Assembly: GCA_000091205.1 (NCBI GenBank)
Contig: AP006495.2
From: Cyanidioschyzon merolae
Taxonomy: Eukaryota
DNA: 64,000 nucleotides
Strand: one strand, 5' to 3'
Shown here: positions 1-64,000 of the stretch, one piece after another
Numbering within the stretch: the first letter of the stretch is position 1
Layout: the number at the start of each line of letters is the position of its first letter
The notes under the pieces: generated by a model
Told to the model about the DNA's origin: nothing
Seen by the model: the letters and a program-made list of their open reading frames with translations, nothing else
Databases searched by the model: none
Program-made: the position numbers and the translations under genes

Positions 1-1217
1 AGCCACGAGGACACCGCCCAGCCCAAAGGCACTGCCACGGCAACGCGTTCGAAAACACTGGTGAGGTGACCAAGGTGCGCGTCGACAACGGCATACGTGG
101 AAAGGAGCGCTGTGGCTATCCACCAAAAGCCCGGCGTGAGGAGCACTGGACGCCTGCTATCACCGAGCATAACTATGAGCGCTGGCTCTTTTCACCGAAA
201 TCCAAACTCCTCTGCTGAAAGCTCCGGCGATCCGGGACGGGTGCTGAGCGATAGCTCTCGAACGGAGGTTGTGCCTTGGTATGCCTTGCAAGGGCGTGTC
301 GTAAGCTCCACGTCGGAAAAAAACCAGCCGGTACCCAGTACCCTCGGCTATCGGGCGCTCCAGTGGCCGGGGCAGGGAGCATTCGCATGCGCTCTGCCTC
401 GCGAACGCTATTGAACTATGATTGGTAGCGTTTCGGTTTACACAGTGTTGAGGTTCTGACGTTTAGAGTACGGCTTCGAAATAAGTGGCGAAGATGGTGT
501 TTATGAAGAAGGGATACTATGCGTGGAGAAACAGCCCTCTTTTGCAGCCACGGTACAACTACTTGGGGGCGTTTCCGGGTATTGGCGCGGCTTCTGTGAT
601 CTTCCTCGGTTACCTTGGCTTTGAAAAGCTTTGGGGGAGCGTGGACAGCACGTTTCTGCGGTATAAAGAGCGGGCTGCAGCCGCGTACCGGGAGGGTTAT
701 GCCCAAGGGATCCGAGAGACCGTCAAGACGCAGCTGGGGAACGATTCCTAATCGAGGCGGTCACGCTAGCGCAAGTCGTGTGCATTTTCAGCGAACGCGT
801 AGGTGCCCGTCGGAACCCGACTTGCTTTGTTCCGGGCTGGCTGAGGCACTGTTTACCATGTTCGGTGGTTGGACGTTTGGAAGCAGTCGCGCGCCGCGAA
901 CGCGTTATTCAACGAACGCACCTGTGGACACCTGGACGGCATCCAGCGCTGCGCTACTTATGTGTCACGAGGCCGGCCACCGAGGATCACCCACCGTTTA
1001 ACCGAGTCTAGCGTGTTTATGCGGCAATGTACGTATATGTGCCTCGTATGTCTCAGAGGGATTCTCTTGGCAGCGCCCGGAAGCGACTTCCAGGCGCCTA
1101 GGTGATCTCTTTCATTCGTGCGTGTTACTTCGAGAACAGCGGGACTGCCGGGTGTCTCACCAGGAGAGCCACATTCTAGGTGGCGTTGTCAAGCATGGGG
1201 CCATGAATGACCATCCG

Positions 1218-2246
1218 CTAGCTTGTTTCGACGTAAACATGGCTTAGGCTGTGGAAACGCGCCAGTTCCTTGGGATCTATAATGTACTGTTCTAACGAAA
1301 TCCACGAGGCCCGCTCCGAGACGTTCATCATTTGGTACCAGGTGTCGCCTCGCCACGAGACGATCATATTTTCCTCCAGTGAAAGCTGAACGGGTTCCAG
1401 CGACGTGTTCGGGGGCGATGCCGGCGATCCCCCGTCAGACCGCAACCCTCTCAAAAGCAAAAGGCATCCGCGACTCGATTCATTCACTGACGGAGGAGTC
1501 GCGTTAGCGTGCTTCACTGGCAGGTTGAGCAAAAGCAGACTCGTCTCATGACTCACGTAAACCAACTGATCGCTCGCAGCTCTGCTGTTATGCGATCCAA
1601 CACTCGCTTCATCGATAGCGTTTAGCACGAATGATCCCGCTCGAGTCGCACTGTCGTTCACCGCGTGGAGATGACGCACCCGAAACATATTCGCGGCAGC
1701 AAGGCGCATGCTCGCACGCGTATCGAGCAAGTTGAACGCGTCAAGAGCACAACGAACACACCGAGCAACGCGCTTCGAGGCGTCTGGATCGACTCGCGAG
1801 GGAACTCCTGGCAATAATAGAGCTGCAGCAAAGTCCAGGACATCCTCATCGGACTTGGTCGAGTCATGCGCAATGCGCGTTAAGTGATCCCGCCTCAGTA
1901 TGGCGCTGAAAGAGCCCTCCTCGTTCAGGCACTCCCGAACCGCAGCGAAACGATCTTCAGAGAGCGCGTGCTTCCGAACCCTGTAGAGCTCCTGATCCGA
2001 TGTACAAGTCACTCGAACATTGTTGCTCGAAAAGGGCGTAACGGTGATTCTATAGGCGACGTAAAATAAAGCGCAAACAATTGCAAAGCGGAAAACCAGC
2101 AAGCTGGGCGACACTCGCGGTCCTCTTCGGACTTCGCCGGGCGCCAAGCCGGCCCCTGTCGACACTGAGGCGACGTCAGAGGTGACACCTTCCGCAGCGT
2201 TCGCCGCGGAACGCCGCGGCCGCAGGATCCCGGTTGTTTCAGCCAT
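1218..2246 (-). CDS. hypothetical type II membrane protein (single N-terminal signal-anchor helix, multiple N-glycosylation sequons)
   Basis: Intact 342-aa ORF. Hydrophobic segment LLVFRFAIVCALFYVAY near the N-terminus. No recognisable catalytic motif. Confidence 0.4.
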   Translation of the reverse strand: MAETTGILRPRRSAANAAEGVTSDVASVSTGAGLAPGEVRRGPRVSPSLLVFRFAIVCALFYVAYRITVTPFSSNNVRVTCTSDQELYRVRKHALSEDRFAAVRECLNEEGSFSAILRRDHLTRIAHDSTKSDEDVLDFAAALLLPGVPSRVDPDASKRVARCVRCALDAFNLLDTRASMRLAAANMFRVRHLHAVNDSATRAGSFVLNAIDEASVGSHNSRAASDQLVYVSHETSLLLLNLPVKHANATPPSVNESSRGCLLLLRGLRSDGGSPASPPNTSLEPVQLSLEENMIVSWRGDTWYQMMNVSERASWISLEQYIIDPKELARFHSLSHVYVETS

Positions 2247-2663
2247 GAGGCACCAAGCAGTTCAAAACACACTGAGACTTGATCAAGTCTTCAGCACATG
2301 AAAGAGGCACTGACTCCTAGAAGGAAACAGGCATGCAAAAAGGTTCTGCAATGCGGAGGGTGCAGCGGCGCGCACCCGTTGCGCTATGCCGCATGACGCG
2401 CCCGCTGGTAATCATCATCGTGACGATAATGATGATGCACAGCGCCGCCAGGGCCTCACGTGCAGCGATCGCAGGCAGATATAGGTAGCTTTGTACTACG
2501 TGAACATCTGTGCACAAACGCCCGCCGTTCGCGCTGGACGCGCTCTGCTGTTTTGGCGAGCGCGTGCTCGTTGAGGCAACGCAGGTGCGCTGTTCCCGTT
2601 GACGCATTCCGGACGCTGGTGTGCGGCCGCATCCCAATTTTCGTTGAACTGCTTCCATGACCC

Positions 2664-3710
2664 GTGCAAGGGGTAACTAGACACAGTGTTCTCGGAGTGC
2701 AAGCGCGGAATCGTGCTGGAATGGCGAACATAAACGGGAACGCAGGGCTTGCTTGGCGTGGCACGGACAAGGGACCTGCTGAGAGGTCTGCGCTGAACGT
2801 CGGCGCAAGCACTGGTCTACCTGCGTGGTTGCTGCTCCCGGAACACGTTTGGTTCCGGATTTTCTGGTGGGCATCCGCAGAAGGCAATGACTTAGCGTGG
2901 CTGAGCCAGACTGCCGCCTTGGTTTGCACTCAATGGAACTATCTCGTGCGAAAAGTTGTATATCCCCGGCTGGTACGCCTGAACCTGACGAGCATCGAAC
3001 ACCAATGGAAACGCTGCCGATTGCGTTTGCGAGCGTCAGAAGAAAATGCTGAGGTTATTCAGGAAACGGATAAGCACATAGCCGGTTTCCTTGAGCGCCT
3101 CTTCAGAGACTGTAGTTGTGCCCGCTGTCTCGTTGCGACGGACTGCTACCGGCTCGTGCGCGACAGCGTGGTGCAGCATATTCACGTGTATCCACCACGT
3201 TTAGTGGAGCTGCATTTCTCCAATTGTGCGCTACTCTCGGACGTAGGCGTTGGTTTCATGCTGCAACGCATAGCGGCGCACCAGGCTGGGGAACAAACCT
3301 GGATTCACACGCTGACGTTCTTCGCCGAGAAGCTCACGAGCCGCGCGGCAGCCGAGATTGCACGTCGTTGCCCTTTTCTGCAGCATCTGGAGTTGCAGTA
3401 TGCTCGTCTGGACGACGAAAGTCTGCGCGAACTCGGAAAGCTCAGATTTCTGCGACAGCTCAAGGTGCGCGGCTCCGAGGCAGTCACTGACGCGGGGATC
3501 ACGTACTTGGCGCATCTGGAGTTCCTTGACATTGCGCTCTGTCCACAGATAACCGACCGAGCACTCTTCACTCTCGCTCATAGTGTACATTTGCGCAGAC
3601 TCTTACTCGCGCATCAGCGGTACAACGTATGGTGTACTGGAAAGTGGACGGAAAGTGGGCTCAGTGCGCTCCGCGAGGCCGGCGTTGATCTTCACTTTAT
3701 CGATGTATAA
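2664..3710 (+). CDS. F-box / leucine-rich-repeat protein (FBXL-like)
   Basis: F-box-like LPEHVWFRIFWW...LVCTQWNYLV followed by LRR units (LRELGKLRFLRQLKVRGSEAVTDAGITYLAHLEFLDIALCPQITD). The real start may be the internal Met near 2721. Confidence 0.55.
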   Translation: MQGVTRHSVLGVQARNRAGMANINGNAGLAWRGTDKGPAERSALNVGASTGLPAWLLLPEHVWFRIFWWASAEGNDLAWLSQTAALVCTQWNYLVRKVVYPRLVRLNLTSIEHQWKRCRLRLRASEENAEVIQETDKHIAGFLERLFRDCSCARCLVATDCYRLVRDSVVQHIHVYPPRLVELHFSNCALLSDVGVGFMLQRIAAHQAGEQTWIHTLTFFAEKLTSRAAAEIARRCPFLQHLELQYARLDDESLRELGKLRFLRQLKVRGSEAVTDAGITYLAHLEFLDIALCPQITDRALFTLAHSVHLRRLLLAHQRYNVWCTGKWTESGLSALREAGVDLHFIDV

Positions 3711-4093
3711 TGAGGCCTCCAGTCCGCAGTGATGCACGTGCGTGATACGACGTCGTTATGGTAAGCGATAGAATGACTGGGTCTAAACATCATGGAAGCA
3801 TATTTTTCGACCCGATGCGACGCTTGGGCAGCTGCATGCAACGTTCGCACAAGCGTCATCCGCAAGGACCCCATCCGGGACGCAATGTACGATTCCCAGA
3901 CGCTCGCCCAGGATCGTAGGGTACTGCGCAGATAACAACGATCACGCGCTGGTACGTAAGTGTTGCGTCGTGCACGACCGACGGGCTGCTTTGTGAATGG
4001 TACGCATCGCAGTGTGAGCGTCTATTCGCGGAAAGGCGTTTCAGCGCAGCATCGAGCTGCAGCCGCTTCTCTGAGCAAGCAAGCATGCGACAT

Positions 4094-4441
4094 CCATGAC
4101 GATGCAGGCTATGGCATGTGTCCCATGTATGGTGGGTCTTATAGTCGGCGTCCACAAAAAGATAGCCGATTCCCTGCCGATGATACATCCGCTGTGTAGG
4201 AGGGTGTCTCCATGACGATGCAGGCTATGGCATGTGTCCCATGTATGGTGGGTCTTGTAGTCGGCGTCCACAAAAAGATAGCCGATTCCCTGCCGATGAT
4301 ACATCCGCTGTGTAGGAGGGTGTCTCCATGACGATGCAGGCTATGGCATGTGTCCCATGTATGGTGGGTCTTGTAGTCGGCGTCCACAAAAAGATAGCCG
4401 ATTCCCTGCCGATGATACATCCGCTGTGTAGGAGGGTGTCG
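4094..4441. repeat. 116-bp tandem repeat x3 (minisatellite)
   Basis: Unit ccatgacgatgcaggctatggcatgtgtcccatgtatggtgggtcttgtagtcggcgtccacaaaaagatagccgattccctgccgatgatacatccgctgtgtaggagggtgtct starts at 4094, 4210 and 4326 with 1-2 mismatches. It generates the overlapping ORF artefacts 4041-4476. Confidence 0.9.
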
Positions 4442-4501
4442 GTGTTCCGTGCGCATTGCGAGCGCGACGCTGTCACGACATATCTTCCGGGAGGCGTCTC
4501 T

Positions 4502-5683
4502 TCAGGAAGCGGTCTCGCTCATGCTTCCCTGGAGTGCGCCTTCTACGAGGTATTCCGCAATGGCCATCGACGATGTCGCTGCTGGCGATGGGGCGTTTCG
4601 CACGTGCACAACATTCCGATGGCGCTCGAAATGAAAATCATTTAGAAGCGTGCCATCACGGGTTAGCGCTTGTGCTCGAACACCGTAGAATGAGCGTTCA
4701 AGGTCGTGTGGACCAAGGTCTGGCACCATGCCACGCAGCGCTCGCCAGAGCGCGAGCGGCGCGTTTTCTTGCCACCATTGGCTCAGGCCGAATCGCCAGT
4801 GCTGCTGTACGAGCCGCCAAAAGCCCGGGTACTGAATTGGTGGCCATCCAGCCAGGGTTGCTGTTGGCCCAACCCATACGCGACGCCCATCAACGGAAGG
4901 CGTGAAGTGAACGCCCGCAAACGGGTAACGCTTGTCTGGGACCGGGTAGATGTTGCATCGGCTGAGCCCCAAGCGCTGGATTGCGTCGGGACGAAGCTCG
5001 AAATACTGGCCCTTTACCGGAAGAATGCGCAGCTGCGTCGTCGGCAGCGTGCTCCCGCCAACACATACAAAAACCCAGTCCCAATGCTGATACCAGGCTC
5101 GCGCGTCTACCGCCCATCGCGGGTGTGTCTCTGCGTCTGGTTCGAGTGCTCTCAGTGGAACCTCAGTGCCCAAGCGTAGGGTAAAGCGGTCACCTAGGCG
5201 TTCAGCGGCATCTGCGACAAGCGCTCGGGCGAGAGCCGGATAGTCAATCACTCCAGTATTCGGCGAATAGAGGCTTCGCACAGCACGAACACTTGGCAAG
5301 GGGACGCCATCGAGGAGCTCCAGCCCCTGAACGCCGTTCGCCACTGCGTTTGTAAAGATTTCGGCCAGTCGTCCAGCCTCAGCTTCGTTCCGCGCGACAA
5401 TGTACTTGCCCGCTCGTCGTACAGGAACTCGTTGCCCTGCGGGCGACTCGCAGAACTCGTAGATGTGACGTGCACCCAGGACGCAGAGACGACCTTTGAA
5501 CGAGCCGGGCGCGTAGCCGATTCCGGCGTGTATAACACCGGAGTTGTGACCGGACTGTTCTCCTGCTATGTGTTGCGACTTTTCAAAAACTTCCAATCGG
5601 GTGACCAAACCAGTGTACCGGGTAGCGAAGTAGTGTGCCGTTGCGACGCCGACGAGTCCGGCGCCTACAACGGCGACTCGCAT
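4502..5683 (-). CDS. L2HGDH: L-2-hydroxyglutarate dehydrogenase-like FAD-dependent oxidoreductase
   Basis: Rossmann start MRVAVVGAGLVGVATAHYF. Motifs GHNSGVIHAGIGYAPGS and C-terminal NAPSPAATSSMAIAEY match the L2HGDH/LhgO family. Confidence 0.75.
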   Translation of the reverse strand: MRVAVVGAGLVGVATAHYFATRYTGLVTRLEVFEKSQHIAGEQSGHNSGVIHAGIGYAPGSFKGRLCVLGARHIYEFCESPAGQRVPVRRAGKYIVARNEAEAGRLAEIFTNAVANGVQGLELLDGVPLPSVRAVRSLYSPNTGVIDYPALARALVADAAERLGDRFTLRLGTEVPLRALEPDAETHPRWAVDARAWYQHWDWVFVCVGGSTLPTTQLRILPVKGQYFELRPDAIQRLGLSRCNIYPVPDKRYPFAGVHFTPSVDGRRVWVGPTATLAGWPPIQYPGFWRLVQQHWRFGLSQWWQENAPLALWRALRGMVPDLGPHDLERSFYGVRAQALTRDGTLLNDFHFERHRNVVHVRNAPSPAATSSMAIAEYLVEGALQGSMSETAS

Positions 5684-5766
5684 CCACCGCGTCTAATGTT
5701 CTTCTCGAGGAAGCTTCGCGGAGGCCAACACGAAGCTTCAAATCGGGTGTCCGTCCACGCAGTCCA

Positions 5767-5782
5767 AAACAAAAGCGAGGTG
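5767..5782 (-). terminator. RNA polymerase III T-run terminator for tRNA-Ala
   Basis: Immediately 3' of the tRNA the minus strand reads CCTCGCTTTTGTTTT. A TATATAAA element lies ~45 bp 5' of the tRNA, at 5912-5920. Confidence 0.5.
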
Positions 5783-5870
5783 TGGACGTGAGGGGAATCG
5801 AACCCCTGGCCTTGACAATGCTAATGTCACGTCGGGTACTGCAGCAGTCATACCACTTGACGACACGCCC
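5783..5870 (-). tRNA. tRNA-Ala(AGC) with a ~16-nt non-canonical intron between D-arm and anticodon arm
   Basis: The reverse complement folds as acceptor GGGCGTG/CACGTCC with a G3:U70 wobble (the Ala identity element), D-arm GTCA-AGTGGTA-TGAC, anticodon arm TGACA-TTAGCAT-TGTCA (anticodon AGC), variable AGGCC, T-arm AGGGG-TTCGATT-CCCCT, discriminator A. The 17 nt TGCTGCAGTACCCGACG lie between the D-stem and anticodon stem, i.e. N26 plus a 16-nt intron. Confidence 0.7.
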
Positions 5871-5899
5871 GGCAGAGACACCCGCCTGCATTAGACTAG

Positions 5900-6850
5900 A
5901 TCGCAAAATTAGTATATAAATGGATCTTCATCGAAATGATCCTGGGTGCGAACGCCGTCCGGGGCTGCGTCTCAACCAGAGACGTGCTGGCGTCCTCGTT
6001 CCATGGAGCGCGAACTAGACCCGAGTCAGATTGAAATGGGGTACTGAACAGGAAGTTCTTTTCCCCGCTTCACCAAATTTTTCGAATTTTACAGATGCTA
6101 AGCTTCGACATTCGACGTCCAGCGATATGGGATTTCAGATTCATGCGTAAGTTTCGGACTCGTGGGCGCGTTTTCGGGGTGCCTTCTTCGACGATTTGAC
6201 GCTGGAATTCTTTATGTCACCGGAATCAGGACGATTCGCGACGCCCTCGAGGAAGCGTTCGTAAAATGAACTATACGACTGCTCAATTCGTGCCTAAAGC
6301 CTCCAAGCTTCCCATTTCTTTACGACTAGCATGCTCCAATTAAGCATTCTTCAGGTTTTCGATCTTTCTGTTCCGAGGCAACTCGTGTGGGCAGGCATTT
6401 CGCGCCGCTGGAGTCATGGCGTGGAAGCGTAGTCGATGTCGACCCTTGACGAGTTGTTCACATGCTTATGCCGAAAGTTTGTCGAAATCTTCACGTCAAA
6501 TAATAGGTTTTGACTGAATGACAAAATCCTCCTCGAATCGTGGCCATGGACGACTCGCGATTCGGCAGCAACCTGATGCATCTCAGGCGTATATGCACGA
6601 TGAGGCTCTAGTCTCGCACGTTTGCGTGCAAAAGGGTCTTGGACCTGGATATGATCCATTGCGGCGATCGATGTTGGTGGGATGCGCGTCACCGCTTCCC
6701 ACGAGGGAATCGTAAACGGATCGAAAATTCTCGACTTGTTCTCCAACCTGGTTTTTCCCGCACACGTTTCATCATGGATAAAATCGCGCTCCACAAATCC
6801 GATACTGAATGGAGCAGCGTGCGCTTGCGCGTGCTGCCTTCAGTGTACTC
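5900..6850 (+). repeat. dispersed composite repeat family, copy A (5'-truncated; abuts tRNA-Ala upstream side)
   Basis: 60-65% nucleotide identity to 20700-21560 and 37085-38520. Shared blocks include ggaatca..gattcgcgacgccctc, ccaagcttcccatttc, ctgtttcc and gtcaccgcttcccacgaggg...aaaattctcgacttgttctccaacc. Weakly conserved peptides appear on both strands. Confidence 0.7.
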
Positions 6851-7798
6851 GCAGAGGCAATCGTCCAGACGATGCCCGTAATCATAGTGGACGGCACCTG
6901 GCGTGGAAGCGGAGAGAGCAATCACAGGGAGCGCTCAGTGTCCGTCAAGGACATGTATCGGGCGATGAAGCATGCGATGACGCACAAGAAGGCGACACCA
7001 GGACGAGATGATGCGTTGAATGTACATGGACATCTAACGTTAGAGAAGGGTCACCGCTGCAGAGGGCGTCCCGAGACTGCAAAAAAAGAATGAGAAAATG
7101 GCAAGCGAAGCGTTGATCGCGACTTTCGCCTGTGCATGAACTGCATGAACGGCAGCGGGAAGCAGCAACAATGAGGCTTGAGCGCTGTCATTAGCATCCT
7201 TCGACTGCTGACAGCAGCGCTGGAGAGACAGGCGGAACCGGCGTATTGCAAACCGGAGATAAGAGATAGAAAAGTTAGCTATTGCTGACAAAGCCCGTAA
7301 ACGCTGTCTTTGATGACCATGGAAAGAGACCCGATCTTGAGCGTGCCTCCACGAGTTCGGCGAGTCATCCCGCACCACTCTATCCTGGCACGGATATCGT
7401 CTGGATCCGAAGCTCGACAGGGTCGAGGCTTCCGCTTGGTCATATATTTAGAGGCAGTTGCTGAAGTCGCAAAATATATCCGTGCGCGTACTCCCGGCGA
7501 GGCTCGAACGCGCAGCGTGTTCACCACGCACTCGCGACATCGAGCTTACTGAGCACCAAGTCTGCTTATAAGACTCGCGCTCTAACCAGCTGGGGTAGTC
7601 GACGGCGGCGTTGCCAGCCGATAGCTACAGGAGTGCGTCGCAAACGGACAAGCGTCGCAGAACAGCAGCCGACGCCAGTACGGAAAAAAGTCCCATAAAT
7701 TGATATATAAAGAGAAGAGTGCGTCATACGGCAGGCTGCCATGACGGTGCGCGTATCGGGCGTGGTGCCCGCAGTGCCTGCGGTTCGCAGCAGCAACC

Positions 7799-8311
7799 AT
7801 GAGCGGGTATCGACCCGCTGCGTTCGATCTCCCTCGAGCGCTCCTACGCGAAGCAAAGAACCAAATTGTATCGGTAGAGACCAAAAATGGAATGGAGTAC
7901 CGGGGGCGCCTGGACAACGTGAGCTCGCGGATGAACCTGGTGCTCAGCGCGGTGACGGTATTGAACGCGACTGGCGAGCGCACCCAAAAAAATCGTGTTC
8001 TCGTCCGTGGTGACAGTATCGTGCTTGTAGTGCTCCCGGAAGCACTAGAAGACGCACCACAGCTGGATGTCCTATTACAGGTAAAGCAGGCCCGGAAGGC
8101 GGCGATGCACGTGAACAACACTGACCGCAAGTCACGTGGAGCGCGTCGTTCCGAGGCAGACGTACACGAGCGTTCAGGTGCCAGCACGCTGCCACTACCC
8201 CAGAGCGAGTCGCAGCCGCAACTCAAGCGAACTCGAGTTTTCTTGAGTGGTAATGCGGAGACCGTTCAGCGAACCAAAGAAGGAGGCGACTCGAACCGGC
8301 GGAACGTGTGA
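7799..8311 (+). CDS. SMD1: small nuclear ribonucleoprotein Sm D1-like
   Basis: Sm fold IVSVETKNGMEYRGRLDNVSSRMNLVLSAVTV...RVLVRGDSIVLVVLPEALEDAPQLDVLL aligns closely with SmD1 ([31 protein letters not shown]...[25 protein letters not shown]). The C-terminal tail lacks GR repeats. Confidence 0.65.
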   Translation: MSGYRPAAFDLPRALLREAKNQIVSVETKNGMEYRGRLDNVSSRMNLVLSAVTVLNATGERTQKNRVLVRGDSIVLVVLPEALEDAPQLDVLLQVKQARKAAMHVNNTDRKSRGARRSEADVHERSGASTLPLPQSESQPQLKRTRVFLSGNAETVQRTKEGGDSNRRNV

Positions 8312-9393
8312 CGCGTACCCGTGGCACCCGATTCACCTGCGGTATGCTGAACCACACCGCTTATCGGCATATGAAACCTGAGAAATACGGTGAACCTGGA
8401 GACCAGCATACTGTACGAGAGAGTCTGGTCTGTCATGCAGGCTGCGCTCGCGTACAGAAATGCACACCGCGGTATGCTCGACAACTCTTGCGAAATGAAC
8501 GACACCACTCAAGGCGCGACTCACTGAACTGCATCAGACGCTGGAATGGCGCTCTGTCGATATACGAGCGGGGCGCCGATGAGCCTGGCAATGGAGGAGG
8601 CCCCAGCGACTAGAGACAGGATCCTGAATCCAGACAGGTCGCCGTATAACTCAGATTCATCACCAGAAACAGACCTTGATGTCTGTGTGCAGAGGGAACA
8701 CGCTACGAGCAATGCGCTCGAGCAGACGCGACGTGAATGGAATCCAGGGGTGCTCGGGGCGTCACTGCTGCATCGCGCCGGTCGTTGCAGGAGCGCGGCA
8801 TATGCGTTCAGTCCGCGCAGCTCAAGGAGCGCTCTGAGCGCTGTTGTTGCTTCATGCAGACCATTGCAATCGGGTTTCTGTTCGCCACTTGTGATTGCTG
8901 GCCGTAGCACTTGGCTACTCGGAGTCGGAGATGGCATCGCTGTACATTTTGTAAGGCACTGCATTGCATCGTCTCGTTGTACGCCTTCCTGTTTATTGCG
9001 ACAATACGTTTATGATTTAGGAACAGCAATCGCTGCTGCTGCTCCAGTTCGCCCGTATTCCCCACATTCGCGAAAGCGCAGCGAACACCATCCAGGGTGC
9101 TCCTTATTCGACATTTGAGCAGCCATATGGTTTGCGTTGCAAACCGCACGATCGTCACTCGGAGCGCTCCACACAAAGCGAGTACCCGGCATGAGCTGCG
9201 TTGCACTCGAGACCAATCACTTGTCACGACGCTTCGCGTGTGCTTCCTCGACATACAGGCATGCTTTCCGCGAGCGACAGATCGCGTCTCAACGGTGACC
9301 TGGGACGTAAAATCACGGCGTCATCATCGACGGACCATCAACCACATGGATGCATGCATGAACATGGGCAGCGACTAGGTTCACCATTCCTAT

Positions 9394-11142
9394 TTAGTCC
9401 GGGGGATACTTTTGAAGAAACTCCTCGTGATGAGCCCGAAGCAGCGCGATGACGGGTTCGAGCTTTTCCTCCGGAGGCAAAATAGTCGTCCGCAGGTAAA
9501 ACCGACACGAACCGTTCGGGACACTGGATGTTGGTTCATTGGAATGCATGCCGAACCCTGCGCCCGGCACCACACAGATACCAGTTCGTTCCAAAAGGCT
9601 GACACAGTAAAACGTATCCAGCGGCATATTGGACTTTTGCGCTGCCTGGAGTGCTTTCGTGCCCACAGTGATGCTCGGAAAGGCGTACATGGCGCCCTCA
9701 CTAGGGTTGCATTGCACACCGCGCATACTCTTAAATGCCTCTACAACGCGATGCGCACGTCGCCGCAAACTTTCATAACGCTCAAGTTTCTCTTTCTGGT
9801 AGAGCTCATATGATGGTTGGCCCGGCTCCGGCGGGCGCACCACACAGTCGATCATGACCTGTCCGCCGAGGTTTGGGCAGAGCATGATACTAGCGAGTTT
9901 CAGGAGTTGTTCACGTGCCTCGTTTGTAACGCCCGGTGATAACAGCATGTAGCCGCCGCGGCGACCACACTCTCCGACAAGCCCTTTGCTGGCGGAGTAG
10001 AGCGACACGAGTTCCAGCGACTCCTGGACCTCCTCCGGCATACTCGAATGCAGCACTCTTCGAAACGACTCGAATTTCCGACCATCCAAGTACACGTTGT
10101 CTGCATAGACCTCATCAGCCAGGAGTAGGAGTCCCTCTCGATACGCAAAATCCATCAGTTCTCGCATGTTCGCCGGATGAAGCAATTGTCCGGTAGGATT
10201 CCCCGGTGAGATGACGACCAGGGCGCGCGCTTCGATGCCACGGGAGCGTGCCTGTCGAACCTGTTCCGTTAGCTCCGTGACTTGAATAGACCAATTCTGC
10301 TCCTGAACGAGATGGTAGTGTAGCGCTTCGATCCCTAGGACTGTGCAAAGCGCCGAGTAAATCGGATACTGTGGCACTGGAATCAGCACACCCGGTCGCA
10401 TGGAACGTGTTTCGCGTCCATGCGATACGCCGTTGGTACCGTCCGCGCTGAGCGCTGCGTCGGAACCGCTCAACAGCGCCATGAGCATGAGGATCGCGCT
10501 CGATGAACCATTTGTCAAAAACACATCCTTCACTCGAGCTGCAAATTCGGAGTCCTCGTGAATGCCGTCCCGCTTGTTCATGAACTCTGCCACATCTTGT
10601 CGAATGATCGGCACTCCCTGGGAGTCCGAGTACGCTCCCGTACCGCCGAGTCCAGCGGAGCGTAGGATTCGTTCCGTCGCTTCGCGCACGTCGGCGGGGA
10701 ACAGTTTTTCACGCTCCTTCTCCGGGAGTGCCGCTGCCAAGTCCGGACAGTCGCACAGTGCCATGACCCGCCGGTGGTAAGTGAATGGCGGGTTCCCAAG
10801 TGCCTGTGGATTTCCGATGTTGCAGTAAATTATTTCCTTAAACGGCAGTGCGGCAGCTTCTGGTCCTCCTTTTTCTAGAGTCTGTTGCAGTCGCGCAGCG
10901 CGAGTGGGCAATTCACCACGCACAGCGTACTGCGCCGCTACCACGCGCTGGTTTATGGTTCGCAAGTCGAGCGCTTTTCGCCGGCGCGTCCCGTCGGCTT
11001 CGTGCGGCATCCCTGCGCTTACACCGTGGCTCCTATTCCTTCGCCCTATACGGAGATAACTGAAATTGAGCAGCCCAAACGTTCTACGCCCTACCCGACC
11101 CGCCAACACGTGTTGCATCCACGGTGAATGTGCCACCAGCAC
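9394..11142 (-). CDS. alanine aminotransferase family (AlaAT / glutamate:glyoxylate aminotransferase-like), PLP-dependent, with ~60-aa N-terminal extension
   Basis: INQRVVAAQYAVRGE, IYCNIGNPQALG, and SASKGLVGECGRRGGYMLL with the catalytic Lys are typical of the AlaAT subfamily of class I aminotransferases. The N-terminus is Arg-rich and may be a targeting peptide. Confidence 0.85.
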   Translation of the reverse strand: MLVAHSPWMQHVLAGRVGRRTFGLLNFSYLRIGRRNRSHGVSAGMPHEADGTRRRKALDLRTINQRVVAAQYAVRGELPTRAARLQQTLEKGGPEAAALPFKEIIYCNIGNPQALGNPPFTYHRRVMALCDCPDLAAALPEKEREKLFPADVREATERILRSAGLGGTGAYSDSQGVPIIRQDVAEFMNKRDGIHEDSEFAARVKDVFLTNGSSSAILMLMALLSGSDAALSADGTNGVSHGRETRSMRPGVLIPVPQYPIYSALCTVLGIEALHYHLVQEQNWSIQVTELTEQVRQARSRGIEARALVVISPGNPTGQLLHPANMRELMDFAYREGLLLLADEVYADNVYLDGRKFESFRRVLHSSMPEEVQESLELVSLYSASKGLVGECGRRGGYMLLSPGVTNEAREQLLKLASIMLCPNLGGQVMIDCVVRPPEPGQPSYELYQKEKLERYESLRRRAHRVVEAFKSMRGVQCNPSEGAMYAFPSITVGTKALQAAQKSNMPLDTFYCVSLLERTGICVVPGAGFGMHSNEPTSSVPNGSCRFYLRTTILPPEEKLEPVIALLRAHHEEFLQKYPPD

Positions 11143-11792
11143 AGAGAGACACGTTCGCCTCTGCGTCTTTTCGAGGCGACCACTCTACCGTATCACCACT
11201 GTAACAAGCTGCTGCGCCCCGGGTGCTTGGTCCGTGCGTCCCCAGACGAAACCGTATTCGCTTCGAGCAAATCACGGGCGTTTCGCGTCGTCGATCAAAA
11301 ACACCACCAGTCATCACGTAAGTGTCGCTGATGCGACGACGCTCGAGCGCTGCGGAGATTGCGCCGGCGCCGGCGCCTCGCCCGCTTTTAGGGATAGCAT
11401 CAACATGCTCGAGCCGGCGTCCTCTGGCGAAGCGGCAACGCCGCTTTCTTTCCGAGTTGCGACTTCAGCGGCGCTAGAGGCGCTACTGCAGCGGACGTTC
11501 ACGACGTGCACTCGGCGCACAGTCGAACGAGAAACATAAACGGTACCCCCGAGGGAAACTATCGGTCGTGGAACTCTGAGGAAGAGCGTACAAGGATGGA
11601 AACTTCACTGCGCGCTGAGAACAAGCGTGCAATCGGGGATCGTTGGTCTGTGTAACTGCTATGTCAAGCAGAAGAAATCGTCGACACGGAGCAGCGTTCA
11701 GCAGCACACGCGAGCGGATGCATGAAGCGTGGCTCTTTGCCATGCTGGCGATGATGGCAGATGTATCAGCAAATCGCAGTGCACGCACATCC

Positions 11793-12215
11793 GAATACAA
11801 TCATGCATAAACGTGTGAATTCTAGTATACATTCTCGTAAGAATACAATCATGCATAAACATGTGAATTCTAGGATACATTCTCGTACGAATACGATCAT
11901 GCATAAACGTGTGAATTCTAGTATACATTCTCGTAAGAATACGATCATCCATAAACGTGTGAATTCTAGTATACATTCTCGTACGAATACAATCATGCAT
12001 AAACGTGTGAATTCTAGTATACATTCTTGTACGAATACAATCATGCATAAACGTGTGAATTCTAGTATACATTCTCGTACGAATACGATCATGCATAAAC
12101 ATGTGAATTCGAGCATACATTCTCGTAAGAATATAATCATCCATAAACGTGTGAATTCGAGCATACATTCTCGTAAGAATATAATCATCCATAAACGTGT
12201 GAATTCGAGCATTCG
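11793..12215. repeat. 48-bp tandem repeat x~8.8 (AT-richer minisatellite) in divergent promoter region
   Basis: Unit gaatacaatcatgcataaacgtgtgaattctagtatacattctcgtaa begins at 11793, 11841, 11889 and so on. Each unit carries GAATTC and CATGCATAAAC. The array lies between the 5' ends of the aminotransferase (-) and the PLGG1-like gene (+). Confidence 0.9.
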
Positions 12216-12295
12216 TGCACGCAGGCTCCATCCGATGCGCACACAGAATGGTATCCGTAGATGTTTCTACGACGTGCCTGTAGCTGGACGTAAGT

Positions 12296-14143
12296 GTGCG
12301 CTGTTTTACGCTCCGTGGCCATCGTTGCACTATGACATTGGGAACGGGCTTTGTGTGTCCTAGTGTCCACGGTGCGGAGCGGGTGTCGGTCCAGTATGGA
12401 CGGGGTTTGCTGGTCGGGACAACTTGCCGGCTGTGGCAAGGGCACTGGCGTGGGATCGGTCAAAGAGCTCGTTTCAATTCAAACAAACTTTCGGACTTAA
12501 GGGACTTGGGACGTTTTCGGAGACGTTTTTTCGATGAATTTGGGACACCGCAACGAAGAACACTCGTAGCGAGCGCGACAGACAAGTCACCAGTGGTGCG
12601 TGTCGGTTGGGTGTACTCTCGCGGTGGGCAGACTCCACGTGCCTGGCTTGGTGTTCTTGCACTTTTTCTTGGAGATCGTGGCTTTCGCTGGTTATTCAGC
12701 GTACTGAGGATTCGCTTCCCAAGTTCTTTAGCGGGAATGTTGTTTCTGTTTCTGCTGTTACTTTTGACGGAGAACAGAGCGTGGCCAACTGGTTTGCCGC
12801 CATCGCCGAACCAAGTCGCAGCAGCGTCTGTCGAACCCGAACGCCTCTCCATTGCAGACAACATCGTCCTCCTAGTCTCGCCTGGGCTCGGACTGGTCAC
12901 CCGATGGTTGGCGATCTTCTTCGTGCCTAACTTGATCATGCTGCCTCATGCTGATGCGCCACATGGGTCCGCGCTACTTCGGCTTGTGCTCGCACTATGC
13001 GTCGGTCTTATCTTTAGTCTGGTAAGCTCCCTCATCTTTGTATCGATACTTGCGTGGGTGTCAGATCAGAGGCGCGGAGCCACGAAGAATCGACGACCCA
13101 CACACGACCAGCCCTTGGTAGAGAAAGTGCAGGACGGGAACACGAGACCGGAACGATCCTCCAAACTTTCTCGTCCAGAATCTCCTGGTCTGCGTACGGG
13201 GAATCCTGCCTCAAGCGGACCACGCTTTGCTTTAATCGGCTTGTGGGGTCTCGTCTGGATCGTCTCAGCTGTATGCTGGATTACGGGAGCGGGTGCGAGC
13301 GCCGACTTTCGAGCGCTTGCGCTTTGGTTGCATCAGCTTTCTTCGACGGTTGTCGGGTTCAGCTTGGGTCAACGCTTGCCGTCAAGATTTCAAAAAGTTC
13401 TACACCCGCTGGTGAGCTGCGTCGTTTTTACATACTTTTCGCTGTGGATGCTTGCGTGCGGTACCGGAAGCGCATGGAGCGAGCTCTTGCTTCTGTACAT
13501 GCGTCGACCCGGGAAGAAATGGCCACCGGCGGTGACCGGCAATCTCAGCGCGATTGCACGAAGCACTGTTTTTGCGCTAGGTGGCCCAGGGAATCTGCTC
13601 TTGAGCTTCCTGGGGCCTGCCGTGCTCTCATTCGCCTTCCAAATGTACCAGAGGCGGACGATCATTCGAGCGAACGGAATCCAAGTGATAGGCGGCTGCC
13701 TGATGGCGGCCTTTTTCGGGATGCTGGGCTCTGCAGCGCTTGCTCGTCTATTCTGTTTGCCGGCATCGTTGCGCTTGGTCTTTGCCCCGCGTTCGATTAC
13801 AGCACCGTTAGCGATAGGCATCGCAGACATTCTGGAGACAGATGCCACATTGACGGCCACCGTTGTAGTCATTACAGGCCTTCTTGGCGCTAATTTTGGG
13901 AGGCTCTGTCTCGATATTTTACGTCCCGTGTTACCGAGTGCTTCATCACCAGTCGCTCGTGGGCTTGCAATGGGCGCGTCTGCCCATGGCCTCGGAACGG
14001 CTGCCATTAGCGAGGAGCCGGATGCTTTTCCGTTTTCGGCCATTGCAATGGCCTTGGTCGGTACGCTTAGCGCGTTGATGGTGACGCTACCACCTTTTAG
14101 AGCGCTTCTGAGCATGGTTGCGGGCACGACTCTAGGCCGCTAG
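12296..14143 (+). CDS. PLGG1: LrgA/LrgB-family membrane protein, plastidal glycolate/glycerate translocator (PLGG1)-like
   Basis: C-terminal LrgB-like region PASLRLVFAPRSITAPLAIGIADILETDATLTATVVVITGLLGANFG...ARGLAMGASAHGLGTAAISEEPDAFPFSAIAMALVGTLSAL, preceded by an LrgA-like hydrophobic region. The start codon is uncertain; the first ~100 codons may be non-coding. Confidence 0.7.
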   Translation: MRCFTLRGHRCTMTLGTGFVCPSVHGAERVSVQYGRGLLVGTTCRLWQGHWRGIGQRARFNSNKLSDLRDLGRFRRRFFDEFGTPQRRTLVASATDKSPVVRVGWVYSRGGQTPRAWLGVLALFLGDRGFRWLFSVLRIRFPSSLAGMLFLFLLLLLTENRAWPTGLPPSPNQVAAASVEPERLSIADNIVLLVSPGLGLVTRWLAIFFVPNLIMLPHADAPHGSALLRLVLALCVGLIFSLVSSLIFVSILAWVSDQRRGATKNRRPTHDQPLVEKVQDGNTRPERSSKLSRPESPGLRTGNPASSGPRFALIGLWGLVWIVSAVCWITGAGASADFRALALWLHQLSSTVVGFSLGQRLPSRFQKVLHPLVSCVVFTYFSLWMLACGTGSAWSELLLLYMRRPGKKWPPAVTGNLSAIARSTVFALGGPGNLLLSFLGPAVLSFAFQMYQRRTIIRANGIQVIGGCLMAAFFGMLGSAALARLFCLPASLRLVFAPRSITAPLAIGIADILETDATLTATVVVITGLLGANFGRLCLDILRPVLPSASSPVARGLAMGASAHGLGTAAISEEPDAFPFSAIAMALVGTLSALMVTLPPFRALLSMVAGTTLGR

Positions 14144-14241
14144 GTAAATCGGAGCGCATGTCTCCTTTTTTCTCCCGTGGATGCGATTTGGGTGCAGGGT
14201 AAGTTACATCTATACGCGTGATAGTTGCGAAGAGGTAATCT

Positions 14242-14838
14242 TCATGTGGCAGGCAGCTCCTCATAGACAACCACCTTTGGCGAGCGGCAAACCAAGCTAG
14301 AATTGCACATGATGCATTCAGTCAAGCTGCCTGGAGCAGAGCACCTCGTGGTGTCAGCCAAACGCACAGGACGGTTGGTGATTGTCCCATCGGCAATCAC
14401 AGCGGTGCATGCTTGACTTGTGCGTTGCTCGTGTGCGCTTGGTCGCTCGCCGACATGCTGCATCCTGCACTCCTCAATGTAATCCGAAAGCGAAAAAGTA
14501 AGGCCTGTGAAAGTCATGTGTTTTTCCACAAAACGTTCCATGAACTGCTCTAGCAGCTGTTCGAACGCGGAAGGTTCAAAAGTCTCGGGTCCGTTGGAGG
14601 CGAGACGAACGCACGCCCTTGTTTCCAACTCCGCAACTGGTCGCCTTCTCATTGCCCCTTTTTCATGCACGGCAAACGCACCAGACGCGGTTTTGGCTCT
14701 GGTGCGGTTCTCAGGGAATCTCCGCAAGTAATAAACCGCAATACCACGGTGCGCGATGGTTGTGGAAACACCTGCACGGCCCGGAGTCCCCAATTCCAGG
14801 AGCCCAGCTTCGCACACACTGCTGACGGATGGGAGCAC
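14242..14838 (-). CDS. hypothetical protein
   Basis: 198-aa ORF tail-to-tail with the PLGG1-like gene. No confident family assignment. Confidence 0.3.
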   Translation of the reverse strand: MLPSVSSVCEAGLLELGTPGRAGVSTTIAHRGIAVYYLRRFPENRTRAKTASGAFAVHEKGAMRRRPVAELETRACVRLASNGPETFEPSAFEQLLEQFMERFVEKHMTFTGLTFSLSDYIEECRMQHVGERPSAHEQRTSQACTAVIADGTITNRPVRLADTTRCSAPGSLTECIMCNSSLVCRSPKVVVYEELPAT

Positions 14839-16651
14839 GTCACCGCGGTCGGTGTTGAGGTTGCACCGCTGTCTCGCTCTGGCGATTTACAGCGGAAAGA
14901 AGCGACCTTGCCACGGATACACTGGGCCGGGCCGCTGCGAGCCGGGCATCTGTCTCTAGCGTAACTACGGGCATTGTCGCCTAGGCGCTACAGGTGAGCA
15001 ATGACCGGCGAAAACAACGATACGACATGCCTGTGTAGTTTTCGCAACCCGAATAACATCATTCGCGAAATGCTCGGGGGAATGTACCTGTTCAAAGAGA
15101 CGAGCGCAACCGTTTCACCTCAATGTGCATGCTCCCTCCGAATCGTTTCGCTGTGCAGGCACCCCATCCTCGCACAGGGACCTGACGCTATCGCATGCAT
15201 AGCCAGAGCATCGCAAGAGCGAACTTGTATGTATGCGGGAAAATCTGGCTTGTGGCCGATGTCCTCTGAACTGATGGTGCGGCATGATGAACCCTTGCCC
15301 GGATGCCGATAACAATTGCGCAATCAGGAATCCATCTGTTCGAGTCATGGATGCTACACCCTCACGCAAGGATTGCACGGATGGCGATACCGCGTGGCAA
15401 TACCGCATGGATAGTGGAATTAGAAGGTGCGTACGTGGCACGATCGCTGCTTTTCCAACCTGTGCAATTCGAAAGGAGCAATCCGTGATCATCGTCACCA
15501 AACAGCATGCAAGAAGAAGTATGGGTTACGGAACTTGGAAATAGAACCTGGGGCATGCTGCATGCTTCGCTGCGCGCCGAAATCAAGCGCCCAGTCAGGT
15601 ACACTGGCCTTTGGGTCAACGTTTCACCAAATAGGAAAAAGTGCAACAAAGCACCCGTGCGTTCCTGCAAGGGATCGCGCAGCACCCGCACTGCAGCGCA
15701 GCGATCCCCCCCGCCGGCGTCATCACCGTCGCTGCGGCATGCGCGCCGCCTCGACGCGGACGCGACGGTGATGCACATGACACATCGAGAGTGGAGCGCT
15801 GCGAAAGTTGCAACACATATCACAACCTCGGGAGCGCTCTTGAACACTGTTACCGCTGCCTTTGAAGTATGTTTGTCACGTCTTTCTTCGGATGCACTAG
15901 CAGTTTACTGGTCGACGGCGGGAAAAGTGCTTGTGCCCAATGCCCGTCGAGCCTGCAAACGCTTCGAATGTCGAAGCACCCGATCCCGAAGGCAACGAAA
16001 AAGCACGTGAAACGGCGGCCGCGAAAGTCCAGCCCAAGTGACAGAAACCGGACGCCTCCAAAGTACGCACTATATGACGTAGTGCCGCCTGAAGAGTATA
16101 CGATAGTTGCGGGTGGAGGGAGCATCCCACCAGAGTTCTTAGCGAAAATCGGTTCACGCAGCAAACGGCGACAAGAGTCTCGAAGCGAGAGGGACAGAAG
16201 CGCTGACGACGCTGATGACGAGACAATGGCGACCGCAACTGAACTGCTTCGTGCGGATGTTGACTAGTTGAAACGCCACGACGTCGAGTGTAGTCGGACG
16301 GTTTCTGCGTATCGAAAGACTTGTCGAGGTCGTAACCAGCTCGGTGTTACACGAAACAAGGCGGTATACATGCAGACTGACCTGTTTACAAGGAAAGCGA
16401 CACTGCAATGGTGAACGTGATGATTCCCTACAAGATGTTGCGTTCAGTCATGGTGCCTTACGGTGTGCGCTGTTCCCGCGCCTGTAGTGCCATGGGGGTA
16501 AACATAGCTTTTGCGCAGAAAGATTCGCGTCATTATGCCAGGAACACCAGCAGTGCTTTCGTTTTGCGAGTAAAACCACGCCGATGAGCCCGTGTCTATG
16601 TAAAACTAGGATACGCACGGTCTACAACGTGTATCACGACGCATAGCGCCG

Positions 16652-18655
16652 GTGCGGATGCCGCTCACGAAACGCTCTGCCAGGAAGTGGAATTACGGGC
16701 ACGTATCTGTAGCGAAAGAGCAGTCTCTGACATTAAACAAGCCAGGTTCTATTCGACATCGTACGTTTGATAAGCTAAGCGAGTTTCATCTGGGATGGTT
16801 ATCGAGGAGCTCACGGCAAACAAAGCAGAATGCCGCCCGACACCAGCCCGACGCCGCTGCGAAGCGAGATCGCGCCTGCGCAGCGGCGGACGTGGTCGCG
16901 TCGCCAAAACACATTGCGCGCCTCTGGCTGGTGGCTTGCAGAGCGCTCGTACCAGGGGAGGCGGGCAGTCACCCAATGGAGGAGTATCGGTTGCCAGACG
17001 TCAGTTTAGTTGTAGAGAGCATTCATTCTAATGAGAAAAAAACGCACGAAGTGGAACTCTATGCAAACTGGAAAGCTAGCACGGAGCCACCGAACGTGGG
17101 GCGCGTGCTGGTCGTGCCGTCAGCACGCTGCCCGTACCGCCTCTTCGATCCGAACATGTACCACACGGCGGTTTGTGCTACTCGTATCACGTTCGCCGAC
17201 GGGGTCAACGGAAAACTGTACTATCGTGGCTACGATGTCGAAGATCTGGTACGCCGAACAGCTGATCCACGCAAGCCTACCGCCACGTTCGAAGAAGTGG
17301 CTTTCCTGCTTATCAACGGCGAACTTCCGGACAGAGACGCGCTCTCGACATGGAAAGAGCTGCTTCTGTCTCACACGTTCCTTCACGAGGATATCCTAGC
17401 ACAGCTTCGAACGTTACGACACGATGCACCGCCCATGGGATGCCTCATCGCAGCGGTGAGCGCCCTGAGCACCTTCCACCCGGAAGCGAATCCCGCCCTC
17501 CGTGGTAGCCAGCTCTATCGCAACGATGAGAAAGCACGGAACAAACAAGTCTACCGCCTTCTGGGGAAAGTAGCAACGATCGCTGCGTGCGTCTGGCGTG
17601 TGCGAATCGGGCGCCAATTCATCCCGCCGCTTTCTGGCGAGCAGGTACGCCCCCGGGAGCGCACGGCCGCTCGAGCTCCAACGGATCGGCAACAAGAGCA
17701 GGAGCCCGGCGATGCCCCCATTGGCTACGTCTCTAACTTTTTAACCATGCTCGACGGATGCCAGCCGAATCCGGTCCTCGTAAATATCGTCGAACGAGCC
17801 TGGATCGTGCTCGCCGACGACGGCCTGAACTGTGCCGCTGGGGTGCTTCGCCACGTGGCGAGCTCTGGCGCGGATCCATACGTATGTGTAGCAACTGCCA
17901 TGGCAGCGATCTACGGACAGCGCATCAGCGGTGTCGGAATGGCGGTGATGCGGATGCTTACGGACATGCACGCGTACCTCAGGAGCACGGGTATGTTGGA
18001 TGAGACCCACGAGAAGCAGCTGTCCTGTCTGAATTCGTATTTGCAGGAGCGTTACATTCTCACAAAGCGACGGCTTCAGGGATTTGGGCACGTGAATTAT
18101 AAGAAATACGATCCTCGAGCGCGGGTATTACGCGAGCTGTGTCTCGAGGCAGAGGCTGCTGTCCAGGAGCCGGAGCCTTTGCTGCAAACAGCGCTTCTTC
18201 TAGAAGAGGTGGTCACGAATAACATCTGGTTCACTTCGCGAGGCGTTTGGCCGAACGTCGATCTATATTTGCCATTGCTTCTTCGTATTCTTGGTCTCCC
18301 GCTTGAATTCTACGCGGTTTTCGTAGCAGTACCACGGACGGCTGGCTGGATCGCTCACTGGCTTGAGCAACTTGACGATGCCGACGTACGCATCTATCGA
18401 CCGCGGCAGCTTTACTCGGGCCCGCCGCTGCGCCCCTACGTACCGATGGAGGATCGAGTCGAGGATGTGCTTTCGTCTTTCGCAGAGGACGGGCAGGATG
18501 CAGGCTCCGACCAAGATGATACCGCGCATGTGCTCCGGGATGGAAACGCACGACGGTATGGAGCAAACCGTCAATGCATGCTCAGAGGCCAGAATGTGCT
18601 CAATCGTATGGTTCGTTCTGTTTCCATCTACCGCAGAAGAAGCTATATTGAATGA
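16652..18655 (+). CDS. citrate synthase (bacterial/peroxisomal type II-like) with N-terminal extension, internal insertion and C-terminal acidic tail
   Basis: LYYRGYDVEDLV, GFGHVNYKKYDPRARVL, and PLEFYAVFVAVPRTAGWIAHWLEQL match GltA-type citrate synthase signatures (GFGHRVYKNYDPRA; ARTVGWIAHW). The first ~110 codons may be a targeting sequence or non-coding. Confidence 0.85.
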   Translation: MRMPLTKRSARKWNYGHVSVAKEQSLTLNKPGSIRHRTFDKLSEFHLGWLSRSSRQTKQNAARHQPDAAAKRDRACAAADVVASPKHIARLWLVACRALVPGEAGSHPMEEYRLPDVSLVVESIHSNEKKTHEVELYANWKASTEPPNVGRVLVVPSARCPYRLFDPNMYHTAVCATRITFADGVNGKLYYRGYDVEDLVRRTADPRKPTATFEEVAFLLINGELPDRDALSTWKELLLSHTFLHEDILAQLRTLRHDAPPMGCLIAAVSALSTFHPEANPALRGSQLYRNDEKARNKQVYRLLGKVATIAACVWRVRIGRQFIPPLSGEQVRPRERTAARAPTDRQQEQEPGDAPIGYVSNFLTMLDGCQPNPVLVNIVERAWIVLADDGLNCAAGVLRHVASSGADPYVCVATAMAAIYGQRISGVGMAVMRMLTDMHAYLRSTGMLDETHEKQLSCLNSYLQERYILTKRRLQGFGHVNYKKYDPRARVLRELCLEAEAAVQEPEPLLQTALLLEEVVTNNIWFTSRGVWPNVDLYLPLLLRILGLPLEFYAVFVAVPRTAGWIAHWLEQLDDADVRIYRPRQLYSGPPLRPYVPMEDRVEDVLSSFAEDGQDAGSDQDDTAHVLRDGNARRYGANRQCMLRGQNVLNRMVRSVSIYRRRSYIE

Positions 18656-19450
18656 ACAATTAGCTAGGCGCACGCACGGATGGTTCACAGCGAGCATGCA
18701 ACCCTGTATGGTTGTGGGCCTGATCGCAGCTCGACTGCCGTAGACGTGGAAATCGGTGCTCGGGGGAACGCCTCGGATTGAGTCCCGGCGAACTTGGCTG
18801 CTCCTGGGCAGCGTCAAGGCCTCGAGTTCCGACACCTGTTGCGTATCGATGTGCAGAGCTGCGCGTACGGAGCGCGAGACTCTTCATAAAAGCGCTCGAC
18901 GCATGCGAGTAGGGGCATGTGCGATCGTGCTTGCAGGCGTTGGAAGTATGCATGAAAGCTCCCTGGGAAGCGGATTAGTGAGACTGTCCACCGCATCGGG
19001 GAATGCAGATCTTCGAACCGAATCCAGATTTGCGTCTTCTGTGCTATGATGAAAGCTGGAGGTAGTGTTTCAGAGGCATTGCGTTTTGCCGAGGTACACG
19101 CGGGCTTCCATCTGCACCCTGCTGCCGTGCTGGTGGGAACTGAGGTACCGCACTCGGAAGTCGATGCAGCATCGTCTGGGGCTGGTGTGAATATGCGGCC
19201 TGGGTGCCAGTGCATCAACCTTCTGATGCATAACATGGTTGGCAGCGGAGGTTGCACCGGATTCATTGCTGGACACTGGCGTTTGACATACGCATGTTCG
19301 GGAATTTGGCGCAGGCGCGCATCGATGCAGGTATCAGTCCAATGTACTTGATATACGCATGTTCGGGTATTTGGCACGAGCGTGCACCGATCCGGGTACC
19401 GTTCCGATACGCGTTAACCGAATGCGGCGTTGGGGCGAGCCAAGCGCCTG

Positions 19451-19765
19451 CACTGGAGATGCCTATCAGTTGGCGATGCGGTCGCAAAAGAGCGACGCAG
19501 CTTAAACAATGTGCACTGGAGATGCCTATCAGTAGGCGATGCGGTCGCAAAAGAGCGACGCAGCTTAAACAATGTGCACTGGAGATGCCTATCAGTTGGC
19601 GATGCGGTCGCAAAAGAGCGACGCAGCTTAAACAATGTGCACTGGAGATGCCTATCAGTTGGCGATGCGGTCGCAAAAGAGCGACGCAGCTTAAACAATG
19701 TGCACTGGAGATGCCTATCAGTAGGCGATGCGGTCGCAAAAGAGTGACGCAGCTTAAACAATGTG
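19451..19765. repeat. 63-bp tandem repeat x5
   Basis: Unit cactggagatgcctatcagttggcgatgcggtcgcaaaagagcgacgcagcttaaacaatgtg starts at 19451, 19514, 19577, 19640 and 19703. Copies 2 and 5 carry a T-to-A variant. It produces repeat-derived ORFs on both strands. Confidence 0.9.
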
Positions 19766-20699
19766 CATTGGGGACAGCTGCTGATGCGAATTCGTTCTGG
19801 AGCTCGCGATGCCGAGTGCTCATGGGTACAGAATCTCGGGTCTTGTCCTATGACTGCTCATCGCCGTACAAATGCTTCTGATCCCGGATCATTTACCATG
19901 CGCATGACGATCGTCAAGGCCGGTAGTTTGAGTGCTCCAAAGCTCCGCGGAGCACATGGACATCTTCCCCAGAGCGCTAACGCATGTGGCACGCGGCCTG
20001 AGTCTGTTCGTGTTGTTGACATCGATCACAGCTGTTTTGCTCGGAGCATGCTCGTTCACGCTAGGTTTGCGAATGCATCGAGTCGGGAAAGGCGACGACT
20101 GGTGCAAATTGCTTGGCGTGCTCCCTGCTTGCCGGATTCTAGCCTACGTCAACGGATGAGCGCGCACGACCCTGAGCCGCTCAGTGAGTATGAAAAGCGA
20201 ATGGCATCCTTTCTAGGTCATTTTCTCGTTCCAAAGGTATATATGGATGCATGCAGAACTTGGGCCAGTTCGTCTCGTGAAATGTACCATCGACTTGGCG
20301 CTCCTGTTCTGAGCCGGTCGCCCGATGCGATCACGAAAGCATTTGCGTTTTGGCCCTGCAAATGATGGTGCACTCGTTCGATAGGCAGCGGTCTGAAGCA
20401 AGTGCCTGTCCGTGCGCACAGGCTGACACAGACCCGGTTCATATACGTAAGCCGTCCCGAGCGCCCAACCCGGTCTCACAACGGCGGAGGCGTGTAGCGT
20501 CGAGCAGTCACTGCGGTTTAAAAGCTGTGCGTTCAAGTCAGAGGCGTCTTCGAGCACCAGGGCAGAGGGCGCGCTGGAGAGGCACTTAGCAGTTGTGATC
20601 GATGTATCGTGAGCGTATGACAAGGAAGCCAAAGCCTTCCTGCGGAAAACCCAAGAAGGATATTTTCCTATGATCACCAGCACTCATACAGTGGAGACA

Positions 20700-21560
20700 A
20701 CTCGCTCCAAAATACTTTTCAGAGGTGTTACACCAGTGACAGACTAGAGCTGAACATTGGACTGCTCGATCTGTTCCTGTCTTTGTATGTTTCCGAATTT
20801 TCTATTGACCTACGGCCATGAGATTCGAGGCGCAGCAATAAGAGCTCACGGATCCGTAGGATGATTTTGGATTTTGGGACGTGCTTTCGGAGCGGCTCCG
20901 ATGACTCTGCTGCTGGAATTAGAAGCTTCAACGGAATCAAAATGATTCGCCACGCCCTCAAAGAAGAGTTCTAAAAATACTCGATACCATCATTCTTTTC
21001 AAATGTAAAAGCTTCCAAGCTTCTCCTTTCCTTACGTGTGGTATGCTCAAATCACGCATACTTCAAGCTGGCGATCTTTCTGTTTCATGCAAACACGTTG
21101 GCGCAGCAGTTGCGCAAATGTATCGACGATAAATGAATCGATACATCATCCCTTGACGAATTCTCCACGAGGTCACGCCAAAAATCCTCCGAACTTGCCA
21201 CGCCATATCTATCAGAAGATATACTTCCGCAGGCCTCCGTCTCATCTGTTTGCATGGAAAAGGGCACTGAACACAGACTTCAGTCATCGCGGCGATCGGT
21301 TTCAGCGGGGACTGCGTCACCGCTTCGTACGAAGGTCGCGGGGTCGGATCGCAAACTCTCGACAGCTTCTCCAGCCTTGATCTAGCCTCTGGTATTTCTC
21401 TCAATATGAAGAACACCACGTTCCAGGAAGCCTCTATTCGACAGAGCAACTTGCTGTTCCATATGCAGCAGACAGGTTACTCGCCGAGCGGGATTCCCCA
21501 CATGAGGTACTTGATCGCAGGGTACGGCACCGGGAACGGAAACGGAGGATGGCATCGAGT
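20700..21560 (+). repeat. dispersed composite repeat family, copy B
   Basis: Aligns with 5900-6850 and 37600-38520. Shared blocks include ctggaatt..gaatca..gattcgccacgccctc, aagcttccaagcttc, gcgatctttctgtttc, ctgtttgcatggaaaag, gtcaccgcttcgtacgaagg and ggcaccgggaacgg. Confidence 0.7.
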
Positions 21561-22143
21561 TGCACCATCTGTACCCATAAAGTGCCTGTACCGCGCGATG
21601 GAGCGAGCCTTTGCGTGCCGAAGAGCGGCGCTCGGAGGAAGTGTTTTGGCAGACGTAGAGGAACCCCTGACCACATTCATGAATCACCGATGAGAACGTC
21701 GCACTCAATGGTGTGTACAGTCAAGATGAACATGGCAAGCGAAGTGTAGATCACAACCGACCTCTTTGAAAAAAAATCCGTTGACAACGGGATGAAGCCG
21801 CGAAATCGACTCTGTAACGATGATATCAACATCTCTCAGCTGCTGTTATAGGAGCTGTATGTCAAGTAGAAACAGGTGTATTGAGGGCCGGAGATCAGAG
21901 AGAGGCAGAGAAAGCAGTCGCAGAAAAATCCGCCAAAGTCTGGTGTTGATATCAGTGCAAAAAACCCGTTCTTGAGTTTATACGCACGAGCTAAGCACGA
22001 GGACCAGTTTCCCTGTATGCGGACATGGATCTGTAAAAGCGCGCGCCTATACGCACACCTGTTCGAAAACATAGGATTTGTAAACGACTAGCAGTCGATG
22101 ACACAAGCAAGCCTTGAAGCTTCTGCTACAGTCGCAATAAACC

Positions 22144-24396
22144 ATGATGATGATTGCGAAGAGATATACGGCGAGCGTTTCGCCCCGCAGAAACATCCGT
22201 CCGACGCGTACAGCGCATTCAGCACACCGCACCGCGAAATTCGCCGCGCCAAGCCAAACCTTTGGCACGCGCGCGGAGCCACGCACGGCAGGAGATCTTG
22301 CAACGTCGAAACCGGTAGGACACGTGTCCAGCACCGTGGCGCCTGCGATGCGATCAGCCCATGCATGCCTCGTCTGGCAGGTGCCGCCGCGCTGCACCCC
22401 CAACGGATCACATGACGCGCGAGCACGTGCATCCATGCTGCACGAACGACGCAATGCATGCGTGCGCGCATGCATGCATTTCCACACACTCGAGATCAGC
22501 GCAATGCGATACGTCGATTGCTCTTCGACAGCGGCATCCGACTGTAGTTCTGGCTTCCGTACGTTCCTTCTGAGCGTCTTGCCTGACTACCTGTCCCACA
22601 GGGCGATGACCTCCTGGCTTTCTCTAGGGCGCTGGCGAGCGTCGACGGTGTCCTTCGTGAGCTCGGAGAGTCCGCCAAAGAGCCTGTCGTCGCACTGTCA
22701 AGATGTGACGAGGTATGCGGACGCTGAGCTCGTAGTGCATCAGCGTGTCGCGGATTCACCTGCCGTCGTGTGCGCACCGGACGGCAAGACTGACGGTGCA
22801 GACAGGGACTTGCTGACGTCCACAAAGACGCAGCGAGCGTTGTCTAGAACTAAGCTCAAGAGGGGCTGGGGAAAGCTGGCATCAGAGCAGGGTGACGCGC
22901 GTTCTCCGGACTCGTGTTTCCGGGATGTTGCGCGTACGCCGGACCTGCGCTGCACGGACGAGTCGATAACGTCGTTGCTGACACCGAGCCTGTGTACCTC
23001 AGAAGCTGACACGAGCGTTGCTGGTGGGCACGACTCCAGCCCCACTGACCGGACGGAGCAGACAGAGGATATCCGTGGCCTTCTGGAACGCTACTTGCAA
23101 GCCGAAGAACGCTACGGTTACACGTGGACGTTGCCGACGAACGAATGCTTCCGTTGGTGGTCTGCCGCCAGATGCAACGGGCGCCTTGCCAACGCCGAGG
23201 TTGACTCTGGAGAGAGACGTGCCGCCTTCACTCGGATTGCATGGCAGTTGCGGCTGCGACAAGTCGAAGCCATCTACCGGCTTGCACCATGTATGGATAC
23301 AGCGCTGGCGGCAGTTATGTTTTTCGATAGAGGAATGGTGCGGTTTGTTCAAATCTACACAGATGCGGAGCTGTATGGCGATAACGACGCACCAGGTATG
23401 CGTCTTTTGCGTGTGGGGATGCCCTTGGTAGCGCTGACGTCGCTCTGGATTGCGACCAAAATTCATGAACGCGAAGCAGGAAATGTTCAAGCATGGCTTC
23501 GCGAGTGGCCGGTTGACGAACATATGGGATCACCAGGGGTTCTGGGCGCAGATGCCGAGGCATCGATCTCAATGCCATTGATCAAAGCGGTCGAGTTGGT
23601 GCTTCTGGAAGCGCTTGGCTGGGACTTGGTACCCGTCAGCCCGCTGCACTTTGCGATGACTTTCGCGGTGCTCGGCTCGCAGCGGTGCACCGGCGTGTGG
23701 GCGCTAACGAGCAAGCTCTGTTCTCTGAGCATGCTTGAACAATCTATCGCTGGCCGTTATCCGCCTAGCGCGATTGGGCTCAGCTGCTTGCTTTCGGCGC
23801 TGCGGCTTCGAAGGCATCCAATGGCGGTGCAGCGAAACGATGCACGCTACCCGAGCGGGAATCTGGTAGCGGAATGGGCGCGGGGCGTTCTGGAATTCAC
23901 AACGCCGAACGTTGACTTGTTTTCCTCGATGGTTCAGGAGCTGGAAGCTATGCTGCACGAAGTCGTGTATCCAATACCCTCAGCAGGGTTCTCCCGCTCG
24001 CTATCACCATGTTCACTGGAGAACGGTAAGAGGGATTTACGGAGACGCAAAAGGCGCGCTGGTCAGGATCTGGAGCGCAAGTGTCGGAGACTCGCCAAGG
24101 ACCAGTCTAGCCCCTTGACGTCCTTTCATGCCCAAGATACGTGCCTATTCCAGCCACATGGTGCCGAGCAAGAATCTCCAGAGCTGTACAGCAGCTCCAT
24201 GGAGACAGTTTCGGAGGCCGCGTCGCCTCGGAATGTCACGAGGATGTCTCCCGATGCGGGGCGTCCTTGTGCACCCCGCGGGCACGCCAGTGCCTACCAG
24301 GTAGCCATGCAACGCGCGATCTTGGCGGAATCTGGGTGCTGCCTCGAGACATGTACACAGCAGGCGCCGTCTTCACGCCGGCTGCGCTTGCACTAG
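22144..24396 (+). CDS. cyclin-domain protein
   Basis: Cyclin-box-like segment MRLLRVGMPLVALTSLWIATKIHEREAG...LIKAVELVLLEALGWDLVPVSPLHFAMTF. Long low-complexity N- and C-terminal regions. Start codon uncertain. Confidence 0.55.
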   Translation: MMMIAKRYTASVSPRRNIRPTRTAHSAHRTAKFAAPSQTFGTRAEPRTAGDLATSKPVGHVSSTVAPAMRSAHACLVWQVPPRCTPNGSHDARARASMLHERRNACVRACMHFHTLEISAMRYVDCSSTAASDCSSGFRTFLLSVLPDYLSHRAMTSWLSLGRWRASTVSFVSSESPPKSLSSHCQDVTRYADAELVVHQRVADSPAVVCAPDGKTDGADRDLLTSTKTQRALSRTKLKRGWGKLASEQGDARSPDSCFRDVARTPDLRCTDESITSLLTPSLCTSEADTSVAGGHDSSPTDRTEQTEDIRGLLERYLQAEERYGYTWTLPTNECFRWWSAARCNGRLANAEVDSGERRAAFTRIAWQLRLRQVEAIYRLAPCMDTALAAVMFFDRGMVRFVQIYTDAELYGDNDAPGMRLLRVGMPLVALTSLWIATKIHEREAGNVQAWLREWPVDEHMGSPGVLGADAEASISMPLIKAVELVLLEALGWDLVPVSPLHFAMTFAVLGSQRCTGVWALTSKLCSLSMLEQSIAGRYPPSAIGLSCLLSALRLRRHPMAVQRNDARYPSGNLVAEWARGVLEFTTPNVDLFSSMVQELEAMLHEVVYPIPSAGFSRSLSPCSLENGKRDLRRRKRRAGQDLERKCRRLAKDQSSPLTSFHAQDTCLFQPHGAEQESPELYSSSMETVSEAASPRNVTRMSPDAGRPCAPRGHASAYQVAMQRAILAESGCCLETCTQQAPSSRRLRLH

Positions 24397-24754
24397 CTTT
24401 GGCTTGTCACACAAAGGTGGCCACTAAACCTCGCCAAGCCTGAAAGACTTGTGAATTCTGGAATGCACAAAAACCGTGACGCTTTCTGATTCGCGTTTTA
24501 CGCCGGGGTGCGCTTCGCTACAGCTACGCAGGAACTCGTTTTCATTTTTCAGAACCGCAGCACATTCACAGCAACGTCACCAAATCAAGTTTCGTGCTTC
24601 GGTTGGAAAGGAAACCTACAACGGGCTGCCGCTTTGTGGTTTCCTTGTGTAGATTCTATTGTTCTGTTCGATTGCAGCGAATCGGGGTAATCAGGCCGGG
24701 CAACGCGTACGGCTGCTGCTCCCGTTGAGCCGGTCGAGCGCGGTTTGTATTCCC

Positions 24755-25466
24755 TTAGCCCCATTGCATTCGATAGCTCCGATATGCCTGCTCGAAGACC
24801 ATCGAATCGTTTGCAAGGGTTTGTAGCACCGCCAGAACAAACTCCCGGTGTGCACCTGGTCGACCGCCAGCGGCAGCAAAGATGGTATTCACGTATGTTT
24901 GGTGGTTCTCGGACTGCGCATCTGCGACAAGGGGAACGGGCGCTCCTGCACTTGAGGGCATGCATCCATGACCTGGGCTAAAAACTCCTGCATTTGTACG
25001 CTTCCCACCTGATGTGACTGGCTGTTGTGATGCGCCCAGCGTCGGTGCGACAGGGAACGCTCCAGGGTTCCAGTGTTCCGGCCAACGATGCTGTGCTTCT
25101 GAAACACCGCCCTTGGAGAGCTCGTAGGCAGCATGCAGAGCCTGGCTGGGTTCTGTCCCATCGTTGCGAGATGGGGCGCCCAACTCGCTCCTTAGATCGC
25201 CCGTCGAAACAGCGTGCCCAGCTTGAGGCGCACCGCTCAGTCTCGCTTCGCTCGGTGACCACGCTGTAATCGGGCTCGTCCAGCCAGAATTCCACCCGAT
25301 TTCTGGATTCCGTGCTGTCGTCATGGCGGAGCTGGGCACCGGAGGCAGTGGTGCCGCTGCGTTGAGCGCAGACGGGAACGCGCTCATACCGAGCTGTGGA
25401 TGCGGTAGAGGCCCGAATCCCGGCTGCGCTGGAGTGGAGCCCTGTCTTCCAGCGCTGATCATCGCG

Positions 25467-25502
<36 letters not shown>

Positions 25503-26110
25503 ATCCATACAATATCCTGCAGCAAGTTGGCGCATGCTTGAACTTCCGCTACACCGCCGTGGAACCAGAGTGCCCGTGCGAATGCATCGGACGCAGCTGC
25601 ACTACCGTCTGTCGTGCGATACATCAGGAACTCATCCTGAACCTCGATATCCATTCCTGCGACCACGGGTTCAACGAGATCCTCAGGGTTTTTTCGATTA
25701 TGAATAACCAAGGCATAACGCGGCTCCCGGTATCGCACCAAAAAGAGCGCACCTTCTCGATTCACACGTTGCCACCTCGAAAGCTGTACATCCAGGTCGA
25801 ACTCTACCACGTGACGTGCCGAGAACAGGATGCTTTCAATATTCGGATCCACAGATTGTCTAAGCGCCACGAGGCTCGCCTCCGTCGTTATGGCTTGTTC
25901 AGCAACACTCGTTAAGGAAGGAAGCGTCGACGGCGAGGGCAGCGGTGGCCGCGGTGGCGCTGTCACCGCTGCCCCCGTCACTCCAGCAAGTCCGTGCGCG
26001 CCGCTCCGCTCCCTGGCCGACGGCTTCTTTCGGTGCTTTACCATGACACCTGTCGCGTTTTCGGTGAACGAGAGCCCCCTCACAACCTTGAATCCTTCCT
26101 GCGCTTTCAA
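24755..26110 (-). CDS. DCP1: mRNA-decapping enzyme subunit Dcp1 (EVH1 domain) with polyglutamine tract
   Basis: ALRQSVDPNIESILFSARHVVEF...GALFLVRYREPRYALVIHNRKNPEDLVEPVV...FLMYRTTDG...LWFHG matches the Dcp1 EVH1 domain (ALKQHDPYI...GTLFVYRR...NLVEPV...FLLYR...IWFYD). Internal Q13 tract. Confidence 0.75.
25468..25498. repeat. (CTG)10 trinucleotide microsatellite (encodes polyQ in Dcp1 on minus strand)
   Basis: tgctgctgctgctgctgctgctgctgctgg. Confidence 0.9.
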
Positions 26111-26819
26111 GCTATCCCCCAGAGACGCTCGGGATCAAAAGCCTCGCCACCAGTGCACGCACTCAGCGTAACGTACTCGCTGCCACCATGGATCGCACAG
26201 GTAACCCTAGGCTAGCAAGCGCTCACTGGCACATCTGCGACGATCGATGGACGCGCGCTCGGCAGCCTCGCTGCGCGCAATCGCCAGAGCGGCGATCGAT
26301 GGGGCACGCATTTCGCGTCGCAGCACGATGTCTGTGTGCGCGTTTTCCGAGGCGCGTCTGGCGGGTGCAATGGCGCACGCTCGCCGCCGCCCTGCCTGGC
26401 ACTCGATCTGGTGATCGCGCTCGATACGCCGCACTGACTAGGGGACGGCGTGCATGCACGCATGCCGAGACAGTCAGGCGCATCCGCGGCATGCATCCGC
26501 GCGGATCCAGGAGCGAGCGCGTGCCGCTGGCGATCGCGGTGCGTGTGGTCGGTTGACTGCGGAATGGACCCGCCAGCGTCGCGGCATCCTACTCTTTTCG
26601 ATGACAGAACGTTCAGATAGACCATGGATCCCAGAATTCGGAATGAGTGTTAAGATTCATGTAATTGTCCGCCATGATGCACCGTACTTCCAAGTTTCAT
26701 TACACATACTTTCTCTCGGATATGCTGGTCGCTTCGTATGTTCTATCGTGCGCCGAGTGCGTGCCGTCAGCGCCCGCCGTGGCACTTATACCACTGAAGC
26801 AGGTGCTGCACGGGGCCAG

Positions 26820-27170
26820 AGCGGCTCTGGCATACCAATGAGGGCGTCGGCTCGAGGCGTGGTTCATTCGACACGGAATCGGAGTACATAATCATTCTGG
26901 AAGCCTGCGACAGCGCGAACCGATCTACTAAGAGTCCACTGCAACCGGAGCGACGCCCAGACGCAGTAAAGCTGCGTCTAGTCCCAGAATGAACTGCGTT
27001 GCGGACGAGCTGCGCGGGTCTCGCCACAGTACCTGCCGCTGGAGGAAGCATGAAGCACGAGTCTTTCAGACTCGTCCGGCTCGCGGGACCTTCCGCCTAA
27101 AAGGTAAACTTTCGAAGATATGGAAACTTTTTCCCTTATTTTAACATTCATCGTACGTTATGTAGGGAAC
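26820..27170 (+). repeat. dispersed repeat, 5' module of composite family (copy without clear 3' module)
   Basis: ~65% identity to 37085-37440. Shared blocks include cagagcgg...ggc(a/g)tcgg(c/t)tcgagg..cggttca..cgg, gacgcccagacgca, ctagtc.cag.atg.actgcgtt.cgg.cgagctg and cgtcc.gg.cg.gggaccttccgc.taaaaggtaaactttc. Confidence 0.65.
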
Positions 27171-27504
27171 ATCGATACGCACTCACAGAAGACTAGCCCG
27201 CAGCATCCCAGGCTCAGGAAGGTCCGGCGGCTTGCACGAAGCGCTGGTTGGTGCGTGGCGACCTTGGCGATCCGCGTTGGGCGACAACGCAGCGCGCATG
27301 TGTTGTAAACGAGGCGAGCGGGACGTCCTTGGATGCGTTACGGGAACGTCGTCATCAGCCTGATCTGTTACGCAATGTGGTAGCGTGGCATATTGTTTTC
27401 GAACGAAGCCAGAGTGACCGCATCGTTCACATTCGACGCATGCATTCGCAGATAGCTGGGGCCCTGGTGTGTCAACCGCCTCACTACGGCATTTGCAGCA
27501 GCTT

Positions 27505-27518
27505 GCAGGCAGGCAGGT

Positions 27519-27553
<35 letters not shown>
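27505..27553. repeat. (GCAG)~12 tetranucleotide microsatellite
   Basis: gcaggcaggtaggcaggcaggcaggcaggcaggcaggcaggcaggtg. Confidence 0.9.
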
Positions 27554-30099
27554 TGAGCGTTGGATCGCTGCACGTGGCGCAGCAACACGTTCAGGCATTC
27601 TCGGAAGCGAGGTTTCAAAATTCTTTTCCTTCCAGCAGGCCGTGTTACATACACTGCGTCGAGCTTCAGTTTTGTTATCGCACGAATCTTTTATCGAAAG
27701 AGTCCGGAAGAATATGGACGGATGTGAGCCCCGTATCCGGAACACCCGTGAACTGTAGATTGACGTGCAGCTTCAAGTATCGGACAGCTAGAAGGGCGTT
27801 CGGCGAGCGAGAAGCCTTGCGAGCGCGCATGGCGCCGTTCATCTCATTTTTTGGAAGAGTCTGCAGGTTGATGTGTGTCACAAGGGAGGCCCTTACCATG
27901 GTATCAGCCTGATCTTTCCCCTCCGGCAGCTTTTCTTTCCCTGTAACCCATCGTCCTCTATTCAGGAGCATCTTTCTCTTCTTTGCAAGGTGCGCTCTTT
28001 CCTTCCTCATTTACTTGGCGCTGTGGCTTGGATACGTTTTCCAGACTCCATATCTGTTTTCTTCCGGGGAATTCAGACGCACAGGATGGAGAATACGACT
28101 GAAATTCGCCGATTCTGTTTATGCGTCAAAGATTTGTCAAATACATGTTCATCACCGTGTCCGTGGTGAGCGCACCAAGTAACTGGAGCGCACCTGTCTG
28201 CAACCGCCCGCGCACGAGCAAAGAAGCAAGAAACCTGTTCGGCACTGGAGAAGTGAAAGAAAGATGTGGCGAAAAACGATGCCACGGATGCAAACGACTC
28301 GTCCATTGATCGTTGAGCGTCGAACTAGGGTTTTACAACAGATAAGAGGCATTGGACTGGATTGAACCAGGTAGAACAGGCTGGCTCGAATAGCAGCTGA
28401 GCGCCAATCGCAGCTGGTTACTCGTTGCCCGCTTTTGACTGATGGAAACCCACGTCATCTAAGAGCGGAATAGCAGAGTGTGGAAAGCACGTACCACGAA
28501 GCATGCGTCGACGACGGATGAGGTATTCAAAGATGCCTCACAGTTGGCGATTTGGAAGCGGTCACATGATTGAATCCCCGTTGGCGTTCATGTTGTCATG
28601 ATGCTCGCTTTTCTCTCGTTTACGAACAGCGGTTTGCCGCTCTTTGAGCATTCACATGCAGTTCTACCATTTCTTCCGATTAGAGTCTGATCGTGTTAGA
28701 GGAACACCCGCCCATAGTTTAAAACGCTCTCGTGCTCATGGGAAATCGGTCTCATGTTGTTCAACGAGCGACGGTCTCCCACAGAGCCGAGGTTTTTTTC
28801 TACGTCTATTTCGAGTCTGCATGTAAGCGTTCATGTGAAAGGTACAGAAACTTTGTGTTTAATCGCTTTTTGGTGACATTTTTAGGGAATGTAAGAAGCG
28901 GAATGGACCGAGGAACAAACAGTGGCATAGATCGAGTTTGATTGCTTCAGTTTCCCGTGTACGACGTAAAGTGCAACGACTGTGGCATAGGCGGTTCATC
29001 CATCCGCCGACCATAGAATAACTGACTTTGACGAAAGAGACAGTATTTTCACAAGTTAGCCGCGACAGGGTAGAGTACATCAAATACCCACCTGGAGTCT
29101 ACAGGATATATCCATGTATTGAACAAGTGCGAGAAAAACGAACAAGACAAAAACGGCTTGCAGGTAGAGATGTTCTCAAATTCACTGTTTTAAATAGAAG
29201 AACTTGCGCTCCACCATATCAGAATAAAATGAAGCGGGTCTTCTGATACGGACGTATAGACTAGAGATTGGGTCGTTGCCCGATTTCATCGAAACCAGTC
29301 TTTGTGGACTTGTTTCGCAACTGTCTCATATTGCTCTCTTATTCCAAGCTTTGAATAGGGCTGGCTCCTTTGTTCCTCCAGCTCGATTCGTACTTAGAAT
29401 CAGGAGCTTCTTCTCGACCATCTTCTCAGCGAGTACGCTGTCAGCTGCATGCGCGAGCGCACATTGTACCATTTGATAGCGGACTTGTGCATCATGATGT
29501 TTTCCGTGATGAAACAAGTACGAGAATGAGTTTCCAGGTTGGATATTAATTGAAGATATTTCGATCCATTTACACTTGCTTCGGGCAAATCGTTGGTACA
29601 CGTTCCGCTGCAAGCGATTGCTGCGGTAACTCTAGACCGAGTGCAAGACCCTCGTCAATGCAAACAGGAGAGTCGGGAGCCTCTCCGAGCGGTATCCCGA
29701 AATGAGGTATCATGCTGGTACAAAATACCATTTCGTCAATGGTCAAATAGATATGAATCTTTGTCTTTCGAACGAAATCGGTGGTTTGCAGAGAGTCCTA
29801 CAGAGCACTTCCGGCATGATCTTGTGAGCAACTCGTCAAAGATTGACGTCGAGCGTTTACCTCTTCAGTCCTATGGCGCGAATCGCTGCGACTACGAGTT
29901 GTCTTGGAAATGGTGGACAGAAAATTTGGCGCATGCGCGATATGAGCATACAACAGGTATAAAACGGAGAAGAATCGCGGCTTTTTCATAAGAGTAAGAT
30001 ACCAATATCGATTGGGTTACGAACTTTTGCATACGTACGTCGCGAATCATCCTGACCCCAGTGACGGAACGAATGCCACGTGCAGTGTCGATAGAGCAG

Positions 30100-30325
30100 C
30101 CCCCCCCCCCAAAACGACAGGGAAACATCCGAAAACGACATATGAATCCGTACGCCCTCCTAGCCGAAAATGGGTTATCGAGGCTGTACATCCGAAAAAA
30201 AATGTCCGGAAAAAAAAAAAAAAACCTGGAACGGAGCGATCAGCCCAAAAATCCATAGGAATCTGAAACGACTGGACAATAGTTTCGCCAACTGCCTCGC
30301 CCCGAGTCCGCGACATACGCAGAAG

Positions 30326-30356
<31 letters not shown>

Positions 30357-30360
30357 ACAC
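30100..30360. repeat. low-complexity cluster: poly(C)11, poly(A)15, (CA)~17
   Basis: cccccccccc at 30100-30110, a15 at 30220-30234, and cacacacacacacacacacacagacacacac at 30326-30360, all upstream of the probable start codon at 30407. Confidence 0.9.
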
Positions 30361-30406
30361 TCTTGGGGGTTTTGGGAGCGTTGAGGCCCCCAACGTGCCC
30401 TCTTGG

Positions 30407-33400
30407 ATGACGACTATGGAAAATGGCACCGCGAGTGCCACGGACCTGCGCAGTGTCGTCGAACAAGCCGCACGCGAAGATGCCCCAGTCACTACAGTCG
30501 TTGTTGCACTGGAAACTTTAGCGTACTGGTGCCATGGCCGAGGAAAACCGCTGCAATCACGTGTCGTTGATGCAGCGGATCGGGAGCTTTTTCTCACCTC
30601 CGGTGCGCTCACAGAGCTCCTGGAACTGGTTCTCTCGCGTTGCCCTCTGGCTGCCTTCGGAACGCGTGAGCGAGCGGCACTCAGTGTTGCATCCATGTTC
30701 CGCTTTGGGCCCGCTGGACAGGTAGTGCTCGCTGTGGACAGAGCGTTGCGACGGGTGCAGCGACTTGCGAGCGACCCTGTGGTGCGCGAACAGCGAGCAA
30801 AGTGGATTGCTTTCGAGTTATTCGAAAAGCATTTCGTGCGTGTTCCAGGGTGTCTCCTTGGGGCACTAGCTGGCGTGCGCTATCGTGCCACGGAACCACG
30901 TTGCCTTACCGTGGACCGTGAGGCAGACCCCGATACCGTTCTTCGGTCTCTGCTAGCCATGCCGGACATCGTCACGAACGTCCTTCAATGCGCACTCCCT
31001 GAGACGTGTACGCTACATCCACAGCGCTATCCGCACTGTCTCGCTTGGACGGTTACCGAATGGTTATTGACACTTTGTTCATCGCAGTACGCTTCGATGG
31101 GAGTAGAGAAGCAGCAGCTAATTTGGTTGACAAATGAAGCACTGGCTTCAAATGTTGTCGCAGAGGTTAGCGGCTCGCTCTCAGCGCTGGACCTGCACGA
31201 AGACGACACGACGTATGGAAGCGCAGTGATGCTGTCGATGCCGTCGCCACAAGACGCCTACGCTTTCGGTTCCAGTGCATTGGAGACGCTTATGGACATG
31301 GCGGGAAGACTCGGGAGGCATCTCTGTCGTCGAAGATGCATCACAGCCTGGTGTCAGGTTGCGATCCGAGCGTTGATCGCACTAGAGCGCCAGCTCAGTG
31401 CCTCACAGGCCGACTACTGGAAACGTTGTTGCATGGAGAGCTTCACTGCGTTGCCAGATCGCTATATTGCACCACTCATGGAGCAATTTGCCATTCTGGG
31501 ATGCAAGGGTCCAGATCAACATCAAGTGGCGGCGATTGCATATCTGGAGTATTTGTGTAGAACTCGAGATACTGCGGTGGCCTTTGTATCGAAAACACTT
31601 CCGTCATCGATGCCCAAGGCTACATCCATGCTATCACCTCTGGCGGCGCCCGGGGACCAGAGAATTCTCCTTTTCCTGTTACGCAGTTGCAGAGATGTGG
31701 TCGAGACGTCACACTGGAGAACAGCATTGACGCTCGCGCTCAAGCGTTGGATGCAAACCGCGCGGACGGCCGCGTTGTGGGCGGAGGATCTCCATATAAC
31801 TCGAATGCTTCTGTTCCTGGCGCAAGCGAGTTGTTCTGGTGACCCGGAGCATTCATGCTCCCGAACTGAATCGTGCGAATCATATGGAGTGGATTGGTTT
31901 GTGCTCTTGGGCGAAGGAGTCAAAGAACATCTCGCGGGAGCGCTGCCAGAGACGCATTTCCATGGAATGATCGTTGGCGAGACAGTATCGAGAATATGGG
32001 ACCCGCCCGGCAAGAGCATGCAGTTTGACATTGCCGCCTACGAGGCTTGGAAAGCTAGCGACCCTGAGCTGCTGCAACCTTGGATCGAAGCGACCAAGGA
32101 GCCACTGCTCGCGCAGCACCAGCAGCACCAGCATCCAGTTGACGGGGGAGTTGCGACTGGGACGCCACCCTCCGAAGGCACCTCGTTGTGCGCACCTTCG
32201 ACACACGCTGTGGCCACAGTGGGAGTCAGGTCACCAGCTGTCGCCGACGAGAACGATAACGACGACCTGAAACCGTATCCAATGCCGGCTGATGAACTCG
32301 CGATTGATCCTCATTCGGAGCCGCGGGAAGACGGTACTGGATCATGCGCTCAGGAGACACTTGGGCTACCGCAAACATTCGAGACGCTTTATCGAGCGCT
32401 GGCCGCGGAGGTGCGGCACGAACCTTTCGGTGCCGAGGCAGCACTCCGGGGGCCTAGCTCCACAACACCCCAGGATTCAACGCCCACGTCGACGAGCATA
32501 CCCACGCAGCGTGTGCTGTGTCAACTCGAACAACTTATCGAACGCGACGTTGCAGGTCTTGAATATTGGGCGATGCCTATGCTTCAGCTGCTGCACCGAC
32601 TGGGCACCGGCTCCTCGTCCACATCGATCGCACGCGACTGCGCTGCACTTTGCAGAACAATCGCAGTCCATGCATTCTCTTCCATTGCAGTACCTGTAGC
32701 AAAACTCGTCTTCAGTCAGAATATGACGCTGACAGAGCGAAGCGAGTGGCTCGAGATCCTCGCGAACAGCGTCGAAACCCTTCTGAACACCCAATACACC
32801 GCACGAAAGCCAACACAGCGAGGCGCAGCGGAAGCAACCTCGCCGACACCCGAAGGCCATCAAGACCACCAGATATGCAGCCGCGTCAGGCGCGTTTCGG
32901 TGCGCTCGCTGCATCAAACAAAAGCACGGCAAAGCGAGTCTTTCGCGATGTCTCAGCGTGCGGTATTCACTGCAGCTGCAGGCGCTTGCGACGCGTCTGG
33001 GCAAACGTCACTTCACACCCAGCCGGCACTCCACTTCCATGCCATGGTGCAGGCGTTCTTTGAATTACTCGCTGGGGCGGACACCGAGGAGCCCTGGCTC
33101 GATCTCTGGCGACGGGATCAAATGCTTCTGGCGCAACTGGTACAGACATGTGCTCTGGTACTGCACTGTGCGCAAGGGCCGGGCTCTCTTTGTATAGGTG
33201 CGGTGACTCGTCTCGCCAGCATGGGACAAGCGCTAGCGCAACTGGCATACACAGCGCGAACTTGCTCGGATGCTGCAGTGCATCGGGCGTGTGTACTCGC
33301 ATTCAACGCTGTTTACGAGATTCTTTTGCGAATTCGTGAAGCGTACGGTATTCAAAGTTTCCGGCAATTGGAGCACTGGTGGAGATCGAACCAAAGCAGC

Positions 33401-33538
33401 TCCAATGTATCGCTAGAGCATATCGCGCAACTCCTTGAACGCTGGTCCAGTGATGCGCAGGACAGCGCAACACGAGAGCTCGCTCAAGCACTCCTACCCT
33501 GTTTCCATGATGACGGACGGGCGCAACGAATCGCGTGA
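30407..33538 (+). CDS. large alpha-helical repeat protein, possible TEL2 (TELO2) homologue
   Basis: The uninterrupted frame runs from 30170, but the 5' part crosses the homopolymer/CA tracts, so the start is proposed at ATG 30407 (MTTMENG). The acidic motif DENDNDDLKPYPMPADEL resembles the TEL2 DSDDDLVPYDMS CK2-site region. The rest is predicted helical ARM/HEAT-like. Confidence 0.55.
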   Translation: MTTMENGTASATDLRSVVEQAAREDAPVTTVVVALETLAYWCHGRGKPLQSRVVDAADRELFLTSGALTELLELVLSRCPLAAFGTRERAALSVASMFRFGPAGQVVLAVDRALRRVQRLASDPVVREQRAKWIAFELFEKHFVRVPGCLLGALAGVRYRATEPRCLTVDREADPDTVLRSLLAMPDIVTNVLQCALPETCTLHPQRYPHCLAWTVTEWLLTLCSSQYASMGVEKQQLIWLTNEALASNVVAEVSGSLSALDLHEDDTTYGSAVMLSMPSPQDAYAFGSSALETLMDMAGRLGRHLCRRRCITAWCQVAIRALIALERQLSASQADYWKRCCMESFTALPDRYIAPLMEQFAILGCKGPDQHQVAAIAYLEYLCRTRDTAVAFVSKTLPSSMPKATSMLSPLAAPGDQRILLFLLRSCRDVVETSHWRTALTLALKRWMQTARTAALWAEDLHITRMLLFLAQASCSGDPEHSCSRTESCESYGVDWFVLLGEGVKEHLAGALPETHFHGMIVGETVSRIWDPPGKSMQFDIAAYEAWKASDPELLQPWIEATKEPLLAQHQQHQHPVDGGVATGTPPSEGTSLCAPSTHAVATVGVRSPAVADENDNDDLKPYPMPADELAIDPHSEPREDGTGSCAQETLGLPQTFETLYRALAAEVRHEPFGAEAALRGPSSTTPQDSTPTSTSIPTQRVLCQLEQLIERDVAGLEYWAMPMLQLLHRLGTGSSSTSIARDCAALCRTIAVHAFSSIAVPVAKLVFSQNMTLTERSEWLEILANSVETLLNTQYTARKPTQRGAAEATSPTPEGHQDHQICSRVRRVSVRSLHQTKARQSESFAMSQRAVFTAAAGACDASGQTSLHTQPALHFHAMVQAFFELLAGADTEEPWLDLWRRDQMLLAQLVQTCALVLHCAQGPGSLCIGAVTRLASMGQALAQLAYTARTCSDAAVHRACVLAFNAVYEILLRIREAYGIQSFRQLEHWWRSNQSSSNVSLEHIAQLLERWSSDAQDSATRELAQALLPCFHDDGRAQRIA

Positions 33539-33584
33539 CAAAGTTTTTTTCGGATACGACAACATGCCCGACTGCGACAACAAC

Positions 33585-33956
33585 ATCTGGCCTTTGCATG
33601 CTAGTCGCCAGCTCACCGTGAATGCAAACCCGACCCCGATGCTCCATACATATGCAATCTGTTCCGAAAAGAAGACCATCTGGCCTTTGCGTGCTAGTCG
33701 CCAGCTCACCGTGAATGCAAACCCGACCCCAATGCTCCGTACATATGCAATCTGTTCCGAAAAGAAGACCATCTGGCCTTTGCGTGCTAGTCGCCAGCTC
33801 ACCGTGAATGCAAACCCGACCCCAATGCTCCTTACATATGCAATCTGTTCCGAAAAGAAGACCATCTGGCCTTTGCGTGCTAGTCGCCAGCTCACCGTGA
33901 ATGCAAACCCGACCCCAATGCTCCTTACATATGCAATCTGTTCCGAAAAGAGTACC
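33585..33956. repeat. 93-bp tandem repeat x4
   Basis: Unit atctggcctttgcgtgctagtcgccagctcaccgtgaatgcaaacccgaccccaatgctcc.tacatatgcaatctgttccgaaaagaagacc starts at 33585, 33678, 33771 and 33864. It begins ~45 bp after the stop codon at 33538. Confidence 0.9.
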
Positions 33957-34780
33957 GTGCACGGATTGGATCTTCCGGTGCTTCCGACGCTGTCTCTGTT
34001 TGTTTGTTTGTTTTCTGTATGTGACAGGCTTGGAGTTGCTCCGGCACCAGGCAGCGCCGAGCAGGGCACTGTTCCACGCCCTCGCGTCGAATGCAGCATA
34101 TCACCGTAAATCGTCGATAAGCATTGGTAGCGTCAATGCCCGAGGACGTGTCCACGACATCGCGTTGTACCAAAGCGTATCCCCGGAATGGCGTGGTGAA
34201 CAATACGGATCGCCTGCTTCGCTGACGATGTTTTTATTGTGCGGTGCGCGAGACGCGGAACGCGAAAAGACGCCTAGACGCGTAACACCTCGCTGAAAGG
34301 CAAAGCGCGAGCATCTCGTCACCAAGTCGTCACGAATACTTTCAACTCCGGAAACCAATGCAATCGTACTGAACGCCAACGTAATCTGCATTTTTATGGA
34401 CACTGTGAGACCCGACTCGATGCGGATTGCAACAAGCATAAAAGCACTTGTTACGATCCATAACGATGATGATGATTCCTATGATGCACCCCAGTGCCCG
34501 GGAGTTTCACCTGCAGTGGCGGATTCGATGTCGGCGTGCGGAGGTGGTGCTTCCAGAGAGCATCCGCTCAGCTCAAAAGTGGCTCAGAGACGGCGACGCA
34601 GACGGCGTTGTCAGTGCAAACGCACTGTTGCGGACGTCGCGCTGGTTTGGTCTACAGGCAAGTTGCAGCGGCAGCTGCAGCTGTACTGGCTGCAGGCGTC
34701 GATCCCCATTGCCTAGAGACCTGCTCGGTTTCCAGTCGCTCGGTCCAGTTCGCAAACGGTTCAAGCAAGATGCACAGCAC

Positions 34781-36655
34781 TCAGAAATACTCCGCAAATT
34801 CATTGCGCAAGCGCTCAGCGCTCTGTGACTTGCGCAGTTTTGCTAGCGCCGCAAACGATATCTGACGCACACGCTCTTTCGAAACGTTCAAAATCGCTGC
34901 TACCTGTTGCAGCGTTTTCGGTTCATCGTCGTCCAGTCCAAATCGCAATCTCAGGACAAACACCTCTCGATCATTCAACACAGATCGCAGCAAGCGTAAA
35001 ACTGCATCCTTCATGAAAGAGTCCACGAGATCCTCTTCGTCCCGAGGGTCTGCAATGGACTCAAGAAAGCTGCCGCTGTCGGGATCAGGGTCCTCAGTCG
35101 TATCCATACCGCGATCAAAGGAGAGCACCTGGCGGTTCACTTGTTCGAAGACAAAGCGCACCTTGTCGGGCGCCATGCCCGCGCGCTCTGCGAGTTCATC
35201 CTCGGTGGGTTCCCGACCCAGCTCTGCAGTGAGCAATCGCCGCAGCTTGCGTAGGCGCTGGTACGCATCGGTGACACGCGACGGTAGCCGAATAATCCTC
35301 GACGCTTCATCAAGCGTTCTAAAAATGGACGCACGGATCCACCACGAGGCGAATGTGCTAAAGCGGTACCCGCGGGATCCATCGAAACGCTCGGCTGCTC
35401 GAATGAGTCCTATCGAGCCTTCCTGCATCAGATCGCTCATGGTGACACCAATCGCCTCTGCACGCCGGCTGAATCGATTGACAATTGCATTCACCAGACG
35501 CAAGTTGCTGGTTACGAGACGATTCCGGGCCTGGTGTCCGCGAGCAAGCGCCTCCTGCAGCTCCGCAGCAGACTTCATGTTCAGCGCCCGTGCCCACTCC
35601 TGAGATGTCGGTGGTCGATGGAGCATCTTCTCTAGATCTTGTCGTTTCTCTTCGATTCTATTCAAGTGCTGCACTTCGCGCGCGAGCGCTACTTCCTCCT
35701 CATGCTCGATAAGTTGATAGCGACGAATTTCATCCAAATAATCGAAAAGCGAGTCGCGGTTCTGGCGTTCACCAGCGCTACTGCTGCTGCTGCTGCTGGT
35801 GTTCACGCTATCATCCGTGGCAAGCGACGGCTCTGCCATTGCATCCAAGGTCAACGAGCGCTCCCCTAGCTGCATTGCTTCGTCGTCGTCGTCCTCGTCG
35901 TTGTCGTCGTCTGTTTCGACAGGTCCATCGTACTTAGAGCTGCGACCTCGTTCCCGAAGCACGTCATCACTTTGGCCTTCGCGCTGCGCAGCCGCTGCTC
36001 GTTCTCGCTGCTCTCGTTCCATCTGCTGCACTTCAAGTCGCTTACGTTGTTCTTCTCGCAAACGCTCTTTCGCCAACTCGGTGAGCGCTTCCAGCTTCTC
36101 TTTACGTGGTTTGCGCCCACCCTTCTTCGCCGAATTGTCTTCGGTTTCCTTTCGTGCTGGTAGAGACGCCTCAGCGGAGGCTTGCTCCAGCGACCGCTTG
36201 CGTGGCTGGTCCGGCTCCGCATACGTCTTAACAGACTTTGACGCGGAGCTGTCTTTCTCAGACTTGCTCCTGGAGCGCGGCGCCCGTGCACGTTTCGACC
36301 TGCGGCCGCTGGGGCCCTCGGTCCGGGCCGAGGGCCGCTCGGCTTCACTGGGGCTCTGCATTCGCGGCTTGCTTGTCGGTATGCCGTCGAGCGCTATACT
36401 GCGCACTGCTGGCACCCGTCGCTGTACAGATAGGTCCACGAGTTGTGACGGTTGAATCCCTCGTCGCCTGAACCAGGACCGAGTACGCCCGGTGAAGAGC
36501 GCCACGGTGAAACCCACCCGCATAGAAGTTCTCCCCGATCCAGAGCGCTGGATCATAACCGCATCAGTGTCAATGTGCCGATACCTTCCCCTAGATTCTG
36601 AAACTGTAAGTGTTTCAGGTCTCAGAACAGCGGCGCGTGCACTATTCTTCCGCAA
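34781..36655 (-). CDS. RNA polymerase sigma-70 family factor (nuclear-encoded plastid sigma factor) with long charged N-terminal extension
   Basis: Region 2: SDLMQEGSIGLIRAAERFDGSRGYRFSTFASWWIRASIFRTL. Region 3/4: VFVLRLRFGLDDDEPKTLQQVAAILNVSKERVRQISFAALAKLR. The N-terminus is Arg/Ser-rich and transit-peptide-like, followed by an acidic/Lys-rich low-complexity region. Confidence 0.85.
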   Translation of the reverse strand: MRKNSARAAVLRPETLTVSESRGRYRHIDTDAVMIQRSGSGRTSMRVGFTVALFTGRTRSWFRRRGIQPSQLVDLSVQRRVPAVRSIALDGIPTSKPRMQSPSEAERPSARTEGPSGRRSKRARAPRSRSKSEKDSSASKSVKTYAEPDQPRKRSLEQASAEASLPARKETEDNSAKKGGRKPRKEKLEALTELAKERLREEQRKRLEVQQMEREQRERAAAAQREGQSDDVLRERGRSSKYDGPVETDDDNDEDDDDEAMQLGERSLTLDAMAEPSLATDDSVNTSSSSSSSAGERQNRDSLFDYLDEIRRYQLIEHEEEVALAREVQHLNRIEEKRQDLEKMLHRPPTSQEWARALNMKSAAELQEALARGHQARNRLVTSNLRLVNAIVNRFSRRAEAIGVTMSDLMQEGSIGLIRAAERFDGSRGYRFSTFASWWIRASIFRTLDEASRIIRLPSRVTDAYQRLRKLRRLLTAELGREPTEDELAERAGMAPDKVRFVFEQVNRQVLSFDRGMDTTEDPDPDSGSFLESIADPRDEEDLVDSFMKDAVLRLLRSVLNDREVFVLRLRFGLDDDEPKTLQQVAAILNVSKERVRQISFAALAKLRKSQSAERLRNEFAEYF

Positions 36656-37084
36656 TAAAACGCTAAAGAAACATGCAAATGAAGAATGAGCGTTAAAAGG
36701 AGGCTCTTTGAGATCAACGGCTTCATCAGGGCGATGCGGATGTGAACGGGACAGATTGCGCGCCGCAAACGCGTGGCGGGCGTACGATGCAGGAGGAGGC
36801 GATGCGCGCTGTGGTAGCGCCTTCGACGAACGATGAGCGCTCGGGTAATTGGATGGGTACCCCGTTATTTGAGAGGACGTTTGCGTGGATCAGGGATCCG
36901 AGGTCCCCGGAGGGATAGTGGCACTCGGGTAGGCTTCGATCACGCTGTACCCGAGATTCAAGTTCCGTGACCTATACTTTTCTCGAACGTACTGGTTATT
37001 TCGCACGTTCTATCGTTTGCCAAGTGCCTGCCTTGCTGCACCCGCTCTAGCACCTGTTCCGCTGGTGTGGTTGCGTCACGGAGA

Positions 37085-38520
37085 CAGAGCGGACATCGCA
37101 TAGCGTTGGGGGCATCGGTTCGAGGTACGGTTCACTGGTCCCAGATTCGGGACGCACTGGCTTTATGGGAGCGTGGGAACTGCCCAGGCAGACGCACGGC
37201 CTGCGAGAGCGCAAGGCGACCTGCTGGGAGACCACTGCAAGCAAAACGACGCCCAGACGCATCGCAACCGCTCCTAGTCTCAGGATGGACTGCGTTCCGG
37301 GCGAGCTGCTGAGGTCTCGCCTCTGCACCCGGCAGTACAACGGTGCACAGAGTGCAAGCCCGGTAGACTCGTCCTGGTCGTGGGGCCTTCCGCTTAGAAG
37401 GCAAACTTTCACAACAAACGAGAGAACTTCCACCTTTCAACGCGTAACGTGAATCTGGAAAGAAACTGTTGCCGAGTTGGTCGTTCGTTGTTCGTTTCTG
37501 GGCTTTATCGTTGCTGCGGTTTGACGCGCAACCGGCATGGGATAGCTGCGATGGTGCAGTTGCAGGTGCGGTGCACTCGCCCGACACCCTAGGCAAGTGA
37601 ACGCGTAGCATTGTGAGGATCTCTCCGTCCAAGCCTTGAGATTTGTTTTCGAATATTTGTTAGATGTATATTACTGACATTATGAGTGCGGTGAGAAGAG
37701 CTTATGGATTCATGCGTAGTTTAAGGACTCTGGATCGTGGTTTCGGAGTGGATGTCTCAGCTCGGTGCCGTTGGAATGCTTCCTAGAACCGGAATCAACA
37801 TGATTCATGACGGAAACGAAAAAGGGCCCCTACATAATCGATATGAGTATCCATTTCATATAGACAAGGCTTGGCGCTTCTCCTTTTGCTCGTGTGTAGC
37901 ATGCTCAAGTTACGCTGGCTTCGCACTTCCCATTTTTCTATGTCAGAGCGACTCGTGGGCGTAGCGATTCGCGCTCTTGGGCTAATATGGAACAAAACCA
38001 GAAGGCTTCGGTGGACGGCTCGTTCCAAAGCTCATGCCGATCGTCTACTCAGCTCGCGACGTCAAATAATCGATTTCCCTCGGAAAAACATATCCTTATC
38101 TCTTGGTGGCCATTGTTAGAATCGAATTCGTTACCAGCGTGATAATTTTCGCGGGATGTGCGCCTAGAGGTTCCGGCCTCTTCTGTTTGTATGGAAAAGC
38201 GTCTCGGGTTTGGTCGACAGTTATCTGAGCGCTCGCGTCCGGGAGAGAGCGCTTCACCACTTTGCACGAATGGGGCAAAGACGACTCGAAAGTTCTCGAC
38301 TTTTCCCGGACTGTAGTTTTCTTCAGGTACTTTTTTTGATTATGGACAACATCGCGTTCAAGAAAATTTCCCACCAAATAGGGCAACCTGCGCTTGCAGC
38401 GGATGGCGTACTCTTCAGGCGAATCGCTCAGAAGAAGCCCATCATCATAGGAACGGCACCGGGCACGGAATCGGAGCGCAGCATCGAGGTGAGGCTTCTA
38501 CACCTGTCAAGCGTGAGCAC
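37085..38520 (+). repeat. dispersed composite repeat family, copy C (most complete: 5' module 37085-37440, 3' module ~37640-38520)
   Basis: The 5' module matches 26820-27170. The 3' module matches 5900-6850 and 20700-21560, with blocks ctgtttgtatggaaaag, cttcaccactttgcacgaatgg, aaagttctcgacttttcccgg and ggcaccgggcacggaatcggag. Confidence 0.7.
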
Positions 38521-39446
38521 CGAGCAATGAAGCGAGCGTTCACGCGTCAAAGGCCGACTCTCGGAGAACGAGGAGGTGCAATGGACACGTGAGAACACCC
38601 GATCGAAGTTACGTGTCGCCGCCACGAATGGTGTACCGAGGCTTTATACCAGGTGGATGATGATTGCAAGGGAAACGTTGATCACGGCTTCTGTCCGTGC
38701 ATGAAATGCGTGACCAATAGCACGAGGTAGCGAACTCGGGACTTGAACGCTTCGACTGCTGCCAACGGTACCCTAGAGAACGTATACACCAGTGTACTGA
38801 ATGTCTTGATAAGGGAAAGAAAGAGGAAACAGTCACAAATAAAGCCCGCAAACCCCGGAGTTCATGACAGTGCAAAGAGTCCCAAACATTGTCCTGTGTG
38901 TGTGAGTGTGCCCGAGCTCGAGGGCTCTTTTCGTTTTATTCTCGCTTGGATGCAATTCGCATTGCTGTCACAACGGTGGCGCATGCGTGACGCCTACGTG
39001 TCCATAGCAATGCGTGCTGGTGCATGGACCCGTGCCACGCACGCACTCGATCTGTGCGTGCACATGCGGCGCACTGAAGCGCAAGACTTGCTGAGCGATC
39101 ATTCGCGCTGCCCGATGCACTGCACTGCACTGCACTTCACTACATGATGCATTCGCGTTTGGCGCGGGACCAGCATCGACTGGTGCTTCACATGACGCAC
39201 GTGTCCATTCAACAGCGTAGACGCGTTGCTGCTGTTACGACTGCTTCTGCAGAGCCGTCGGGGTTATGGATCGCTCGCTGGCGGCGTCGCCGGAAGCAGC
39301 GCGCTGTGATCGCCGGGCGATACACGGCGCCAGCCGCGTGCGTACGATGGACGCGCGTTCCCGCTCATGCGGTTCCTGCGCAGGCCATGCAGCTGTACGT
39401 ATAGCACCTCTTCTCCCAAAGTACCTGGAGTTCGGCGTCAACCTTC

Positions 39447-40991
39447 ATGGATGCAACTGCTCATATAGGCAGTGCGTTTGATCTCCGGGGGAATATCGGC
39501 GAAGAAAGCCCTCTCTCAGTGGAGAACGAGGCACCACCAAACGCTTTTCAGGGCACGCGGGGCTCGGACACGGAAAATGATAGCCGACTCTCGCTCGGTG
39601 CGCTTTCGTCCTATGCGCCGTTGCTTGTGGAAGTTGCTTGCCAGCTAAGCAAGTTACGAGATCGACTAAACGACTTGGAGCATCAATCGAGAAAATCGAG
39701 CTGTGTCCAAGACCAGCTGGGTGCACTTGCCAATCAGGTAGCCGTATTAGAGGAGCGCTTGCGCCAGCACGTGCTGGCTCGCGAGCACTGGTGCGCTGCT
39801 GAATCCGTTCCCGAACGGAAATCCCTCCTCGAAAGCGAGGATGCATCGGACGCTGTGGACAAACTCGCCGAGGAGTTCAGAGACCAATTTTTAGACATCA
39901 GAGCGTTCGAGCTCCGCCTCACTCAAGCGGTCAACGCGCGCTTTCTGGAACTCTATCGCTGGACGGAGTCCCAATTGACCCGTCTCGAGGAAAGACTTGC
40001 CAGCATCGACGTGGACGGCTCTCTGAAGCGCGAGATGGCCACGCATGCAGAGCAAATAGGTCAAAAACTGGAACACCTTGAATCGGGCATGCGTTCGTGC
40101 ATTTCACGCGAGGAGTGGTCACGTGAGCGTGACGCCCTTGAAAAGCACCTTCGCCATGATCTCGGCGAGTGCGCGAATCGCAACGCGTCGTCGAAACCGT
40201 CGGCACCCACAGAGCAGGGCACAACCTCAACCTCAGTTGCGCTGGATGCGATGCGTAGTGTCATGCACCTCCAGAGCACCGTCGAGGGGAATGCTCGCGC
40301 TGTCGAGGACGCCCTCACAGCAGTACGCACGAGCTGCCAAGCGCTCAACCAACGTCTGCAAAGAATAGAACACCAGTTAACAACGGATGAATTCGTCGGC
40401 GGCGCTGGCATGCGACAGGTCGCGCCACCACCAGACTGGAACCAGATCCAGCAAACCGTCCGAAAACTCGAAAGCCAGCTGCAGAAACTATCTTCCCGGT
40501 TACCGGATCCCGAAGAAATACACACCGCCGTAACACAGACCAAGGAACTAACTGGCCGGAACGATCAACTCGAACGAAGAGTAGAGCGCTTGCACGTCCA
40601 AATGGAAAGCGAGCGGAACCAGCGCAGCGAGCTGGAGCACAAGGTAACCCGCCTGGAGGACTTTACCAGCACTTTACAATCACTACCCGCCGAGTTGACG
40701 AGTCTCACCAAGTCCATGACCCAAGGCGATGAAGTTCTACAAGAGTGGGTGCGCGGCCAGCTCCAACGACTCGATGCGCGACTCCATGAACACGAATCTT
40801 CACTACACGAGCTTCGTGCGGAGACGGCGCACCTCTACGAACAGTATGCGGAAGTAGCAGCTCTGATCCTGTTGATGACTCCAGCCGACAACCGGGCCAC
40901 AGTGGAGCGACGAATTCGACAACTATTGCCGGGCCTTGGAGCGCTGAAATTGCCCGCATCACGCGCTGGCACCTCCGAGGACACCCGCTGA
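39447..40991 (+). CDS. coiled-coil protein of unknown function
   Basis: 514-aa ORF dominated by heptad-like segments rich in Leu, Glu, Arg and Gln. No enzymatic motifs. Confidence 0.5.
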   Translation: MDATAHIGSAFDLRGNIGEESPLSVENEAPPNAFQGTRGSDTENDSRLSLGALSSYAPLLVEVACQLSKLRDRLNDLEHQSRKSSCVQDQLGALANQVAVLEERLRQHVLAREHWCAAESVPERKSLLESEDASDAVDKLAEEFRDQFLDIRAFELRLTQAVNARFLELYRWTESQLTRLEERLASIDVDGSLKREMATHAEQIGQKLEHLESGMRSCISREEWSRERDALEKHLRHDLGECANRNASSKPSAPTEQGTTSTSVALDAMRSVMHLQSTVEGNARAVEDALTAVRTSCQALNQRLQRIEHQLTTDEFVGGAGMRQVAPPPDWNQIQQTVRKLESQLQKLSSRLPDPEEIHTAVTQTKELTGRNDQLERRVERLHVQMESERNQRSELEHKVTRLEDFTSTLQSLPAELTSLTKSMTQGDEVLQEWVRGQLQRLDARLHEHESSLHELRAETAHLYEQYAEVAALILLMTPADNRATVERRIRQLLPGLGALKLPASRAGTSEDTR

Positions 40992-41356
40992 ATGCACGCG
41001 AACAAACCTGCGCGCAACGATAAACCTAGCGCCTGCAGCTCAAACGAAACGTCCCGCCATCGACAGCAATTGCAGCACGCAGCGCAGGTTTACGGACGCG
41101 AGCATGCACGGCACTAGAAGCGATTCGGCATCCGTGCCGCCCCGTGCCTACCCTACATGCGCGTCGGCGACAGGGTGAACGCGCGAGCACGTGCCGTACC
41201 CCAGCCGTTAGCAACGAATCAGCGCCGGCGCCGCGCTCATTCGCGCGCATCGTCGGGCGCAGCACCTGCATGCGTGCGCGCACGTGCATCGCATGGAGCT
41301 GCGGCCACGTACAACGTGCCACGTGTCCATGCATCGTGCACGTAGCCGGGCGCTAC

Positions 41357-41420
41357 GTGCTGCTGCTGCTGCGGCGGCGGCAGCGGCGGCAGCGGCGGCA
41401 GCGGCAGCGGCAGCGGCAGC
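41357..41420. repeat. (GCN)~20 trinucleotide repeat (GCT/GCG/GCA)
   Basis: gctgctgctgctgcggcggcggcagcggcggcagcggcggcagcggcagcggcagcggcagcg. It sits between the 3' ends of convergent genes and yields poly-Ala artefact ORFs. Confidence 0.9.
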
Positions 41421-41670
41421 GGGCACCCCGGGATCATCAGGTGCCGGCGGCAGCGTACCGCAGACCCGTGGGCATCGACGGCACATCCGACGCGCCACGC
41501 CTCTAGGTGGCATCGAGCGTTCGCGACTGCCGCCGCCGCCACGCAGTGTCCTGGTGCCGGTGTGCACGCACCGACGGCGGCTGCCAGGAGCGTCTGCCGC
41601 GTCGTCTGCGACGTGCCGGTTGCGGTTGCCGGCTCGTTGACGGTAGGCGCGCCGCTGGCGCCAGCCCGAG

Positions 41671-44600
41671 TCAGGGCGCGGCACGCTGTAGCGCATCCGC
41701 GCGCAGCACCAGGCCGTACACGTACGGGCCGCGCACTCCGCCGTGTGCGTGTCGATCCCACTCGCCGGTGACCTCCAGGTTCAGTATTTTGCTGAAAAAT
41801 TGTTTGATTCGGTAAATTCTGAGCGGCTCCCGATGAGCGGCACCTTGACCAGCCCGTGGTGGTGCACTGTATCGATTGAAGTGGTCTTTGAGATTCCGTA
41901 AACGTACGAAATCCGTGCTCTTGGGGTTTCGGCGCACATTCTCTGTGATATCGTAGTGCTGGAGAAGGAAACCCGCGAATCGGGCGTACGCGTTATCGCT
42001 CCGGTGGATGCGCTCCAGCAGTTCGAGTCGTTCGCTCCGGGTCTGGGGCGGCTCGACGTCTCCCAGACCCTCAAGGGTGATCGGTGCTGTGCGGTCGCTC
42101 GAGGCCGACGAAGAGCGCACGTCGAGACTTTCGCCACTGGCGCCTTGCTCGAGCCAGCGGCTTCCAGCGGGGGCACGCGTTGCGTCATGGTGCAAGGCGC
42201 TGGATCCGGGAGCAGGAGCCTCATTCGGGGCGGATCCATCGCGCGTTCGCTGCTGGGCCGGTGCTTGCGGTGCGGCTGCAGCACCGGACGCTCTTCGCTT
42301 GGTTTTCGCTGCAGATGATACGCTGCCCGCTGTATCATGTTCTAAGCGCTGCGTAACTCGCGCGGCAGCCACCGCGGGGAACCTCTCTGGCATCGTCAAG
42401 TCAGGGTTGGTGCAAACGCCTTCGTCAGCTAGTGCACGTTTCCGTCCAGCTCTGTCCTCTAGATACCGCGCAGCTTCGCCATTATCGTACCGAGTCGAGG
42501 TCGATGCCGGCATCGCGCCGGGTCGCCGGTGCACGCTCGCATCCTCAGCTGCCGACAACGACGGACGCTCATTGATAAGCGCCCACGAGGCAGGTGCGGA
42601 AACGCTGGTTTCGGGTCCCAGCGAATGACCCGGTGCTGGGCGAGGCATGGCGCCCGGTTCTCCGGACTCGAACGCAAAAACAGACCCGGGCAGGTTGGCG
42701 TTCAGCATCGATCGAGTACCCATCGGCTGCGACTGTGACCCCGGTAACGTGGCGGTGCCTCGTGAACTGCCTCGACCGTGGCCCGCCCCACCAGTATGGT
42801 GCAGCAACAGCGGCGATGCGCTCGTGGTACCTGGATCAACCGCCGCGTTGGGCGTGCGCATCATCTGGCCGGGTGACAGGGCTGCCGCCGCTCCACCAGC
42901 CGTCACAAGCGATCGGCTTCCCGACGTCGACACATGCACCGCGGACGACGGATGACTGGCGTTTGGCGCTACAATGCCGCTCAGGCTACTGAGATGCTCC
43001 GTCGGAGGCGCGCGCATAAAGTCAGGATTTGTTCCCGGGACTCGTCCAGTGGGCTCCATGATCGAGCCGCGTGCAAGTGGCGTGGTTGCACCAGCAGACA
43101 AGAGTGCATGAAACGAATCGACGCGGTGCAGTTTCTCGGTGTAGGAATCTTCATCCACGCTACTTGGAGCTCCCACGACGACCTCGGGTATGCTGCGGTC
43201 GGAGCCGCCGCCGCCGCCGCCGCCGCCACCACCAACGCCGCTGCTGCCCATGCCCATGCCGCTCGAAACAAGCGCCATTTGTTGGTTCCCAAATGTGCCC
43301 GCACTCACACCGTACATCAAAGAGGAGCCTCCGTTTCCGCCACCTGGTCCCTGAGCGTAACCGTTACTGCCGCCAAGACCCGGGGAAGGCCCCGCCAGCT
43401 GCGCGCCATTCGCCCCGCTCGCACTGCCGCCCAGATCAAAAACGTTGTGCAGCGGATCGTCTTGGCTCATGGACCAGACCCGTGGGAGCAGTCCAACATG
43501 ATCGCCTCCGATCGAATCACCAGCTATTTCCTGATCATCGATGCTGGCGTCGCTATCTCGCATGGGACGCTCAGGCTGCCTTCCGCTAGGTAGTTCGTGA
43601 CCAAGATCGCTCAGCCCGAAGAGGTCTTCCTGTTTAGAATCCAACACGTTGTAGACCTCATCAATGGGCCAATCGCTCATGAGTTCCTGAGTCCCCTTCA
43701 GCGATAGCGTATTCGGGACCCGCACACCGTAGCCGCGCTTGTTCAGCACAACTTGGCGAAGGTATCGAAGCGCGTCCCGGGCTCGGCGACGTGCTACCCG
43801 ATTCTCGACAACCGGTCGCGGATAGGTGACACCCAGTTCAACCCTAGCCTGATGCAGAATCGTCGGAGGGCATTTCCACACCGCATGGATGTAGCTACTG
43901 GGGATCTGTTGCAACTCTGGACACCAGGTACGCACGTACTCACCCTCGGGGTCTACGCGCATGCCCATCACGACTGGGTTCACGAGGCAATTCAAGGGGA
44001 AAACGTCGTAGTTGCAGCCCGTCACCCACTGCCAGCAGATCGCGTTGCTCGCCAGATCGCCATCGATGAATAGTTTGAAGAGGCAACGAGCCCCGATCTG
44101 CCACGGCAGGAGAAGGTACTTGGTAAAAAAAGAAGCTACAAGAAACCGCAGATTCGAATGCAACCAGCCGGTGTGGTGCAGTTCCCGCATTGCCGCATCA
44201 ACGAGTGGGTAGCCCGTGCGTCCCGAGAGCCACACCTCGAGGAGACGGCCCACATCTTCCTTGGTGCATGGAAAATGATCAAATTCTGGCACCAGTGGTC
44301 TATCCAGGATCGATGGTCGGTAAAATAGCATATGATAAGCGTACTCGCGGAGGCAGAGGTTTCTCAGGAGCGTTCGAGCAGCCCGAATTATTGCATCTGA
44401 TGGCTCAGACTGCAGTACAGACGCCCGAACAGCGTGGTAGAGGCGCCGCGGTGACAATTCTCCGAACCGTAGGTACGGCGAAAGCCGTGATGTCCCGTTT
44501 CGGAGACGCTGTCGTCTTCGAGCGTCCCCATACGTCGGAAAGACACTCGTCAAGAAGTCTTGCAGGCGCTCTGCTACACAATCCACGCCGGGGCGCCAGT

Positions 44601-45348
44601 ACTCCTCAAGGCTGCCTAAGTTGTGTATCTGGTTCCACCAAATTCCCATTTCAGTGTCGGTATCCTCGCCGCCGGGCGACTGCAGCACATCCGACGGTTG
44701 CATCGTGGACTCGGGCACAGCGAACAGAGGCCCCTGATCTCCCGACTGGGAGGCAATGAGCGGCTCTATTCGCTTAGGTGCAGGCAACGGCTCTGGGGGT
44801 GGTGGCATAGCCATCCACGCTGACATGAACTCGTGGAAGGTGTCGAGCGGACGGTCCCCAAAGCTCGCGGGCCTGCTCTCTGTTGCACAAACCTCCCACG
44901 GCTCGACCAGGAGCTCCGCCTTGAAGGACTCAACAGCCAGGCGGTGGTGCTTCGACCATCGCCGCCGCACTTCCTCATCTCTGCGTAACACAACAGGGTC
45001 GTAGACCCGATTCCAGTACACAGCCTCGGCACCGCAGCGTTTCACGACCTCCAGAAGCGTCGTCTCGACGCCGCCGCCGCCGCCGCTTTCCGACTTCGCA
45101 CGCCTCAGAATTAACCCGGTTTCGCAACCTAGCTCCCGAAGTCGTCGGTCAAGTGCAACAATGGAACGACTCAACCACCAACGTGCCGGTCGGCCGAGAC
45201 ACCACATACCGTCCTCTTCGGGTGCCCAGATGAACACCGGCACCACCGGGCCTCCGCGCTGCACGGCAGCAAGCAACGCTGGCATGTCCTCAACACGGAG
45301 GTCGTGGCCGCGGTACCACACAACCGAAGGTCGTCTCGACGACGACAT
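41671..45348 (-). CDS. cryptochrome/photolyase family protein, plant-CRY / class III CPD-photolyase-like, with ~650-aa low-complexity C-terminal extension
   Basis: N-terminal VVWYRGHDLRVEDMPALLAA...PVFIWAPEEDG...GRPARWWL is like plant CRY1 (IVWFRRDLRVEDNPALAAA...VWAPEEEG...GRVSRWWL). FAD-binding region GRTGYPLVDAAMRELHHTGWLHSNLRFLVASFFTKYLLLPW...DPEGEYVRTWCPEL...IHAVW. The C-terminal half is rich in Gly, Ser, Ala and Pro. Confidence 0.85.
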   Translation of the reverse strand: MSSSRRPSVVWYRGHDLRVEDMPALLAAVQRGGPVVPVFIWAPEEDGMWCLGRPARWWLSRSIVALDRRLRELGCETGLILRRAKSESGGGGGVETTLLEVVKRCGAEAVYWNRVYDPVVLRRDEEVRRRWSKHHRLAVESFKAELLVEPWEVCATESRPASFGDRPLDTFHEFMSAWMAMPPPPEPLPAPKRIEPLIASQSGDQGPLFAVPESTMQPSDVLQSPGGEDTDTEMGIWWNQIHNLGSLEEYWRPGVDCVAERLQDFLTSVFPTYGDARRRQRLRNGTSRLSPYLRFGELSPRRLYHAVRASVLQSEPSDAIIRAARTLLRNLCLREYAYHMLFYRPSILDRPLVPEFDHFPCTKEDVGRLLEVWLSGRTGYPLVDAAMRELHHTGWLHSNLRFLVASFFTKYLLLPWQIGARCLFKLFIDGDLASNAICWQWVTGCNYDVFPLNCLVNPVVMGMRVDPEGEYVRTWCPELQQIPSSYIHAVWKCPPTILHQARVELGVTYPRPVVENRVARRRARDALRYLRQVVLNKRGYGVRVPNTLSLKGTQELMSDWPIDEVYNVLDSKQEDLFGLSDLGHELPSGRQPERPMRDSDASIDDQEIAGDSIGGDHVGLLPRVWSMSQDDPLHNVFDLGGSASGANGAQLAGPSPGLGGSNGYAQGPGGGNGGSSLMYGVSAGTFGNQQMALVSSGMGMGSSGVGGGGGGGGGGSDRSIPEVVVGAPSSVDEDSYTEKLHRVDSFHALLSAGATTPLARGSIMEPTGRVPGTNPDFMRAPPTEHLSSLSGIVAPNASHPSSAVHVSTSGSRSLVTAGGAAAALSPGQMMRTPNAAVDPGTTSASPLLLHHTGGAGHGRGSSRGTATLPGSQSQPMGTRSMLNANLPGSVFAFESGEPGAMPRPAPGHSLGPETSVSAPASWALINERPSLSAAEDASVHRRPGAMPASTSTRYDNGEAARYLEDRAGRKRALADEGVCTNPDLTMPERFPAVAAARVTQRLEHDTAGSVSSAAKTKRRASGAAAAPQAPAQQRTRDGSAPNEAPAPGSSALHHDATRAPAGSRWLEQGASGESLDVRSSSASSDRTAPITLEGLGDVEPPQTRSERLELLERIHRSDNAYARFAGFLLQHYDITENVRRNPKSTDFVRLRNLKDHFNRYSAPPRAGQGAAHREPLRIYRIKQFFSKILNLEVTGEWDRHAHGGVRGPYVYGLVLRADALQRAAP

Positions 45349-48014
45349 GCAATACTAGAGGCAAAATTTAGCGCCTTGCGCCGCCTCCACGGCGACGCGT
45401 GCAACAAGTTACCCCCTGTGGTGGTCCAGTGAAAGCACGAATAACCTGGAGGCGTTTTCGTGTTTGGGTACAATCATCCGCGCGGCGACCGTGTGCGCCT
45501 CATGATCGACGCCGTCGTCGGCGCCATCGCCGGTGCCGCGCCCCCAGGCGATGATGCGCGTGCGCGCCTGGCCCTGCAGTGGCGCGGGAGGCGTTCTGTC
45601 GAGGCCGCTGCCCCGATGCCCTCCGACTGAGCGGCAGCGCGAGCGCAGGCGCAGCGCGAATCGTACGCGACGTCGATGCTGGATATGCGTGGATGAGCGC
45701 TCCAGTTGTTCGGATGTGTACATCGTAAAGTTCGGGTCTTTTCTAGACATCTTCAACAACGGCAGTGTTTCAGGGATTTTACGACCACCGATTTCTTTCA
45801 TTCTCTTTTATTTCTGGATTTACAGGAATTGCACGTTCCTGTTTATCCTGCTTCTTTGCGCATCGTTGCAGGATGGTGATGGCAGCACGCACGACCCGAT
45901 TGGGCGGCTTCCGGGTGTTGTTCACGCATTCCATGGAACGGACGGTGGATGCGCTGTACTCGCCGCCTGCCGTGTTCATCTTCTTTGTGTGCAGCCTCGG
46001 TACGCATTTTACTTCTGTGATACTTTGCTGCGGTCAGGTGTAACCGTATACCTATTGCAAAATCGGATTCGAGGACCGCCCTGCGGTGCGTAAACGACTG
46101 TTTCATTGCTCGGCGCATGCTTCTGGTGGATACAGTAGCTGTGCTCGATACCCATCACCGCTTCCGTGCCAGGTGCCGTACCCGCAGGATCACGGGCTGC
46201 TTCTGGGCGATTACCTCCGCGAGCAGTTTATCAGCTGCACACGCAAGCGCGTGCTATTTCATTGGATAGGGGATTTTTGGAAAGTGATTTGTCGTAGGGT
46301 GAAACGAGTGCCAGAAGGGGAGTCCGGGCTGAAGAACAAGTCGAGCGACTTATCCGTTTAGGCTCCATTCGAGCCAACTGATGACGTATTCGTCATGGGA
46401 ACAGGTCGCCGCGTTGACTCATGTCGGAGTCCAAGACCCTCTTCTGTCTAAACGGAAGAGACGGGAGTGCATGGAGTTTATGCTTTGGGAGGCGTTGAAC
46501 TGGCGCAGAATGCCGCTTGCCTTCCAATGACGTTGTGAGGAGGATTTGCCTTTCGAACGGAATAGATTGTCTAACATAAAAAATGCAGTGAAGCTTCAAC
46601 ATGGGCTTGTGAACAAGTTGTCGGGAGACGACGTCGAGCCCTATTCCTCGTCAAATCAGCGGCGCGAATTCCTGCGCCCACGAGTTGCCGTGAAACACGA
46701 CAATCGAACACTTGGACAGTGCACGATAGCTGCATAAAACAGGTATAGAATCGAGAAGCGTAGAGACTTGTATGTATGAGTTGGGACATGATTTCGGCTA
46801 TTTTTCATGCATGTATTCGATTGCGTCGTAAGAGTCACTCCAGAAACTCGAACGAGAATCCCAAAACTGCATATGCATCCATAAGCCCTTGTTGTTGAAC
46901 CTTACGCATTCAGGCTGCACATCAAAAAAAATTTCGAGCGCAATCGAACCGCATGAACAGAGCGAGCAGTTCAGTTTTCAGTTTTCATCTGACTCGGATG
47001 TAGGAGGCTCGTTCACCGCAACCCCCGAAACTGTGGCCGAGTGCCTTCTAGGCGCTGTTTTTCGGTGATCATGGTCAAGTGCAGAAGCCGTTCGTCAGCA
47101 ACTGCGGCGAGCCGAAGCGCGCGTTGTCTCTAGATCGCCCGGGCGATATTCCCATGGCCGAAAAACTCGACACGAAAAGGCAGGCGGGTGCAGCGCCTGC
47201 CCCAGCAGGACAGCGTCACGCAAAACAACAACCGCAGGAGTTTGGTACTCGAGAATCGAACATATGGCGATGTATTCCAGTCTGGAGCATTTGGAAAGGA
47301 CACCCTTCGGTGACGCTTCGCTGCAGGCAATCGAGGTGCCGCTGCCTTGAACGACACCTACTCAGGCCTTTTCATATGAATATGAGGATCTGATGCCAGT
47401 GTGGTGCGACTCAGGCGATCCACGGTCTCCGAGGCGACCGCGTGACATCGCAAACAGCAGCAGCAGCAGCAGCAGACAGCTTGTATTGCACGCTCACCCT
47501 TCTGGTACAAAGTGGAAGTATTGGAACCACAGTCCGCTTTTGTGGATTACCCAAAGACAATTGGCTCAATGCCTATAAGCTTACGCTCTACAGCACAGCA
47601 GCAGTAGCAGCAGTAACATGTCAGAGACTGGTCGTTGCATGGGTATAGCAGTACTCGGGCGCAGCGCGCGCATGTCGAGGTCATGAACAGGAGTTGGCGC
47701 ACGAAACACCACGATGCATTCTTATACAGTTTTGTCACAAAAGATCTATTAACGCGGTGCCGCCGTACGTTGCGATCGCTACGCAGGCGCCGTCGCGGGC
47801 AACACGTCGCCGCGCTCGCTGTCCACAGCAGCAGCGCACCGACGGCGTAGCGCGTCGACGACGAGTCCGATGCATCGGATGCGGTGTACGCGCCGCCTCT
47901 ACCCCCGATGCTACCTTCTAGCAACGGGTAGAGGCCGCGAAACGCTTGTAGCGACCTGTCGTCCGCTACAGCCTGAAGCGTAACACCTGAGCTCTGAGAA
48001 ACACGAGGAGGCTT

Positions 48015-48959
48015 GTGTGCGGTATTCTGAGGTGGCGAGGATCAGCGTTTGAGTGTGTTGGAAAGTGTTTGCGGACGATGACGAGCAACGCCTCTGTAAC
48101 AGGGCCACACCCGGAGAACGGGACGGTGCAACCCGGCGCGGTTCCTGTTCAAGACGCCATGCTGACCGTAACCAACGAGCACGAGTTTGCAGATTCTTCC
48201 GGGAACGTTGCTGTTGGGGAGCAGGCGGCCAGTCTTATGTCAGGGCAAGTGTCGGACACTGCACCGGCATCGCCGCGACGACCCGTACGGACTTCGAAGC
48301 TGGACCCGAACGCACCCCCGGCAGGCCCCGGGTCCGAAGGTGGTGCGCTACCCTCGCGCCGCGTCTACGTTGGCAACCTCGCCTGGAGTGTTTCTTGGCA
48401 AGCTCTGAAAGATCATATGCGCAAGGCTGGCGAGGTGGTTTTCGCGGAAGTGTTCACGGAACGGGACGGTCGCTCGCGCGGTTGCGGGGTGGTGGAGTAC
48501 GCCACGGAGGCCGATTCCGCGAACGCCATTGCCACGCTGAACGACACCGAGCTTCAGGGGAGGCTGATATTTGTGCGCGAGGATCGCGAACCGAACCAGC
48601 CTCTGCGGCGAAACAAGACGTCAGCGTCAGGGTTTCACGGGGCGAACGCCACTACCGGAAATCGCCACCACGAAGCTCGGGGACGTAACCAACCGCCGTC
48701 TTTTCCATCGGATAAGGGTCGCAAGATCATCGTCTGGAACTTGCCATATTCTTATACCTGGCAGGACCTAAAGGACGAATTTCGAGCCTGTGGGAACATT
48801 ATCCGCGCGGACATCTTAATAGACCAGGAAGGGCGCAGTCGCGGCGCCGGCACGATTGTCTTCGAATCAGAGGAGGACGCACAGCGAGCGATCCAGATGA
48901 TGGACCGTGCTGAACTGGCCGGAAGAATCGTGGATGTACGCCTCGACAAGTATGCATAA
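48015..48959 (+). CDS. RNA-binding protein with two RRM domains
   Basis: RRM1 RVYVGNLAWSVSWQALKDHMRKAGEVVFAEVFTERDGRSRGCGVVEYATEADSANAIATLNDTELQGRLIFVRED. RRM2 KIIVWNLPYSYTWQDLKDEFRACGNIIRADILIDQEGRSRGAGTIVFESEEDAQRAIQMMDRAELAGRIVDVRLD. The start may be the Met at ~48078. Confidence 0.75.
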   Translation: MCGILRWRGSAFECVGKCLRTMTSNASVTGPHPENGTVQPGAVPVQDAMLTVTNEHEFADSSGNVAVGEQAASLMSGQVSDTAPASPRRPVRTSKLDPNAPPAGPGSEGGALPSRRVYVGNLAWSVSWQALKDHMRKAGEVVFAEVFTERDGRSRGCGVVEYATEADSANAIATLNDTELQGRLIFVREDREPNQPLRRNKTSASGFHGANATTGNRHHEARGRNQPPSFPSDKGRKIIVWNLPYSYTWQDLKDEFRACGNIIRADILIDQEGRSRGAGTIVFESEEDAQRAIQMMDRAELAGRIVDVRLDKYA

Positions 48960-49457
48960 GGACAGTTCCTTGGTTTGGGGAGACAGAGACCGACACACCA
49001 TTTTGCGAAGCACCGCAGTAGCTGGAGCGCATTCCTGGAATCGTATTTGACTTGGGCCGCCATCGTGATTGCACTGCACACACCACGCATTCGAGACCCA
49101 GTACCCGATTTTGCCGTGCCAGTCCCATTGGGGAGCTTTTCTTCGAGCTCCCCGCCTGCTAAATCCTTCCAGCTACTCTCATGACACGTCGTTCGAGAGA
49201 GGGCTCGCGCGCAAACGAAATCTTTAGCAGCATCTTGCAATCGGGGACCACCAAGGCATATCTACGGATGCGCTGCTCGGCCAAGTTGCAGTACAAGTTT
49301 GCATGTACACTAGCACTTGATTCAGGCCGAACTTCGACGTACGGGGCACTGTCGCCAACAACCTCATGAATAATTGCGCCGAGTCGTTTTCGAACCGAAT
49401 CTGGAATTGAACGCTCTGACTATGAGGCCTTGGTGCGGGGCGTGCATTTGCGCTGCA

Positions 49458-50308
49458 TCAGCCGCATACGGATGCGTCTTCGACGGCGCAGTCCAGGACC
49501 CGAACTCCTGGTTTGTGTGCTTCGTGGTACATGTAATCATCACGGTTTGTTGAGTAGGGGAAGAGGGGCAGGATTGCCTCGTCATGAATTTCGTTCGTGA
49601 AGTCGGCGAAGCCTACGTAGAACGCAAGCGACCCGGCAATGATCGCGCGTGTTGCTGCCGGGTACTTGACACCACTCGCAAACGTTGTAATGGCCAGCAT
49701 GAGGTATATTAGACCGACGAAAAAGACGGTAAGACTCAAAGCGTACTTCGTTCTCAGTGCCTGGGCACAGAGCATTGGGAAACGACGCAGTAAATTACGC
49801 AGTAAATGAAGGTACCTGCTCTATCGGTTGCGGGGGAGCGACTCGGATTGAGCAGCTCCACCAGAAGCTGTATGTCACGAGCGCCCCAGAATACGCTGTA
49901 GATCGAAAACGCGGTTGCGCAGAACAGGTTATCATATCGGAAACACCACATACCGGCAATGAACTGATCAAGATCGCCAGTGATGAGCGCAACCGCGAAC
50001 AGGTTCTTCGCGGTGGTCCCGTGTAAGTCCACGTCCACGAGAAGCGTCGCGATACCGAACGACCGGAGACCACGTGGCGCCGGATTCGCCGCAGCACTCA
50101 CGTGCTCGACCACGGAAGAGTGCTGCTTGAGCGCGTCAACCAACGGGGACTCGCGAGCCGCTGCGTCACTGTTTGCCGATGAAAAACCTCCGCTTCGTTG
50201 CGCAGCGGCATATGCAGCGAACTTTACGCCCTGATCCAGGCTAGGGACTTCCGTACTGGACCGAAGGGCGTGCGAGAGGGATTCACCAAGTGATTGAAGC
50301 GCAGCCAC
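49458..50308 (-). pseudogene. GPR1/FUN34/YaaH (acetate transporter, AceTr) family paralog disrupted by a frameshift
   Basis: ORFs 50308-49754 and 49775-49458 together align with the downstream paralog: NPAPRGLRSFGIATLL signature, then DRAGTFIY..., then in another frame LCAQALRTKYALSLTVFF.... The junction region is 50 nt where the paralog has 51 nt, a 1-nt deficit. A 12-bp direct duplication tttactgcgta/atttactgcgtc sits at the junction. Confidence 0.55.
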
Positions 50309-50654
50309 TTGCTACTCGAGCTGCTGAGCCTCTGAACGCAGGTTTTCATTTTCCGTTGCCAGTTTATTCCAATAACTCGCCCGTGCACTACGAAGGACCT
50401 ATTACAGGTTCGCGCCACGCGTAAACTACAATACAAAAACTATGGTACGCAGATTATGTTTCCCGAAAGATACATGCATGCCGTATCTGCAGTCGATCGC
50501 ACGGTCGGTGTTGAACGAGATCAATGTGTCCCGGGTACACGACGAAAAGCGTCCTGCTGCTCTTGGCGTGCAGCAGGACGTCCGGGCGTCGAAATGGTAT
50601 CCCATCCGGAACCGAACGCGCCCTCAACTTGGACGCATCGAAATCGTTTTCCCC

Positions 50655-50872
50655 AGTGAACTGCGACTTCGCGTGTCCGCTGCGGAGGCGGAACGTGGGT
50701 TCAGTCCAATACCTTCCATTTCTGTTCTTCTAGGGAGAAAAGTGGCATCTTGGACTTACATCCAGTGAACTGCGACTTCGCGTGTCCGCTGCGGAGGCGG
50801 AACGAGGGTTCGGTCCAATACCTTCCATTTCTGTTCTTCTAGGGAGAAAAGTGGCATCTTGGACTTACATCC
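50655..50872. repeat. 109-bp tandem duplication x2
   Basis: Copies at 50655-50763 and 50764-50872 are near-identical: agtgaactgcgacttcgcgtgtccgctgcggaggcggaacg.gggttc.gtccaataccttccatttctgttcttctagggagaaaagtggcatcttggacttacatcc. Confidence 0.9.
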
Positions 50873-50946
50873 CAGCGCGATTTGCGTTCGTGCACCCCTG
50901 CGATGGTGTATACGGACCCAGGTGCGCAGCGAAATGCTGGCCCTAA

Positions 50947-51867
50947 TCAAACAGGCGGGATATCGACGGCGCTCTTATGAGCATGCGGCCGAGGTACGTA
51001 CCGCTTGCCTTCTTCGTAGTCGCGAGCGTGTCGCGGATGTGGAAACAAAGGAATCAGCGGTTTCTCATATATTTCGTTGGTAAAGTCTGCTAGACCCACG
51101 TAGAAAGCGAGCGATCCGGCGATGATCGCACAAGTCGCTGCAACGTACTTGACGCCCTCCACGTATGCAGTAATTGCTAGGAAAATGTACACGAGGGCGA
51201 CAAAGAATACCGTCGCGCTCAAGGCGTAATTCATTCGCAGTGCTTGAACTAATAGAATCAAGGTCAGGATGCAAAATATCACATAAAAAATACAGGTTCC
51301 CGCGCGATCAGCGGACGGGAAAAGTCCCGGATGGAGCAGCTCCACTAACAGCTGCACGCCACGCGCACCCCAGTATGATCCGAACAGGGAAAAAGCCGTT
51401 GCGCCGAACGTATTGTTCCGCCGGAAACACCACATACCCGCGAGAATTTGTGCCAAACCCCCAATAATGAGCGCCACAGAAAAAGTGTTTTTAGCAGTCG
51501 CACCGTACAGATCAGCACCGGCTAGCAGCGTCGTCACTCCAAAGGCAAACAGACCAAGTGGCGTCGGGTTCGCCACCATACTAGCCAGGGAGATCACCTG
51601 GGACTGTTGCTGTAGCGCGTCCAAGATCTGCATACTGTCTCGATGATGAATTTGCTCCTCTAGAGAAAGGCTCATATTTCGATCGTTTTGCGAATCGAAA
51701 CGCGCAGCCAGGCACTTGTGAGCAGCGCAAGCCTCGAACTCGCGTGCCGCGGCAGCCGCACCCGCCGCTACCTTTTGTTGGAGCGCGGTCACGCGCTCTT
51801 CCAAGAGGCTGATCCTCTCAAGCAAGGAAAGATTTCCCAAGTCCGCGTCGGTCATCAGGAAACGCAA
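50947..51867 (-). CDS. GPR1/FUN34/YaaH family acetate/monocarboxylate transporter (AceTr)
   Basis: Family signature NPTPLGLFAFGVTTLL. Six hydrophobic segments. The N-terminal coiled-coil region LSLLERISLLEERVTALQQK is typical of eukaryotic Ady2/Gpr1-like members. Confidence 0.8.
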   Translation of the reverse strand: MRFLMTDADLGNLSLLERISLLEERVTALQQKVAAGAAAAAREFEACAAHKCLAARFDSQNDRNMSLSLEEQIHHRDSMQILDALQQQSQVISLASMVANPTPLGLFAFGVTTLLAGADLYGATAKNTFSVALIIGGLAQILAGMWCFRRNNTFGATAFSLFGSYWGARGVQLLVELLHPGLFPSADRAGTCIFYVIFCILTLILLVQALRMNYALSATVFFVALVYIFLAITAYVEGVKYVAATCAIIAGSLAFYVGLADFTNEIYEKPLIPLFPHPRHARDYEEGKRYVPRPHAHKSAVDIPPV

Positions 51868-52984
51868 CCCTGTCTCTGGTAGGTACTACCTGTCTGCGGG
51901 TAAGTCGGGACGCAGGCTGCCGCCTGGGAAACGCTCGGGGAATGCTCTGCCCCAATGCCTCAGGGCATTGCTGGCGCGTCGCGCGATCGCGCCGCTTCTC
52001 TTCGGGTGCTGCTGCATCCTTGAATCTGATTAGGGGATATCCACGTTCGCCACTGTTACTGGCGATTGGGAGGGCGTTTATCAATCCTAATAGAACACTG
52101 AAACTCAAAAAGCCACCAGCATACTCTTCTCTTCGATTATGAATCAGTCGGTTGATCCTCTGGATGCCGAGACCTCCACGAGGCCGCGTGCTTGCGCCCC
52201 AGGACGCGGGCCAGTTGCCCAGTGCAACGCACGTCGCAACCTGTCGGCTGCCGGTTGTGCTCCCGCACCAGAATTCTGTTCGAAAATATCGCCCTGCCAA
52301 AAGAATCAATCAAGGCTTGACCAACGATATTGGTCGGTGCGCGGTCAATCACGTATTGATCCCCGTCGGAGAAGGCTGTATCCCAGACAACGACTCGCCG
52401 ACCTCGTGCCGCTCGCCCCGGTGCCGACGCTTTCCTAAATGCACGTGGCGCTCGCACTGACATCAAGTCTCGAGTCGCGGAAGCGCGTCCACGAATCGTG
52501 CGCCCATGGAAACACGGATCCTGCAAAAGTCGCTCCATCGGCGTTTTCAAACAAAAAAATCCAAATATGGATGCCACAGCATCTCCTCCATCGCCCAGAA
52601 CACGCAAAGCGTACCACAATGTCCCATGCAGTATGAACCTTGTCACCACTCGGTGCGTCGTCATCGTCAGCGCTTACACCAAATTTGGCGGTATGTGCAG
52701 CGTCGGCGCTTGTTTCTCGTTCAGCGTTCAGTGGCGTGCGACAGGCGCCGCCGATCGCGCATCCGCGAAACATGCGCTGCTCGATCCGCTGGGCCCGCGT
52801 CTATGCGAACACGATATCATGTCGAACGAGAAACCTACAAAGGCCCGTACAGCGTGCATTACACCGGAAAGTCATCGACGATTACCGGTATTCGCAGTTG
52901 GCATTGTTCTTCTCTCCATCGCAGAGACGAGCATATCTCGGTTCGTCAGAGAAGTTACCGACTGTGCCTTGATCATTTATTCGA

Positions 52985-53662
52985 GTGGACAGCATGCAGA
53001 AATCTAGTTTTATATGGGCGTTGATTTTCGGTGTGTTCGCACTATGGCTCCAAGTGCCTAGTGTCCAGGCTTGGTCGTACACCATGACACCGTTGTACGA
53101 GTTCACGCCTACGTGCACGCCGACGCCAATGTGTACGCCCACACCCACTTGTACGCCGACGCCGACCTGCACACCCGTCTTCGAGCCAAAGCACTATCAC
53201 GAGTACGTGCTCTGTGGCGACTATACCCAGACTGGAGACATTGAAAAATGTGAAAAATACGGATGTCGCTGGATTCCGACCAATTACTGCGGACTGGAAA
53301 ACGAATGGGCCCAGTACAAAGGCGTCTGCGTGGTGATCCCGAACAAGGCCCCCGAATGCCAGAATATTCCATACTTCAAGCGCATCAACTGCGGATACGA
53401 TGGAATCACGCCGCATGAGTGCGCCGAGCGCGGTTGCTGCTGGGAAGGCGGCCCGAATCGTTACAACTGGTGCTACTACCCTCGCAAGTGCCGCGATGTC
53501 TGCGTCGAGGAGGTCACAGCCGAGGGAGAAGTCTGTGTGGAATGGACCAAGCCCAAAGGTTACGGCAAGCAGGAAGAGAAACCGGTCTGCATCAAGTGGA
53601 AGCCCAAGACCAAGTGCCTCAAATACGTCAAAGAATGCAGTGACGAGTGCTACAAACCCTAG
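52985..53662 (+). CDS. secreted cysteine-rich protein with a trefoil (P-type) domain and Thr/Pro-rich linker
   Basis: N-terminal signal peptide MDSMQKSSFIWALIFGVFALWLQVPSVQA. Mucin-like PTCTPTPMCTPTPTCTPTPTCTP. RINCGYDGITPHECAERGCCWEGGPNRYNWCYYP fits the trefoil pattern [KRH]-x2-C-x-[FYPSTV]-x3-[ST]-x3-C-x4-C-C-[FYWH]. Lys/Cys-rich C-terminus. Confidence 0.65.
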   Translation: MDSMQKSSFIWALIFGVFALWLQVPSVQAWSYTMTPLYEFTPTCTPTPMCTPTPTCTPTPTCTPVFEPKHYHEYVLCGDYTQTGDIEKCEKYGCRWIPTNYCGLENEWAQYKGVCVVIPNKAPECQNIPYFKRINCGYDGITPHECAERGCCWEGGPNRYNWCYYPRKCRDVCVEEVTAEGEVCVEWTKPKGYGKQEEKPVCIKWKPKTKCLKYVKECSDECYKP

Positions 53663-54122
53663 ACAGGACCGAATGGGATGACGACCAGCACCAAGGCCTC
53701 GTGGCTTCCACGACCAAAGTGTATCCAACGGAATTCAATCAGTCAGTCAATCAATCTTACATCATGGATCGATTCGGAACGATGCAAGGAACGATCGCAC
53801 GACGACGACGTCGCCGCCTAGCGCAGCGATGCCTGCACGCATCGCGTCAGTATCGATCACCGGGTGAAGCGGGTGCGTGCGTGCGCGCGCGCCTAACGTC
53901 CGCCAGGAATGGACACGCGGCGTGCGTGCGTGCGTGCATGCGTGCGTGCGTGCACGGATCACCTGGAACAGATGCGTGCTCGTGCAAAGAGAAAAAAGAC
54001 AAGGAATGCCTGATATAAAGGAAGCGTGAATGACTGCTCTCTTATGAACCAGTTGCTTCTTGTGACTGCGTCCCAATACCTTAGCAACCCAAGCGCTTGA
54101 GACACTGCACCCACTTCAAATA

Positions 54123-55634
54123 ATGTCAGAGCGTCCGCGAGTACTGGTAATTGGTGCGGGCGCTGCCGGTTGTGCAGCTGCTTGGAGCCTGGCTCGCTCC
54201 GGCGACGCAGTGGCTGTTGAAGTCTGGGAGAAGGCTGCTGTGGCGGGAGGTGTCGCATCAACGCAGCGATGGAAAGGGTACTGGTTCAACGATGGTGTCC
54301 AGGGCGGTGCACCGTGCTACGCAAACACGTTTCGCTTGCACGCTGCGGCGGGCTTCGAACCGCGTCCGGTTCACATGACGATCAACTTCGGGAAAGGTCC
54401 AACCTGGTGGAATAATTACGGCGAGAAGCTGGAAACTGATCTCGTGCGCCAGTTGCGCCCGGAAATTCGACGTTTCGGGCAGCTACTGGAACGAGTGAAC
54501 CGCCTTCCCTGGTTGTATATCTGGGTTCCAATAGCGAGATTGCTGCGCTGGCACGGTTTCTCGAAATCGTTCATCAATTTAATGGTTCTTCCGCTGACTG
54601 CGCTTTTCTTCGGGACCGGGAATCAGACTCCAAAAGTGTCAGCGGTGATTGTTGCCCGCGTTTTTCTCGACCCGCACATGCGACTCTTTGCCTACGATCC
54701 GGATCGATTGCTCTCGACACAGCCGCTCATGTTTGCCTTCGATGCCCTGGAAAGCATCTACACTGCAATGCTGAAGCATCCTGGCATCGAGCGCGTGTGC
54801 TACGAACGCGAGGCGTGCCGTCTTGAGGCGCTGCCAGATGGCGTCTGGGTGACCGACCACAACCAACGACGTGAGCGCTTTTCGCAGGTCATTCTGGCGA
54901 CCGATGCGCAGACTGCCTTGAAGTTACTGGGATCGGGAGCTACCTTCATGGAACGTAACGTGCTCGGACGGGTCCGCTATTTCCATGACGTCACCGTCAC
55001 GCATACCGACGAGGCATACATGGACCGATACTACCAAATGGACCCCGATCGGCGCACAGATATGTACTTTGTAAGAACAGACCCAGTGGATCCGTCCTGC
55101 ATTGATATGAGTTTTCTGCTCTCCGCATACCAGGAGCAATTGCGGGATGCGCACGGCGAGCCGCTGCCGCTCTTTCAGACGATATTTCTGAACAAAGAGG
55201 AGCGGCATCGCTGGACCATGGATGAAATTCGCCGCGATCAGATCGTACTTGTGCGCTGGTGGAAGCAAATGTCGCATGAATGGAGGCATTTCGTGCAAGT
55301 TGTTCCGTTTGTGCGGTTCATTCAAGGTGGGCGTCACGGAAACCTCTGGTACGCCGGCTCCTGGACCCTGATGAATATTCACGAGGTGGCGATCTGCTCC
55401 GGGCTAGCAGCCGCAGAAGCTTGCGGCTGGGCGCTGTCGAAGCAGACGGGTAAATCCCCGATCGGTGCGTATCCGTTCGAACGCGACGCCGATGCAAGCC
55501 GCTTCTACACCATGTATGCGAAGACCGCCTACGGAAGTCGATTCCGAGAGCGGTTGCGAAATGCGCGCAGGGCATCCGCGGCAACCGTGGAACCACTGCA
55601 GCCTTCGGCGCCAGGCACCCCCATGGAGTCGTAG
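54123..55634 (+). CDS. FAD/NAD(P)-binding oxidoreductase, amine-oxidase-like (COG2907-type flavoprotein)
   Basis: Dinucleotide-binding start RVLVIGAGAAGCAAAWSLARSGDAVAVEVWEKAAVAGGVAST. Overall amine-oxidase/flavin-containing fold features. No further specificity can be read from the sequence. Confidence 0.65.
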   Translation: MSERPRVLVIGAGAAGCAAAWSLARSGDAVAVEVWEKAAVAGGVASTQRWKGYWFNDGVQGGAPCYANTFRLHAAAGFEPRPVHMTINFGKGPTWWNNYGEKLETDLVRQLRPEIRRFGQLLERVNRLPWLYIWVPIARLLRWHGFSKSFINLMVLPLTALFFGTGNQTPKVSAVIVARVFLDPHMRLFAYDPDRLLSTQPLMFAFDALESIYTAMLKHPGIERVCYEREACRLEALPDGVWVTDHNQRRERFSQVILATDAQTALKLLGSGATFMERNVLGRVRYFHDVTVTHTDEAYMDRYYQMDPDRRTDMYFVRTDPVDPSCIDMSFLLSAYQEQLRDAHGEPLPLFQTIFLNKEERHRWTMDEIRRDQIVLVRWWKQMSHEWRHFVQVVPFVRFIQGGRHGNLWYAGSWTLMNIHEVAICSGLAAAEACGWALSKQTGKSPIGAYPFERDADASRFYTMYAKTAYGSRFRERLRNARRASAATVEPLQPSAPGTPMES

Positions 55635-56961
55635 CGGGTACATAGCGTGCAGCACACGCTCGGCTGATGACGATGGTTGCCACCCGCTGCCTGATCGACG
55701 AGGCGCGGCAGTTCGGTGACGCAAGTTGCCGATGCGTGGCCCCGGCTTGCCCGAACTGGACACCAAGTCTATATCAGTCGAACATGGAGTCGGCGCTGGT
55801 CAGTTCCCGGATGACGAAATACGAGACGCACGCTGCTTGTGTGTGGAATGCGTCGGCCTATGCGTTGCACTACCCGAAAGTGGCCTAGACGCCTCACGTC
55901 CGACAATGTTCATGGAGGTGCGCGTAGCAACCCTGGATGCTGCGCGATGCAACCCTATGATTCAGGTTACCGTGTTTGATCCAGCAGCCGTCGAGTTCAG
56001 AACACTGGTCGCACACTATTCGGTGAGACGGCTTTCACGTCCGGCACCAAACACGCCCGCTTCCGTACACTGGCCTGGGCGTGACCTCGGCATGTGCGTC
56101 GCGCAGATAACCAGCGTCCTGGGTTCGTGTTACCGTTCGCTGCGCCTTCGTCGTGCCAAAGTGTCTGCAGCGATATCACCGAAGCGTCTTGGATACGTGC
56201 AGTGCGATTGGCGTGCAACGCTCGTACACCCAGGGAATGCCGCTTCGAGCTTCGCGGCTCGCGGGCGACGTGTAGACAGCATGAGCGAGCGCCCTGGTAG
56301 CGCGTTCGGAGCGCGCCACGCACGAACCCCAGACGCTCGCTGACGCCGGCGCTCTGACTCAGCGTCCACCCATTTGTGTGCAGTCTGAAAGTGCTTCTTG
56401 GACCAGCGATCAATCGACAGGCTTTTTACGGGGGCCTCCGCACCGACCCGATGACAAGGGCAACAACGACCAGCAGCGCAATCGCATTTACATTCGTCCA
56501 CTCGATGGGCGAGTTTTTTACTTAAGAATAAAGGCGGACCCCGTGTGATTCGAAGAGAATCCACATCCATACGCGCCTGGACACCACTGTTATCGTGGTG
56601 CAGCATAGGACCCTCATACCGATATTTCGAGCGTTCAACATGCATACCGGGACAAGGAATCGAAGAAATGTGGTCCCTTTGATCAAGTGATCGATCGAGC
56701 GGATGACGCAGTCGCTCGGTGCGTTTGCAGCGTCGCCTGGGAGGTTCGTCGGACGGCGAGAAGCCCGCAGCGGACCCCACACGTCACCTCCGCGTAACCC
56801 CGAGTTGCTTCAAGTCAACAGCGGATATCGCCAGCGGCGCACCGTGTGCATCGTGAGCCTTATCACGAACGTTCGCAATTTCACGATCACTACCGTTCCA
56901 GGGCGAAATGCGATCAAGTCGCTTTATATAACGTAATGCCTCGTAAGCGTAGAGCTTATGC

Positions 56962-59901
56962 TTAGCACACACCTTGCCAGGTTGTCACATCGCCGCTTAC
57001 GCTGAGCGTTGGCTTCCGCACGACAACGCGTTCACCAGCATGCAAATAGAACACGAAACGCTCTAGCGGAACGTGCGCACAGCGAGACAAGTTGGACGGC
57101 GGCGGGAGTGCATCCAGCGCCTGCAACGTCAGCCTCAGTTGCAGCGACGTCGATCCATTGGCAAGTCGCTGTCCCATTGCTGCGATTCGCCAGAAACAAT
57201 AATCGCCTCGTTGGTAACCGTAAGAAAGACCGTCATCCAAATAGAGCATGCCACGGGCTTGGAATCCAGCATCCAAGGCAACGTGCAGAGTCAGCGGATC
57301 CCCGAGCATCAGGCTGCTTGAGCGACGCTGTCGCTCCCAGCGCGGTATGATCGAGCCACCGCGTTGGAACACATACATCGATGAGAGTGCTGGTTTTGGA
57401 TAAACTAGGGTATCTTGCCCCCGATGGACAAGATGCTCGCCAGAGAAAAGTCGTCGTGTGCGCGGCAGTACTGGATACCAGCAGAGCGAAGCTGGTCCCG
57501 GCAGTGTGATGCGATGCGTTGACGGGGCTGCTTCCAGTACTGGAGCAACCAGCAAGGCGTCGCCCAAGAGCCAGCTAGACTGAACTCCCGCCAGCGACGA
57601 TTCATCAGGAAACACGTAAAAAAGCGGCCGAATGACAGGTAGCGTGCGTTCGGCCGCGAAGAGCACGTACCAGTACGGTAGCAATGCGTAGCGCTCTTGA
57701 ATCGCCTCTCGAATGAGGCTCGTATACGGTTCACCGAATAACCACGGCTCCCGTCGCTTGGTGTCCAAGTGCGCGTGACCACGGAAAAACGGCTGATAGG
57801 CGGCTGCTTGATACCAACGCGTCAGCAGGTCGGCTTGCGGGTTCCCGAAAAAGCCCCCAACATCCGCCCCGACAAACGCGATGCCCGCCACGCTGATCGA
57901 GAGCAGCATCGGCACCGAGGCTGCCAGGTGTGACCACTGGGCAGCGTTGTCGCCTGTCCAGACTGCCCCGAATCGCTGGCTTCCCGTGAAAAAACTGCGG
58001 GAAAGAACGAAGGGTCTCAGGTTCCCTTGCCGGCCGCGATAAAGGCCCTCAAAGGTCGCTCGGTGCACCATGTGTCCGTAGATGTTGTGGATATCGGAAT
58101 GTTCTAAAGCGCCCAGCCGATGGCGGACGTTTTTCGGAAAGGTGCCTTCGGGTCCATTGAACACTGAAGGCTCGTTCATATCAACCCAAATGTGGAGGTG
58201 CTCTGTCATGCCATGGTAGAACGACGGAACGAAACACGAGCTCCAGCCGGTCTGTACGCGCGGATCCATAAAGTCTGGGTAGTGACTCTTTCCTGGCCAG
58301 CACCAGCCCTCGTAGATAGAGACGCCGTCACCAGAGCGAACGTACCAGTCCTCCTTCAGGGCTCGTTCGTGCAGCGAGTAATTCGGTTCCGCCTTGATAT
58401 GCGGATCCACGATGGTGACCAGCTTCCGTTTGGCCTTCTCGAAAAGCGTTTGCTGCAGGCGAGCGGGGTCAGGAAATTTCGCTCCGTCCCAGGTGAAGTA
58501 CTTCTTGTTGTCTGTGTGCTCGATATCCAGCCACAGCACATCGTACGGAATGTCATTCGCATCAAACTGACCATCCACATGGAGGGCGTCCGCCTCATCA
58601 CGATAATTCCAGCGCGACTGGTGATAGCCCAGTGCAAACACTGGAGGCAGTGGTGCATGTCCCGTCAGTAGGGCCAGCTGTTGCGAGACCTCCACCGGAG
58701 ACGGGCCCGCAAACACGAACATCTCCGGGATACCTCGTTCAGAAATGAAGTGCGCATGTGGCATCGCGGTTCCGCGCTCCTGGTCTAACAACGGACACAA
58801 GTCTACGTAGGTTTCGCTTGCCGGCATCCAGAGCGCTCCAACGGTATGCGCGGATCCATTGAGAGCCAGGATGAAGGGTATCGATCCGTAGAGACCCAGC
58901 TCGCTATTCAGTTCGTATTCGAAGACGTCCAGGTTGTAGAGACGAAGAGGCTCTCTCGTACAGGTCGTGGGTAAGCGCAGATCCAGCGCATGTTCCGGAA
59001 GGCCGTACAACCCAATAGCACGAGGAAAGGCAACATCTGCCGCAACGGAACCAGCTGCTGTGGTATTTGCGTCCAGCGGGATCCAAGCGAGGAGCTCCGC
59101 TGCGTTCCAAACCAGTGAAGGACGGGTAGTGGTGGCAGTGGAATTCTGCAGCAAGGCACACCAGTCCGCAACGTTGTTGAAGAGCGCTATCCGACATGGT
59201 TCGTGTTGGACCCGCAGTACGTTATAGACGGGTTCTGTTGAGGCGTGGCTTGTACTTGCAGTAACGATAACGGTTTCCGTGTCCGACGAAAGCCATGCTG
59301 CGGACGACACGTACGGACAGGAGGTTGCTGTACTCGCAGCGAGTCGCTCCAACTGCAACCACGGTTCCCGATACATCATAACGTCTTCGACTGGTGAGTA
59401 GCGTTCATACTTTGAGACGGATGCGTGCTGCTTCCTTCGTCGCAGGAGCCCAAGCTGAATCGTGTCGCTGGGTGGAGGCTCACGTACTCGAATCGAGAAG
59501 ATCGAGTGCGTAACAGCTCCTACTTCGAGTTGGAGCTGAGACAACGTCCCCGAATCATTTGCTTCCCGCTGCAACAGCTCAAAAATGAGAACCGATGATG
59601 ATGTTTTCTGCAAGCGAAACGGCTCCGGCTCTCTGAGTCGGCATCGAGTACCTGGAGCCGTAGCGTTTGCCGCTAGTTCCTGTTGCGAGGTCTGTTGCTC
59701 TCGACGCTGTCTGTGGTAGGCACAGAAACTTTGCGTCGAACAGCGGGCGTATTTGCCTCGTTCTGCAGCCTGAACGCCTGCCAGTTCCCAGATCAGAAAG
59801 CATAAAACGAAGATGAAGCCAACGGTGCTCCACAGGGGATACTGCGACCCTGCTCGGAACCTAGCGCGCTGCATGACTTGTTCCAGCGCATGTACGGACA
59901 C
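56962..59901 (-). CDS. glucosidase II alpha subunit / neutral alpha-glucosidase (glycoside hydrolase family 31)
   Basis: GH31 catalytic-region signatures WVDMNEPS and GIAFVGADVGGFFGNPQADLLTRWYQAAAYQPFFRGHAHLDTKRREPWLF. N-terminal hydrophobic signal/anchor. The length and domain order fit ER glucosidase II alpha. Confidence 0.85.
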   Translation of the reverse strand: MSVHALEQVMQRARFRAGSQYPLWSTVGFIFVLCFLIWELAGVQAAERGKYARCSTQSFCAYHRQRREQQTSQQELAANATAPGTRCRLREPEPFRLQKTSSSVLIFELLQREANDSGTLSQLQLEVGAVTHSIFSIRVREPPPSDTIQLGLLRRRKQHASVSKYERYSPVEDVMMYREPWLQLERLAASTATSCPYVSSAAWLSSDTETVIVTASTSHASTEPVYNVLRVQHEPCRIALFNNVADWCALLQNSTATTTRPSLVWNAAELLAWIPLDANTTAAGSVAADVAFPRAIGLYGLPEHALDLRLPTTCTREPLRLYNLDVFEYELNSELGLYGSIPFILALNGSAHTVGALWMPASETYVDLCPLLDQERGTAMPHAHFISERGIPEMFVFAGPSPVEVSQQLALLTGHAPLPPVFALGYHQSRWNYRDEADALHVDGQFDANDIPYDVLWLDIEHTDNKKYFTWDGAKFPDPARLQQTLFEKAKRKLVTIVDPHIKAEPNYSLHERALKEDWYVRSGDGVSIYEGWCWPGKSHYPDFMDPRVQTGWSSCFVPSFYHGMTEHLHIWVDMNEPSVFNGPEGTFPKNVRHRLGALEHSDIHNIYGHMVHRATFEGLYRGRQGNLRPFVLSRSFFTGSQRFGAVWTGDNAAQWSHLAASVPMLLSISVAGIAFVGADVGGFFGNPQADLLTRWYQAAAYQPFFRGHAHLDTKRREPWLFGEPYTSLIREAIQERYALLPYWYVLFAAERTLPVIRPLFYVFPDESSLAGVQSSWLLGDALLVAPVLEAAPSTHRITLPGPASLCWYPVLPRTRRLFSGEHLVHRGQDTLVYPKPALSSMYVFQRGGSIIPRWERQRRSSSLMLGDPLTLHVALDAGFQARGMLYLDDGLSYGYQRGDYCFWRIAAMGQRLANGSTSLQLRLTLQALDALPPPSNLSRCAHVPLERFVFYLHAGERVVVRKPTLSVSGDVTTWQGVC

Positions 59902-62900
59902 AACGACAGTTACCGACTGGACCTCAAACGCCGTCGCCTACACAGAACAGACCGCGTGCAACTGAGCGACCCCTAAACCTATCGCCTGCCTAGGCACGCT
60001 GCGTCTACTAAGAAACGACGCTGAGGACGATTTGGCTGGAGCCGCGGCGACGACACTGCGCAGCAGTGCCTTTTGAACGATCCATAGACGAGTGTGGATC
60101 GCTGGGGAACTGGGTACTCCTCGATCCTTGGATACCTAGAACGCTGCATCGTAAGCTGGCTGTCTAGTTGTTTGGTTCGTTAACTCTAAAGAGCTCCCAG
60201 TGATGTTTGCTATGTCATACCGATGCGTTTGAACAGCATCACTGGGAGTGCACCGGCGATGCTGGCATCTAGGCGAGAGACGATTATGCTGCTCCCGATA
60301 TGTTGACATTGGCACGACCCAACGCGCTGTTCCAAGCGCTGGAGCACTACGCTGTGTCTTGAATCTGAATATTTTCGCGGCTAATGTGAGGCTTCTGTTT
60401 CACCAGTCGGTTGCGTTTGTTCATCCGGTGAAGGCTTGCTTGCGTTGAACGTTCCGTCGACGTCGAAGGCATCAATGATCCATGCGTAGCGAAGCTGGTT
60501 ATGTCCAACGCGCCGCCCTGAGGCATGAACCATCATGTGTGCACTTTTCGCTTCATACGAATGCTGTTGTGGTTGCGGATGGATAGGGGATCTGCTGGGC
60601 AAACACTCGAGCATCGATGCAGTGTCTGAATAGCTCCGTTATACACAGTGCACCGGTGTCTAGACCACGTGCGTCAGCATGCTGTTTATGATTTTCTGTG
60701 TTCCTCTGGCAGGTGTTTAACAGAAAGCATGTGTCCTGTTGCTTGGAGAGAGACAGAGGTGGCAGAATGACGTTATGTTGTCATTGACGCTTTGCGAAAA
60801 AACAACCTTACTTGTACGAGAGAATTACTCCGCAGTCAGCGGATGGATGATGCACGCTTCTCGCATACCTTATGCTGAAAGCGCATCAAACGCGGAATCT
60901 GTCGAGCTGTATCATCAGGACGTTCTGCTCGTAGATCCATTCCACGGTGTGCATTGCATTCGATATACTGTCATAGAAGGTACAGGATGTGAAGTTTCCG
61001 TACCATTGATACGAAAGATAATGACGCGAGGCGGATGAGCGAGAAAGAAGCTCGCCCTCGTAGGAGACCAGTGCTCGTCTGCAACACACACGATGGATGT
61101 CGAACGGAGACGGGAACGCTTATGATAGGAGCGGTGGGTTTTCGTTTCACACGATGAGAATTCATGGTCGACAAATGGTAGAGTTATATGTTGCCCGTCA
61201 TAATGGGGCGAATCGGTGTTCGTAACGAAGAGACAAGCGAGCGTGACGGCGGGATTAACACGAGCGACGATGCGATTGTGGTATCACCTGTAAACCGCCT
61301 ATCCGACAGGATCACCCATGAGCTGATCCTCCGTGGAAACACTTTGTGGCCTCTCGTTCGTAAATTCATCTGTGCTGTTGTGAGACAACGTCAGTATCCG
61401 TCCCTCGTACTGGGTCAAGGAGCACGCAGCTGGGCACGGTGCTGGACTGCTCGTGGTGCCTGCCTATTCTCGTTGATTCGATCCCGTCGAAGACGTCGTC
61501 TACGTTGGCAAACGCTGTGAGGCGCTGACGGAGCAATAGACGAGTTTTTTGTATCTGTGGCATCGTTCTTGAGCGAGTCGTTCACTAGCTTCACGAACCC
61601 TGAATTGCGCAGTTGCTTCTTCATGTGAGCGGAGGAAGGAGCGGAAACGCGCGCGACTGTTGGCGGTCGTGCTCGCGACGCAGACGAGGACGAAAACATA
61701 CGAAAGAAAGCGTATATACATGTATAGAAGAGGAGTGTCTGCGTACTGCATTCCATCCAGTGCGTCTGCATGTCGGGGAAAGCGACCGGATACGGGGCAC
61801 AGCGCCAGCATTCATGTCACTCCAACCACAGAAAGGCTAACGAGCAGAAACCCATCTGACAGAGAAGGACAAGACGCTTTCGAGAAAAGGACGTCAAGGG
61901 ACAGGAAGGCGAAGCTGCTGGAGCGGAACCATACGTCTGAGACGGTGGCTAGGCCTCGCTCCAAAAGAAAAACCCAACAAGCGAGAGCATTTCCTCGAAC
62001 GTGCGGTGCAGGCGCCATTGGGGATCACGTAGCCTCTGATTCGAAGAAGACTCCGCCCCGCTTGCCTTGCCTTGATGGACCCTGGCGAGGAACGGCTCAC
62101 AGGGGTTCCGGATCCAGGACTGCCTGCTGTCCACGACACTCCGGAAGGTTTCCATCAACTCTTCGTGTGACAACAAAACTGATCCGTCGGGCAGATGACG
62201 CCGCACGACCTGCTTGTAGAGTAAGAAGCTTACACGCCCGCTTCTTAGAGAACGTTGAGGCGTCTCCGCACCACTCCGGCGATCGGAACATCAACAGCAC
62301 AGGTTTCCAGAAAAGACGAAACCAAACCCCAAACGCAAATGCAGGTGCATATCAAGTGCTTCGTGAGGCAGCGCCCTGCAAGCCTTGTCTCCGGTGTGTC
62401 CGATGTACCAGGTGTGCGGTAACCTGCACGGCCCCGTCGAGTGGTGCTCATTGAAGGGGTGCTCTGCCTCAGATCGGATACGGGAACGTGGAAGTCTCGT
62501 GCGAACGATTTTGAACAGGAGTTGGCGAGCGTGCGCTGCATCCGGCAACAATGTCGGTTGCACGGAGGCAAGAACCGTCCATTCGTGACTTTTGCCCATG
62601 AGACGGAAGGGCGAATGACGGACAACTCGCGTCACTTAGTGCTGGGCTGCAGTTCTAGACGTCGTGCAGCGCGCAGAGGCTGCAGTCGTGCTCCATCGAC
62701 GGGAGCGTTTCCCGTGGGCTAGCGTGGATGCTCTACGATTCCCATGGATGCGTTCACGACAATACACGCGCATCATGAGCAAAGGTACGCTCTGAGACAC
62801 ATCGAGAAGGAGCGTGTGAAACAGATACGGATGCGCGAGATGCGCTACGGGCAGCGGACCGAACCTTCGATGACGAGACAATGGAGAGCGAGAAGCGTGC

Positions 62901-64000
62901 CTGGTGTGACACCACCAGCAACATTGCGGACACGCACTTGCTGCACTACGACATGAATATCTCGATGAGCACAGCGAAAAAATGTGTTTCCAAGGCGCCC
63001 TGCAGCTTTATGTCGTGCGAGAGTTATATTTTTTGAAAGAATCGTCTTGTACTCATTGTAGGCAGTGTACTGCAACGCCGGAACCTTGTGCTGAAAACCG
63101 AATCAGAGGCCAGGAGAGAGAGCGCCTTGGCGTTCCGCCTCGTGCACTGCACTAGCATGGGCTGCTTCAAAAACCATACATTTCAGTCGATCGTAAAAAC
63201 GTTCGGCGATCATAGAATGCAGATGAACACACACCCGCAGCCGCCTCCCAGCCTTTTGTGACCGGCTGACTGCTATCGGTTCCAGTTTCTCCCTGCACTC
63301 TTCGAGCCTGAGAGGCTGCTACACCAAGTTAAATCGCGTCAGCTTCTTGAGACTTGTTTTCAGCACCACATATCTTCTGATATTAATGGCAGCATTGAAG
63401 TCGTTGTTTACGAAATCCAATCGTTTCATGCCTCTGAATAAACGCACCAATGCAAGGAGTGCAAGAACTCGTGCGCTCGTTGCCACTAGAGTCTCGCGAT
63501 TGTACCGTCAGAAAAGCACCTTTTCTCGCCTATCTGCTTTCCTGTCGTTCTTCGTCAGTTGCTCTTCTTCGCTTGATGGTCGACGAGATCAGGATTGTAT
63601 TCGTTTTGTATCCGGTACCCGGCACTGACAGCCGGCCAGAATCCGAGTCTTCCATTTCCATACTTTTCACTTGGATTTTGTAGTTCTGCAGTTGGACGCA
63701 CTCGGAGCGCATCTGCTATAACCTGCGAAAAAGCATTTCGTGATACGCACCTGACGGCGGAATACCATTGCGGTGAAAGACAAGAAGGTAGACACGTCGG
63801 TTGTTCATCGCCACATCGCCCGATGATACGCAGCGTCTGCGCATCGCATCGTCCTATTTTGTCCATTTACGTATACGATTGTTCCTAGTCGCCATGTAGA
63901 CACGTTGTCCACATGCATCCCATCTTATACAACAACTTCCACGTGCCCTGGATCCCTAGTGTCTCTCGATCCCGGCGAGCGTACGCCTCCGCGGGCGCAT

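What the first reader, a model, noticed from the sequence alone, without database searches (positions are those of the whole stretch)
41671..45348. Plant-type cryptochrome/photolyase with an exceptionally long (~650 aa) low-complexity C-terminal extension
The photolyase-homology region (~560 aa) closely resembles plant CRY1/2 and class III CPD photolyases. It is followed by ~650 residues rich in Gly, Ser, Ala and Pro with poly-Gly runs. That is several times longer than the ~100-200-aa C-terminal extensions that mediate signalling in plant cryptochromes. A disordered tail this large could scaffold condensate or photobody-like assemblies, or carry regulatory phosphorylation sites. It could also indicate a gene fusion.
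Basis: partly seen in the sequence, partly recalled or inferred. Interest (0 to 1): 0.55.

Follow-up and report, generated by a model that had tools for sequence, protein, structure and literature searches.

The report
Red-algal cryptochrome fused to winged-helix domain

Summary
Window 41671-45348 (-) is one uninterrupted 1225-aa ORF, identical to C. merolae 10D BAM80957 "probable cryptochrome" (CmPHR3). It has a photolyase-homology region (aa 1-535) and about 690 further residues.

- **Tail length.** It is not exceptional. Red-algal homologues are mostly 800-1750 aa, with linkers of 140-804 aa.
- **Tail content.** It is not only low complexity. It ends in a conserved, basic, roughly 110-aa domain (aa 1104-1217) with 19 invariant columns across 26 red-algal sequences.
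- **Distribution.** It has no Pfam match. It gave 61 hits among 1.84 billion proteins, always C-terminal. All 9 full-length or near-full-length carriers checked against Pfam also match photolyase domains.

The photolyase-homology region is sister to green-plant cryptochromes. It lacks the plant hallmarks: the Asp396 equivalent is Asn, there is no DQxVP/STAES motif, and the terminal Trp of the triad is Cys. It has also lost most CPD-repair residues.

Best reading: a one-polypeptide, blue-light-regulated DNA-binding protein. The fold rests on a prediction, and DNA binding and light control are inferred. RFX homology is only marginally supported.

The parts
41671..45348 (-). Complete coding sequence of CmPHR3 (1225 aa plus stop); C. 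merolae 10D BAM80957.1 / XP_005536993.1 'probable cryptochrome'
   Evidence: ORF; exact match in NCBI, with neighbours CMM060C-CMM071C on the same 866,983-bp chromosome; BAM80957 is named PHR3
43744..45348 (-). Photolyase-homology region, aa 1-535 (PF00875 at aa 8-190 = 44779-45327; PF03441 at aa 328-527 = 43768-44367)
44044..44046 (-). Asn435, the position of AtCRY1 Asp396 and E. coli photolyase Asn378 (next to flavin N5)
   Evidence: It is Asn in 11 of the 13 red-algal sequences aligned and Asp in all 5 plant CRYs
44266..44268 (-). Cys361, the position of the surface tryptophan of the Trp triad (AtCRY1 W324 / E. coli W306)
   Evidence: It is Cys in C. merolae and Cyanidium, Ala in Porphyridium, and Trp in the other red algae
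42040..43743 (-). Low-complexity, presumably disordered linker, aa 536-1103 (Gly/Ser/Ala/Pro rich; G10 run at aa 706-715 = 43204-43233; basic NLS-like clusters RKR at aa 969-971 and KTKRR at aa 1015-1019, roughly 42292-42306)
   Evidence: composition; length varies 140-804 aa among homologues; indels concentrated here; pN/pS about 1.2 from 9 differences
43648..43674 (-). Conserved short motif A, DWPIDEVYN (aa 559-567); family pattern [DE]WP[DE]
   Evidence: (W560 and P561 invariant in A3)
43462..43494 (-). Conserved short motif B, GLLPRVWSMSQ (aa 619-629); family pattern G-L-L-P-x-L-W-x-L-L followed by acidic residues and Pro
   Evidence: the only broadly conserved island in the linker; 22 of 46 proteins; L620, L621, P622, W625 invariant
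41698..42039 (-). Conserved C-terminal winged-helix domain, aa 1104-1217 (leading helix aa 1104-1116; winged-helix core aa 1122-1215)
41710..41775 (-). Most conserved stretch of the domain, EVTGEWDRHAHGGVRGPYVYGL (aa 1192-1213): the loop and beta-hairpin 'wing'
   Evidence: V99, T100, G101, D104, R105, G109, G110, R112, G113, P114, Y117, G118 invariant. R, G, R-G and Y-G align with the invariant RFX1 wing residues R57, G60, R62, G63, Y70, G71

Best explanation
The ORF encodes CmPHR3, a red-algal member of the plant-cryptochrome lineage with a three-part architecture.
1. A flavin-binding photolyase-homology region that has lost most of the CPD-repair site.
2. A roughly 570-aa disordered linker of variable length, carrying two conserved short motifs and basic NLS-like clusters.
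3. A conserved, basic, C-terminal winged-helix domain of the RFX-like type.

The most likely function is a one-component blue-light-regulated DNA-binding protein (a transcription or chromatin factor). In this model, light acting on the flavin changes the conformation or oligomeric state of the photolyase-homology region. That in turn changes how the tethered winged-helix domains engage DNA. The LLPxLW motif would serve as a docking or activation motif.

Shown here: the ORF, the domain architecture, its conservation and restriction to red algae, the active-site substitutions and the phylogenetic position. Shown only as a prediction: the winged-helix fold. Inferred: DNA binding, nuclear action and light control of the output.
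For: - **Architecture and conservation.** All 37 best homologues from red algae end with the same domain. A1 has 19 invariant and 15 near-invariant columns.
- **Distribution.** A profile search of 1.84 billion representative proteins found 61 hits, always at the C-terminus. Of the 8 carriers scanned, 7 have both photolyase Pfam domains and an N-terminally truncated one (P0239) has PF03441 only. The window protein has both.
- **Taxa.** Every named carrier is a red alga: Cyanidium, Cyanidiococcus, two Galdieria species, Rhodosorus, Porphyridium, Gracilariopsis, Agarophyton and Hildenbrandia.
- **Charge.** The domain is basic in all 26 orthologues, with net charge +3 to +12 and pI 9.0-10.9, like RFX1 and RFX5.
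- **Residue overlap with RFX.** 7 of the 20 columns conserved in both families carry the same residue, mostly in the wing. The end-to-end profile alignment score was reached by only 1 of 300 column shuffles.
- **Loss of repair residues.** E274 is N, W277 is L, R342 is N, M345 is F and R397 is C. The 24 nearest bacterial relatives aligned keep this site almost intact, with only Q at E274 in some and two single substitutions.
- **Selection.** Population variants show 0 substitutions in the winged helix and pN/pS of 0.19 in the photolyase-homology region. The linker is relaxed and tolerates indels.
- **Localisation.** There is no N-terminal targeting extension and there are basic clusters upstream of the domain. 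A Gracilariopsis plant-like CRY localised to the nucleus in a heterologous system (PMC10853006).
Against: - No experiment bears on DNA binding or light regulation.
- Foldseek against the PDB found nothing significant.
- No Pfam family matches the domain, RFX included. The domain profile finds no PDB sequence.
- hhalign against an 18-sequence RFX profile gives Prob 1.6 % and local P 0.03. In the shuffle control, 24 of 300 shuffles reached the local score.
- A model of aa 1-662 was too poor (pLDDT 56) to show any contact between the motifs and the photolyase-homology region.
- C. merolae lacks the terminal tryptophan of the triad, so its photoreduction route is unclear.
- One clade member, P0038 (681 aa, an MMETSP transcript), lacks the domain.
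Confidence: 0.5

Rival explanations
1. It is an ordinary plant-type cryptochrome that signals only through protein-protein contacts. The long disordered tail acts as a C-terminal extension (a scaffold, phosphorylation platform or condensate former), and the terminal winged helix is a partner-binding module, not a DNA binder. This is.
For: - The photolyase-homology region is sister to plant CRYs with 100 % bootstrap support.
- The tail is Gly/Ser/Ala/Pro rich with low entropy.
- Many winged-helix matches are protein-interaction modules (Cdt1, APC2/cullin, SNF8).
- Conserved short motifs in the linker look like docking sites.
Against: - The plant signalling motifs DQxVP and STAES are absent in all 36 red-algal tails examined. 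Pfam Cryptochrome_C (PF12546) is not listed for any red-algal hit.
- The domain is uniformly basic.
- Its best structural matches are sequence-specific DNA-binding domains, and its invariant residues lie in the wing that RFX1 uses for DNA contact (the RFX contact mode is from my memory of the 1DP7 paper).
Confidence: 0.22
2. It is a DNA-repair enzyme: a photolyase whose winged-helix domain tethers it to DNA or chromatin to raise repair efficiency.
For: - It keeps the Asn next to flavin N5 (N435) and the second substrate-sandwich tryptophan (W441), as photolyases do.
- JGI pipelines call the near-identical metagenome proteins 'deoxyribodipyrimidine photo-lyase'.
Against: - Five residues of the E. 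coli CPD-binding and catalytic site are replaced (E274N, W277L, R342N, M345F, R397C).
- These substitutions are family-wide, while the nearest bacterial relatives keep that site almost intact.
- The terminal electron-transfer tryptophan is Cys.
Confidence: 0.1
3. The long ORF is an artefact: two genes merged, a missed intron or stop, or a C-terminal half that is never translated.
For: The linker shows pN/pS of about 1.2, but from only 9 differences.
Against: - The ORF is uninterrupted in a finished genome and in 12 independent environmental assemblies. Their indels are whole codons.
- The same photolyase-linker-winged-helix order is found across four red-algal classes, as assigned from my own knowledge of red-algal taxonomy.
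- The C-terminal domain is in frame and shows 0 substitutions.
Confidence: 0.02

Closest known systems
Plant cryptochromes CRY1/CRY2 (Viridiplantae; structures 1u3c, 6k8i, 6lz7)
   Same: The photolyase-homology region is the closest sequence relative (E 1e-87 to 1e-100). The red-algal clade is sister to the plant clade with 100 % bootstrap support in an NJ tree. Both have lost E. coli E274, W277 and M345 and both carry a long C-terminal extension.
   Different: - Asn replaces the proton-donor Asp396, and Trp replaces Tyr402.
- There is no DQxVP/STAES motif and no PF12546.
- C. merolae lacks W324 of the Trp triad.
- The extension is 3-5 times longer and ends in a folded winged-helix domain that no plant CRY has.
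Class III CPD photolyases (Agrobacterium PhrA, 4u63) and the bacterial relatives found here
   Same: They share the fold and the Asn at flavin N5, and keep W359, W382 and W384. They are the next-best match after plant CRYs (8e-77). The archaeplastid clade nests among them in the tree.
   Different: The bacterial proteins keep almost the full repair site (E/Q-W-W-R-M-W-N-W-W-R, with two single-residue exceptions among 24) and have no C-terminal extension (the ORFs kept for the comparison were 430-560 aa). CmPHR3 has lost five of those residues.
RFX transcription-factor DNA-binding domain (PF02257; RFX1 1dp7, RFX5 8zjr)
   Different: - There is no Pfam match. hhalign probability is 1.6 %, and the local score is not above shuffles.
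- The red-algal domain has an extra N-terminal helix, a 7-residue insertion before helix 2 and a longer loop before helix 3.
- RFX genes are reported only from unikonts (PMC12183034). This is either a very distant relative or a convergent winged helix.
Aureochromes (LOV plus bZIP) of photosynthetic stramenopiles, and other one-component light-regulated DNA binders such as EL222 and WC-1 (the last two from my own knowledge)
   Same: The design principle is the same: a flavin photosensor and a DNA-binding-type domain in one polypeptide, restricted to one algal lineage (aureochromes are described in PMC12558739).
   Different: The sensor (photolyase-homology region against LOV) and the DNA-binding fold (winged helix against bZIP, HTH or zinc finger) are unrelated. 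The sensor and output are separated by hundreds of disordered residues, not a short helical linker. Function is untested here.
Dualchrome DUC1 (a phytochrome-cryptochrome fusion in Pycnococcus) and diatom CryP
   Same: They are precedents for algal cryptochromes with non-canonical architecture or photochemistry (PMC8591175). CryP is isolated with a neutral-radical flavin. I recall, without having tested it, that this goes with an Asn at the Asp396 position.
   Different: DUC1 adds a second sensor, not an output domain. CryP has only a roughly 70-residue extension. No CryP sequence was available to include in the tree.

Membership tests
Cryptochrome/photolyase family | N-terminal alpha/beta photolyase domain plus helical FAD-binding domain | tested here: met
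   PF00875 E 4.5e-32 and PF03441 E 2.6e-64, both far above the gathering scores
Plant cryptochrome (CRY1/CRY2 type) | Phylogenetic placement with Viridiplantae CRYs, not with photolyases | tested here: met
   The red-algal clade is sister to the plant CRY clade, with 100 of 100 bootstraps for red, green and red+green (NJ, 478 columns). No CryP-type sequences were included.
Plant cryptochrome (CRY1/CRY2 type) | Asp at the flavin N5 proton-donor position (AtCRY1 D396) | tested here: not met
   Asn435 in the window. It is Asn in 11 of 13 red-algal sequences (Gln and Phe in the other two) and Asp in all 5 plant CRYs
Plant cryptochrome (CRY1/CRY2 type) | Complete Trp triad (AtCRY1 W400-W377-W324) | tested here: not met
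   W439 and W416 are present, but W324 is Cys361. Most other red-algal members keep the Trp.
Plant cryptochrome (CRY1/CRY2 type) | C-terminal extension with DAS motifs (DQxVP, acidic stretch, STAES; Pfam PF12546) | tested here: not met
   No DQxVP, STAES or acidic run in the tail. Found in 0 of 36 red-algal homologues and 81 of 82 plant hits. PF12546 is absent from the red-algal rows.
CPD photolyase (class I/III) | Substrate-binding and catalytic residues (E. coli E274, W277, R342, M345, N378, W384, R397) | tested here: not met
   Only N378 and W384 are kept. The other five are N, L, N, F and C. The 24 nearest bacterial relatives keep the set almost intact
CPD photolyase (class I/III) | Light-dependent repair of pyrimidine dimers | not testable with these tools
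   This needs an enzyme assay or complementation. The paper that tested C. merolae PHR proteins (Asimgil and Kavakli 2012) is not held in the library
Winged-helix fold | Helix-strand-helix-helix-hairpin topology | tested here: met
RFX DNA-binding domain (PF02257) | Significant sequence or profile match to the RFX family | tested here: not met
   No Pfam hit at E up to 10. hhalign Prob 1.6 %, local P 0.031, reached by 24 of 300 shuffles. Only the global alignment stands out, reached by 1 of 300 shuffles
RFX DNA-binding domain (PF02257) | Closest structural neighbour is RFX, and the invariant wing residues are shared | tested here: inconclusive
RFX DNA-binding domain (PF02257) | Binding to an X-box-like inverted repeat | not testable with these tools
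   This needs SELEX, DAP-seq or EMSA

The most novel reading that the evidence does not exclude
Red algae lack phytochromes and have no described blue-light transcription factor. On this reading they use a lineage-specific family of cryptochrome-winged-helix proteins as one-component, light-gated transcription factors. The output domain would be a true, very distant homologue of the RFX DNA-binding domain. That would extend the RFX superfamily beyond unikonts and give red algae a functional counterpart of stramenopile aureochromes.
Probability: 0.25. Interest if true: 0.8.

Novelty: new variant of a known kind. Interest (0 to 1): 0.6.

Why it matters
Red algae have no phytochromes (PMC10853006), and how their cryptochromes pass on a signal is unknown. 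Plant cryptochromes signal through DQxVP/STAES-type motifs, which are absent here.

A conserved DNA-binding-type domain at the end of every red-algal plant-lineage cryptochrome gives a concrete hypothesis that can be tested directly: the receptor itself touches DNA. C. merolae is genetically tractable (CRISPR) and has almost no introns, so deletion of aa 1104-1217, ChIP and DAP-seq are all feasible.

If confirmed, this would be a new class of one-component photoreceptor-transcription factor and a candidate optogenetic module. It would also explain why these proteins carry such long tails: the tail is a tether, not the signal.

If the domain turns out to be a protein-interaction module, the finding still defines a red-alga-specific output domain absent from Pfam.

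Tried and rejected
- **Sequence searches with the C-terminal domain.** Pfam scans of four C-terminal domains at E up to 10 gave no meaningful family. A profile search of PDB sequences with A1 gave no hit.
- **Foldseek.** The domain model against the PDB gave nothing below E = 2. The afdb50 library was not available.
- **hhalign against RFX.** A 2-sequence RFX profile and an 18-sequence RFX profile were both not significant locally.
- **AlphaFold model of aa 1-662.** This was meant to show whether motifs A and B dock on the photolyase-homology region. With 11 sequences the model was poor (pLDDT 56; aa 530-662 below 50) and says nothing.
- **Exact look-up of the window protein among encoding contigs.** Not on record, although the cluster look-up found it.
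- **Bacterial genome scan.** The first scan, with the full photolyase-region alignment, used patterns that were too specific and confirmed nothing. A second, with a FAD-domain alignment, worked.
- **Literature.** Asimgil and Kavakli 2012 and Brawley et al. 2017 are not held. No held paper links red-algal cryptochromes with a winged-helix or RFX domain, and locus-tag searches found nothing more.
- **COP1-type VP motif.** There is only one loose match, IPEVVVG at aa 720, shared with Cyanidium only. I did not pursue it.
- **Kinetoplastid or bacterial origin of the window.** I considered this at the start and rejected it because of the alternating gene strands and the exact C. merolae matches.
Full report
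**1. What is at the coordinates**

Window 41671-45348 on the minus strand is a single ATG-initiated ORF of 1225 codons with no internal stop. The window shows intron-free ORFs on alternating strands at about 55 % GC.

Exact-sequence look-ups place seven of its proteins in Cyanidioschyzon merolae 10D, on one 866,983-bp chromosome, with locus tags CMM060C to CMM071C. The ORF in question is BAM80957.1 / XP_005536993.1, "probable cryptochrome". A C. merolae preprint lists this accession as PHR3 (10.1101/2021.05.23.445365). The gene is therefore already annotated.

**2. Checking the observation**

Pfam finds the photolyase alpha/beta domain at aa 8-190 and the FAD-binding domain at aa 328-527.

| Solved-structure match | E-value |
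|---|---|
| Maize and Arabidopsis CRY1/CRY2 | 1e-87 to 1e-100 |
| Class III photolyase PhrA | 8e-77 |
| Class I photolyases | about 1e-48 |

Residues 536-1105 are 13.9 % Gly, 13.0 % Ser, 12.1 % Ala and 8.4 % Pro. They include a run of ten glycines at aa 706 and 40-residue windows with entropy down to 2.7 bits.

The ORF is real:
- Twelve near-identical proteins from environmental metagenomes keep the frame. Their insertions and deletions are whole codons, and almost all lie in the linker.
- Against one such contig (L002), pN/pS is 0.19 in the photolyase-homology region. It is 1.24 in the linker, from only 2 synonymous and 7 non-synonymous differences. It is 0 in the last 120 residues.

**3.

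A homology search returned about 37 long proteins from red algae ahead of any land-plant cryptochrome. Most are 800-1750 aa. Named sources are Cyanidium, Cyanidiococcus, Rhodosorus, Porphyridium, Gracilariopsis and Agarophyton. Galdieria and Hildenbrandia were added later.

All 37 end with the same sequence, of the type ...DYVRLCxLKDxYHxxC...KLKIYRIKxFFSKILxLEVTGEWDRHNHGGVRGPYVYGI. An alignment of 26 of them (A1) has 19 invariant and 15 nearly invariant columns over about 105 residues.

The spacer between the photolyase-homology region and this domain varies from 140 to 804 residues. The C. merolae tail is therefore typical for the family, not exceptional. The low-complexity part behaves as a linker of free length and sequence.

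Only two islands in the linker are conserved widely:
- [DE]WP[DE] at aa 559-567.
- GLLPxLWxLL at aa 619-629, present in 22 of 46 proteins.

By eye, the second resembles acidic-hydrophobic activation or docking motifs such as the FSDLWKLL segment of p53. That is a resemblance recalled from memory, not a test.

**4. Nature of the C-terminal domain**

- **Sequence searches.** The domain has no Pfam match even at E = 10. Its profile has no match among PDB sequences.
- **Distribution.** A profile search that reads every one of 1.84 billion representative proteins found only 61 hits, always at the C-terminus. Of the 8 carriers scanned against Pfam, 7 have both photolyase domains, and an N-terminally truncated one has the FAD-binding domain only. 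[quoted passage not shown]
- **Fold.** AlphaFold2 with A1 gives a confident model (mean pLDDT 86, pTM 0.80). It has a leading helix followed by a helix-strand-strand-helix-helix-hairpin core.
- **Charge.** The domain is basic in all 26 orthologues (net +3 to +12, pI 9.0-10.9), like RFX1 and RFX5.

I call it a winged-helix domain of RFX-like shape.

Whether it is homologous to RFX is not settled:
- Foldseek found nothing significant.
- hhalign against an 18-sequence RFX profile built gives Prob 1.6 % and local P 0.03. In the shuffle control, 24 of 300 column shuffles reached that local score.
- The end-to-end alignment is collinear (73 columns, about 27 % identity), and only 1 of 300 shuffles reached its score.
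- Seven of the twenty columns conserved in both families carry the same residue. They are F43 in helix 3 and R57, G60, R62, G63, Y70 and G71 in the wing.
- As I recall the 1DP7 structure, the wing is the element RFX1 uses for major-groove contact.
- RFX genes have been reported only from unikonts (PMC12183034). A true relationship would be a surprise. Convergence within the winged-helix fold is the conservative reading.

**5. The photolyase-homology region**

I aligned the window protein with E. coli photolyase (fetched as L001), plant CRY1s and red-algal homologues, and checked the result against AtCRY1 numbering from 1u3c.

| E. coli residue (AtCRY1 residue) | CmPHR3 | Plant CRYs |
|---|---|---|
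| E274 | N330 | S (A or Q in two of five) |
| W277 (L296) | L333 | L (Y in Scenedesmus) |
| W306 (W324) | C361 | W |
| R342 | N399 | R |
| M345 | F402 | V |
| W359 (W377) | W416 | W |
| N378 (D396) | N435 | D |
| W382 (W400) | W439 | W |
| W384 (Y402) | W441 | Y |
| R397 | C454 | R (Q in Scenedesmus) |

The 24 closest bacterial relatives aligned, from a scan of prokaryotic genomes, keep nearly the whole repair signature E/Q-W-W-R-M-W-N-W-W-R.

The red-algal proteins have lost most residues that hold and split a pyrimidine dimer, as plant cryptochromes have. They keep the photolyase-type Asn beside flavin N5 where plant cryptochromes have the proton-donor Asp. Loss of the terminal tryptophan is limited to C. 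merolae and Cyanidium (Cys) and Porphyridium (Ala).

A neighbour-joining tree (478 columns, 100 bootstraps) gives 100 % support for each of three groupings: a red-algal clade, a Viridiplantae CRY clade, and the union of the two. That union nests among the bacterial class III-like photolyases. No CryP-type sequence was available, so the relation to "plant-like" CRYs in the sense of the algal reviews (PMC8591175) was not tested.

The plant C-terminal signalling motifs are absent. DQxVP or STAES occurs in 0 of 36 red-algal tails, and DQxVP occurs in 81 of 82 plant hits.

**6. How it most likely works**

Shown:
- A flavin-binding sensor domain that is cryptochrome-like and has lost the repair site.
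- A long linker of unconstrained length, with two conserved short motifs and basic clusters (RKR at aa 969, KTKRR at aa 1015).
- A strongly conserved, basic domain at the C-terminus, restricted to red algae. Its winged-helix fold is predicted, not solved.

Inferred: the protein works as a one-component light-regulated DNA-binding factor. Blue light would change the redox state of the flavin and then the conformation or oligomeric state of the sensor, as it does in plant CRY2. That would change the number or availability of tethered winged-helix domains on DNA. The LLPxLW motif could recruit a partner or fold back on the sensor.

The nearest functional analogy is the aureochrome of stramenopiles (LOV plus bZIP), not any cryptochrome. 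Nuclear localisation of a Gracilariopsis plant-like CRY in a heterologous system fits this model (PMC10853006). I could not tell which paralogue that protein corresponds to.

I put about 0.5 on this model. Most of the remaining weight goes to a protein-interaction role for the domain (0.22) and to a tethered repair enzyme (0.1). The artefact rival gets 0.02, and I leave the rest unassigned.

**7. Novelty and verdict**

The gene and its cryptochrome annotation are known, and long tails are the rule in red algae. On the terms in which it was raised, the finding is ordinary.

The C-terminal winged-helix domain appears to be undescribed. It has no Pfam family. None of the searches linking cryptochromes or red algae with a winged-helix or RFX domain returned a relevant paper from the held library. 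This is an absence in that library only.

I rate it a new variant of a known kind, with interest of about 0.6. It converts "how do red-algal cryptochromes signal?" into a set of direct experiments in a tractable organism.

Noticed in passing
window 41371-41422 (also 41247-41292): There is a (GCGGCA)n / (GCGGCGGCA)n microsatellite of about 8.7 units. It lies in the 680-bp gap between the convergent 3' ends of the coiled-coil gene (39447-40991, +) and CmPHR3 (41671, -). It produces spurious poly-Ala, poly-Arg-Gln and poly-Pro-Leu ORFs in several frames.
   Followed up: partly
window 5782-5870 (-): A tRNA-Tyr (anticodon GTA) is called by both ARAGORN and Rfam. At 89 nt it is long for a tRNA, so it probably contains an intron. 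It sits about 100 bp from the start of the L-2-hydroxyglutarate oxidase-like gene at 4502-5683.
   Followed up: no
window 28001-30000: GC content drops to 0.47 here against 0.53-0.63 elsewhere, just upstream of the TEL2-domain gene CMM071C (30170-33538). No ORF of 250 aa or more lies in this stretch.
   Followed up: no
window 22144-24396 (+) and 30170-33538 (+): The C. merolae 10D proteins CMM069C (750 aa) and CMM071C (1122 aa) are longer than most of their environmental cluster mates (582-653 aa and 1040 aa). This suggests different start codons or indels between the reference annotation and natural populations.
   Followed up: no
P0038 (MMETSP transcript, 681 aa), related sequence: One member of the red-algal cryptochrome clade groups with Rhodosorus and is flagged as a complete transcript, yet lacks the winged-helix domain. 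It is either a paralogue that lost the domain or a truncated assembly.
   Followed up: partly
P0034 / P0037 (Cyanidiococcus and a relative), P0228 (Galdieria phlegrea): Some Cyanidiophyceae members deviate at the flavin N5 position: Gln in Cyanidiococcus and Phe in G. phlegrea, where the rest have Asn. Cyanidiococcus also has a roughly 110-residue insertion inside the photolyase-homology region. This points to divergent photochemistry within the family.
   Followed up: no
window aa 720-726 of CmPHR3 (about 43171-43191, -): IPEVVVG (LPEVALSG in Cyanidium) loosely resembles the COP1-binding VP motif of plant photoreceptors. It is shared only by these two species. Whether C. merolae has COP1 was not checked.
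   Followed up: no

What the first reader, a model, noticed from the sequence alone, without database searches (positions are those of the whole stretch)
49458..51867. Tandem pair of acetate-transporter (GPR1/FUN34/YaaH) genes; the second copy is frameshifted at a 12-bp duplication; a 109-bp duplication sits between them
The two same-strand paralogs share the NP(A/T)P(L/R)GL signature and downstream helices. The 49458-50308 copy needs a frame change inside ...DRAGTFIYCVIYCV / LCAQALRTKY.... There the DNA shows a 12-bp direct duplication (tttactgcgta|atttactgcgtc) and a net 1-nt deficit relative to the intact paralog. The intergenic space (50655-50872) is itself a fresh 109-bp x2 duplication. 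Together these point to an actively rearranging locus: a recent gene duplication with one copy becoming a pseudogene. A sequencing or assembly indel in a repetitive spot is the alternative.
Basis: seen in the sequence. Interest (0 to 1): 0.5.

Follow-up and report, generated by a model that had tools for sequence, protein, structure and literature searches.

The report
Dead tandem copy of acetate-channel gene
In the red alga Cyanidioschyzon merolae, an intact acetate-channel-family gene sits next to an old, unannotated sister copy that is a real pseudogene (lost start, stop codon, 1-nt frameshift), not a sequencing error; this is an ordinary case of gene decay.

Summary
The window is Cyanidioschyzon merolae 10D, chromosome 13. 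Two same-strand (minus) Gpr1/Fun34/YaaH genes are present. The downstream copy B has a 1-nt deficit next to a 12-bp tandem repeat. A 109-bp x2 tandem duplication lies between the genes.

- Copy B is a real pseudogene. Fourteen independent environmental assemblies of about 99%-identical strains carry the identical frameshift with no indel.
- Eight of the 14 add a TAA at the codon for the channel's essential glutamine.
- Population SNPs in B's core are 10 nonsynonymous to 2 synonymous, against 0 to 4 in copy A.
- The gene duplication is not recent. Synonymous sites between A and B are saturated (pS about 0.75) and core amino-acid identity is 58%. B keeps ancestral family residues that A and its orthologues lost.
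- Cyanidiococcus and a third lineage have no B at the syntenic site.
- The 12-bp repeat adds no length relative to A, so it cannot be shown to cause the frameshift.
- The 109-bp unit is found only here and appears as one or two copies among strains.

This is an ordinary finding of low interest.

The parts
50947..51855 (-). Copy A: intact Gpr1/Fun34/YaaH (AceTr) gene, 302 aa. It has a ~90-aa N-terminal coiled-coil extension followed by a 6-TM core. It is C. merolae 10D protein BAM80959.1 / XP_005536995.1 / UniProt M1V8U8.
   Evidence: ORF. PF01184 at 2e-26, 93 bits. Exact match to the NCBI 10D protein. Residues 93-270 align to SatP structures 5YS3/5ZUG residues 5-184, E 2e-17. Population SNPs: 3 nonsynonymous (all in the N-terminal region) and 4 synonymous.
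49458..50371 (-). Copy B: non-processed duplicated pseudogene of the same family. It runs from the former start codon to the TGA stop.
   Evidence: PF01184 hits in two frames. 58% aa identity to A over 212 aa after repair. The N-terminal remnant aligns with the orthologues' MNNLEAEVKNLR..HLQEQV. No NCBI protein exists for it, and no intact relative was found among 5.8 billion proteins.
50369..50371 (-). Lesion 1: TGG at the position aligned with the initiator Met of the orthologues. The next in-frame ATG lies only after TM2.
   Evidence: Alignment. TGG in the window and in all 14 other assemblies.
50312..50314 (-). Lesion 2: in-frame TAG. It aligns with the E of HLQEQV in the N-terminal coiled coil of the orthologues.
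   Evidence: Present in all 15 sequences.
49764..49810 (-). Lesion 3: a 47-nt segment that is 48 nt in A and in both orthologues. This is the -1 frameshift. The exact deleted base cannot be located within the segment.
   Evidence: The sequence is identical in all 15 assemblies apart from a synonymous GTA/GTG change.
49785..49807 (-). In-frame 12-bp tandem repeat encoding IYCV|IYCV. It occupies the same codons as IFYV|IFCI in A and gives no net length change.
   Evidence: TRF; codon alignment.
49964..49966 (-). CAG codon (Gln, equivalent to the essential Q50 of SatP_Ck). It is intact in 10D but is TAA in 8 of 14 environmental haplotypes: a segregating extra null mutation.
   Evidence: Q50 mapping from the alignment; Q50's role from PMC8379382.
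50653..50872 (.). 109-bp x2 tandem duplication in the A-B spacer. In 10D the two units differ at 2 positions.
   Evidence: TRF. The unit is unique to this spot. No Rfam match. One copy in L007, L008, L012 and L015; two copies in the window, L001-L006, L016 and L017.

Best explanation
The locus holds an old tandem pair of AceTr (Gpr1/Fun34/YaaH) channel genes on chromosome 13 of Cyanidioschyzon merolae 10D. Copy A is intact and under purifying selection.

Copy B is a fixed, non-processed pseudogene. It has lost its start codon (ATG to TGG). It carries a GAG-to-TAG nonsense mutation in the N-terminal coiled-coil region. It also has a 1-nt deletion in the helix that follows the DRAGT motif.

Inference on timing: the duplication predates, or is about as old as, the split from Cyanidiococcus. 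B stayed functional, though fast-evolving, for most of that time. It was inactivated fairly recently, but before the present strains diverged. It now drifts neutrally and is collecting further null mutations, such as the segregating TAA. The sister lineages have deleted B altogether.

The 109-bp duplication in the spacer is a separate and much younger slippage or unequal-exchange event. It varies between one and two copies among strains. The 12-bp repeat is an in-frame local homogenisation or slippage product beside the frameshift. It is not demonstrably its cause.
For: Shown
- Organism and finished reference: citrate synthase at 16652..18655 is 100% identical to the C. merolae 10D protein on an 866,983-bp contig. 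That is the length of chromosome 13 in the telomere-to-telomere sequence (PMC1955436). Copy A is an exact match to BAM80959.1.
- The frameshift is real: 14 independent JGI, ENA and Logan assemblies show 5-16 SNPs per 961 bp and no indel across B. All have TGG, TAG and the same frameshift region.
- An extra TAA is present in 8 of the 14.
- Relaxed constraint: variable codons in B are 11 nonsynonymous (2 of them nonsense) to 5 synonymous. In the TM core the ratio is 10:2 in B against 0:4 in A (Fisher p=0.008).
- B has replaced conserved family residues (NPAPRGL, GD for GG, DNLFC for NNTFG). Only 2 hydrophobic segments pass a threshold at which A shows 6 overlapping windows covering about 5 segments.
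- Old duplication: pS(A,B) is 0.73-0.76, and 4-fold-site difference is 0.63, equal to A versus its orthologues.
- No flank homology remains.
- Long functional phase: core pN is 0.22, far below pS.
- B lies outside the A-plus-orthologues clade: NJ 300/300 bootstraps. All 3 sites with a clear outgroup state group A with the orthologues and B with the outgroup.
- No B in Cyanidiococcus yangmingshanensis (L011) or in a third lineage (L009/L010). Only about 500 bp separate the A orthologue from the RRM gene there, and tblastn finds nothing.
Against: - Transcription and translation of B were not tested.
- The placement of B outside the A clade rests on a distance tree with a long B branch and on only 3 polarised sites. 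Several residues are shared by A and B only (ELL, DRAG, LAIT, ALI). These could mean a C. merolae-specific duplication, or gene conversion between the neighbours.
- The estimate that inactivation was recent (few lesions compared with B's total divergence) is an inference, not a measurement.
- The single-copy 109-bp contigs could be assembler collapses. The single unit of L007/L008 is a 5'-proximal/3'-distal chimera, which both unequal exchange and collapse would produce.
- I could not see the GenBank feature table. B may already be marked as a pseudogene there.
Confidence: 0.9

Rival explanations
1. Sequencing or assembly error: copy B is really an intact gene of about 285-300 aa, and the reference lacks one base in a repetitive spot.
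For: The deficit lies next to a 12-bp tandem repeat, a context in which alignment or assembly slips can occur.
Against: - The sequence across the site is identical in 14 independent assemblies from different samples and assemblers, in strains 0.5-1.7% diverged.
- The site is not a homopolymer run.
- Restoring the base would still leave no ATG and an in-frame TAG, plus a TAA in 8 haplotypes.
- The reference was finished to completion (PMC1955436).
Confidence: 0.01
2. One reading: a recent lineage-specific duplication of copy A, with the new copy decaying rapidly from the outset as part of an actively rearranging locus.
For: - B is found only in C. merolae-type genomes.
- One gain is more parsimonious than a gain followed by a loss.
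- A few residues are shared by A and B only.
- The nearby 109-bp duplication shows that the spacer is unstable.
Against: - Synonymous sites between A and B are saturated, like those between genera.
- Core pN is far below pS, so B was constrained for most of its life.
- B keeps ancestral states (the Ala of NPAP, and the residues at SatP positions Y72 and F75) where A and its orthologues share derived ones.
- NJ puts B outside the A clade.
- B shows only 3 fixed lesions despite about 0.22 nonsynonymous changes per site.
Confidence: 0.06
3. Copy B is still expressed as a protein by recoding: programmed ribosomal frameshifting, stop-codon read-through and non-AUG initiation.
For: B's downstream frame is open to a TGA at a position similar to A's stop. 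The core has kept 58% identity to A.
Against: - It would need three separate recoding events in one mRNA.
- Most wild haplotypes add a TAA at the essential Gln codon and a TGA two codons before the end.
- Polymorphism is mostly nonsynonymous.
- Charged residues have entered TM1 and TM2.
Confidence: 0.02

Closest known systems
AceTr / GPR1-FUN34-YaaH family channels (E. coli and Citrobacter SatP, yeast Ato1/Ady2, Chlamydomonas GFY1-5)
   Same: - Copy A matches PF01184 well above the gathering score.
- It aligns end to end with the 6-TM SatP structures.
- It has the NPxPLGL motif, the Q50 equivalent, the NTFG motif and an aromatic residue at the Y72 position.
- Copy B derives from the same family.
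   Different: - The signature is NPTPLGL in A and NPAPRGL in B, not NPAPLGL.
- The glutamate needed for acetate transport (SatP E57 / Ato1 E140) is Cys in A, B and both orthologues.
- L131 is replaced by Val.
- A ~90-aa N-terminal coiled-coil extension is present.
- Substrate and membrane location are unknown.
Non-processed (duplicated) pseudogenes next to their functional paralogue
   Same: - Tandem arrangement on the same strand.
- Several disabling lesions.
- A neutral-looking pattern of polymorphism.
- Additional null alleles segregating in the population.
- Complete loss of the copy in sister lineages.
   Different: The host genome is known for very low redundancy (4,775 genes; PMC1955436). 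The copy died long after the duplication rather than soon after it.

Membership tests
AceTr (GPR1/FUN34/YaaH, Pfam PF01184) | Match to the family profile above the curated threshold | tested here: met
   A scores 93.3 bits against a cut-off of 25. The N-terminal part of B scores 53.4 bits. The C-terminal part of B scores 21.9 bits, below the cut-off on its own.
AceTr (GPR1/FUN34/YaaH, Pfam PF01184) | Signature motif NPAPLGL(M/S) (PMC8379382) | tested here: inconclusive
   A and its orthologues have NPTPLGLF, one deviation. B has NPAPRGLR, where the conserved Leu is replaced by Arg.
AceTr (GPR1/FUN34/YaaH, Pfam PF01184) | Six-TM core alignable with the solved SatP channels | tested here: met
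   A residues 93-270 align to 5YS3 residues 5-184 of 192, E 2.3e-17. The hydropathy scan gave 6 overlapping windows covering about 5 hydrophobic segments in A and only 2 in repaired B. No 3D model was made.
AceTr (GPR1/FUN34/YaaH, Pfam PF01184) | Pore residues: the F17-Y72-L131 constriction, Q50, and the E57 S1-site glutamate (SatP_Ck numbering; PMC8379382) | tested here: not met
   From the alignment, A has F, F, V, Q and C at these positions. B has F, Y, V, Q and C, with the Q replaced by a stop in 8 of 14 strains. E57A abolishes acetate transport in SatP_Ck. So acetate transport by copy A cannot be assumed.
AceTr (GPR1/FUN34/YaaH, Pfam PF01184) | Acetate, succinate or monocarboxylate transport activity | not testable with these tools
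   Needs an uptake assay or complementation.
Duplicated (non-processed) pseudogene | Homology to a functional paralogue together with lesions that prevent a full-length product | tested here: met
   Lost ATG, an in-frame TAG and a -1 frameshift.
Duplicated (non-processed) pseudogene | Lesions are real rather than artefacts of one assembly | tested here: met
   The lesions are identical in 14 independent assemblies.
Duplicated (non-processed) pseudogene | Relaxed selective constraint | tested here: met
   Core polymorphism is 10 nonsynonymous to 2 synonymous in B against 0 to 4 in A, p=0.008. Extra nonsense alleles are segregating.
Duplicated (non-processed) pseudogene | No functional protein product | not testable with these tools
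   No expression or proteome data could be queried.
Programmed ribosomal frameshift gene | Both frames otherwise intact and conserved, with a start codon and no other stops | tested here: not met
   B has no ATG and carries an upstream TAG. A TAA is polymorphic in the upstream frame.

The most novel reading that the evidence does not exclude
The locus may catch genome streamlining in progress in one of the most reduced free-living eukaryotic genomes. A long-lived paralogue has recently died. Wild strains now carry different stacked null alleles and a copy-number-variable 109-bp repeat in the spacer. The remnant, or the repeat, which lies between A's stop codon and B, might still be transcribed and might influence expression of the surviving copy A.
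Probability: 0.1. Interest if true: 0.35.

Novelty: new member of a known kind. Interest (0 to 1): 0.15.

Why it matters
The main value is for annotation.
- C. merolae 10D has one functional AceTr-family gene at this locus, not two. The dead copy has no protein record in NCBI.
- The live copy is named 'unknown transcriptional regulator', although it is a SatP/Ato1 homologue.
- The locus is a small, well-documented example of gene loss in a genome often cited for minimal redundancy. Null alleles are still accumulating in natural populations.
- The Cys at the position of the acetate-binding glutamate warns against calling copy A an acetate transporter without an assay.

Tried and rejected
- Intron or alternative start as an explanation. 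Homology to A runs straight through the shift, and only 0.5% of C. merolae genes have introns (PMC1955436). Rejected.
- Alternative genetic code (TAG read as Gln). The neighbouring long ORFs are free of in-frame stops under the standard code, and the organism is C. merolae. Rejected.
- The 109-bp unit as a dispersed repeat, mobile element or RNA gene. There are no other copies in the window or in the loci, and no Rfam hit at E<=1.
- Remnant of B in the distant relatives. tblastn found none. A 26-aa hit in L009 at 15092..15163 lies in frame inside the cryptochrome gene and is a chance match.
- Flank homology to define the ends of the duplication. None found at E<=1.
- dS-based dating. Synonymous sites are saturated for every pair, so it gives only 'old'.
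- Search for an intact B orthologue. The protein database search and the metagenome contig scan returned only frameshifted C. merolae-type copies.
- Evidence of transcription from short Logan contigs (L013, L014). I could not tell whether the runs are RNA or DNA.
- Literature on this gene. There were no hits for its accessions. Cyanidiales papers discuss only Galdieria's SatP-like permeases.
- The first exact-protein look-up of copy A failed, but the cluster look-up found it.

Full report
**What is there**

Both genes lie on the minus strand. Copy A (50947..51855) is an uninterrupted 302-aa ORF from its ATG. It matches Pfam PF01184 (Gpr1/Fun34/YaaH) at 93 bits. Copy B matches the same family in two frames. 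One is a 184-aa ORF at 49754..50308 and the other a 105-aa ORF at 49458..49775. A DNA alignment of the two copies shows exactly one 1-nt gap in B within the conserved core, and no 12-nt gap. TRF finds the 12-bp repeat at 49785..49807 and a 109-bp x2 repeat at 50653..50872 with 98% matches.

**Source organism**

The neighbours are eukaryotic and algal. They include a two-RRM protein, a trefoil-domain protein, a cryptochrome/photolyase, a nuclear gene for a sigma-70-type factor, an LrgB/PLGG1-like protein and Dcp1. The citrate synthase at 16652..18655 is 100% identical to that of Cyanidioschyzon merolae 10D on an 866,983-bp contig. That is the length of chromosome 13 in the '100%-complete' genome, in which only 0.5% of genes have introns (PMC1955436). 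Copy A is an exact match to BAM80959.1 / XP_005536995.1 (UniProt M1V8U8). NCBI names it 'unknown transcriptional regulator'. Copy B's fragment has no NCBI protein record.

**Is the frameshift real?**

A 99%-identical protein occurs on many metagenome contigs. I collected 14 independent assemblies of the locus from JGI, ENA and Logan (L001-L008, L012-L017).
- Across 961 bp of copy B they differ from the window by 5-16 substitutions and by no indel.
- The sequence through the frameshift is identical in all, except for a synonymous GTA/GTG change.
- An assembly or sequencing error is thereby excluded.

**Further lesions**

B's homology to the N-terminal coiled-coil region of the orthologues continues upstream of the 184-aa ORF.
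- The codon aligned with the orthologues' initiator Met is TGG (50369..50371).
- The codon aligned with the E of HLQEQV is TAG (50312..50314).
- Both changes are present in all 15 sequences.
- Eight of the 14 environmental haplotypes also have TAA in place of CAG at 49964..49966.
- That codon corresponds to Q50 of SatP_Ck (alignment). Q50 is reported as essential for acetate transport (PMC8379382).
- All 14 environmental haplotypes, but not 10D, also carry a TGA two codons before the normal stop.

**Constraint**

Among the nine sequences compared:
- Copy A has 7 variable codons: 3 nonsynonymous, all in the N-terminal extension, and 4 synonymous.
- Copy B has 16 variable codons: 11 nonsynonymous, two of them nonsense, and 5 synonymous.
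- In the TM core the ratio is 10:2 in B against 0:4 in A (Fisher p=0.008).
- B has also replaced residues that are conserved across the family: NPAPRGL, GD for GG, and DNLFC for NNTFG.
- B has charged residues in TM1 and TM2. Only two hydrophobic segments pass a threshold at which A shows six overlapping windows, covering about five segments.

**Age of the duplication**

- A and repaired B share 58% identity over 212 aa.
- Nei-Gojobori pS between A and B is 0.73-0.76, which is saturated. It equals the value for A against the orthologue of Cyanidiococcus yangmingshanensis (L011; identified) and of a third lineage (L009/L010).
- No flank homology remains.
- Core pN(A,B) is 0.22, far below pS. 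B must therefore have been under purifying selection for most of its history (inference).
- An NJ tree puts B outside the A-plus-orthologues clade in 300 of 300 bootstraps.
- At the three sites where the outgroup state is clear, B keeps the ancestral residue while A and the orthologues share a derived one. These are the Ala of NPAP and the residues at SatP positions Y72 and F75.
- The sister lineages have only about 500 bp between the A orthologue and the RRM gene, and no trace of B.
- The most likely history is an old duplication, loss of B in the sister lineage or lineages, and late inactivation in C. merolae.
- The long B branch and a few residues shared only by A and B leave a C. merolae-specific duplication possible. 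In neither case is the duplication recent.
- There are only three fixed lesions against about 0.22 nonsynonymous changes per site. This suggests a neutral phase of only a few percent divergence. It is older than the coalescence of today's strains but much younger than the duplication (inference).

**The 12-bp repeat**

In codon register the two units (ATT TAC TGC GTA | ATT TAC TGC GTC) sit on the same eight codons as ATT TTT TAT GTG | ATA TTT TGC ATC in A, and on their counterparts in both orthologues. They add no length. The missing base can only be placed somewhere within 49764..49810. The stretch just downstream of the repeat is the most diverged part of the alignment. Short exact tandem runs are common in this window: 18 with period 9-30, against none or one in shuffles for the wider 4-30 test. 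Adjacency of the repeat and the frameshift is real, but a causal link is unproven.

**The 109-bp duplication**

- The unit is unique to this spot, and the region has no Rfam match.
- Its junctions share a CCAG microhomology.
- The two units differ at 2 positions in 10D and at 1-4 positions in other strains.
- Four contigs from different samples (L007, L008, L012, L015) carry a single unit.
- Copy number varies within both B haplotype groups. Repeat variants and B variants are re-assorted among contigs.
- This fits recurrent unequal exchange or slippage, together with recombination among wild haplotypes.
- Assembler collapse cannot be fully excluded for the single-unit contigs.

**Comparison with known families**

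Copy A is a member of the AceTr family by profile score and by end-to-end alignment with the SatP structures 5YS3 and 5ZUG. It deviates in three ways.
- Its motif is NPTPLGL.
- It has Val at the L131 position.
- It has Cys at the E57/E140 position, a change shared by B and both orthologues. E57A abolishes acetate transport in SatP_Ck, and E140A impairs Ato1 (PMC8379382).

'Acetate transporter' is thus a family label here, not a demonstrated function. Copy B meets every testable criterion for a duplicated, non-processed pseudogene. It fails the criteria for a programmed-frameshift gene.

**Verdict**

B is a real pseudogene in a locus with a young, unstable spacer repeat, but the gene duplication is ancient and the assembly-error alternative is refuted. 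This is an ordinary example of gene decay. Its value is mostly for annotation of a model genome, and the interest is low.

Noticed in passing
window 50947..51855 (-): Copy A is named 'unknown transcriptional regulator' in NCBI (BAM80959.1), although it is a clear PF01184/SatP homologue. The misnomer may come from its ~90-aa N-terminal leucine-heptad coiled-coil extension. Orthologues and more distant eukaryotic relatives (P0004, P0005) also carry that extension.
   Followed up: partly
window ~51436..51438 (-), codon for C in GMWCFRR of copy A; the same position in copy B and in L009/L011: [quoted passage not shown] The substrate or mechanism may therefore differ from characterised AceTr channels.
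   Followed up: partly
L001-L008, L012-L017 against window 48960..50946: Wild C. merolae-type haplotypes differ by 0.5-1.7%. They show re-assortment between the 109-bp repeat variants and the copy B variants. For example, TAA haplotypes carry either repeat type. This suggests recombination in natural populations.
   Followed up: partly
window 25467, 27519, 30326, 41374-41395, 43204, 53923: Short exact tandem repeats of period 9-16 are frequent in this window: 18 runs, against essentially none in shuffles. Many fall inside long ORFs, for example the cryptochrome gene and the region near the trefoil-protein gene.
   Followed up: no
window 49964..49968, 49875..49876, 49750..49752: Several differences between haplotypes in copy B are clustered multi-nucleotide changes. 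One is GATCAG to GGTTAA, three changes within 5 nt. They do not match copy A, so gene conversion from A does not explain them.
   Followed up: partly
window 16652..18655 (+) and L011 / Cyanidiococcus CCYA09G2549 versus CCYA09G2558: In Cyanidiococcus yangmingshanensis the locus tags of the citrate synthase and the A orthologue are nine numbers apart on one chromosome. Both genes also lie within this window. Synteny therefore appears conserved between C. merolae and Cyanidiococcus.
   Followed up: no

What the first reader, a model, noticed from the sequence alone, without database searches (positions are those of the whole stretch)
52985..53662. Small secreted protein with a perfect trefoil (P-type) domain in an alga, 3.3 kb from a GH31 glucosidase gene
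Residues RINCGYDGITPHECAERGCCWEGGPNRYNWCYYP satisfy the trefoil consensus exactly. They are preceded by a signal peptide and a Thr/Pro/Cys mucin-like linker, and followed by a Lys/Cys-rich tail. Trefoil domains are best known from animal mucosal peptides and as N-terminal modules of GH31 alpha-glucosidases (GAA, SI, MGAM). A free-standing trefoil protein in a unicellular photosynthetic eukaryote is unusual. The nearest enzyme gene downstream, at 56962-59901, is a GH31 glucosidase II alpha. This hints at a possible carbohydrate-binding partnership or a domain-shuffling history.
Basis: partly seen in the sequence, partly recalled or inferred. Interest (0 to 1): 0.6.

Follow-up and report, generated by a model that had tools for sequence, protein, structure and literature searches.

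The report
Overlooked secreted trefoil protein, red alga
[quoted passage not shown] Trefoil genes are already well known in this alga, so it is an overlooked extra family member and has no demonstrable tie to the nearby GH31 glucosidase.

Summary
Window 52994-53662 (+) encodes a 222-aa protein with a signal peptide, a Thr/Pro/Cys repeat linker, a canonical trefoil domain and a Cys/Lys-rich tail. The trefoil scores 48 bits on Pfam (cutoff 21), E=2e-13 to porcine TFF2, and its model superposes on TFF3 and TFF1 crystal structures (TM 0.70-0.72).

By intermediate-sequence evidence it is a degenerate trefoil.

The window is C. merolae 10D, in a non-subtelomeric region among housekeeping genes. Orthologues exist in a second variant (probably Cyanidiococcus) and in Cyanidium. 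Purifying selection is strong (omega about 0.05).

The claim that this is unusual fails. "Trefoil factor" genes have been described in this genome since 2007, and 15 TFF-like genes are now counted.

This copy is missing from the published kelch/trefoil/hint catalogue, as is its Cyanidium orthologue. It also appears absent from the 10D protein set.

The GH31 idea is unsupported. That enzyme is ER glucosidase II alpha and has no trefoil. A flavoprotein gene lies between the two. Their proximity is part of a broad syntenic block. The trefoil protein has no N-glycosylation sequon.

The most likely role is an acid-stable extracellular glycan-binding protein. This is inferred, not shown.

The parts
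52994..53662 (+). Complete intron-less coding sequence: 222 codons plus stop. The mature protein is about 196 aa, 22.7 kDa, with 22 Cys.
   Evidence: ORF list and sequence. Start Met is shared with the orthologues. Against the Cyanidiococcus-type copy, dN/dS is about 0.05 with saturated dS. Against Cyanidium, dN is 0.42 and dS 2.15.
52994..53071 (+). Signal peptide, residues 1-26: MQKSS, a hydrophobic core FIWALIFGVFALWL, then VQA|W.
   Evidence: Mean Kyte-Doolittle hydropathy of residues 5-22 is +1.8. Small residues sit at -3/-1 in all three orthologue types (VQA, VMA, ALA). The sequence evolves fast (dN 0.84) while keeping its hydrophobic character. No dedicated signal-peptide predictor was available, so this is inferred.
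53072..53191 (+). Thr/Pro/Cys-rich linker, residues 27-66, with four TPTPxC units. The underlying 18-bp tandem repeat lies at 53105-53163.
   Evidence: Composition: 14 Thr+Ser, 10 Pro and 4 Cys in 40 residues. The tandem repeat has period 18 and 3.3 copies. Unit number differs between strains and species: 3, 4 or 5 linker Cys. AF2 predicts disorder, pLDDT <50.
53192..53344 (+). Module D1, residues 67-117: a degenerate trefoil-like domain (LCGDY...EKCEKYGC-RW...GVCVV). It lacks Cys1 and Cys5 of the trefoil. It also lacks the Asn/Asp and Trp lectin-site residues.
   Evidence: Most conserved part of the protein, dN 0.021. Direct similarity to animal trefoils is weak: hhalign probability 5% and 3-5 bits with shuffle p 0.01-0.08. 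The D1 profile scores 22.0 bits against module 1 of a subtelomeric Cyanidiales T protein on L018 (0 of 5000 shuffles reach it). That module scores 18.8 bits against an animal-only trefoil HMM (0 of 5000). The AF2 model shows a helix followed by a hairpin, as in the trefoil module. Foldseek aligns 94 columns to two-domain TFF2.
53345..53485 (+). Canonical trefoil (P-type) domain, residues 118-164. Cys122, 133, 143, 148, 149 and 160. Lectin-site equivalents are Asn132 and Trp159.
   Evidence: Lectin-site residues are mapped from PMC7221086 onto the alignment.
53486..53659 (+). C-terminal Cys/Lys-rich tail, residues 165-222: 7 Cys and 12 Lys. Predicted as a long two-stranded beta-hairpin. It has no relatives outside the orthogroup.

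Best explanation
This is a bona fide single-copy nuclear gene of Cyanidioschyzon merolae, conserved across three Cyanidiales lineages. It lies in a non-subtelomeric region of an 867-kb chromosome.

The protein consists of:
1. a signal peptide;
2. a disordered Thr/Pro linker studded with a variable number of cysteines;
3. a degenerate trefoil module (D1);
4. a canonical trefoil module;
5. a lineage-specific Cys/Lys-rich beta-hairpin tail.

It is a diverged member of the already known TFF-like ("trefoil factor") gene family of Cyanidiales. It shares the layout linker, degenerate trefoil, canonical trefoil with a subtelomeric T gene. It has been missed by the published family catalogue and apparently by the 10D gene models.

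**Proposed mechanism (inferred, not shown).** After ER translocation and oxidative folding, the protein is exported to the cell surface or matrix, which faces pH 0.5-3. There the disulfide-locked trefoil fold is stable. The canonical trefoil binds a glycan in its loop 2/loop 3 cleft through the conserved Asn132 and Trp159, as in vertebrate TFF lectins. Asn is the non-ionisable variant that keeps TFF1 and TFF2 active at low pH. Multivalency, and hence cross-linking of surface glycoconjugates, would come from intermolecular disulfides of the linker cysteines. It could also come from the strongly cationic tail binding acidic polymers.
For: **Identity and reality of the gene.**
- Pfam, PDB and fold matches.
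- Invariant Cys/Gly/Arg columns shared with 73 animal domains.
- Per-domain scores of 35-48 bits against the 33 best-matching animal trefoil domains.
- Orthologues in a second variant (probably Cyanidiococcus) and in Cyanidium caldarium (KAK4536204.1) at syntenic positions.
- Omega about 0.05 with saturated synonymous sites and unalignable upstream DNA.

**Family relation.** L018 is a Cyanidiales chromosome end carrying a Kelch+Hint gene and a T gene. D1 links to T module 1, and T module 1 links to the animal trefoil profile; both links beat 5000 of 5000 shuffles.

**Overlooked status.**
- The exact sequence, with four possible ATG starts, is absent from a 15-billion-protein collection that does hold its neighbour BAM80961.1.
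- The 90% cluster it would belong to has no 10D member.
- There is no chromosome 13 gene, and no CDCA07G2229, in the KTH catalogue.

**Secretion.** Signal peptide features are conserved in all orthologues. Cys totals are even in 10D (22) and Cyanidium (20), but odd in the 228-aa variant (23) and the Cyanidiococcus-type copy (21). The odd totals hint at an unpaired or intermolecular Cys.

**Lectin hypothesis.**
- TFF3 Asp20 / TFF1 Asn and the Trp before Cys6 are the only side chains contacting GlcNAc-alpha-1,4-Gal. Asn preserves binding at pH 2.6 (PMC7221086).
- The equivalents here are Asn132 and Trp159. Trp is invariant; Asn becomes Asp in Cyanidium.

**Context.** Other TFF-like genes of these algae are secreted and mostly expressed in the cell-walled diploid phase (PMC13353863).
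Against: - No expression, secretion or binding data exist for this gene. If it is unannotated, published RNA-seq tables cannot contain it.
- Asn/Asp and Trp are conserved in most trefoil domains, so their presence does not prove lectin activity or any particular ligand.
- GlcNAc-alpha-1,4-Gal is not known in red algae.
- D1 lacks both lectin residues, so the monomer would be monovalent.
- The structure model is of moderate confidence (mean pLDDT 67.5). I could not read its coordinates to verify the 1-5, 2-4, 3-6 disulfide pairing.
- The link of D1 to trefoils rests on a single intermediate sequence.
- C. merolae 10D haploid cells have no cell wall, so the extracellular partner is unknown.
- "Unannotated in 10D" is inferred from absence in protein collections and one catalogue, not from the GenBank record itself.
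Confidence: 0.6

Rival explanations
1. One reading: the trefoil protein is a carbohydrate-binding partner of the neighbouring GH31 glucosidase, or a relic of domain shuffling with it.
For: Trefoil domains are fused to some GH31 enzymes. One hit in my search (P0057) is a GH31 with six trefoil domains and a CBM26. SI, MGAM and GAA give weak PDB hits. The order trefoil, flavoprotein, GH31 is conserved in Cyanidium.
Against: - The GH31 is the glucosidase II alpha orthologue (1e-202 to GANAB), an ER N-glycan trimming enzyme, and it has no trefoil domain.
- It is on the opposite strand, with another gene in between.
- Synteny extends to at least six unrelated genes, so it is not specific to this pair.
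- There is no N-x-S/T sequon in the C. merolae or Cyanidium protein.
- Eukaryotic neighbours are not generally co-functional (general knowledge).
Confidence: 0.04
2. The protein is an extracellular or periplasm-like Cys-rich metal or stress protectant, not a lectin. The thiols or the polycationic surface would buffer heavy metals or protons.
For: Several C. merolae trefoil-factor genes are induced by nickel (PMC12112623). The protein is 11% Cys, with Cys embedded in the repeat linker. The authors of PMC13353863 suggest acid protection for TFF-like proteins.
Against: - Cys totals are even in two of the four variants and the trefoil Cys pattern is invariant. This points to structural disulfides, not free thiolates, for the folded modules.
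- Thiol-metal binding is weak at pH 1-2 (general chemistry).
- The nickel data concern other family members (kelch+trefoil), not this gene.
Confidence: 0.1
3. It is a cell-cell recognition or signalling ligand of the recently discovered sexual cycle. Candidate roles are gamete or diploid surface adhesion, analogous to the trefoil domains in animal zona pellucida proteins.
For: TFF-like and Hog genes of Cyanidiophyceae are strongly phase-biased between haploid and diploid cells (PMC13353863). The protein is secreted and Cys-rich, with a variable-length linker.
Against: The very strong purifying selection (omega about 0.05, D1 dN 0.02) and single-copy conservation are unlike the fast-evolving pattern usual for recognition proteins. 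There is no phase-expression information for this gene.
Confidence: 0.12
4. The trefoil resemblance is convergent, or the gene is a recent horizontal acquisition from an animal.
For: PMC13353863 proposes convergence for cyanidiophycean TFF-like genes. The best-scoring relatives outside the orthogroup are animal proteins. This domain scores higher against animal domains (35-48 bits) than against the one subtelomeric algal paralogue I could recover (24 bits).
Against: - Similarity covers the whole 43-residue profile, including non-Cys positions (R130, G134, G137, I138, W159, the ECxxRGCCW stretch), at 40-48% identity. The fold is the same. This is hard to reach by convergence.
- Against recent transfer: the gene is syntenic in three divergent Cyanidiales lineages with saturated dS. 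It has host-like GC content and shares a multi-module layout with other algal T genes.
- Trefoil-like domains are also reported in a green alga, a cryptomonad, an apusomonad and choanoflagellates (PMC5741210).
Confidence: 0.06
5. It is a chance ORF or a pseudogene that is not expressed.
For: No transcript evidence was accessible. The gene appears unannotated in 10D.
Against: The frame is intact in four sequence types from three lineages. There are 93 synonymous against 58 non-synonymous differences versus the Cyanidiococcus-type copy, while the flanking DNA is unalignable. The family match is significant. The antisense 228-aa ORF has no family match.
Confidence: 0.02

Closest known systems
TFF-like / 'trefoil factor' genes of Cyanidiales: the K+T and T-only genes of the kelch-trefoil-hint family, OG0000296 (Nozaki 2007; Cho 2023; Plant Cell 2026)
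   Same: - Same organisms.
- Signal peptide, Thr/Pro-rich linker and trefoil domain.
- The module order (linker ending in Cys, degenerate trefoil, canonical trefoil) matches the subtelomeric T gene on L018.
   Different: - Not subtelomeric: no telomere repeat, kelch or hint in 64 kb, and the neighbours are housekeeping genes.
- Single copy and syntenic across lineages, not a multi-copy, recently duplicated gene.
- No kelch domain.
- Cys inside the linker repeats.
- A unique Cys/Lys beta-hairpin tail.
- Its trefoil scores only 24 bits against the subtelomeric T trefoil, but 35-48 bits against animal domains.
- Absent from the published catalogue.
Vertebrate TFF2 (spasmolytic polypeptide), and TFF1/TFF3
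   Same: - Small secreted protein built on trefoil modules. Two modules in tandem, as in TFF2, is the best sequence hit (2.3e-13) and a 94-column fold hit.
- Six-Cys pattern.
- The Asn and Trp of the lectin site are conserved.
- A presumed acid environment, like gastric TFF1/TFF2.
   Different: - The first module is degenerate: it has lost Cys1/Cys5 and both lectin residues.
- An extra mucin/AGP-like linker and a 58-aa tail.
- No orthology with the vertebrate genes.
- Ligand and partner are unknown.
- No evidence of mucin co-secretion.
N-terminal P-type domains of GH31 alpha-glucosidases (GAA, SI, MGAM) and of protist GH15 glucoamylases
   Same: Same domain family (weak PDB hits to SI, MGAM and GAA). 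These show that trefoil domains occur outside animals (PMC5741210).
   Different: Here the domain is free-standing, not fused to a glycosidase. The adjacent GH31 belongs to the glucosidase II subfamily, which lacks the domain.

Membership tests
Trefoil (P-type) domain, Pfam PF00088 | Profile HMM score above the curated gathering threshold over the full domain | tested here: met
   48.1 bits against a cutoff of 21, profile positions 1-43 of 43.
Trefoil (P-type) domain, Pfam PF00088 | Six cysteines with spacing C-x(9,10)-C-x9-C-x4-CC-x(9,10)-C, plus conserved Arg, Gly and Trp | tested here: met
   Spacing is 10, 9, 4, 0, 10. C122/133/143/148/149/160 and G134 are invariant, and R130/G137/I138 are above 90%, in a 78-sequence alignment. 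W159 precedes Cys6.
Trefoil (P-type) domain, Pfam PF00088 | Three-loop fold locked by 1-5, 2-4 and 3-6 disulfides | tested here: inconclusive
   The fold matches TFF3 and TFF1 crystal structures (TM 0.72/0.70, rmsd 2.5 A, probability 1.0). Model coordinates were not readable, so the disulfide pairing itself was not checked.
Vertebrate TFF peptides (TFF1-3) as lectins | Ligand-contacting Asn/Asp before Cys2 and Trp before Cys6 | tested here: met
   Asn132 (Asp in Cyanidium) and Trp159 are present in the canonical module. Both are absent from D1.
Vertebrate TFF peptides (TFF1-3) as lectins | Binding of GlcNAc-alpha-1,4-Gal on mucins; divalency | not testable with these tools
   Needs recombinant protein and glycan binding assays.
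Vertebrate TFF peptides (TFF1-3) as lectins | Protein made of trefoil module(s) only, orthologous to the vertebrate TFF locus | tested here: not met
   Extra linker and tail modules have no relatives. The only full-length relatives are cyanidialean.
Cyanidiales kelch/trefoil/hint (KTH) subtelomeric family | Location in subtelomeric duplicated regions | tested here: not met
   No telomere repeat in the window. Neighbours are citrate synthase, DCP1, a sigma factor, a photolyase and similar genes. The position is syntenic in Cyanidium, far from that contig's end.
Cyanidiales kelch/trefoil/hint (KTH) subtelomeric family | Signal peptide, Thr/Pro-rich linker and trefoil module; shared module order with T genes | tested here: met
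   D1 against T module 1 scores 22 bits (0 of 5000 shuffles). The canonical modules score 24 bits against each other.
Cyanidiales kelch/trefoil/hint (KTH) subtelomeric family | Listed in the published catalogue / orthogroup OG0000296 | tested here: not met
   There is no chromosome 13 gene among the 22 C. merolae entries. Cyanidium G2229 is not among its 12 entries.
GH31-attached trefoil (GAA/SI/MGAM type) | Trefoil fused in cis, N-terminal to a GH31 catalytic domain | tested here: not met
   It is a separate gene. The neighbouring GH31 has only GH31 domains and is the GANAB type.

The most novel reading that the evidence does not exclude
This gene is the ancestral founder of the whole cyanidialean TFF-like family: single-copy, non-subtelomeric and syntenic. 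It retains the most animal-like trefoil and an intact lectin site, and works as a TFF2-like tandem-trefoil lectin at external pH below 2. If so, trefoil lectins would be homologous between red algae and animals. That would imply an ancient eukaryotic origin or a very old transfer, not the convergent evolution recently proposed. The model strain's annotation would lack the key family member.
Probability: 0.25. Interest if true: 0.5.

Novelty: new member of a known kind. Interest (0 to 1): 0.3.

Why it matters
C. merolae is a genetically tractable model organism. Its TFF-like genes are a noted curiosity of unknown function, with proposed roles in acid protection, cell-wall or diploid-phase biology and the nickel response.

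A conserved single-copy family member with a canonical trefoil and intact lectin residues would be a much cleaner knockout and biochemistry target than the 15 near-identical subtelomeric copies. If it is truly missing from the 10D gene models, it has been invisible to every transcriptome and proteome analysis so far.

It also bears on whether algal and animal trefoils are homologous or convergent.

As a discovery of a new kind of system it is minor. The domain family, its presence in this alga and the general architecture are all already described.

Tried and rejected
1. **Kelch+trefoil paralogues by protein search.** A short-domain alignment query found no candidates. A full-length alignment at E<=10 returned only TP-rich low-complexity proteins. 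Long hits in the exhaustive search were animal multi-trefoil proteins, not K+T.
3. **Annotation status from contig look-ups.** The contig index does not hold the 10D genome, so the negative look-ups are uninformative.
4. **Plant Cell 2026 gene tables.** These are truncated before chromosome 13, so I could obtain neither the gene's ID nor expression values for its orthologues.
5. **D1 as a trefoil by direct comparison.** Pfam alone gave no hit, hhalign gave probability 5% and the animal HMM gave 3-5 bits. This was insufficient alone and was only resolved through the L018 intermediate.
6. **First AF2 run** with five sequences was too poor to use, pLDDT 53.
8. **The tail** has no match in Pfam, PDB sequences or NCBIfam.
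9. **Transcript evidence.** The 1,182-bp Logan contig carrying the Cyanidiococcus-type copy ends 12 bp after the stop codon, so it is not informative as a transcript.
10. **Rfam** on the window found only the tRNA.
Full report
**1. What is there**

Window 52985-53662 (+) is an uninterrupted ORF. The first ATG is at 52994, and the orthologues start at the same Met, so the product is 222 aa. I divide it into five parts:

| Part | Residues | Description |
|---|---|---|
| Signal peptide | 1-26 | Typical; VQA\|W cleavage motif |
| Linker | 27-66 | Thr/Pro-rich, four TPTPxC units, encoded by an 18-bp tandem repeat at 53105-53163 |
| Trefoil | 118-164 | Canonical trefoil domain |
| Tail | 165-222 | 7 Cys and 12 Lys |

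The mature protein is about 22.7 kDa with 22 Cys. It has no N-x-S/T sequon and a hydrophilic C-terminus.

**2. Is the trefoil real?**

Yes.
- Pfam PF00088 scores 48.1 bits (cutoff 21) over the complete profile.
- phmmer against PDB sequences gives porcine TFF2 at 2.3e-13, TFF1 at 3e-9 and TFF3 at 1.5e-7. It also gives weak hits to the P-domains of SI, MGAM and GAA.
- The PROSITE-style pattern (recalled from memory) matches once in the six-frame translation of the whole window. It matches in 2 of 20,000 shuffles of this Cys-rich protein.
- An exhaustive profile search of 1.84 billion representatives gave 397 hits. All except the Cyanidium orthologue matched only the trefoil segment.
- The ten best of these come from animals and unnamed metagenome sequences. 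Eight carry names: multi-trefoil proteins of amphibians, reptiles, a tunicate and two cnidarians.
- On a per-domain basis, the 33 best-matching animal trefoil domains score 35-48 bits.
- All six Cys and G134 sit on invariant columns of a 78-sequence alignment.
- With that alignment, AlphaFold2 gave pLDDT 71-90 for residues 70-222. Foldseek then matched the TFF3 and TFF1 crystal structures (TM 0.72 and 0.70 normalised to target, rmsd 2.5 A, probability 1.0). Foldseek E-values were only 0.03-0.06 for this short domain. It also matched two-domain TFF2 over 94 columns.
- I could not inspect coordinates, so the disulfide pairing is inferred from the fold.

**3. Organism and reality of the gene**

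The neighbouring 503-aa ORF is identical to XP_005536997.1/BAM80961.1 of Cyanidioschyzon merolae 10D, on an 866,983-bp chromosome. Supporting features include 55% GC, long intron-less ORFs and a nuclear sigma-70 gene.

Relatives over the full length are few:
- a 97% identical variant with one extra TPTPMC unit, from JGI and ENA metagenome contigs (the JGI samples look like Yellowstone hot springs, from my recollection of the sample names);
- an 82% identical variant, probably Cyanidiococcus;
- the 51-54% identical Cyanidium caldarium protein KAK4536204.1 (CDCA07G2229), named "P-type domain-containing protein" by UniProt.

| Comparison | Result |
|---|---|
| vs Cyanidiococcus-type copy, synonymous | 93 differences over 130 sites (saturated) |
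| vs Cyanidiococcus-type copy, dN overall | 0.12 |
| dN by module | D1 0.02, trefoil 0.06, tail 0.07, signal peptide 0.84 |
| Upstream DNA | Unalignable |
| vs Cyanidium | dN 0.42, dS 2.15 |

This is a functional, constrained gene. The antisense 228-aa ORF has no family match.

**4. Already known or not?**

The class is known.
- Nozaki et al. 2007 mapped "trefoil factor" genes at C. merolae chromosome ends.
- Cho et al. 2023 described kelch+trefoil, trefoil-only and kelch+hint genes joined by Thr/Pro/Ala linkers as the dominant subtelomeric duplications.
- A 2026 Plant Cell paper counts 15 TFF-like genes in C. merolae. [quoted passage not shown]
- A 2025 paper reports nickel induction.

This copy, however, is not in Cho's complete list. 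None of the 22 C. merolae genes is on chromosome 13, and Cyanidium G2229 is not among that species' 12 entries.

The 10D sequence, tried with four possible ATG starts, is also absent from a 15-billion-protein collection that does contain its neighbour. It is absent as well from the 90% cluster where it would belong. I therefore regard it as an overlooked, probably unannotated, member. I have not seen the GenBank record itself.

**5. Relation to the known family**

I scanned metagenome contigs for the CZME/CCYA telomere repeat and recovered chromosome-end contigs. One of them, L018, carries a Kelch+Hint gene and next to it a trefoil-only T gene. This is the published "T, KH" arrangement.

That T protein has the same layout as ours: a TP-rich linker ending in Cys, a first module "LCGSPGQCINQDACEQVGCCFNSQTNAC", then a canonical trefoil.

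| Comparison | Score | Shuffle control |
|---|---|---|
| D1 profile vs T module 1 | 22.0 bits | 0 of 5000 reach it (max 9.4) |
| T module 1 vs animal-only trefoil HMM | 18.8 bits | 0 of 5000 reach it (max 14.5) |
| D1 vs animal trefoil HMM (direct) | 3-5 bits | p 0.01-0.08 |
| D1 vs animal trefoil profile (hhalign) | probability 5% | n/a |

So D1 is best read as a degenerate trefoil that has lost the Cys1-Cys5 disulfide and both lectin residues. The protein is then a tandem-trefoil protein of the cyanidialean T type.

Its canonical trefoil is closer to animal domains (35-48 bits) than to the T paralogue (24 bits). This fits slow evolution here and fast evolution at subtelomeres.

The tail has no relative anywhere.

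**6. The GH31 hypothesis**

- The GH31 at 56962-59901 (-) is the glucosidase II alpha orthologue, 1e-202 to mouse/human GANAB structures. It has only GH31 domains.
- The only trefoil motif in the window is ours.
- A flavoprotein gene lies between the two.
- In Cyanidium the same neighbourhood also keeps the sigma factor, a Tel2-like gene and the RRM protein, with one inversion. The proximity therefore reflects general synteny.
- With no sequon, the trefoil protein is not an N-glycan client either.
- Trefoil-GH31 fusions do exist elsewhere, but in a different GH31 subfamily.

I give this idea about 4%.

**7. Likely function (inferred)**

The protein has a signal peptide, Cys totals that are even in 10D and Cyanidium, and a disordered Thr/Pro stalk that could carry O-glycans. 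The stalk could be mucin-like or arabinogalactan-like; this is my inference. Together these suggest export to the acid-facing cell surface.

[quoted passage not shown] TFF1 and TFF2 use Asn, which preserves binding at pH 2.6 (PMC7221086). The equivalents here are Asn132 (Asp in Cyanidium) and invariant Trp159.

A single intact site per chain means that cross-linking would need oligomerisation. The number of linker cysteines varies (3, 4 or 5), so the parity of the total varies between strains. That hints at intermolecular disulfides. The Lys-rich hairpin would be strongly cationic at pH 2.

None of this has been tested.

**8. Verdict**

It is wrong on rarity and on GH31.
- Novelty: a new member of a known kind.
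- Interest is modest. Its value lies in offering a clean, single-copy, conserved entry point to an unexplained gene family in a tractable model alga. It also argues for homology, not convergence, with animal trefoils.

Noticed in passing
window 53105-53163, and L001-L005 8001-8687: The TPTPxC linker is length-polymorphic. 10D has four units. The metagenome strain (97% identical protein) has five. The Cyanidiococcus-type and Cyanidium proteins have three linker Cys. This changes the parity of the total Cys count between strains.
   Followed up: partly
L018 (OGCG01002731.1) 1-7441: A metagenome contig ends in the Cyanidioschyzon/Cyanidiococcus telomere repeat. It carries a Kelch+Hint gene (3358-5613, -) and a multi-trefoil T gene (6346-7440, -, N-terminus cut off). 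The T protein's first module is an intermediate between canonical trefoils and the D1 module of the window gene.
   Followed up: yes
L025 1792-4302 (-) and 7168-9117 (+): Another telomere-ended contig carries an HCO3-/anion transporter and a copper amine oxidase. These are the 'A, O' subtelomeric genes described for C. merolae chromosomes 9 and 20.
   Followed up: partly
versus PMC13353863: The 2026 paper states that TFFs occur only in vertebrates outside Cyanidiophyceae. My search returned multi-trefoil proteins from cnidarians (Clytia, Dendronephthya) and a tunicate (Styela). A 2015 paper reports trefoil-like domains on glucoamylases of a green alga, a cryptomonad, an apusomonad and choanoflagellates. 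The convergence argument therefore rests on too narrow a distribution.
   Followed up: partly
window 49863-50417 (-) and 50947-51867 (-): Two adjacent Gpr1/Fun34/YaaH-family (acetate/ammonium channel-like) genes sit just upstream of the trefoil gene. They are absent from the corresponding interval in Cyanidium (L006), where the RRM gene is inverted and lies directly upstream.
   Followed up: partly
window 53840-53965: A GC-rich (GCGT)n-like microsatellite (gcgtgcgtgcgtgc...) lies in the 460-bp spacer between the trefoil gene and the flavoprotein gene.
   Followed up: no
window 5782-5870 (-): tRNA-Tyr(GTA) of 89 nt, found by ARAGORN and Rfam. It is longer than a standard tRNA, so it presumably contains an intron.
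   Followed up: no
window 28001-30000, and 40001-44000: GC content dips to 0.47 at 28-30 kb, just upstream of a 1122-aa ORF that matches the Tel2-like gene of Cyanidium. It rises to 0.62 at 40-44 kb, over a 1225-aa photolyase/cryptochrome gene with a long C-terminal extension.
   Followed up: no
window 53042-53728 (-): A 228-aa antisense ORF covers the whole trefoil gene. It has no family match and is most simply a shadow ORF of a GC-rich coding region.
   Followed up: partly
P0004 (JGI, on a 175-kb contig) and P0003/P0006: Automatic gene calls for the orthologues disagree on the start. The products are 266 aa (extended upstream), 218-228 aa, or 171 aa (starting at an internal Met and so losing the signal peptide). 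Such truncated calls would hide the secreted nature of the protein.
   Followed up: no
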